Part shown: in pieces, positions 1 to 20,000 of the stretch
Layout: each line of letters opens with the position of its first letter
How positions within the stretch are numbered: the first letter of the stretch is position 1
Origin: an uncultured virus (IMG/VR IMGVR_UViG_3300021511_000004)
Taxonomy: Duplodnaviria > Heunggongvirae > Uroviricota > Caudoviricetes
IMG/VR virus record: IMGVR_UViG_3300021511_000004
Length of the DNA stretch: 20,000 nucleotides
Reading direction: 5' to 3' (one strand)
Translations under genes and position numbers: made by a program
The notes under the pieces: generated by a model
The model's database searches: none
What the model was told of the DNA's origin: nothing
Seen by the model: only the letters and a program-made list of their open reading frames with translations

Positions 1-18
1 AAGTTTAATTCTTGAAGT

Positions 19-98
19 TGGTCGGGATGAGAGGATTCGAACCTCCGACTCCGTGATCCCAGGTCACGTACTCTAATACCAGACTGAGCTACACCCCG
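19..98 (-). tRNA. tRNA-Pro (anticodon UGG) with encoded CCA and atypical C33
   Basis: Reverse complement folds as CGGGGTG TA GCTC AGTCTGGTATTA GAGT A CGTGA CCTGGGA TCACG GAGTC GGAGG TTCGAAT CCTCT CATCCCG A CCA. C1-G72, A73 and G37 are typical of tRNA-Pro. Confidence 0.93.
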
Positions 99-122
99 AC
101 ATATTACATTTCAATTATGTTC

Positions 123-1046
123 TTAGTTATATACCGACTTTAAGTAAGAAACGAACCCTTCATCTTCACACATACCTTTACCAGGCGAGTTAGAAACTTT
201 AGCAACTGGTTGGCCATTACACCTGGTCATTTTTATAACTATATTTAGAGCTGCTTGTGCCCAATCATTAGTGAGAAATGTTCCGATGCCAAATGGTGTT
301 TTAATAAGATTGTGCAACTGACTATGGATGTGTAAAGCCTTTTCAAAGGTTAATCCATTGCTAAATACAATGGTCTTTGTTTTTGGGTCAATATGCTTTG
401 CAAGATAGAAGTTAACTATACGGTGACCAAAACGTACGGGATCAGGTTCTGAGTCCTCTCTGACGCCATCGAATAATTTATATAGAAGAGGATCATCAAA
501 ATCTTTTAAGAAAGCATCTGTGTTTATAATATCGGATAGTGCGATTCCTAGATCACCTCTATACACTTTAATCCAATTTTCAAAAGCCATTTTCTGACTG
601 TCAGCTAATCTATACCCTAATTGCTGATGAGCTTGAAGCCAGCTATGATCCATAGTTCCAATCGCTGTTAAATCATACTTCATAGCCATTAATAAATTAC
701 TAGTACCAATAAAATTTTTGGGGGTATGTTTCTTACAGAATTGAACTACTTGTTTATGCCATTCATAGCTCCTTCTTCTTCTTGTCCCAAAATCTCCATA
801 ATAAAAATCATCAGGCAAACCGTTTGTTTTTTCCAGCAAACGAGCTTTTGCATCCATTATTGTATTCTCATAAGTATCTCCAATGGTTTGACTAATAGTT
901 GAAAGACATGGAATATCAAGCAAAGTGGTATGGAACCATGGTCCTCTAATAATTAAATCAAGTTCCCCCGTCCGAGAACACTCGGGCCAAACCCCATATG
1001 GCTCCCACCAAATAAAAATGAATAAATGTAGCTTCTTATACTTCAT
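123..1046 (-). CDS. pncB: Nicotinate phosphoribosyltransferase, missing about 100 N-terminal residues (possible pseudogene or split gene)
   Basis: Motifs DFGTRRR, GTSN, GTMDHSW (phospho-His), GIALSD, IDPKTKTIVFSNGL, FGIGT, LNIVIKM, PVAKVSNSPGK. Similarity to PncB begins at GELDLIIRGPW (~968); the N-terminal DTDxYK motif is absent. Confidence 0.85.
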   Translation of the reverse strand: MKYKKLHLFIFIWWEPYGVWPECSRTGELDLIIRGPWFHTTLLDIPCLSTISQTIGDTYENTIMDAKARLLEKTNGLPDDFYYGDFGTRRRRSYEWHKQVVQFCKKHTPKNFIGTSNLLMAMKYDLTAIGTMDHSWLQAHQQLGYRLADSQKMAFENWIKVYRGDLGIALSDIINTDAFLKDFDDPLLYKLFDGVREDSEPDPVRFGHRIVNFYLAKHIDPKTKTIVFSNGLTFEKALHIHSQLHNLIKTPFGIGTFLTNDWAQAALNIVIKMTRCNGQPVAKVSNSPGKGMCEDEGFVSYLKSVYN

Positions 1047-1047
1047 A

Positions 1048-1095
1048 AATTAATATATATAGAATAAAATTATTTAATTAAGAACAAAATTAAAA
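1048..1095. promoter_or_regulatory. Divergent promoter-like cassette, copy 1 (AATTAATATATATAGA-N18-GAACAAAAT)
   Basis: The same 16-mer and 9-mer with identical 18-nt spacing recur at 5004-5046. Both copies lie between divergently transcribed genes. Confidence 0.7.
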
Positions 1096-1156
1096 TCAAA
1101 ATCTTACTGGTTGCTAAAAAATTTGTCAGTAACAAAAAATAAAAAGGAGATTTTAA

Positions 1157-1636
1157 ATGGCAATAAAAGATACTATTGTAGTAGCACCTCATCCTGATGA
1201 TGAAATTATAGGATGTTATGAAGTATTAATGAATAAAGATATAAAACCAATTATTATATACTCGGGTGATATAGATGCAGATAGGAGAGAAGCAGTATTG
1301 AAGTTAAAAGAACATGTTGATTGTAAACTTCAATTATTTCAAATGACAGTTCCACAAACATTTTTAAGCCCAGATAATGTTTTCTATATGCCAGACCCAA
1401 TTTATGAAATACATCCAAAGCATAGAGAATGGGGATTTTTAGGAGAAAATCTAGCACGAAATGGATTTAATGTTAAATTTTATAATACAAACATGATTGC
1501 TCCATATATTCATGAGTGTAAAGATCCAGAAAAAAAGAGGGATTTATTAAATAAAGTATACCCAGATCAGAAATCGCTTTGGGAATATGAACATAAATAT
1601 TTTCTCTTTGAAGGTTACTGTAAATGGATATTTTAA
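1157..1636 (+). CDS. PIG-L/LmbE-family (GlcNAc) de-N-acetylase, compact form
   Basis: N-terminal VVAPHPDDE metal motif and a downstream HPKH (HPDH-like); AAGGAGA RBS. Confidence 0.8.
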   Translation: MAIKDTIVVAPHPDDEIIGCYEVLMNKDIKPIIIYSGDIDADRREAVLKLKEHVDCKLQLFQMTVPQTFLSPDNVFYMPDPIYEIHPKHREWGFLGENLARNGFNVKFYNTNMIAPYIHECKDPEKKRDLLNKVYPDQKSLWEYEHKYFLFEGYCKWIF

Positions 1637-1848
1637 TATTAAGTATTGTATCGCTTATAACAACGCTGATAGGATTATACTTGCTTGGTGAAAAGAAAGC
1701 ATCAGGTTTTTTAATATTCACCATTAGTTTAGTATGTCAAATGTATATTTTTTATATGAATAAGAATTTATTTTTATTTTTTCAAATGATGATTCTTATT
1801 ATATTTAATATTTGGAATTATTGTAAATGGACTAGGGAGGATTTATGA
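1624..1848 (+). CDS. Small three-helix membrane protein, PnuC-like half transporter
   Basis: Three hydrophobic segments, GLYLLGEKKASGF turn, Q in TM3 and a C-terminal YCKW resembling PnuC repeat ends. Confidence 0.55.
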   Translation: MDILILSIVSLITTLIGLYLLGEKKASGFLIFTISLVCQMYIFYMNKNLFLFFQMMILIIFNIWNYCKWTREDL

Positions 1849-2120
1849 AGATTATAAAAATTGATGAAGAATTACCAGGAAATGGTTATTGCACATTACA
1901 CTGTGAATTTTCTCAAGAAGAAGTCAATATTTTTATTGAGTATGCTATTAATGATATATTGAAAAAACAAATTGAGAAAATGGAACAACTCGGTAAAAGG
2001 AGATGTTTTGATTGTGGTGAAGAAATTGATAGTAAAACTATTGAGGAGTTTCCGGATACTGAAATATGTATAGAATGTATGGAAGAAAAAATGTTTGAAT
2101 TTCCAGCGGATACACCTTAA
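1845..2120 (+). CDS. DksA/TraR-type C4 zinc-finger protein
   Basis: CFDCGEEI-x9-PDTEICIEC matches the DksA/TraR zinc-finger pattern. Confidence 0.7.
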   Translation: MKIIKIDEELPGNGYCTLHCEFSQEEVNIFIEYAINDILKKQIEKMEQLGKRRCFDCGEEIDSKTIEEFPDTEICIECMEEKMFEFPADTP

Positions 2121-2132
2121 AAGGAGAAGAAA

Positions 2133-2344
2133 ATGGGAATGTTGAAAGTAGGATTATGTTTATTAGACGAGAAAGATATAGACCAGTAAAAGAAAACTGG
2201 ACTGTTAATATTACCAGAGATTTAAATAATATATATGTAACAGACGAAATTTCTAAGATACTAACTGAAAGTTTTAAACTTGAACTTGAACCGAAAACTA
2301 TAAAAGAAATGTTAGTGGAGGTAAAAGAAAAATGGGCGAACTAG
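2133..2344 (+). pseudogene. Frameshifted paralog of 2332..2592 (capsid-fragment-like small protein)
   Basis: AAGGAG RBS then ATG 2133 gives MGMLKVGLCLLDEKD (matches FKFALCILDEDD in the next gene) and stops at 2187-2189. The frame of ORF 2156..2344 continues the similarity (WT...DEI..I....K.EL....IKEML). Confidence 0.7.
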
Positions 2345-2592
2345 GAAAAAAGATAACAGTAAAAGAAACTGAAACAAAACGATTTAAATTTGCATTATGT
2401 ATTTTAGATGAGGATGATAACATAGTTAAGATGCATGGGATAAATACTAAATGGACTGCTGTTAGTGAAGGATTTTTGGGAGAAAAGTTTAATGTTGATA
2501 TACATGATGAAATCGCAAATATTATATCAAATGAATTGAAAAAAGATTTAACTCCAGAAGTTATTAAGGAGTTACTGAAAGGGTTAACTTAA
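2332..2592 (+). CDS. Hypothetical protein with a gp23 capsid-like segment
   Basis: GGAGG RBS; paralog of the upstream gene; KWT...DIHDEIANIISNELKKDL resembles the T4-type major capsid helix. Confidence 0.7.
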   Translation: MGELGKKITVKETETKRFKFALCILDEDDNIVKMHGINTKWTAVSEGFLGEKFNVDIHDEIANIISNELKKDLTPEVIKELLKGLT

Positions 2593-3531
2593 ATGAAGAG
2601 GATTATTTTTGTACCTCAATATCCCACACCAAATCGCTATCAAGAATGGTGGGCAACTAAATTTCCAGAAGAATTTATAAAAGCGGGGTTCAATGTTCAT
2701 GTTCTTGGAGGTAATAAAATATATGAAATGAAACATAGAAGGGGAGATTTATCAATGTTTTCTCCTATTCACGCTGCCATTGAATTTGAGTGTTATCAGA
2801 TAGATGAATATATGAATATGGAATTACGAGATGATGATATTCTATTTGTAGCTGATATTAGTTTTCCGGGTTTCTTTTGTAATACTTTATTTCATAAACG
2901 AACGGATAAGATGTTTGCATTTTGTCATGCTACAAGTTTAAATTATAAAGATTATTTTGAAGAAGTTAGAAATGTAAAATATCCAGTTGAGACATCACAT
3001 GCAGCTATGTTTAATAAAGTCTTTGTAGGAAGTAAATATCATCAAGATAAACTTGGGTGGTATAATACAGTTGTAACATACTTACCATTTCCCCCTCTTC
3101 TTTCACAAAAAAATATTAAAAAATATGAAATAATATCTGCTTCAAGACCGTCCCCTCAGAAAGTTAATTTAAATTTAGAGAAGGATGTTGAAGCAAAATT
3201 TTCAGAGATTATAAGAAAAGATACACGAAGCTGGGACGAATATTTTAAATTTTTTAGTGAGTCTGTAGTTCTTTTGATTTCATCACATGAAGATACATTC
3301 GGTTATCAAATTGTAGATGCAATTATGAATGGATGTATTCCGATTGCTCCAAATAAATGTGCTTATCCAGAATTGTTATCAAGAGAGTATCTATATAATG
3401 ATAAAGAAGAACTATTCAAAATAATTAATGATGCTTTGTGGGGTTTATTAGATGTACCGAAGTTGAAATGTAAGAATCAAATGAATGATTTTTATGATAG
3501 AATAATAGAGGAGATAAGAAATGCCATTTAG
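2593..3531 (+). CDS. GT-B fold glycosyltransferase (GT4-like; C-terminus resembles GTDC1/DUF3524)
   Basis: Donor-binding motif SSHEDTFGYQIVDAIMNGCIPIAPNKCAYPELL. Confidence 0.85.
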   Translation: MKRIIFVPQYPTPNRYQEWWATKFPEEFIKAGFNVHVLGGNKIYEMKHRRGDLSMFSPIHAAIEFECYQIDEYMNMELRDDDILFVADISFPGFFCNTLFHKRTDKMFAFCHATSLNYKDYFEEVRNVKYPVETSHAAMFNKVFVGSKYHQDKLGWYNTVVTYLPFPPLLSQKNIKKYEIISASRPSPQKVNLNLEKDVEAKFSEIIRKDTRSWDEYFKFFSESVVLLISSHEDTFGYQIVDAIMNGCIPIAPNKCAYPELLSREYLYNDKEELFKIINDALWGLLDVPKLKCKNQMNDFYDRIIEEIRNAI

Positions 3532-4036
3532 AACTTTCAATAGCTGGCTCTTTGATAGGAATGAAACATCTCCTATCCCGCCACCAAAAAATGGAGTAGA
3601 TATTCTTAAATATAATTCACCGATTACAAACACTTTTGTTCTCTCTTTATTCATGAGAAATGGTCATCTTAATCATTATTTAAATGAATATTTTAACAAT
3701 ATGGGATTAAGATATTTATCCAGAGAAGAGCTTTTTAAGTTTATCAAAAAATGTGTCCTTGATTTTAGAGTGAGAAGAAGAGATACAGTTTTTTATAAAT
3801 TCAGAAGGCAGGACAAATTATATAATATTTTAAGAGATAAGTTGCCGCAATTTAAAAATAATGATATAACATTATTATGCGAATTGGTCGAAAAATCAGA
3901 TGATAAAGAAGCAATATATAATTCATTAGGTCTTGAAACTCCAAAGAAAAAGAAATTAAAAACTGGCAAAAAAAGAGTTAAAAAAGGCAAAGTTTCATTA
4001 AAAGAATTTTTAGCAGAGCACTTCTCTGTGATATAA
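3521..4036 (+). CDS. Hypothetical protein, weak resemblance to the T4 gp62 clamp-loader small subunit
   Basis: GAGGAG RBS and 11-nt overlap with the upstream gene; size and the LNEYFNN...ELFKFIKK..RVRRR pattern recall gp62. Product call is low confidence. Confidence 0.5.
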   Translation: MPFRTFNSWLFDRNETSPIPPPKNGVDILKYNSPITNTFVLSLFMRNGHLNHYLNEYFNNMGLRYLSREELFKFIKKCVLDFRVRRRDTVFYKFRRQDKLYNILRDKLPQFKNNDITLLCELVEKSDDKEAIYNSLGLETPKKKKLKTGKKRVKKGKVSLKEFLAEHFSVI

Positions 4037-4054
4037 GAAGTGCTCTACTAAAAA
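4007..4054. terminator. Long inverted repeat between convergent genes (3'-end or processing hairpin)
   Basis: TTTTTAG-C-AGAGCACTTCT, 10-nt loop, AGAAGTGCTCT-A-CTAAAAA. The single mismatch becomes a U-G pair on the minus strand. Confidence 0.6.
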
Positions 4055-4055
4055 A

Positions 4056-4787
4056 TTATTCTTCGCCTGAAAATGGAGTATTATCTGGCTGTGGAGTATC
4101 AGCAATACTTTCTTTGATTTTCTCAGCTAAGTTTGCTGATAGAACTGGATTGTTGGGCCGGTATTCCTTTTTCTTTTTTTGTGGTTTCGCTTTTTTTGGA
4201 ATGTTAGAAGTGAATCCAAGTTGTTCACAATGTTTACAAGGAGTCGTTGATTTGATTTCGTGATCCGGAACGACTTTTGGTATTTTTCCTTTACCACGAC
4301 ATTCAACACATTTTATATAAACTTCTCCTTCACCACCACATGTTTGACAGGTGACATTGATACCACCTCCACCTTTCCATCTTTTTTGAAATCTACCTGT
4401 ACCTTTACATTTTCTGCACTTGACTTTAATTTTCTTTTTTCCAGCGCAGATATGGCAGTTGACTTTTACAGTCTTGCGTTTAAATTTATAAATTTCGCCT
4501 GTACCTCTACAAGCAATACAGGTGTTCTCAAATGGCGAGATAATTTCAAAATATCTCTGTGCTTTCATTTGAGACGATACCAGAAGTTGTATCAATTGAT
4601 TTTTTGCCTCAATAAAAGGGTCGATTTCATCTAATTCGCCATTTTCTTTTTTAACCCAATAGTTTGCCTCAAAACATTTTAAGATATGTTCTGGAGTATA
4701 ATCAGCGCCAACTCCCAATAATTTTTCAAATTCAAATATAGTTTCGTCGGGTTGGTCTTGAGTGACAACTTCCTGTTCAATGGGCAT
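4056..4787 (-). CDS. DnaJ-type cysteine-rich zinc-finger repeat protein without a J-domain
   Basis: Six CxxC units (CIACRGTG, CHICAG, CRKCKGTG, CQTCGGEG, CVECRGKG, CKHCEQLG); AAGGAG RBS; no HPD motif. Confidence 0.8.
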   Translation of the reverse strand: MPIEQEVVTQDQPDETIFEFEKLLGVGADYTPEHILKCFEANYWVKKENGELDEIDPFIEAKNQLIQLLVSSQMKAQRYFEIISPFENTCIACRGTGEIYKFKRKTVKVNCHICAGKKKIKVKCRKCKGTGRFQKRWKGGGGINVTCQTCGGEGEVYIKCVECRGKGKIPKVVPDHEIKSTTPCKHCEQLGFTSNIPKKAKPQKKKKEYRPNNPVLSANLAEKIKESIADTPQPDNTPFSGEE

Positions 4788-4834
4788 AAAAACTCCTTTC
4801 TATATGAAGTAACTCATTAATAAAAATGGTGTGG

Positions 4835-4879
4835 AAGGCACAGGGTCATGGCCGTCACCACCGGGCTCTCCTGTGCCTT
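4835..4879 (-). ncRNA. Kink-turn hairpin in the 5' leader of 4056..4787 (putative cis-regulatory RNA or small RNA)
   Basis: Minus strand AAGGCACAGG-AGA-GCC-(10-nt loop)-GGC-CAU-GAC-CCUGUGCCUU: 3-bp C-helix, 3-nt bulge, tandem G.A/A.G pairs and a perfect 10-bp helix. GC-rich island in AT-rich DNA. Confidence 0.55.
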
Positions 4880-5003
4880 TTTTAAATTGTTGTCATGTTG
4901 TATGTCAATCCATTCTTAGGCACCTCCGGACCTTAATCGGGGTTAAAAAATTATTATTGCTAATGTAAATGGATAGATAATAAACTGTCTATCTCTTTTC
5001 AAT

Positions 5004-5051
5004 AATTAATATATATAGATGCCAGTTATTAAAATAGGAACAAAATGAAAA
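5004..5051. promoter_or_regulatory. Divergent promoter-like cassette, copy 2
   Basis: AATTAATATATATAGA 5004-5019 and GAACAAAAT 5038-5046, same spacing as copy 1. Confidence 0.7.
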
Positions 5052-5061
5052 GGAAAAACAT

Positions 5062-5406
5062 ATGAATTTACAGGAATATGAAGTCATTTGCAATAAGTGT
5101 GATGGCGAAGGAGCTATCCATTCTGATGATCCACAGGGGGCGAGTGTTACATGCCCAAAATGTGACGGCGAAGGAAAAGTAGACTGGGTATCTAATGCTA
5201 TGGAAGGTGTATTATCTTTCAATAAATTACATGGAACTTTTACTTCAATTAATCCATGTGCTGATATAAACTTTCAAGTTGAGGGTAAAGAACTGTTGAG
5301 AATTACAAAAGATGCATTTTATATAAAAGGAAGGAAGGTTGTGAATGATGATAAAATATATAATGCGTTTGTTGATTTTTTTAAACAGACCGGAACTTAT
5401 ATCTAA
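5062..5406 (+). CDS. Small DnaJ-type zinc-finger protein (CxxCxGxG twice plus KxDW), paralog 1
   Basis: CNKCDGEG...CPKCDGEGKVDWVSNAM; AAGGA RBS. Confidence 0.8.
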   Translation: MNLQEYEVICNKCDGEGAIHSDDPQGASVTCPKCDGEGKVDWVSNAMEGVLSFNKLHGTFTSINPCADINFQVEGKELLRITKDAFYIKGRKVVNDDKIYNAFVDFFKQTGTYI

Positions 5407-5418
5407 GGAGGAAAATAT

Positions 5419-8400
5419 TTGATTTCAATAAAAAATTCGTTTGCAAATTGCTCAGTTTGTGATCTTTTAGATGCACCATCATGTATTCTTGAGACAAATT
5501 GTAAAAGTGATATTACTAAGGTTGATGTTGTTTTTATTGCGGAAAATCCTGGAAAAGATGAAGTTAAAAAAGGAAGTCCTTTAATAGGAAAAGCAGGAAA
5601 AAAGTTCCGAAAATATTTTGAGAGATTCGGAATAAATAAAATGAATTATTTATTAACTAATGTTGTTTTATGTCAAACAAAGAATCTAGATGGAACAACT
5701 GGTAATCCCACTAAAGAAGTCATAGAATTATGTAAAGATAATTGTATGCAAATTATTAAGGCATGTAATCCTAAATTAGTTGTATTAATGGGAACCAGTC
5801 CAATGTCAGCATTCGGAATTGCGAAAGCAGGAATTACAAATATTCATGAAAGATACGAGCTATTTGATTGGGAAGGATATAAAACTATGATTATTGTACA
5901 CCCTTCGTTTGTCAATAGAAATCAATCATGGGAACCTAAATTCTCTGAAGCAATGTCTAGAATCTCTGAGATGTTAGGAGGGAAAAAAATGGAGATAGCA
6001 GTTGAATCGAAAGCTAAATCGTTAGGTAAAGGGATTCATAGATATAGAATTCCAGATAAGTTTTATACTGAGAATTATAGATTAATTAATGTTCAATTTT
6101 TAAATAAGACAAGTCAAGTCTTATATATTTTCAGAGATAAAGATAATAATAAAGTATTTCATAAAGAAAATGATGATTACATTTGTTATCAAGCTCCTAA
6201 GGGAGTTGAAACAAGAAAACTTGTACCATATGAAAAATTAAATCAAATATCAATTAAATTTAAAGATAGATATAATCTAGATTCAAATATAACATATGAA
6301 GGTGATGTAAGAATTGCAACTAAACATGCTATGGATTACTATCATTATAATAAGGGAGAGTGTAAGAAAACTAAATCTAATATCATGTTCTTTGATATTG
6401 AAATTGACACTGGAGACGAACGAGTGTTCCCCAAACCAGAAGATGCAGCATTCCCAATTAATATGTTGACAACAATTCATAATGGTGAAAAAATATGTTA
6501 TGTAATTGATAATAAGACTGAACCGATAATAAAGAGACAAGATGTTGAATATAAAATCTTTGCTAATGAAAAGAAATTTCTACAAACGTTCATTAAAGAT
6601 TTTAAAGATACAGCCCCAGACTTTCTTGCTGGGTGGAATTGTATTAGCTTTGACCTTTCATATATTTATAATAGATTACCTCAGATTGGAATGCAACAGA
6701 CAAGCATGACATCTTTTGGTGAATTTTATATTGATGCTTCTAAGTTTGTATGCCATATACCTGGAACTGTAGCAGTAGATCAGGATTTCTTATATCGGAC
6801 ATTTACATTTACAAAAATGGAAAATTATAAGTTGGGGTTTATTGCTGATCATGAACTTGATGGTTATACAAAACTTGATTTGCCTTTACCATTCAATGAA
6901 ATGTACTGGAAGATGTTGAATAAAACAATTGAATACAACATCAGAGATACAGAATTGCTTGAGAAATTAGATGAAAAATTAGCTCATATCAATCTTTTGA
7001 ATGAGTTGAGAATTATTTGTAAAGCCAACTTTGAATCTACTTCATCATTTGGTCAGATTGACTCTTTAATGGTTTCGTATGCTAAGAACAAAGGAATAGC
7101 ATCAAAGAATAGTGATCCTCATATTGTTAAAGAAGAATATCCAGGAGCATTTGTATTTGAACCAATACCGGGAGTATATGATTGGATTACAGACTTTGAC
7201 TTTGCATCTCTATATCCAAGTTTAATGATAACATATAATATTGGAGTTAATAGTTTTGTAATGAAAACTGAAGACCCAAGTATGGGATATGATCTTGTTT
7301 ATGATAAAGAAAATTTACCAGATGTAATTAATGTTATAATCGACCCTTTATATGAAGCAAAAGTTGTACAAATGAATACAAAAGAATTGTATAAAATCAT
7401 ACAAAAGAAAGAACTAATTCATACAATCAACGGGTGTTTCTTTCACCCTCATAAGAAAGAATTTTCTATGTTTGGTGAGGTTGTTAATATGTTAATGACT
7501 TCAAGAAAGGGCTATAAAGGAAAGATGTTTGATGCAATTGAAGAAAAAGATAAAGACGAAGAAACATTTTATTACATAAGACAGTTAGTATATAAGGTGT
7601 TGGCAAATACACTATATGGAGTTGTTGCAAATAAAGCATTTAGATTTTTTGATACATCTTTAGCATCAGCTGTTACTCTTACTGGTCAAGAAGCATTAAA
7701 GACTTCAATTGTTCAGGGTGATGCTTATATGAGACATCTTGATACAGGAAGACCATTTGTTGAACCAACAAAAATTACAAAAGAAGAAATGTTTGCAAAT
7801 AAAATGCCTAAAAGAAGTAATGAGTATATCATAACTGGAGATACTGATTCAATTTTTTGTTGTTTTGAAAATTTCAGTGATGATCTATCAGTTGGAAATC
7901 TTCATGATTGGTGTGAGCAAATTGAAAACTTTTTAAATGAAGAGAAGATGATTGATGTAGTTAAAAGTCATAACGTTGATTTGGAGTTTAACAGACTGAA
8001 GTTGAAAAATGAATTGGTTATATCACGGGGTTTATTCTTAGCCAAGAAACGTTATGCTATTCGAGTTATTAATAATGAAGGCAAAGATGTTGATAAAATT
8101 AACTATATGGGTGTTGAAATTAAGAGATCAGATTACCCAAGGAAATCAAAAGAATTTTTAGTTGAGCTCTTGGACTTATTATTAAAATCAAAGAGAGTTT
8201 CATTAAATAAATTGATGGAGTTTGTTAATAGAGAAGAACAAAACTTCATTAAAGCAATTTTAGATGGTGATAAGAGTATTGCTCGACCTGTATCATATGG
8301 AAAGAAATTAAAAGATTATAAACTTGTTCCACAGGGAGTGAAAGCAATGGAGAATTGGAACACGTTAATGTATGATATTCATAAAACTGGCAATAAAGCA

Positions 8401-8649
8401 TATATGTACTGGGTTCAAGGTATTGATCTTGAAAAAGCTCCAAAAGACGTACAAGAAAAATATCATAAGTTTGTGAAGGATGGAAATAAGTTAGAAGTAA
8501 TTGCCATTCCAGATGAAGAACCACGGTTACCTAATTTCTTTATTCCAAATAAACAAGCAGCATTAAAATTTACGTTTAATAATAGGTATGAATTGATGTT
8601 AAAACCTTTAGATGTTAAGGTGAAAAGTAAGGAAGTTCTAACTTTCTAA
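5419..8649 (+). CDS. polB: Family-B DNA polymerase with an N-terminal family-4 uracil-DNA glycosylase domain
   Basis: UDG: CSVC, AENPG, GKAG, TNVVLC, ELC, HPS. Exonuclease: DIE, GWNCISFD, YNIRD. Polymerase: DFASLYPS, KVLANTLYG, TGDTDS, KKRY. TTG start with AAGGAGG RBS. Confidence 0.95.
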   Translation: MISIKNSFANCSVCDLLDAPSCILETNCKSDITKVDVVFIAENPGKDEVKKGSPLIGKAGKKFRKYFERFGINKMNYLLTNVVLCQTKNLDGTTGNPTKEVIELCKDNCMQIIKACNPKLVVLMGTSPMSAFGIAKAGITNIHERYELFDWEGYKTMIIVHPSFVNRNQSWEPKFSEAMSRISEMLGGKKMEIAVESKAKSLGKGIHRYRIPDKFYTENYRLINVQFLNKTSQVLYIFRDKDNNKVFHKENDDYICYQAPKGVETRKLVPYEKLNQISIKFKDRYNLDSNITYEGDVRIATKHAMDYYHYNKGECKKTKSNIMFFDIEIDTGDERVFPKPEDAAFPINMLTTIHNGEKICYVIDNKTEPIIKRQDVEYKIFANEKKFLQTFIKDFKDTAPDFLAGWNCISFDLSYIYNRLPQIGMQQTSMTSFGEFYIDASKFVCHIPGTVAVDQDFLYRTFTFTKMENYKLGFIADHELDGYTKLDLPLPFNEMYWKMLNKTIEYNIRDTELLEKLDEKLAHINLLNELRIICKANFESTSSFGQIDSLMVSYAKNKGIASKNSDPHIVKEEYPGAFVFEPIPGVYDWITDFDFASLYPSLMITYNIGVNSFVMKTEDPSMGYDLVYDKENLPDVINVIIDPLYEAKVVQMNTKELYKIIQKKELIHTINGCFFHPHKKEFSMFGEVVNMLMTSRKGYKGKMFDAIEEKDKDEETFYYIRQLVYKVLANTLYGVVANKAFRFFDTSLASAVTLTGQEALKTSIVQGDAYMRHLDTGRPFVEPTKITKEEMFANKMPKRSNEYIITGDTDSIFCCFENFSDDLSVGNLHDWCEQIENFLNEEKMIDVVKSHNVDLEFNRLKLKNELVISRGLFLAKKRYAIRVINNEGKDVDKINYMGVEIKRSDYPRKSKEFLVELLDLLLKSKRVSLNKLMEFVNREEQNFIKAILDGDKSIARPVSYGKKLKDYKLVPQGVKAMENWNTLMYDIHKTGNKAYMYWVQGIDLEKAPKDVQEKYHKFVKDGNKLEVIAIPDEEPRLPNFFIPNKQAALKFTFNNRYELMLKPLDVKVKSKEVLTF

Positions 8650-8668
8650 TTAGAACATAATAATGAAA
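8650..8668 (+). promoter_or_regulatory. GAACA-type putative phage promoter upstream of queE
   Basis: TTAGAACATAATAATGAAA in a 29-nt intergenic gap; resembles the motif at 1082, 5038, 11828 and 15394. Confidence 0.45.
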
Positions 8669-8678
8669 GGGGAATATA

Positions 8679-9344
8679 ATGGAAGAAGTTAAACTTATTG
8701 AGAATTTTGTGAGTTGGCAAGGGGAAGGTCCCGATAGTGGGCAAGCAATGATTATATTGAGATTTAAAACATGTAATTTGAAATGTCCTTGGTGTGATAC
8801 CTCTGTTAAAATGAGAATATCAGCTGAGGCTCCATATAAGTTAGAGGATATTCAACAAAGTATTTATAAAAATAAAGCAGGTATTCTTATAACAGGTGGA
8901 GAACCAACAGTGCCAAGGCATATTGATGAAGCAGCAGCATTATTGAATGAACTTCGTTATCCAGTTGCTAATGTCGAATCAAATGGATTTCAACTTGAAC
9001 AACTGATACAGAAAACAAAACATGAAGATAATATCCGCTTTATGTACTCACCTAAATTTTTTAATCACAAAGATCTTGGTTCTGCAATATCAAAAACAAG
9101 AGACCTCATAAATTATTCTAATCTATACATTAAAATTGTTTACGAAGACAAACCAATAGTGCATGAGTATCTTGACTGGTTATCATCACAAATTAAATTA
9201 GATAGAGCAAATAAGGTCTGGATTATGCCGGAAGGTGTTACAAGAGTTGACTTAATTAAAAATTCCGAAAAAGTGTTTAATGCATGTGAGAAGTACAAAT
9301 TTAATTTTTCATCAAGAGATCATATTATATTCGGTTTTGTATAA
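8679..9344 (+). CDS. queE: 7-carboxy-7-deazaguanine synthase-like radical SAM enzyme
   Basis: ENFVSWQGEG, LRFKTCNLKCPWCDT (CxxxCxxC), ITGGEP, VESNG, SPK, IMPEG and C-terminal RxH. Confidence 0.88.
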   Translation: MEEVKLIENFVSWQGEGPDSGQAMIILRFKTCNLKCPWCDTSVKMRISAEAPYKLEDIQQSIYKNKAGILITGGEPTVPRHIDEAAALLNELRYPVANVESNGFQLEQLIQKTKHEDNIRFMYSPKFFNHKDLGSAISKTRDLINYSNLYIKIVYEDKPIVHEYLDWLSSQIKLDRANKVWIMPEGVTRVDLIKNSEKVFNACEKYKFNFSSRDHIIFGFV

Positions 9345-9353
9345 GAAAGGGAG

Positions 9354-9743
9354 GTGATCGAGATTCAGGCATCTAGTTATCATAAACATTATTATCCAGA
9401 TGAGCATTCTGGAATATGTGTTGTTCGTCGCAAAGGTGAAAAAGATGAAGACTTCATTAAGAGATTTCGTAAGAAATTTTCAAAAAGTGGTCTTGCTAAA
9501 GAAGTACGAGATCGAATGTTCTTTGAAAAACCTAGTGATAAAAAGCGACGTAAGAAAGCTCAATCCATCAGGATGATAAAAAGAGATAAAGAAAAGCTCA
9601 TTGAAATGCATGAGCGTTACAAACGTATGAAGTTAAAAAGAAAAAGACAACAAGCTAAAGAAAGAAAAGCTAAAGGAGATAGATATGATCAACGCACTAG
9701 CAGACAAGATAGTAGTAGAGTTTCTGAGAACGACAAAGAGTGA
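9354..9743 (+). CDS. rpsU: Ribosomal protein bS21 with N- and C-terminal extensions (start possibly ATT 9363)
   Basis: VVRRKGEKDEDFIKRFRKKFSKSGLAKEVRDRMFFEKPSDKKRRKK is the bS21 signature. Confidence 0.88.
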   Translation: MIEIQASSYHKHYYPDEHSGICVVRRKGEKDEDFIKRFRKKFSKSGLAKEVRDRMFFEKPSDKKRRKKAQSIRMIKRDKEKLIEMHERYKRMKLKRKRQQAKERKAKGDRYDQRTSRQDSSRVSENDKE

Positions 9744-10035
9744 GGGAGGATTAATAATTCCTGATATAGCTCAAGATCCTCAAGGTTATGGCAAAGTACT
9801 TTCAGTTGGGGAAGATGTAAAGATTATCAAAGAAGGTGACGTTCTTGTTTTTCATATGAGAGCGGGAATGGATTTAATTCTTAATGATAAAGTCCAAAAA
9901 TGTTTGAAAGCTGAGGAAGTATATGGTATTCTGGAAGATGAAGAACTTATAAGCAGACTTGCACCTCTTGAGTTTAAAGCAAAAGAAGAACAGTCAAAAA
10001 TAGTTAAACCAGGAGGGGGTGTTATAATTGCTTAA
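9685..10035 (+). CDS. groES: Co-chaperonin GroES (Cpn10)
   Basis: ALADKIVV, KSEGGLIIPD mobile loop, GKVLSVG, IKEGDVLVF, EEVYGIL; AAGGAG RBS. Confidence 0.88.
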   Translation: MINALADKIVVEFLRTTKSEGGLIIPDIAQDPQGYGKVLSVGEDVKIIKEGDVLVFHMRAGMDLILNDKVQKCLKAEEVYGILEDEELISRLAPLEFKAKEEQSKIVKPGGGVIIA

Positions 10036-10828
10036 TCTGCAACATATAGAGGCCACCAGCTTGAATGATACATGGTTTCAAACATTATTTAAAATGCTTG
10101 AAGAAGGTACAGTATTCAAAATTGATCGTGGCTCAAATGCTGGCCAGAAACGCTTAGAGTTTGATTGGATTACTTTACATATAAACAATCCAGGCGTTCG
10201 TCCATTACTACCGCAAATTGAGGATCATTATGGTATTCCTAATCCAGTAAAGGATGACTATCTAGATGATTATCTACCATATTTAATGACTGCAGAATTA
10301 AAACCAACAGAGTCATATACATATGGTCAAAGGTTGACAGGATATCCAGTTAAATATCCTTTACAATTATGTAAGGAAGGTCATTGGCCAGAAATTCTTA
10401 TTCATGAAGTAGAAGAGTTAATTAAACTTGGAATTATATACTCAACAGGATTTTGGCATGTAAATCAGATTGAACTTCTTATTTGGACTTATAAAAATAA
10501 GGGATTCAGAAATAATCAAATGGTTTTACAGGTAGCTCATCCATCTGATATGTTGCTTCAAGACCCACCTTGTTTACGCCATATTGATACTCGAATTCAA
10601 GATGGGAAGTTACATTTCATGCCGTATTTTCGGAGTTGGGACTTATGGGGCGGATTGCCTGCAAATCTAGGAGGAATCCAACTCTTAAAAGAATATGTTG
10701 CTGCAGAAATTGGAGTTGAAGATGGAGAAATGGTTGCTACAAGTAAGGGACTTCATATTTATGATTACTCGTTTGACCTTGCAAAATGTCTAAGAATGCG
10801 AGATGATATTCAGTTGAAAGGAGAATAA
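10028..10828 (+). CDS. thyA: Thymidylate synthase family protein (archaeal-like ThyA, dUMP-type Asn)
   Basis: YTYGQRL, DPPCL (catalytic Cys), FRSWDLWGGLPAN, GLHIY; TTG start with GGAGG RBS. Confidence 0.85.
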   Translation: MLNLQHIEATSLNDTWFQTLFKMLEEGTVFKIDRGSNAGQKRLEFDWITLHINNPGVRPLLPQIEDHYGIPNPVKDDYLDDYLPYLMTAELKPTESYTYGQRLTGYPVKYPLQLCKEGHWPEILIHEVEELIKLGIIYSTGFWHVNQIELLIWTYKNKGFRNNQMVLQVAHPSDMLLQDPPCLRHIDTRIQDGKLHFMPYFRSWDLWGGLPANLGGIQLLKEYVAAEIGVEDGEMVATSKGLHIYDYSFDLAKCLRMRDDIQLKGE

Positions 10829-10830
10829 CA

Positions 10831-11358
10831 ATGTCTACTGTTGTTGCAATTGTTGATAAAGGAAAAGTTTGGATGGGTGCTGATAGTTATGCTACAATGG
10901 AGGGTGGACAGAGAAGACGTATAATGTGTAAAAAAATGTTTGTAAATCCTCCATATCTTATTGGTCATGTTGGTAGTGTTAGAGTAGGTCAAGTTGTCAA
11001 ACCAGAGTACTTTAAAGCACCTGAAAATATTTTACAATTTCCTGATAACCTAATTAAACATTTTAGAAAGAAAGGTTGTTTGGGTATAGACTCAGATGAT
11101 CAAACTACTACAAATGGATCGAACTTTTTAATAGCTACCCCATATGGTAAATTATATGAACTTCTTGTAGATTTTCAATTAAATGAAGTTGAAGATTTTA
11201 CATCTATTGGATCAGGATCTACATTTGCGCTTGGTTCTTTATATACAACAAGAAAAAAGAAAAATCATAGAAAACGAATAATAACTGCTTTAAAAATAGC
11301 AGCTGTTTATGATATGCAAACTGGTCCTCCGTTTATAGTTGAGGAATATTTGGAATGA
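10831..11358 (+). CDS. HslV/proteasome-beta-like Ntn hydrolase
   Basis: MSTVVAI...MGADS, conserved Lys, SIGSGSTFALGSL, AAVYDMQTGPP. Confidence 0.75.
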   Translation: MSTVVAIVDKGKVWMGADSYATMEGGQRRRIMCKKMFVNPPYLIGHVGSVRVGQVVKPEYFKAPENILQFPDNLIKHFRKKGCLGIDSDDQTTTNGSNFLIATPYGKLYELLVDFQLNEVEDFTSIGSGSTFALGSLYTTRKKKNHRKRIITALKIAAVYDMQTGPPFIVEEYLE

Positions 11359-11789
11359 TGGATATTATTGTATCAGAAGATACTATTGTATTAAGAGAAG
11401 ATGAAATAATTTGTCCTGTGTGTAAAGGTGTGGGGCATACTAAAAAAAGTATATATGTCTGTGAAAAATGTGATGGTACTGGAAAAGTTGATTGGATTGC
11501 CAATGCAATGGTGAAAAAGAAGAAAGGAAGGTCATTTTTAGATGAGATAAATATAAGAAGGTTAGTTCTACATCTTAAATCTCTAGTCACCGGTCTTCAA
11601 TTTGAACCAAATGATAAAATTACTTTTGATACTCTAAAAGGAATGATGGAATCTTATCTAGACACAATGAAGAGCAGAAAAGCAATTTATGACTATAATA
11701 TCATACAATCTCCTACAAATCATTTAAACATTCATGTAAAACCAAATAGATCAATTGAAGTAGTTAATATGGAGTTTACTATAGTATAA
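11355..11789 (+). CDS. DnaJ-type zinc finger fused to a tail-sheath C-terminal-like domain, paralog 2
   Basis: CPVCKGVG...CEKCDGTGKVDWIANAM followed by INIRRL...FEPND...YL...IYDY...IHVKPNRSIEVVNMEF, a gp18 sheath C-terminal signature. Confidence 0.75.
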   Translation: MMDIIVSEDTIVLREDEIICPVCKGVGHTKKSIYVCEKCDGTGKVDWIANAMVKKKKGRSFLDEINIRRLVLHLKSLVTGLQFEPNDKITFDTLKGMMESYLDTMKSRKAIYDYNIIQSPTNHLNIHVKPNRSIEVVNMEFTIV

Positions 11790-11826
11790 AACTAACTGAT
11801 AAATGTAGATTATATGTGAAATATTT

Positions 11827-11842
11827 GGAACAAAGAATAAAT
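11827..11842 (+). promoter_or_regulatory. GAACAAA-type putative phage promoter
   Basis: GGAACAAAGAATAAAT just upstream of the AGGAGA RBS and ATG 11861. Confidence 0.45.
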
Positions 11843-11860
11843 AGATTAGGAGAATACAGA

Positions 11861-13267
11861 ATGGTTAGAAGTGGATATGTACTTGCAGGTTTTGAAACAT
11901 TAGCGACTATTATGGATTTGTTTATGACTGGGCAACGTGGAAGATTTAATGATAACTTCACAAGAGCAGAAATCTCAAATTTTCTATCTAGTACATGCTC
12001 TGGTTTTTTACATTCATACGGACAGAATTTTGCAAATAAAAAGAAGTATGATAAATACAATCAAACTGAAGCAAATATGTTTAAAAAATGTAGAGACATG
12101 CAGATTTTTGATAATTGTAATTTTATCGTGGATAGCGGTGGATTTCAAATTTCAACCGGTAGATTAACAAGAAAAGAATCTGACCTTCTTCATATAATGT
12201 ATTATGATTTTATTGAAGAACATCATGAAGTATTTGATAAAGCTTTTATTTTGGATATTCCTCCGGGACCTGGTTGTGAAATTTTCAAAAATTTCTATGA
12301 TGTATATAAATTAAATCTTGAATCTTATACTAGAGCAAAAGAACTTCCAGATGAAATAAGAAAGAAACTTATTTATGTTCATCATTTCAGAACTCCTAGA
12401 TTGTGGGAAATATATACAAGAATTCTACGAGATTATGATATGTTTTCTGCATTTGAATATCATAGTACTGGTGGTATTGTGGCGAATATGTCAAGCGATA
12501 TGTCAATACCATGCATTATTTATGTCCTACCATTAATCCCTCTTATTAATGAAGCAATGAGAGACAAAAGGAATTATCTAAATTTTCATATTCTCGGAGG
12601 TGCCAACTTTAGAGACGTTTTATTTTATGAACTATTTAAAATCACAGTCAAAAAGAAACATAATTTTGATCTAAATATAACTTATGATTCATCCGGTCCA
12701 TATAAGCAAGTAATGCACGCAAGATTTTTACATGCAAAAGATGAACATAATTATATTAGAAAAATGAGTATTAAAGAAAGCGATTTAGATAAAAGATTTA
12801 TGGTTGATAAAACAACTATAGATAATTATCAAGACCTTATGAATAAAATGGCAGATAAATGGCAGTTTAAACGAATTGACATTGATGGAGTGTATGGAAT
12901 GTATGAAAATAAATCTGGAATCATGACAAGTACATTTCATGCAGACGTAAAAGCATATGCAATTTTATATGCATTGAATATTTATTCTGAAATTCATGAT
13001 GAAATGAGAGAATTTGCTGAAAAGGTGTATCCAATATATGAAGCTGGTTTACTGGAACAATTTTATCATGAATGTTTTGAAATTACAAGAACTATTAATC
13101 AAGGAAAACTAACAAAAAAACAAAAGATTAAAGCTCATAGTATTCCAAAATCTCTTGATATGTTGGGTGATTTAGATGAAGATTACTGTGAATTTTTGAT
13201 AAATAAATATTTAGCAAAAGATGAATTTGTTGAGTTAAATGAACGCAAAAAGGTGCTTACATTTTAA
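11861..13267 (+). CDS. tRNA-guanine transglycosylase-fold protein, DpdA-like DNA base-exchange candidate
   Basis: TGT motifs in order: IVDSGGFQ, ILDIPP, TGGIV, FHILGG, TYDSSG. No CxCxxC zinc site of tRNA TGTs. Start moved from 11816 to ATG 11861 because of the AGGAGA RBS at 11848-11853. Confidence 0.75.
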   Translation: MVRSGYVLAGFETLATIMDLFMTGQRGRFNDNFTRAEISNFLSSTCSGFLHSYGQNFANKKKYDKYNQTEANMFKKCRDMQIFDNCNFIVDSGGFQISTGRLTRKESDLLHIMYYDFIEEHHEVFDKAFILDIPPGPGCEIFKNFYDVYKLNLESYTRAKELPDEIRKKLIYVHHFRTPRLWEIYTRILRDYDMFSAFEYHSTGGIVANMSSDMSIPCIIYVLPLIPLINEAMRDKRNYLNFHILGGANFRDVLFYELFKITVKKKHNFDLNITYDSSGPYKQVMHARFLHAKDEHNYIRKMSIKESDLDKRFMVDKTTIDNYQDLMNKMADKWQFKRIDIDGVYGMYENKSGIMTSTFHADVKAYAILYALNIYSEIHDEMREFAEKVYPIYEAGLLEQFYHECFEITRTINQGKLTKKQKIKAHSIPKSLDMLGDLDEDYCEFLINKYLAKDEFVELNERKKVLTF

Positions 13268-13548
13268 TGGAATTAAGATATAATAAATATAAAAAAACCT
13301 TATTATCTTTGGATGAAGGTGAGGAATTTTGTAAAACATGTAATGGAGATGGTATAATAAGTTCAAAAAGAAGTTACCCTGCTCTTAATATAAGAACTGG
13401 TAATCCTTTAGTATGTAAAGATTGTTTGGGTGATGGTAAAATTGATTGGATTGAAAAAGCAATTGGCAAAAGACCACAAATACCATTTATTAATATGACA
13501 ATAGAAAGAACAAAACTTGTTCCAAGAATAAGGAAATTTAAAAGGTGA
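13267..13548 (+). CDS. Small DnaJ-type zinc-finger protein, paralog 3
   Basis: CKTCNGDG...CKDCLGDGKIDWIEKAI; C-terminal IPFINMTIERTKLVPRIRKFK. Confidence 0.8.
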   Translation: MELRYNKYKKTLLSLDEGEEFCKTCNGDGIISSKRSYPALNIRTGNPLVCKDCLGDGKIDWIEKAIGKRPQIPFINMTIERTKLVPRIRKFKR

Positions 13549-13867
13549 AAGATGAACCATATCTCAAAGAAGGAGAAGTGATTTGTGATAACTGCAATGG
13601 AGATGGAAAACTTTCAATAACTCTTGGCAGTATTACTGTCTGCACTAAATGTTGGGGGGGGCTGGAACTAGTGGTTTTGCTTTACCATTTGATGCTCCAG
13701 CAGGTTTTGATAGAAGTCATGATGATGCGATAGATGCAATGGCTAAGCAACTTGCCGATGAAATAGACAAAGAAATCTTAGAATCTATATTAGAGTCAGT
13801 GGAACAAACTAATAAATTAATGAAAATAGCAAAAACAGTGATGTATGAAATGGAGGATAAAACTTGA
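13545..13867 (+). pseudogene. Small DnaJ-type zinc-finger protein, paralog 4, split by a frameshift at a G8 tract
   Basis: ORF 13545..13733 (CDNCNGDG...CTKCWG) and ORF 13649..13867 join in frame if the G run at 13654-13661 is G6 (CTKCWGAG) or G9. Confidence 0.6.
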
Positions 13868-15360
13868 TAACAGAATCATTTTTAAATTCGTGCTTTTCTT
13901 TACTATTAAATCAAAAATCAAAAATTAAGAAAACTAAAGCATTATACCGAGATATTCTTGAAATTTTGAATTTTAGCGATACAAAAGATTCATACGAAAT
14001 TCCTTTACCTGTTAAGAGTAAGTTGGAATTTTTAAAGAAAATCACTGAAATGTTATTAACTGATAAAACACCAGAAAGTGTTAGAGATAGTGTTTCATTA
14101 AGTGAAAAGTTTAAACAACACCAAGATTTTTTGGACTTAAAAATTAATGAAGATTTAAACGAAGCTGTTTTCCAAGATTATGTGCGGCAGGTAAGAATAA
14201 GGAAAAAGATAGGTGCATTGTTTCAAAATTATGATGAACTTAATACAGTTTTAGAGTCAATAAAAGATGGGTCGTTTGACTCTATTGATGATTTAGTTGA
14301 AGATTATGAAGTAACAATCAAAACTCTTTATACAAATATGATGGAGAGTAATAGAGCAGTAACAATTGAAGCTGCTGCGTCTCTTGATTTAATGAAGGAT
14401 GACTATACCTCAGTAATTGAAATGATTACAAAAAAGTATGAAAAAACAAATAAAACTCCAAGCGGATTTCGTTTACTTGATGGTATAGATTATTTAAATG
14501 GCGGGTATGAACCATCAAGGTTATATGTTTGGGGAGGGGGTTCTGGAGCAGGTAAATCAACATTAATAAACAATTCAATTTATAGGGCTGCTTTGTCAAA
14601 TCAATTTCTTACGATTGAAGGTGGTAAACCTCCAGTACCTGGAGAGATTCATAAGGTTTATGTTTATGTAACAATGGAGAATACAATTGAAGAATCTCTA
14701 ATGAGAACATATCAACCAATGTTTGATAAGACAATCCCAATGATGATTACTGATATTAAGAATAACGTACCAATTGGGAAAATAATTTCAGATGAACTAG
14801 CAAAAAATAGTGCAACAATTGTAATGAAATACTTTCCGGCAATGAGTATTAGTACTCTTGATTTAATGGGAGTTATTGATGAAGTAATTGATGAATATGG
14901 TATAGAGGCAATTGCTGGTTTATATGTTGATTATTTAGATCTTCTAAAAACTGATACTAAATATGATATATATAGATTAGAACTTGGGCATATTACTTTA
15001 GCTTTAAAAACACTAGCAGTTCAATATGGTATTCCTGTAATAACAGCTACGCAACTATCAAGAAGAGTATACAATATTCAAGAGTCAAGAGAATTAAATC
15101 TTGATCAAATGTCTGAGTCAATAAAGAAAGTTGAACATGCAGATTTTGTGGGATTACTTGGCAAAGATCAAAATGATAATTCTATAGTTCATGGAAAAAT
15201 TGGAAAAAATAGAGCGGGAAAAAGCAACATTGCTTTACAGTTTCAAGTTGATTTTTCAAAATTCAAATTTATTGATGCAACTGTAGCAGCAAATAAAAGT
15301 AAAATAGATTCCTCTGATGATGAACAACCTTTATTTGATGGATTAGGTATAAAGTTTTAG
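13864..15360 (+). CDS. dnaB: Replicative SF4 helicase (DnaB / T4 gp41-like)
   Basis: Walker A GGSGAGKS, YVTMEN, Walker B YVDYLDL, TATQLSR, KNRAG; TTG start with GGAGG RBS. Confidence 0.92.
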   Translation: MITESFLNSCFSLLLNQKSKIKKTKALYRDILEILNFSDTKDSYEIPLPVKSKLEFLKKITEMLLTDKTPESVRDSVSLSEKFKQHQDFLDLKINEDLNEAVFQDYVRQVRIRKKIGALFQNYDELNTVLESIKDGSFDSIDDLVEDYEVTIKTLYTNMMESNRAVTIEAAASLDLMKDDYTSVIEMITKKYEKTNKTPSGFRLLDGIDYLNGGYEPSRLYVWGGGSGAGKSTLINNSIYRAALSNQFLTIEGGKPPVPGEIHKVYVYVTMENTIEESLMRTYQPMFDKTIPMMITDIKNNVPIGKIISDELAKNSATIVMKYFPAMSISTLDLMGVIDEVIDEYGIEAIAGLYVDYLDLLKTDTKYDIYRLELGHITLALKTLAVQYGIPVITATQLSRRVYNIQESRELNLDQMSESIKKVEHADFVGLLGKDQNDNSIVHGKIGKNRAGKSNIALQFQVDFSKFKFIDATVAANKSKIDSSDDEQPLFDGLGIKF

Positions 15361-15390
15361 AAACAAACTCTGTACTAAGGTGATTTAAAT

Positions 15391-15409
15391 TTAGAACAAA
15401 TTTTAAAAT
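15391..15409 (+). promoter_or_regulatory. GAACAAA-type putative phage promoter upstream of the head module
   Basis: TTAGAACAAATTTTAAAAT in the 103-nt intergenic region. Confidence 0.5.
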
Positions 15410-15463
15410 GTCAAGATGTTATGGAATTAATTTATTACTATCCTAACAGGAGGAAATATTAAG

Positions 15464-16477
15464 ATGAGTACGAAAAAATCATACATGAGCTTATTAAAAG
15501 AAGCCATCGCTGAGTTTGATACCAGTGATAATCTCGAAGTAAAGGGACCGATGCTCGACCCGATTTTGTCGTGGGACGGTGGCGGAGAACTTCCCATTTA
15601 TAAGGATGCTGCTAGTATCCTTGAAAGGTATTACTTCGAAGAAAACAACGATGATGGTGTTAATGTTATGGACGAAGGTTCAGAACTAGAAGCTGCTTAT
15701 CAAAATGATAAGGGATCAGCGTCCGGAGAAGCAATGAAAAATACTAAAGGCACAGGTACTGAACAAGCTGGTACAAGTGATGCCGCAGGCATTATAGCTT
15801 CAAAAGATGAAAAAGCTAAAGACATCGCTAAAGAAGACGTTCAAGTAGAAAAAGAAGAAAAAGAGGAAAAAGAGGAAGAAAAAGAAGTTTCTGAAGATCT
15901 AAAAATGGAAAATGCTATTATTGAAAAACTGATTTCAGAAATGGAAGATGAAGAAAAAGAAGATGAAGACAAGGAAGATAAAGAAAAAGTTGATGAAGCT
16001 GAAGTCATGAATTATACTGGCGACGGCCCAAAAGAAGAAGCTCCAAAAGAAAAGAAAGCATCAGGATCAGAGGAAGATACACAAGGTGCCGGAACTAATC
16101 AAGCAGGCACAGGTGGTGATGAAAAACAACTTCCGGATAGAAAAGATGATCATAATACAGCAGTAAAAGCTAAAGAGTATACTGATGAAAATACTATGAT
16201 CGAAGCAGCTCTAGCAGAGCTAGAATCTGAAATTTCCGAGCAAGATGCACCTCCAGCAGAACCAGAAGTTCCTGAGGAAGAAGAAAAGGAACTTGATGTT
16301 GATAAAGAAATGGCTAAAGAACAAGCACCGCCACCACCAAGTGCTGTTCCTGGTGGACCTGCTCCAGATAAAGAAGATAAAGACGAAGAGGTTTATGAAG
16401 AAGCCTTTAAACTCTTTAAAGAAGCAATAAAGGAGCAAGACGAAGAAGAAGAAGACAAAGACAAAGAAGAAGAATAA
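15464..16477 (+). CDS. Highly acidic low-complexity protein, probable prohead core/scaffold or internal head protein
   Basis: Very E/D/K-rich; repeated GxGTxQAGT; many L/I-x-E motifs; AGGAGG RBS; upstream of the portal. Confidence 0.55.
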   Translation: MSTKKSYMSLLKEAIAEFDTSDNLEVKGPMLDPILSWDGGGELPIYKDAASILERYYFEENNDDGVNVMDEGSELEAAYQNDKGSASGEAMKNTKGTGTEQAGTSDAAGIIASKDEKAKDIAKEDVQVEKEEKEEKEEEKEVSEDLKMENAIIEKLISEMEDEEKEDEDKEDKEKVDEAEVMNYTGDGPKEEAPKEKKASGSEEDTQGAGTNQAGTGGDEKQLPDRKDDHNTAVKAKEYTDENTMIEAALAELESEISEQDAPPAEPEVPEEEEKELDVDKEMAKEQAPPPPSAVPGGPAPDKEDKDEEVYEEAFKLFKEAIKEQDEEEEDKDKEEE

Positions 16478-16497
16478 TTAGTCTTTCTAAATAATTA

Positions 16498-16535
16498 GTT
16501 GAGTGGGTACAAAAGTATCCGCTCAACATTTAATT
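16498..16535 (+). terminator. Stem-loop after the acidic protein gene (terminator or stabiliser)
   Basis: GTTGAGTGGGTAC-AAAA-GTATCCGCTCAAC is a 13-bp stem with two G-U pairs (favours the + strand), followed by ATTTAATT. Confidence 0.65.
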
Positions 16536-16553
16536 GTAAATGAAGGAGCGAAA

Positions 16554-16874
16554 ATGGAGAATGATTTGACTTATAGAGTAAAAGTATTTACGCCTAATTC
16601 TTTTCTTATATTTAGAGGAAAAAAGTTACGAACTCCAGTTGAATGTCGTAATGTTTTTGAAAAAGAGTTACCTGTTCTTAAACTACAAATTAAAAGAGAC
16701 TCTTTAAAATATGAGATTATAAGAGAAGTAGATATAACAGAGGAAGATGTTGAAGCTTTAGTAGTTGAAAAGCGTGACAAAGATGTAAAAGTTGAAGAGT
16801 TGTACGATCCTGATGTTGATTCCAATTCAATTATGGATCGACTTATAGCAGAAGAAAAGGTATCAGAGAAATGA
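16554..16874 (+). CDS. Hypothetical protein
   Basis: Start moved to ATG 16554 (AAGGAG RBS 16543-16548); the GTG at 16503 lies inside the hairpin. Confidence 0.7.
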   Translation: MENDLTYRVKVFTPNSFLIFRGKKLRTPVECRNVFEKELPVLKLQIKRDSLKYEIIREVDITEEDVEALVVEKRDKDVKVEELYDPDVDSNSIMDRLIAEEKVSEK

Positions 16875-17161
16875 GAAAGATAACTATTTATCAAAGTGAT
16901 GCACAAAATATTGAGATTCTTGATGATAGCGATGAATCAATGGATGATTACTGTAGCCGTCTATCAAAGCTAATGAAGATGGGTAATGTTGCTATTTTAA
17001 AGACCTCTACTTTTTCAGTTGTCCTTAGACCCAGTAAAGTTGTTGGAATCAAAGTTGAAGACAGTACAACTTCAGAAACAGAAACCCCACCTCTAGTAAT
17101 CAAGTCTAAGGAAATTGAAGTAAAACCAAAAGAAATTGAGGATATTATAACAGATGTTTGA
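16871..17161 (+). CDS. Hypothetical protein
   Basis: ATGA overlap with the upstream gene; operon-like packing. Confidence 0.7.
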   Translation: MRKITIYQSDAQNIEILDDSDESMDDYCSRLSKLMKMGNVAILKTSTFSVVLRPSKVVGIKVEDSTTSETETPPLVIKSKEIEVKPKEIEDIITDV

Positions 17162-17582
17162 TATATTAATTGTACCAGGTGTTATTATAATCCCTTTGGT
17201 TATATGTTTCTTTTTTGGTTTAAAAGCTATTTTGAATGATAAACAAAAAAATCGAATGATAAAAGATTTTACGGATTATATATCTGTATTACAATTTCAT
17301 ATGGAAAAAGCGTATGATATGATCCATAAAGATCGTGTTCTTGTTTATTCACTAGAAGCAACAAAAGTTCCAGAGGAACAGATTAATATCGCCTCAAAGG
17401 ACTTTATTACTTTAGTTCAAAAACTTATAGGACCAAGATTACTTAAAGAATTTGTTTTTCTTTATGGAAATTATGAAACATTTGCTTTTATACTAGCTGA
17501 ATATTTTAGTACAAGGTATGAAGATGACGAGATAAGAAAAACATCAATGAATGACATGATGGAATCTGATTCTGAGGGTTAA
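17154..17582 (+). CDS. Hypothetical protein with an N-terminal membrane anchor
   Basis: Hydrophobic ILIVPGVIIIPLVICFFFGL followed by a helical soluble region. Confidence 0.7.
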   Translation: MFDILIVPGVIIIPLVICFFFGLKAILNDKQKNRMIKDFTDYISVLQFHMEKAYDMIHKDRVLVYSLEATKVPEEQINIASKDFITLVQKLIGPRLLKEFVFLYGNYETFAFILAEYFSTRYEDDEIRKTSMNDMMESDSEG

Positions 17583-17584
17583 AA

Positions 17585-17824
17585 ATGATACTTAAAGACT
17601 ACCTTGATTATTTAGAAGAAAGACCGAAGAGGACCACCAGATCAACTATTTCACGCCAAACAAAAATTAAGAGAGCAACGGGTCAACTTGGAACTGCAAT
17701 GGCCAGAAAGAAAAAGGACCCTTTATATAAACGCATGGTTTATTTTAGGACAAACTATTTTAAGTATAGAGAAATGATTCGCAAAAAATACTCCCCAAGA
17801 GTTAGGAGTAAAGCAAGGAGATAA
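17585..17824 (+). CDS. Small basic protein, possible head or DNA-binding protein
   Basis: R/K-rich 79 aa with N-terminal LKDYLDYLEE, directly upstream of the portal. Confidence 0.65.
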   Translation: MILKDYLDYLEERPKRTTRSTISRQTKIKRATGQLGTAMARKKKDPLYKRMVYFRTNYFKYREMIRKKYSPRVRSKARR

Positions 17825-17826
17825 AT

Positions 17827-19767
17827 ATGCCGAGTATTGCTAATATACTCAATAAACTCAAGACAACAATTGTCCAAACACAGACAAAGAAAATTGATGA
17901 TAAACTTGACCAAGCTGTTAAGGATATTGTTGCATATAAAAGTCATTCAGGTAGAAACGGTTATATTGAGTTAGTCCGTAGTTTAGTTTCAAAGACTGCT
18001 GATATTAAAATTTCAGGAATTAGTGGCGGAGGCCTCTTCTCACAAGGTGTGAGTCCAACAGCCTTTGGACAAGGTTCTAGAATAATGAGGTATAAAGCGT
18101 ATCAAGCAATTGTATCTCAAATCAACTATGCTACAAGAGCGCTCAATGTTTTGGTTGATAATATTTTATCACCCGATGATATTACAAAACAAGCTCTTGA
18201 GGTAAAGCCAAAATTATTTCTAACTGATGAAGCACCAGTTGCATCTAAAGTTAGATATGTTAAAGAAGTTATAGAGCAAATCGACTTAGAACGAAGGTTA
18301 GATTTAATTGCCAGAAATACATTGTTATATGGAGATTTGTTTTGTGAGTTAGCTGGTCCAAAAACTGCATTAACTAGCCATTCACTTCTAACAGAAGGAA
18401 GTCAATATCGACAAACAATAAATGATCAATATGAATCTGGAGCCAGAGAACGAATTATTCACAATGTTGGAAAGAACAAATATGAATTTAATTTAGATTA
18501 CTCTGCTCTAACTGAAGCTGGAGCAGATACTCCAACACCAAAAACCAAGAAAAAAGAAAAACAAAAAAGAAAAACTTTAGCAAATCTACAATTAGTATTT
18601 CATGATCCTCAATTTGTTGTTAAACTTCAAAGTGCCATGTTTCCAATTTGTTTTGGTTATTTGATATTTCCTATACGAGCAGCTATGCCAGGTACAGCAT
18701 TAGCAGACGAAGCAATTAATAATATTTGTGTTTCAATTATAAAAAGTTTACAAGATAAAATTCCTCAAATGAAAGAATTTGAGGGTGATGCAGAATTAAA
18801 AGATATTCTTAGCGCTTTAGTTAGTAATGCTGATATTAATAAAGCTATGGATATTAGATATGTTCCACCGGATACAATGATTCATTTCATGGTACCAACA
18901 ACTAAATATTATCCATACGGAGAATCAATTTTTGATAGCACACAGTATGCTTCTAAAGTCTTTATATCTCTTGAAACTGCATTGGCTGTTCAAAGATTAT
19001 CAAGATCAACAGAGAAACGAAAAATTGCTATTGAAATTGGTTTGCCAAGAGATGCAAGAAAAGCTATTGAGTTAATGAAAGAAGAGTTTAGAAAAAGAAA
19101 AATCAGTCTTGATAGTTTTGGAACTGTTGATACAATTCCAAGTATGATTACAACTTTTGAAGATGTTTATATTCCTCAAAAAGATGGGAAATCATTTGTT
19201 GACATTTCAACATTCAATGAAGGAAATGTAGATGTCAGAAGTAAAGTAGATGAATTAAAATTTTTGAGAGACCAAATGGTATCTAGTTTGGGTGTTCCGC
19301 CTAGTTTTCTTGGTATTGAGGAAAATTTAAGCAATAAAGCAGCCCTTTCAGAAGAAAATATTTTGTTTGCTAGAACAGTCATTGGTCACCAAAAATATTT
19401 GACACATCAAATAACTGAGTTAATTCAAAAAGTTTTCGATATAATCGATCCAGAAGAAGCCCTTACAATATTAGACCATGTTGATGTTGCATTACCTATG
19501 CCTAGATCGTTACAATTTGAAAGAGAAGCTAGGTATATGAATGAACTTTCTACTCTAGTGGAAAATCTTGAAAGAATTGGAATTCCGAAAGAATACTCTA
19601 CACGCAAATATCTATCTCAAATTGATTGGGATGAAGTTAAGAAATATGATATTGACCAGAAAATTGATCAAACTCTTGATCCATCTAAGAAAGAAGATGA
19701 CGGAATGGGTGGAATGGGTGGAATGGGAGGTCTTGGGGGTGCAGGTGGATTCGGAGGTGGAATGTAA
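17827..19767 (+). CDS. Portal vertex protein (T4 gp20-like)
   Basis: YGESIFD, RSTEKRKIAIEIG, FEDVYIPQKDG, DELKFLRDQMVSSLGVPPSFL match the gp20 pattern (RAPERR..YIDVG, EDYWLP, L.VP.SRL); AAGGAG RBS. Confidence 0.85.
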   Translation: MPSIANILNKLKTTIVQTQTKKIDDKLDQAVKDIVAYKSHSGRNGYIELVRSLVSKTADIKISGISGGGLFSQGVSPTAFGQGSRIMRYKAYQAIVSQINYATRALNVLVDNILSPDDITKQALEVKPKLFLTDEAPVASKVRYVKEVIEQIDLERRLDLIARNTLLYGDLFCELAGPKTALTSHSLLTEGSQYRQTINDQYESGARERIIHNVGKNKYEFNLDYSALTEAGADTPTPKTKKKEKQKRKTLANLQLVFHDPQFVVKLQSAMFPICFGYLIFPIRAAMPGTALADEAINNICVSIIKSLQDKIPQMKEFEGDAELKDILSALVSNADINKAMDIRYVPPDTMIHFMVPTTKYYPYGESIFDSTQYASKVFISLETALAVQRLSRSTEKRKIAIEIGLPRDARKAIELMKEEFRKRKISLDSFGTVDTIPSMITTFEDVYIPQKDGKSFVDISTFNEGNVDVRSKVDELKFLRDQMVSSLGVPPSFLGIEENLSNKAALSEENILFARTVIGHQKYLTHQITELIQKVFDIIDPEEALTILDHVDVALPMPRSLQFEREARYMNELSTLVENLERIGIPKEYSTRKYLSQIDWDEVKKYDIDQKIDQTLDPSKKEDDGMGGMGGMGGLGGAGGFGGGM

Positions 19768-20000
19768 ATGCAATATAATACTTTTCTAAAACAATTTAAA
19801 GAGCTCATAGAGCAAACAACAAGATATACACCACCTAATCGTCGTGGAGATGGTGGTAATGATATGTACGTTGATTTTCCACATCTTGAAGATCCAGAAT
19901 CATTTATAACACACAGACCCCTTGAAACTGAACAAGCAGCTGCAATAGATCCAGAAGCAGCTGGGGCTAAAGCAGGCGCAGGCGAAGAAGCTGGTGCACC
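19768..20000 (+). CDS. Hypothetical protein, runs off the window end
   Basis: ATG 19768 directly after the portal stop, GGAGG upstream, open to the end (MQYNTFLKQFKELIEQ...). Not in the supplied ORF track. Confidence 0.7.
   Translation, partial: MQYNTFLKQFKELIEQTTRYTPPNRRGDGGNDMYVDFPHLEDPESFITHRPLETEQAAAIDPEAAGAKAGAGEEAGA

What the first reader, a model, noticed from the sequence alone, without database searches (positions are those of the whole stretch)
5062..13867. Family of DnaJ-zinc-finger cassettes each fused to a different virion-protein-like fragment
Seen: four genes (5062, 11355, 13267, 13545) share CxxCxGxG-x-CxxCxGxG, three with a following K(V/I)DW(V/I)xxA, but their tails are unrelated. 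The 11355 tail is a clear tail-sheath C-terminal signature (INIRRL, FEPND, KPNRSIE). The 13267 tail (IPFINMTIERTKLVPRIRKFK) resembles the gp23 strand before RxLKA. The 13649 segment (MAKQLADEIDKEILESI) resembles the gp23 EIxxEIxREI helix. The 5062 tail (INFQVEGKELLRI) weakly resembles a tail-fibre repeat. Inference: a modular carrier-plus-bait system displaying structural epitopes, for example decoys for defence sensors of virion proteins, assembly chaperone adaptors, or dominant-negative inhibitors of competing phages. I know of no described system like this.
Basis: partly seen in the sequence, partly recalled or inferred. Interest (0 to 1): 0.8.

Follow-up and report, generated by a model that had tools for sequence, protein, structure and literature searches.

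The report
Zinc-finger proteins carrying virion-protein fragments
An uncultured large phage and its relatives encode many small proteins that share a zinc-binding head, and some of them carry old copies of pieces of the phage's own capsid, tail-sheath or tail-fibre proteins; their role is unknown.

Summary
The motif family is real. Five window ORFs carry paired CxxCxG knuckles, against 0 in 200 shuffles.

- **11355 tail:** a true homologue of the C-terminal tail-sheath domain. It matches 857 phage sheath genes (best E 8e-9), has a sheath-like fold, and orthologues are 41-74% identical.
- **13545 and 13649:** one gene, broken by a G8 frameshift and lacking the KxDW motif. Its helix resembles the major capsid protein (gp23) helix modestly (E 0.011-0.028; profile E 1e-4).
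- **13267 tail:** not significant, and not kept in 3 of 3 near orthologues.
- **5062 tail:** not fibre-like. It is a small domain that also occurs free-standing.

The family is large: 5012 profile hits, with tandem arrays of up to 10 genes, always among replication and nucleotide-metabolism genes. About 7-11% of tails match virion proteins at recurring places:

- gp23 residues 74-122 and 251-323
- sheath residues 4-20 and 553-664
- collagen-like fibres

No tail matched a family annotated with a non-virion function.

Function is untested. My best guess (0.3) is that the tails mimic assembly interfaces and bind unassembled virion subunits. Decoys for host sensors is a close rival. Four literature searches found no description.

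The parts
5062..5406 (+). Family member 1 (114 aa). The zinc module is encoded at 5071-5199. The tail is a small domain of 4 strands plus a helix and is not fibre-like.
   Evidence: Pfam Anti-TRAP 36.2 bits, above the cut-off of 32. Tail against a free-standing ORF of the related phage record G001 (85045-85350), E 3.5e-8. AF2 model with tail pLDDT 73-79. One orthologue at 51% identity.
11355..11789 (+). Family member 2 (144 aa). The zinc module is encoded at 11394-11507. The start overlaps the stop of the HslV-like gene by 4 bases.
   Evidence: Orthologues are 68-74% identical and 135-145 aa long. L001 is 46% and L008 41% identical.
11532..11786 (+). Sheath C-terminal-domain tail of member 2 (aa 60-144).
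13267..13548 (+). Family member 3 (93 aa). The zinc module is encoded at 13312-13461. The 28-aa tail has no significant match.
   Evidence: Orthologues L009, L010 and L012 end 3-17 residues after the module.
13545..13867 (+). Family member 4, disrupted. The first ORF (13545-13733) holds two knuckles but no KxDW motif. The tail continues in the -1 frame (ORF 13649-13867).
   Evidence: Single-ORF orthologues are L009:17635-18060, L010:17988-18371 and L012:11264-11668.
13654..13661 (+). G8 run where the reading frame changes.
   Evidence: The run is identical in contigs of three runs (10-58x word depth) that may be the source samples. In a fourth run the contigs break at 13633 and 13698.
13697..13816 (+). 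gp23-helix-like segment of member 4.
   Evidence: gp23 profile positions 283-323, E 0.011 and 0.028. A profile of such tails against gp23 gave E 1.1e-4.
4056..4787 (-). 243-aa protein with several CxxCxGxG knuckles (DnaJ cysteine-rich domain). No J-domain was detected. It is conserved beside the polymerase gene in relatives.
   Evidence: PF00684 36.7 bits, above the cut-off of 32.7. Orthologues in L008, L009, L010 and L012.
2156..2344 (+). Free-standing 62-aa ORF with a gp23-like strand-plus-helix segment and no zinc finger.
   Evidence: gp23 profile positions 266-315, E 3.3e-4 among 78 window ORFs.
2332..2592 (+). Free-standing 86-aa ORF with the same gp23-like segment and no zinc finger.
   Evidence: gp23 profile positions 268-315, E 2.9e-4. 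tblastn of gp23 aa 270-400 onto 2440-2841, E 6.3e-4.
10831..11358 (+). HslV-family peptidase gene directly upstream of member 2. The neighbourhood is conserved.
   Evidence: phrog_1040 7.7e-18. Same order in L002. In G001 the gene after the HslV-like gene is a family member with a collagen-like tail.

Best explanation
These are members of a large phage gene family. Each member has a small zinc-binding head and an exchangeable C-terminal tail. The head consists of two DnaJ-type CxxCxGxG knuckles, which probably bind one zinc ion, preceded by an acidic xEGE motif and followed by K-x-D-W-(I/V)-x-x-A.

In some members the tail is an old copy, kept by selection, of an assembly-interface element of the phage's own most abundant virion proteins. 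These elements are:
- the sheath N-terminal arm
- the sheath C-terminal domain
- the N-terminal conserved motif of the major capsid protein
- the capsid protein's strand-plus-long-helix segment
- collagen-like fibre pieces

Proposed mechanism (inferred, not shown). The tail docks by mimicry onto unassembled virion subunits, at the surface where the native element of a neighbouring subunit would bind. The proteins are made from the replication-gene cluster. They would hold or cap sheath and capsid subunits, controlling the timing of assembly or blocking premature polymerisation, until real neighbours displace them. The conserved zinc head would supply solubility, or a common partner such as a chaperone or the adjacent HslV-like peptidase.

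Shown: the family, the homology of the tails, the recurring break points, the conservation and the gene context. Inferred: all binding and any effect on assembly.
For: **Sheath pieces.**
- Both halves of the sheath subunit-to-subunit contact occur as separate fusions. gp18 aa 4-20 occurs in 4 of 231 family sequences (P0135 E 5.9e-5). gp18 aa 553/568-664 occurs in the window, L001, P0066, L032, L070, L030 and L036.
- That these sheath parts form the inter-subunit contact is established structural knowledge, which I recall and did not test here.
- The sheath-type tails start at the same junction and share deletions relative to gp18. Most score higher with each other than with gp18. This points to one old capture that has been maintained.
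- Orthologues of 11355 keep the whole tail at 41-74% identity.

**Capsid pieces.**
- gp23 pieces fall in two places only, profile positions 74-122 and 251-323.
- In 2152 ORFs from 54 loci, all 3 gp23 hits were zinc-module proteins.

**Conserved position.**
- A helix-type member sits directly before the DnaB-like helicase gene in 7 of the 9 loci with that neighbour. This count is my reading.
- The sheath-type member follows the thymidylate-synthase-like or HslV-like genes in the window, L002, L032 and L070.

**The head.**
- Its profile matches the DnaJ cysteine-rich domain (1exk, 2.3e-8), Anti-TRAP (3lcz, 2.3e-5) and the Rubisco assembly factor BSD2 (6ekb, 7e-4).
- The window also encodes a GroES-like protein and a multi-knuckle DnaJ-like protein.
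Against: - No binding was shown.
- The genes lie among replication and nucleotide-metabolism genes, never beside virion genes. Of 76 nearest neighbours, none matched a virion-protein Pfam family apart from one further zinc-gp23 fusion.
- Copy number and tails turn over quickly. Arrays range from 1 to 10 genes. Tails at the same position are exchanged: sheath-like in the window and L008, collagen-like in G001. 13267-type tails are lost in 3 of 3 near orthologues. This pattern is more typical of conflict genes than of assembly factors.
- G001, estimated 79% complete, has no recognisable sheath-type member.
- Most tails have no recognisable source. 91 of 102 matched no family annotated as a virion protein, though 3 or 4 of those matched only families of unknown function. 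Some members have no tail at all.
- The window's own helix-type copy is frameshifted.
Confidence: 0.3

Rival explanations
1. Decoys for host immunity. The tails present conserved virion-protein motifs to host sensors that recognise capsid, sheath or fibre proteins. The zinc head blocks activation, or recruits the sensor to a phage factor such as the HslV-like peptidase.
For: - The genes sit in variable arrays between conserved replication genes, with fast tail turnover.
- Sensors of phage capsid proteins exist. Avs7, Avs8 and Avs10 bind the capsid fold, while Lit and CapRel detect short capsid motifs (PMC13581612: abstract and passages read).
- The Gol region that activates Lit lies in the first quarter of gp23 and is described as its most conserved part (PMC3014915: passage read).
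- The N-terminal gp23 pieces in L001, P0139 and P0156 lie at profile positions 74-122 of 483. That this is the Gol region is my recollection and was not tested.
- The lineage's capsid protein is 84-93% identical across the 120 listed clusters, while the polymerase is 68-69% identical. Escape by mutating the capsid protein may therefore be costly.
Against: - A short trigger motif would be expected to activate, not block, motif sensors such as Lit.
- Fold-sensing Avs proteins wrap the whole capsid fold, which fragments cannot imitate.
- No sheath sensor is known; the paper lists the sheath only as a possible target.
- Two subtypes hold a stable position across divergent phages.
- No defence gene or host context is available.
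Confidence: 0.25
2. The zinc head carries the function, for example as an inhibitor or regulator of a host or phage protein. The tails are incidental. Virion-gene pieces were picked up by illegitimate recombination in a fast-evolving gene family and have no role of their own.
For: - Some members are head-only, with tails of 3-6 residues, such as L012:11091-11291, L010:17733-17987 and P0125.
- 91 of 102 tails matched no family annotated as a virion protein.
- The head is far more conserved than the tails.
- Double-module proteins and chimeras, such as P0006, P0011, P0015 and L070:5848-6267, show frequent recombination.
Against: - The recognisable sources are only virion proteins. Of 200 tails, 8 hit gp23, 5 hit gp18 and 1 hit collagen fibres. 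Two hit one small unknown ORF. None hit any other protein of a 248-kb genome.
- The break points recur.
- The sheath-type tail is conserved over its whole length down to 41% identity.
Confidence: 0.2
3. Weapons against co-infecting related phages or satellites. The fragments act as dominant-negative caps on a competitor's capsid or sheath assembly, or as baits for satellite proteins that hijack virion subunits.
For: The family shows the variable, multi-copy pattern of an accessory gene family. The fragments come from the most conserved parts of the virion proteins.
Against: The capsid protein is 84-93% identical across the lineage, so a poison aimed at it could hardly spare the producer. The 11355 tail is equally distant (28-35% identity) from all the sheaths compared. 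There is no evidence of satellites.
Confidence: 0.1
4. 11355 is a minor structural protein of the tail, such as a sheath initiator or terminator, that joins the sheath through its sheath-like domain.
For: The tail has the fold and motifs of the sheath C-terminal domain. The L001 tail also weakly resembles the relative's gp25-like protein, E 0.034.
Against: It lies in the replication cluster. The relative G001 has its own gp25-like gene in the tail module and no recognisable sheath-type member. At the same position G001 has a collagen-tailed paralogue. This reading also does not explain the rest of the family.
Confidence: 0.07

Closest known systems
DnaJ central cysteine-rich domain and its stand-alone relatives (BSD2, Anti-TRAP)
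   Same: Paired CxxCxGxG zinc knuckles. The head's profile matches 1exk (2.3e-8), 3lcz (2.3e-5) and 6ekb (7e-4). These are small proteins that act by binding other proteins. That BSD2 is an assembly chaperone holding an oligomer until the final subunit arrives is recalled, not tested.
   Different: Only two knuckles, against four in DnaJ. No J-domain. A family-specific xEGE motif before the knuckles and K-x-D-W-(I/V) after them, which none of the PDB matches covers. Exchangeable tails, some taken from virion proteins.
Contractile tail sheath protein (T4 gp18; Pfam Phage_sheath_1C)
   Same: The 11355 tail aligns to the last ~95 residues, up to the very C-terminus of the relative's gp18. It has the same order of two helices and three strands.
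   Different: It lacks the other ~570 residues of a sheath subunit and is fused to a zinc finger. It is encoded in the replication cluster. It is only 28-36% identical to any sheath compared and carries deletions shared with the other fusion tails.
T4-type major capsid protein gp23 (Pfam PF07068), including its short Gol region
   Same: Tails in relatives match gp23 profile positions 74-122 (P0156 passes the Pfam cut-off, 29.1 against 24.4 bits) and 251-323 (P0053 E 8.5e-15). The window's 13649, 2156 and 2332 ORFs match 266-323 weakly.
   Different: The pieces are 25-55 residues long and cannot form a capsid fold. That the N-terminal piece corresponds to T4's Gol peptide is recalled and not tested.
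microProteins (small proteins holding one interaction domain of a larger protein, which regulate that protein by non-productive binding; known from plants and animals; recalled concept)
   Same: Small proteins whose only recognisable functional part is homologous to an interaction element of a larger protein encoded in the same genome.
   Different: Found in a phage. The targets would be virion subunits. A shared zinc head is added and the genes form tandem arrays. No binding has been shown.
Donor-strand-complementation chaperones of pilus assembly (PapD type; recalled)
   Same: The idea of a helper that supplies the strand a subunit will later receive from its neighbour.
   Different: There is no sequence or fold relation. 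Here the 'strand' is a literal copy of the subunit's own arm.

Membership tests
DnaJ cysteine-rich domain (PF00684) | Repeated CxxCxGxG zinc knuckles | tested here: met
   Two knuckles in each of the four genes and several in 4056-4787. The second knuckle of 13545 reads CxxCxGG. The profile matches 1exk at 2.3e-8.
DnaJ cysteine-rich domain (PF00684) | Score over Pfam's gathering cut-off (32.7 bits) | tested here: not met
   5062 scored 24.9, 11355 19.7, 13267 21.7 and 13545 14.2 bits. Only 4056-4787 passes, at 36.7 bits.
DnaJ (Hsp40) chaperone | J-domain, and four knuckles forming two zinc centres | tested here: not met
   No J-domain family was listed for any of the six proteins at E<=1. The small proteins have only two knuckles.
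Anti-TRAP (PF15777) | Score over the cut-off (32 bits) | tested here: inconclusive
   5062 passes at 36.2 bits. 13267 (18.4), 13545 (16.1) and 11355 (12.2) do not. The match covers only the knuckles.
Anti-TRAP (PF15777) | Forms trimers and binds the TRAP protein | not testable with these tools
   No test was run. No TRAP context is available for an uncultured phage.
Phage tail sheath C-terminal domain (PF17482) | Score over the cut-off (26.9 bits) | tested here: inconclusive
   11355 scored 16.9 bits, E 0.0066. The homologous fusion in L070/G004 scored 29.3 bits and passes. PHROG sheath families scored 2.2e-6 for the window and 4.9e-16 for L032.
Phage tail sheath C-terminal domain (PF17482) | Fold of the sheath C-terminal domain | tested here: met
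   The AF2 tail is helix-helix-strand-strand-strand with pLDDT 63-84. Foldseek ranks 1-10 are sheaths except one row; E values are 0.01-0.08 and probabilities 0.89-1.00.
Complete tail sheath subunit (PF04984 plus PF17482) | N-terminal and middle sheath domains present | tested here: not met
   The protein is 144 aa long, and aa 1-55 are the zinc module.
Major capsid protein Gp23 (PF07068) | Score over the cut-off (24.4 bits) for the window's tails | tested here: not met
   PF07068 was not listed for 13267, 13545 or 13649 at E<=1. The lineage gp23 profile gave E 0.011 for 13649. The relative P0156 passes at 29.1 bits.
gp25-like sheath initiator (PF04965) | Match to the family | tested here: not met
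   Not listed for 11355 at E<=1. The relative has a separate gp25-like gene.
microProtein-type regulator | Binds and titrates the larger protein it is derived from | not testable with these tools
   Only the homology is shown. The one complex prediction gave no verdict (see Tried and rejected).

The most novel reading that the evidence does not exclude
The family is a phage-encoded library of virion-epitope baits. Each bait presents a conserved peptide of the capsid, sheath or fibre proteins to host pattern-recognition proteins before the real virion proteins appear. The shared zinc head neutralises the bound sensor, possibly by handing it to the phage's own HslV-like peptidase, whose gene is directly upstream of and overlaps a family member. 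This would be a general counter-measure to immune sensing of the core phage proteome.
Probability: 0.12. Interest if true: 0.92.

Novelty: categorically new. Interest (0 to 1): 0.8.

Why it matters
If the tails act by mimicry, this would be the first case of a phage using copies of pieces of its own virion proteins as regulators or decoys. It would be a phage counterpart of microProteins, or a new class of counter-defence.

It would also mark the elements of capsid and sheath proteins that matter most for contacts: gp23 positions 74-122 and 251-323, and sheath positions 4-20 and 553-664.

The family is large (5012 profile hits at E<=0.001) and carries no functional annotation. Even a modest functional result would therefore annotate thousands of phage genes. 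The recurring break points give directly testable constructs.

Tried and rejected
- **Whole genome of the window:** none is held. Its own gp18 and gp23 could therefore not be compared. A 248-kb relative (G001; polymerase 69% identical) served as a stand-in.
- **Near-identical DNA in cultured phages:** none found.
- **Close relatives in IMG/VR:** none found for 11355, P0053 or P0135.
- **Complex prediction:** G001 gp23 with its helix-type family member gave no verdict (score 0.00, controls not run). This is no evidence either way.
- **Cognate pairs of a sheath-type member with a full sheath:** none of four further records holds a full sheath; the records are 7-36% complete.
- **T4-type late promoter motif TATAAATA:** 2 matches against 4 expected.
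- **Sigma-70-like sites:** 57 found against 51.8 expected. Neither scan says anything about timing of expression.
- **dN/dS between L001 and L002:** the sequences are 99.5% identical, so this was uninformative.
- **Sequencing runs:** no RNA holder is listed, so there is nothing on expression. Contigs cannot show whether a minority of molecules carries G9.
- **Fold of the 5062 tail:** the model is low-confidence and matched only uncharacterised viral proteins.
- **Tail-fibre reading of 5062:** rejected.
- **Sheath-initiator reading of 11355:** considered and ranked low.
- **Earlier notes of this scan:** none.
- **Pfam PF27659:** this accession is precomputed for the 11355 cluster. It is not in the Pfam copy at hand, so its description could not be read.

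Full report
**Setting**

The window is AT-rich (26-38% G+C) and comes from a large uncultured tailed phage. The genes it encodes are:
- a family-B DNA polymerase fused to a uracil-DNA-glycosylase domain
- a QueE-like radical-SAM enzyme
- ribosomal protein S21
- a GroES-like protein
- a thymidylate-synthase-like protein
- an HslV-family peptidase
- a protein weakly similar to queuine tRNA-ribosyltransferase
- a DnaB-like helicase
- a T4-type portal protein

Cultured phages are only distant relatives. The portal is at most 28% identical over 43% of its length, and there is no DNA match. The same DNA occurs in contigs of four hydrothermal-vent metagenome runs. No whole genome is held.

IMG/VR holds relatives whose polymerase is 68-69% identical. 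One of them is a 248-kb record, G001, estimated 79% complete. I fetched it whole and used it as a stand-in. It has one gp18-type sheath (664-aa ORF), one gp23-type major capsid protein (483 aa), a gp25-like gene and four collagen-like tail-fibre genes.

**The observation in the window**

Five ORFs hold paired CxxCxG knuckles: 4056-4787 on the minus strand, and 5062, 11355, 13267 and 13545 on the plus strand. Three hold the full CxxCxGxG...CxxCxGxGK(V/I)DW(V/I) motif. None of 200 shuffles of the window held either pattern. Pfam places the knuckles with the DnaJ cysteine-rich domain and Anti-TRAP. Only 4056-4787 (PF00684) and 5062 (Anti-TRAP) pass the curated cut-offs.

An alignment of 17 modules from the window and its relatives gives the consensus xEGExxCxxCxGxG...CxxCxGxGKxDWIxxA. 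Eight columns are invariant. A profile of this alignment matches the DnaJ cysteine-rich domain (1exk, 2.3e-8), Anti-TRAP (3lcz, 2.3e-5) and BSD2 (6ekb, 7e-4). None of these matches covers the DW part.

**The four tails**

*11355.* Residues 60-144 are homologous to the C-terminal domain of contractile-tail sheath proteins.
- tblastn found 857 phage records. All 30 listed rows lie under features annotated as tail sheath or in unannotated records. The best E-value is 8e-9, and no record covers 80% of the query.
- PHROG sheath families scored 2.2e-6 and 3e-5. Pfam Phage_sheath_1C scored 16.9 bits, below its cut-off.
- The tail aligns to G001 gp18 at aa 568-663 of 664 (E 1.3e-8) and to T4 gp18 at 546-641 of 659.
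- An AlphaFold2 model built from 7 sequences is poor for the zinc head (pLDDT below 50) and moderate for the tail (63-84). The tail has two helices and three strands.
- Nine of the first ten Foldseek PDB rows are sheath proteins, at weak E-values of 0.01-0.08.
- The ESM Atlas lists several clusters of 50-180 small viral proteins carrying this domain (a lead only).
- Four homologues of the same length are 68-74% identical. L001 is 46% and L008 41% identical.

*13545/13649.* The frame changes by -1 inside a run of eight G (13654-13661). The orthologues in L009, L010 and L012 are single ORFs of 127-141 aa. The window's copy also lacks the KxDW motif, which is invariant in the 17 aligned modules. 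Contigs from three runs, which may be the source samples, show the same G8 with no difference. In a fourth run the contigs break on both sides of the G run. This copy is therefore disrupted in the DNA as assembled. The downstream ORF keeps its own ATG.

Its helix resembles the long helix of gp23.
- A gp23 profile built from 21 sequences that are 84-93% identical is narrow. It scores the window ORF at E 0.011 among 78 window ORFs and at 0.028 among 231 family sequences, at positions 283-323.
- In the other direction, a profile of 19 helix-type tails finds gp23 aa 291-318 as the best non-family hit in G001 (E 1.1e-4). The two most gp23-like sequences were left out of that profile.
- Intermediates link the two. 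P0053, P0154 and L070:5848-6267 carry a longer piece that includes the preceding strand. Their E-values are 8.5e-15, 7.7e-10 and 5e-6.

*13267.* The 28-residue tail has no match in phages at E<=1 and none to gp23. The three nearest orthologues end 3-17 residues after the module, with unrelated sequence. More distant members of this subtype (P0122, P0129, P0090) end in a strand-like piece. P0122 matches gp23 aa 252-278 only weakly (E 0.006; 0.046).

*5062.* The tail is not fibre-like.
- Phage matches cover only the zinc module.
- The tail matches a free-standing small ORF of G001 at E 3.5e-8.
- One orthologue of the same length is 51% identical.
- The AlphaFold2 model shows four strands and a helix at pLDDT 73-79. 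It matches only uncharacterised viral proteins.
- The near relatives L008-L010 have about 100 bases at this position and no such gene.

**The family beyond the window**

The module profile was searched against 1.84 billion representative proteins. It gave 5012 hits at E<=0.001 and 108 at E<=1e-10. Of the best 150, I kept the 77 that have a single module with the DW motif and at most three CxxC. The other 73, mostly multi-knuckle proteins, were dropped.

A scan of IMG/VR returned 49 loci holding 142 distinct members by the same rule. The tandem arrays are large: ten in L062, nine each in L052 and L054, six each in L030 and L039. G001 holds seven small members and one multi-knuckle protein. Tails range from 1 to about 140 residues.

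**Where the tails come from**

- *PHROG scan.* The 102 IMG/VR tails of 25 residues or more, out of 142, were scanned at E<=0.01.
  - Three matched tail sheath: L032 4.9e-16, L070 6.6e-9, L030 8e-4.
  - Three matched major head protein: L070:6091 1.9e-9, L047 1.1e-4, L072 5e-4.
  - Two matched collagen-like tail-fibre families. These are low-complexity, so caution applies.
  - Three matched a group of N-terminal pieces of long proteins, some annotated as virion structural or tail-fibre proteins.
  - Three or four matched only families of unknown function.
  - None matched a family annotated with a non-virion function.
- *BLAST against the whole six-frame ORF set of G001.* The 200 tails of 15 residues or more, out of 231 partly redundant sequences, were compared at E<1e-3 with the low-complexity filter on. 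Eight hit gp23, five hit gp18, one hit the collagen-like fibre genes and two hit the small ORF at 85045. None hit anything else.
- *gp23 positions.* Hits fall at profile positions 74-122 (P0156, P0139, L001:469-720) or 251-323. Nearly all weaker hits, up to E 1, also map to 283-323.
- *P0156.* It passes Pfam's Gp23 cut-off (29.1 bits). It also hits annotated major capsid genes of 19 cultured rhizobiophages at E 1e-3.
- *Sheath positions.* Sheath pieces are either the N-terminal arm, aa 4-20, in 4 of 231 sequences (P0135 E 5.9e-5), or the C-terminal domain.
- *Specificity.* In 2152 six-frame ORFs from 54 loci the gp23 profile hit three ORFs at E<=0.05, and all three are zinc-module proteins.
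- *Age of the sheath capture.* The sheath-type tails start at the same junction and share two deletions relative to gp18. Most score higher with each other than with gp18. This points to one old capture.

**Gene context**

The nearest non-family neighbours of the arrays were scanned against Pfam at E<=1e-4: 76 ORFs, of which 24 had a hit.
- Nine are DnaB-like helicases.
- The others are thymidylate-synthase-like, proteasome/HslV-like, NAPRTase, dCMP deaminase, dGTP diphosphohydrolase, GTP cyclohydrolase FolE2, PTPS, radical-SAM, topoisomerase, Cpn10, RNA polymerase beta, HD, metallophosphatase and DUF4326 proteins.
- None is a virion protein, apart from P0156, which is itself a zinc-gp23 fusion.

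In the window the family genes overlap their neighbours by 1-4 bases, so they look operonic. A helix-type member sits just before the helicase gene in 7 of the 9 loci with that neighbour; this count is my reading. The sheath-type member follows the thymidylate-synthase-like or HslV-like genes in the window, L002, L032 and L070.

**Interpretation**

The shared head with exchangeable tails is shown. So are the restriction of recognisable tails to virion proteins, the recurring break points and the long-term conservation of at least two subtypes. What the proteins do is not shown.

I rank highest (0.3) the reading that the tails mimic assembly interfaces and dock onto unassembled virion subunits. 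Both halves of the sheath's subunit contact, and conserved capsid elements, are the parts that were copied. The head also belongs to a domain class used by assembly chaperones.

Decoys for host sensors come a close second (0.25). The early-gene context, the array dynamics and an unusually conserved capsid protein fit this reading. The capsid protein is 84-93% identical where the polymerase is 68-69% identical. Sensors of capsid proteins are well documented (PMC13581612, abstract and passages; PMC3014915, one passage).

The reading in which the head carries the function and the tails are incidental gets 0.2. It explains the head-only members and the many unrecognisable tails. It does not explain the virion-only sources or the fixed break points.

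**Novelty**

Four full-text searches found no description of such fusions. The PHROG families that match the head are all of unknown function or carry names that reflect only the zinc finger. A Pfam accession, PF27659, is on record for the 11355 cluster, but I could not read it.

Noticed in passing
window 2156-2344 and 2332-2592 (+): Two adjacent small ORFs without a zinc finger carry the same gp23-like strand-plus-helix segment (profile positions 266-315, E about 3e-4 among 78 window ORFs). The capsid piece therefore also exists free-standing.
   Followed up: partly
window 13654-13661: A G8 run splits the fourth family gene into two frames. The run is identical in three assemblies, and contigs of a fourth run break on both sides of it. 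It could be decay, slippage or phase variation.
   Followed up: partly
window 4056-4787 (-): A 243-aa protein with several DnaJ-type knuckles and no detectable J-domain. It is conserved next to the polymerase gene in L008, L009, L010 and L012.
   Followed up: partly
window 5419-8649 (+): A family-B DNA polymerase with an N-terminal uracil-DNA-glycosylase domain in one 1076-aa ORF. The fusion is conserved at 68-69% identity in five IMG/VR contigs.
   Followed up: no
window 9354-9743 and 9685-10035 (+): A ribosomal protein S21 homologue with a long basic tail. Its ORF overlaps the start of a GroES-like gene by 59 bases in another frame.
   Followed up: no
window 8679-9344 and 11816-13267 (+): A QueE-like radical-SAM gene and a 483-aa protein weakly similar to queuine tRNA-ribosyltransferase (phrog_887, 3.8e-7). 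Together they hint at 7-deazaguanine modification of DNA. Relatives also carry FolE2 and PTPS genes near the arrays.
   Followed up: no
window 10831-11358 (+): An HslV-family peptidase gene (phrog_1040, 7.7e-18). No HslU-like partner is seen in the window. A zinc-family gene follows it in the window, L002 and G001.
   Followed up: partly
G001 gp23 (L014:1459-2910, -) and its homologues: The major capsid protein of this lineage is 84-93% identical across the 120 listed clusters from many samples, while the polymerase of the relatives is only 68-69% identical. One homologue lies on a 255-kb contig that its source labels as a Thorarchaeota genome bin.
   Followed up: no
L070:5848-6267: A chimera. 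A piece like sheath aa 540-562 lies in frame upstream of the zinc module (E 0.003), and a gp23 piece (positions 262-318) follows it. A sheath-C-type member lies 1.4 kb upstream in the same locus.
   Followed up: partly
P0006, P0011, P0015: Proteins with two complete zinc modules, each followed by its own tail. They look like fused neighbours from a tandem array.
   Followed up: no
window 15464-16477 and 17827-19767 (+): A very acidic 337-aa protein with no family match lies upstream of the portal gene. The portal ends in a glycine- and methionine-rich tail.
   Followed up: no
window 19-98 (-) and 123-1046 (-): A tRNA-Pro (anticodon TGG) and a nicotinate phosphoribosyltransferase gene lie on the opposite strand at the left end. 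This stretch has higher G+C (38%) than the rest of the window.
   Followed up: no

Follow-up and report, generated by a model that had tools for sequence, protein, structure and literature searches.

The family-B DNA polymerase and a DpdA-like transglycosylase encoded in the window, that is, the whole 20,000-nucleotide stretch of DNA analysed, end in the same C-terminal peptide, K-x-VLTF, a match which suggests a link between DNA modification and the replication clamp through a putative docking motif. The shared tail probably serves as a clamp-docking peptide tethering DNA-modifying enzymes to the replisome. The polymerase tail KSKEVLTF (8623..8646, + strand, read from the translation) closes a C-terminus of sequence VKVKSKEVLTF, with the VLTF core at 8635-8646 (codons GTT CTA ACT TTC) followed by the TAA stop at 8647-8649. 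Similarly, the TGT-fold protein ends in NERKKVLTF, its VLTF core occupying 13253-13264 (codons GTG CTT ACA TTT) and its TAA stop 13265-13267. An earlier note on this DNA had drawn attention to the common ending and to codons unlike at every third base; the former is seen in both translations and the latter at all four V-L-T-F codons. The tail of the DpdA-like protein comprises residues 456-469 (13223..13264, + strand) and is disordered in the AF2 model, where the last helix stops at about residue 451-455 and everything beyond is coil, with pLDDT of 57 and 47 in the final blocks and values below 50 at residues 459-462 and 465-469. As modelled, the peptide sits on a flexible linker at the extreme C-terminus of the protein. 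This linker differs by family, with basic residues in the polymerase, D-x-K-T-[RK] in DpdA and P-K-D in a methyltransferase of related contigs, while the last four residues are common to all.

The polymerase (5419..8649, + strand; 1076 residues) is of the T4/RB69 gp43 type and carries an N-terminal UDG-like domain. The exonuclease and polymerase domains of PolB are both present (PF00136, E 1.4e-37; PF03104, E 1.7e-14), gp43 is the closest relative, and the PHROG match is phrog_262 (E 1.1e-122). The closest solved chains in a PDB sequence search are RB69 and T4 gp43 (E 5e-35 to 1e-33), while residues 8-174 match the Thermus family-4 UDG 1ui0 (E 3.2e-15), together with the Pfam UDG family (PF03167, E 1.4e-17). 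The protein matches 2684 phage records, every one below 60% identity, and among the matches listed the cultured T4-like phages stand at about 26-29%. By homology with gp43, the polymerase's own tail would be expected to hold the clamp.

The DpdA-like TGT-fold protein (11858..13267, + strand) is read as 469 residues from the ATG at 11858, where its homologues begin, the frame itself being open from a GTG at 11816 (11816-13267, + strand). By sequence it falls within neither Pfam TGT (PF01702) nor a named DpdA subfamily: it matches no Pfam family, PF01702 included, its only PHROG match is phrog_887 (E 3.8e-7) over the 112 residues 83-194, a tblastn search of 50,697 cultured-phage records returns nothing at E <= 1e-5 (best E 0.3), and PDB sequence searches, with a profile included, give no match. 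The AF2 model (pLDDT 86.3) displays a TGT-type TIM-barrel fold; in Foldseek the preQ0 insertase DpdA (7ui4, E 2e-5) is the top PDB match, ahead of the archaeosine TGT (arcTGT) 1j2b (E 1e-4) and many bacterial TGTs, with TM 0.35-0.42; matches in BFVD are phage TGT/DpdA-like proteins such as R9TGF0 of Vibrio phage nt-1. The DSGGFQ motif is invariant in alignment A1 of the DpdA-like proteins, and the D of DSGGxQ and the second D of xDSS are invariant both there and in 67 distant members; these two residues may correspond to the TGT catalytic pair. The family is large and uncultured, with 542 proteins at E <= 0.001 and 294 representatives. On the modelled fold, the enzyme probably replaces guanine by a 7-deazaguanine, DNA being its putative substrate. 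Phage and bacterial DpdA 7-deazaguanine DNA transglycosylases are said to have been described by Hutinet in 2019.

The source of the 20-kb window is an uncultured giant phage. The DpdA-like gene sits inside a replication gene block with a DnaB-like replicative helicase (13864..15360, + strand; PF03796, E 3.4e-17; phrog_19, E 7.7e-41) and is accompanied by genes for 7-deazaguanine precursors. The window encodes a QueE-like radical-SAM enzyme of the 7-carboxy-7-deazaguanine synthase type (8679..9344, + strand; phrog_2076, E 9.8e-33; Pfam Radical_SAM, E 2.7e-9), and G001, the nearest of five related contigs (200-255 kb, 1675 ORFs) used for comparison, encodes QueD, QueC and QueE, its polymerase being 76% identical to that of the window. 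FolE is not seen alongside these precursor genes in the window or in G001.

The sharing of the tail by the polymerase and the DpdA-like enzyme is not due to chance. Against a six-residue profile derived from 21 distinct polymerase tails, only two of the 28 window genes score positive: 15.6 for the polymerase and 13.8 for the TGT-fold protein. No other window gene exceeds -0.2. In the five related contigs the nine top scores fall on five polymerases, three DpdA-like proteins and one DNA methyltransferase. Among the 130 gene families present in at least three of these five contigs, DpdA ranks second, directly below the polymerase family, whose own tails had been used to make the profile. The strict pattern [VIL][LM]T[FILV]-COOH occurs within proteins at 103 of 355,716 positions (2.9e-4), so that about 0.5 strict ORF ends would be expected among the 1675, against the 10 observed. 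These ten comprise four polymerases, three DpdA-like proteins, the DNA methyltransferase, a stand-alone copy of the methyltransferase C-terminal module and an unrelated 98-residue ORF, while the helicase, primase, topoisomerase, RNA polymerase subunits and the clamp itself lack the tail in these contigs. Two unrelated C-termini, each kept for a structural reason of its own, could produce a coincidental match of only four residues, and a vWA-domain family ending in SQTLTF, with its tail inside the fold, demonstrates that look-alike tails do arise. The concentration of strict tails in three DNA-enzyme families, the rank of DpdA, the modelled disorder of its tail, the covariation of the two tails and the identical 7-mer of one lineage, both described below, stand against coincidence; it was already very unlikely on the counts, and we give it almost no credence.

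The two tails are, as judged from sequence, the same peptide, kept and co-varying in relatives. Polymerase tails conform to the strict pattern at 18 and to a broad pattern at 22 of 25 loci (the window and 24 others). The DpdA tail is looser as read from these sequences: the broad pattern is found at 12 of 25 loci and missed at 13, the broad motif is on both proteins at 11 of 23 loci, and at 9 of 23 it is on the polymerase but not on DpdA (for example KVDIWE and VLPFHE). Among the 120 closest DpdA-like homologues 36 have the strict and 56 the broad pattern, and 78 display a hydrophobic-L-x-hydrophobic group 0-2 residues from the end. Of the distant representatives, 118 still have the C-terminal region, and in 94 of these the last residue is hydrophobic, versus 562 of 1675 in the background; 14 of the 118 have the strict pattern. 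In the distant lineage G006, whose polymerase is 30% identical, VDGFDFL ends both the polymerase and the DpdA-like protein, DGFDFL being seen only there, and in another lineage the polymerase ends in RLATF and the DpdA-like protein in QLACF. Over 35 unique pairs the tails are identical at 60 of 140 positions versus 42.2 after shuffling of partners (p about 1e-4, from a permutation that takes no account of relatedness among contigs), and a basic residue at position -2 co-occurs in polymerase and DpdA tails (Fisher p 0.02). Several distant lineages have no tail match (LQRK/QSLI, DIWI/HVDI, LMTI/PLRF). The earlier note had staked its reading on conservation in homologues and had proposed checking joint retention in relatives; both tails are conserved in the related contigs, and they covary between lineages.

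This covariation bears on another reading, in which the tail is a C-terminal degron timing the removal of early DNA enzymes by a protease of the host or by a phage HslV-like enzyme. Hydrophobic C-termini can act as degrons, and an HslV-family peptidase gene (10831-11358; phrog_1040, E 7.7e-18) sits shortly before the DpdA-like gene in the window; G001 has such a gene in the same block too. However, a degron requires neither the covariation of the polymerase and DpdA tails between lineages nor a distant lineage's change to a clamp-type motif resembling LDFL, and no precedent on a replicative polymerase was found in the literature searched; we regard this reading as very improbable.

A third DNA enzyme with a polymerase-type tail is found in relatives and is, by sequence family, a DNA adenine methyltransferase. 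The PF01555 methyltransferase of contig G002 ends in KDVMTI, and its best 120 homologues include 20 with the strict and 28 with the broad pattern, the typical end being PKD[IV]LT[IFV].

The clamp gene that the earlier note advised locating is found in the related contigs, where a PCNA-fold protein is encoded, and not in the 20-kb window, which holds neither a clamp nor a loader gene. The gene for this 251-residue protein is flanked by primase-like and FEN genes, and a gp44-like loader gene (phrog_168, E 3.6e-53) is 2 kb away. The model of the protein (pLDDT 91.9) has at least 500 Foldseek matches at E <= 0.001; among the matches listed nearly all are PCNA or other sliding clamps, and the best of them is 3aix_A (E 5e-10). 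The candidate has no sequence-level match to gp45. Clamp and loader are present in four of the five large related contigs. In the fifth, G004 (255 kb, estimated 82% complete), neither was detected, and its polymerase still has an LTF-type tail. G004 favours docking on a common partner other than the clamp, whether a different replisome hub (the helicase, a single-strand-binding protein or the clamp loader) or a receptor for sorting or import, and a shared, co-evolving, disordered C-terminal peptide would suit any common partner. For a receptor in particular, G001 encodes two sets of split RNA polymerase beta/beta' genes, of the phiKZ multisubunit type, as in nucleus-forming jumbo phages. The tail is nevertheless restricted to DNA-acting enzymes, a distribution that speaks against a general import signal; the polymerase is of the gp43 type, whose C-terminal tail in T4/RB69 is a clamp ligand according to PMC2988020; and the DGFDFL of the distant lineage resembles the LDFL clamp motif quoted in PMC9690074. 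A non-clamp partner appears unlikely to us.

In the clamp-docking reading, the last four residues, [VI]-L-T-[FI]-COOH, on a flexible and partly basic linker, would form a docking peptide by which each protein binds a single shared partner, the likeliest candidate being the predicted PCNA-fold sliding clamp of the phage itself. The polymerase would hold the clamp by its tail, as T4/RB69 gp43 does with its own, and DpdA and the methyltransferase, copying this tail, would ride on clamps that had been loaded on phage DNA. DpdA would then put a 7-deazaguanine supplied by QueC/D/E in place of guanine in freshly copied phage DNA, and carriage on the clamp would favour a high, phage-restricted level of modification. 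A broader version, to which we give a little less than an even chance, is that across a wide group of uncultured T4-like giant phages the DpdA-like transglycosylase and the adenine methyltransferase acquired copies of the polymerase clamp-docking peptide that track the motif of each lineage (VLTF, LATF, DGFDFL), 7-deazaguanine insertion being fork-coupled and confined to clamp-loaded phage DNA.

Among known systems, T4 is the nearest. PMC2988020 describes how gp43, gp55 and gp33 bind gp45 through C-termini that are hydrophobic and acidic, closely alike and interchangeable, and the T4 background of the earlier note agrees with it. As with the gp45 clients of T4/RB69, functionally different proteins of one phage here end in a near-identical polymerase-type peptide on a variable linker, and the phage lineage encodes, in the related contigs, its own trimer-type clamp fold and gp44-like loader. 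Unlike gp55 and gp33, the putative clients are DNA-modifying enzymes and not transcription factors. The window tails lack the hydrophobic-acidic composition of the LDFL type: K-x-VLTF has basic neighbours and, unlike T4 LDFL, the motif [VI]-L-T-[FI]-COOH follows basic or neutral residues, DGFDFL being used by a distant lineage of the enzyme family. The clamp of the related contigs is recognised by its fold and not by sequence similarity to gp45.

The known DpdA enzymes share with the window protein a TGT-type fold, precursor genes (QueE here, QueC/QueD in a relative) and a location in a replication block; unlike them, it lacks a Pfam TGT match, a cultured-phage match (E <= 1e-5) and a PDB sequence match. 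Cui/Hutinet 2023 (PMC10516641) gives bDpdA and DpdA1-4 as known DpdA 7-deazaguanine DNA transglycosylases and describes post-replicative insertion by DpdA at efficiencies from <0.1% to complete replacement; the word 'clamp' occurs 0 times in that paper. The literature search turned up nothing that connects DpdA with a sliding clamp; the two papers that mention both terms look unrelated from their titles and the openings of their abstracts. A polymerase-type tail on a DpdA-like enzyme offers a directly testable answer to how every guanine is reached in phage DNA only and, if the proposal holds, a physical mechanism for very high replacement levels and for the sparing of host DNA.

The coupling of DNA modifiers to clamps has precedents in T4 alpha-glucosyltransferase with gp45 and in DNMT1 with PCNA. 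Like the DpdA-like enzyme with its putative clamp, T4 alpha-glucosyltransferase is a phage DNA-modification enzyme associated with a phage clamp; the chemistry differs, 5-hmC being glucosylated in T4 and guanine predicted to be exchanged by the DpdA-like enzyme. Similarly to DNMT1, it is a DNA-modifying enzyme with a clamp motif, here putative, and the methyltransferase of relatives has the same tail. The eukaryotic PIP-type motif is not known to lie at the very end of the protein. The role of DNMT1 is maintenance methylation, whereas here it would be anti-restriction camouflage. PMC9690074 describes a PCNA-binding motif on Dnmt1, and this motif favours the enzyme's action on freshly replicated DNA. 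For T4, the relevant passages of PMC13216743 record that alpha-glucosyltransferase co-purifies with gp45 (citing Sommer et al. 2004, with a pull-down re-test), propose that it modifies DNA concomitantly with replication, find the clamp interaction not to be the main determinant of alpha- versus beta-glucosylation levels, and report no polymerase-like C-terminal motif on the enzyme. If the proposed docking is true, the clamp 'toolbelt' that serves T4 transcription factors and alpha-glucosyltransferase would come to include base exchange and methylation in a large group of uncultured phages.

The family-B DNA polymerase of the window (5419–8649, + strand, 1076 residues) terminates in ...VKVKSKEVLTF, and the DpdA-like ORF (11816–13267, + strand), which yields 469 residues from the ATG used by its homologues at 11858, terminates in ...NERKKVLTF. 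The polymerase encodes V-L-T-F as GTT CTA ACT TTC, the DpdA-like ORF as GTG CTT ACA TTT, which places the match at the protein level. The earlier note had described both tails and their codon differences, and reading of the two ORF ends confirms this description exactly. The polymerase is recognized by Pfam (DNA_pol_B, E 1.4e-37; PolB exonuclease domain, E 1.7e-14) and PHROGs (phrog_262 DNA polymerase, E 1.1e-122), and its closest solved chains in a sequence search are RB69 and T4 gp43 (E 5e-35 to 1e-33). Residues 8–174 at its N-terminus (5440–5940) form a family-4-like domain of the UDG superfamily (PF03167, E 1.4e-17; Thermus UDG 1ui0, E 3.2e-15), a fusion present in all relatives (polymerases of ~1070–1118 residues). 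A recent paper describes fusions to UDG for phage polymerases of the A family (PMC13697223), and none to a gp43-type polymerase was seen among the papers listed.

The second protein is assigned to the DpdA-like enzymes, in a branch that has no name yet, on the basis of its fold, motif, sequence searches and the company of Que genes. It has no family match in Pfam and no match in a PDB sequence search, also when used as a profile. A tblastn search of 50,697 cultured-phage records returned nothing at E ≤ 1e-5 (best E 0.3), and PHROGs give a weak match only, to phrog_887 (queuine tRNA-ribosyltransferase, E 3.8e-7, residues 83–194). The family is large and uncultured: of 3099 candidates scored, 542 reach E ≤ 0.001, and a 50%-clustered library contains 294 representatives. 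The top PDB fold match of an AlphaFold2 model (34 sequences, mean pLDDT 86.3) is the DNA preQ0 insertase DpdA (7ui4, E 2e-5), with archaeosine and bacterial tRNA-guanine transglycosylases next (TM 0.35–0.42), and a BFVD structure search returns phage TGT/DpdA-like proteins. The DSGGFQ motif is invariant among the homologues. In a set of 67 very distant members, four residues still do not vary, namely one His, one Leu and two Asp, the first of them that of DSGGxQ; the two Asp are presumably the catalytic aspartates of TGT enzymes. QueE is encoded at 8679–9344, and the related contig G001 additionally encodes QueD and QueC. We infer that the substrate of the enzyme is DNA.

Coincidence of the two tails is very unlikely, being contradicted by both tail counts and profile ranks. 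A listing of C-termini, of the kind that the earlier note suggested for the phage's own genome, returned 10 strict tails ([VIL][LM]T[FILV] at the C-terminus) in the 1675 crude ORFs called on five related IMG/VR contigs taken whole (G001–G005, 203–255 kb each), where ~0.5 are expected from the within-protein frequency (103 of 355,716 positions). A six-residue profile trained on the 21 distinct tails that polymerases of related contigs carry scores 15.6 for the polymerase and 13.8 for the DpdA-like protein, with −0.2 for the third-best of the 28 window genes. Its nine top scores in the 1675 ORFs belong to five polymerases, three DpdA-like homologues and one other protein, a DNA methyltransferase of G002. 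Similarly, the DpdA-like family comes next after the polymerase among the 130 gene families that occur in three or more of these contigs. The third-ranking family, of ~250 residues and ending ...SQTLTF, was rejected as a vWA-domain look-alike inside a fold and not a docking tail, because the vWA structural alignment extends to the last residue. An SbcC-like family displays a weak [IT]L[ST][FL] near its C-terminus.

The earlier note made its reading depend on the tails being kept in homologues, and they are conserved on both proteins, more loosely on the DpdA-like one. A census of 26 related loci gave 25 polymerase and 25 DpdA C-termini, window included, in which a broad, looser version of the tail is found on 22 of the 25 polymerases and 12 of the 25 DpdA-like proteins; the 23 loci with both proteins carry it on both (11), on the polymerase alone (9) or on neither (3). 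Thus, the polymerase tail is the more constant and the DpdA-like tail is a looser copy. Among the 120 closest DpdA-like homologues (61–92% identity), 36 display the strict tail, 56 the broader one and 78 a hydrophobic-[LMIF]-x-hydrophobic stretch 0–2 residues from the end. The C-terminal region is kept in 118 of 150 distant representatives, of which 94 end in F, I, L, V, W or M (vs 562 of the 1675 background ORFs) and 14 carry the strict tail even with a fully diverged linker before it. In the DpdA-like model the last helix stops at about residue 451–455 and residues 456–469 are coil, with pLDDT falling from 57 to 47, a segment that, judged by the model, behaves as a short linear motif. In Campylobacter phage CP220, which like phiST and immuto 2-6A is a DpdA3 phage with its guanine completely replaced, no transglycosylase was found with the DpdA-like alignment profile (A1), phrog_887 or PF01702, and the polymerase ends in KETETLEEW.

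The two tails covary. A 19-sequence alignment (A4) led to 48 loci, a 67-sequence alignment (A3) being too diverse to scan with, and the locus search from P0407 gave no locus. The last four residues form 35 unique pairs, which agree at 60 of 140 positions, whereas shuffling the partners gives 42.2 on average (permutation p ~1e-4). Basic residues at position −2 also go together on the two tails (Fisher p 0.02). These p-values are optimistic since shuffling takes no account of shared ancestry. Matched polymerase/DpdA-like pairs include RLATF/QLACF, ILKF/IVRW, LLKF/LLRF, MLKF/LIKF and VLKI/VLKI, while LQRK/QSLI, DIWI/HVDI and LMTI/PLRF are unmatched, as are the tails of two lineages with shorter polymerases. 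At a further locus, L111, found via a distant DpdA-like representative ending in DGFDFL, the polymerase (1114 residues, 30% identical to that of the window) ends ...NVEVDGFDFL and the DpdA-like protein ...NNQVDGFDFL; this switch of the whole motif on both proteins is harder to explain away by shared ancestry. The 241-residue ORF between these two genes has no profile similarity to the clamp of the related contigs. A degradation signal is conceivable, as the gene of an HslV-family peptidase (10831–11358) is adjacent, but it does not predict the covariation of the tails.

A third tail-bearing enzyme is the 479-residue N6/N4 DNA methyltransferase of G002 (L057:13562-15001:+; PF01555, E 3.3e-43, residues 29–313), whose C-terminal extension of about 165 residues ends in KDVMTI. 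In G001 a 92-residue stand-alone ORF (L035:16479-16757:-), located between topoisomerase II subunit genes, keeps only the C-terminal module of this extension (about 140 residues in the methyltransferase), without the methylase domain, and ends in HDILTL; it may serve as a free module for clamp binding, or be a remnant. The 120 best methyltransferase homologues include 20 with the strict and 28 with the broad tail, typically ...PKD[IV]LT[IFV], mainly within the closest 60. The linkers ahead of the tail are family-specific in the polymerase, DpdA-like and methyltransferase families, while the last four residues are common to all three, each of which is DNA-acting.

A clamp gene, which the earlier note proposed to locate, is found by fold and position in four of the five related contigs, and neither clamp nor loader lies in the 20-kb window. 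In G001, phrog_168 (E 3.6e-53) marks a clamp loader of the gp44 type, and 2 kb from it a 251-residue protein is encoded, with a primase-like gene on one side and a FEN-type 5'-3' exonuclease gene on the other. This protein has no family match, and neither PHROGs nor Pfam nor a profile search of the PDB names it as a clamp, so that it is recognized by gene position and fold instead. Its model (pLDDT 91.9, pTM 0.87) matches at least 500 PDB chains at E ≤ 0.001 (best 3aix_A, E 5.1e-10, TM 0.63), nearly all of those listed being PCNA or other sliding clamps. Weak PF02916 matches inside an RNA polymerase beta ORF were taken as chance and not as a clamp. PHROG annotation of G001 covered 264 of 312 crude ORFs; the remainder are nine ORFs that span the borders of 20-kb pieces and a further 39, of which a group of 36 are mostly short. 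Clamp and loader occur together in G001, G002, G003 and G005, and neither was detected in G004 (255 kb), where the polymerase still has the tail DPLTF and the DpdA-like protein DILEI; either both genes belong to the 18% of that genome that the contig lacks or the lineage has a different processivity factor. Complex prediction with three clamp copies (clamp alignment A2) and DpdA-like residues 430–469 gave no answer (score 0.00, without controls), which speaks neither for nor against docking.

Replication and early genes make up the window (G+C 26–38%), which comes from an uncultured phage. Dispersed among them, at least five small proteins carry zinc-finger repeats of the DnaJ type, CxxCxGxG (4056–4787 on the − strand, 5062–5406, 11355–11789, 13267–13548 and 13545–13733), matching, mostly under cut-off, the ends of the Pfam families DnaJ_CXXCXGXG and Anti-TRAP; another (G001, L038:9703-10032:-) has the same character, and one such protein follows the clamp loader, the position of gp62 in T4. 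Ribosomal protein S21 (9354–9743; PF01165, E 5e-11) and a GroES-like co-chaperonin (9685–10035) are encoded with a 59-base overlap, and a nicotinate phosphoribosyltransferase lies at 123–1046 (− strand). Between QueE and the DpdA-like gene, a divergent thymidylate-synthase-like protein (10028–10828; PF00303, E 3.8e-11, C-terminal half alone) may act as a pyrimidine hydroxymethylase and, if so, would point to another DNA modification besides the first. G001 (223 kb) displays T4-like sheath, baseplate, portal and gp43/gp44 genes together with two split multisubunit RNA polymerase beta/beta' sets of the phiKZ kind (L034:11964-18348, L036:7573-14838). HNH/homing-endonuclease genes are numerous in G001–G005 (more than 10 in G001 alone by PHROG matches), several of them beside core genes (terminase, RNR and portal, for example).

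The T4 proteins gp43, gp55 and gp33 bind gp45 through tails that can replace one another (PMC2988020), and the clamp motif of gp55/gp33 is named LDFL (PMC9690074). By homology, the polymerase tail would be a clamp ligand, and its copies on the DpdA-like enzyme and the methyltransferase may dock at the same clamp site. A shared and co-evolving peptide would also suit a different common partner, or serve for import in a phage that has RNA polymerases of the phiKZ type, but such a reading leaves unexplained both the restriction of the tail to DNA enzymes and the LDFL-like look of the distant motif. By analogy with T4, we lean towards the tails docking on the clamp. The claim of the earlier note that the base-exchange enzyme rides the sliding clamp is supported in part: the tails are shared, kept and covarying and relatives encode a clamp fold, while docking itself is the step that we infer.

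Cui/Hutinet 2023 proposed post-replicative insertion and reported complete replacement for DpdA3, in a paper without any mention of "clamp". Literature searches found, by title, nothing relevant linking 7-deazaguanine to the replisome and, by titles and starts of abstracts, no report linking a DpdA enzyme to a sliding clamp. Clamp docking by a phage DNA-modifying enzyme does have a precedent in T4 alpha-glucosyltransferase, which co-purifies with gp45 and was proposed to act alongside replication; the same 2026 paper finds that glucosylation ratios are not chiefly set by the gp45 interaction (PMC13216743). The eukaryotic parallel is Dnmt1 with PCNA (PMC9690074).
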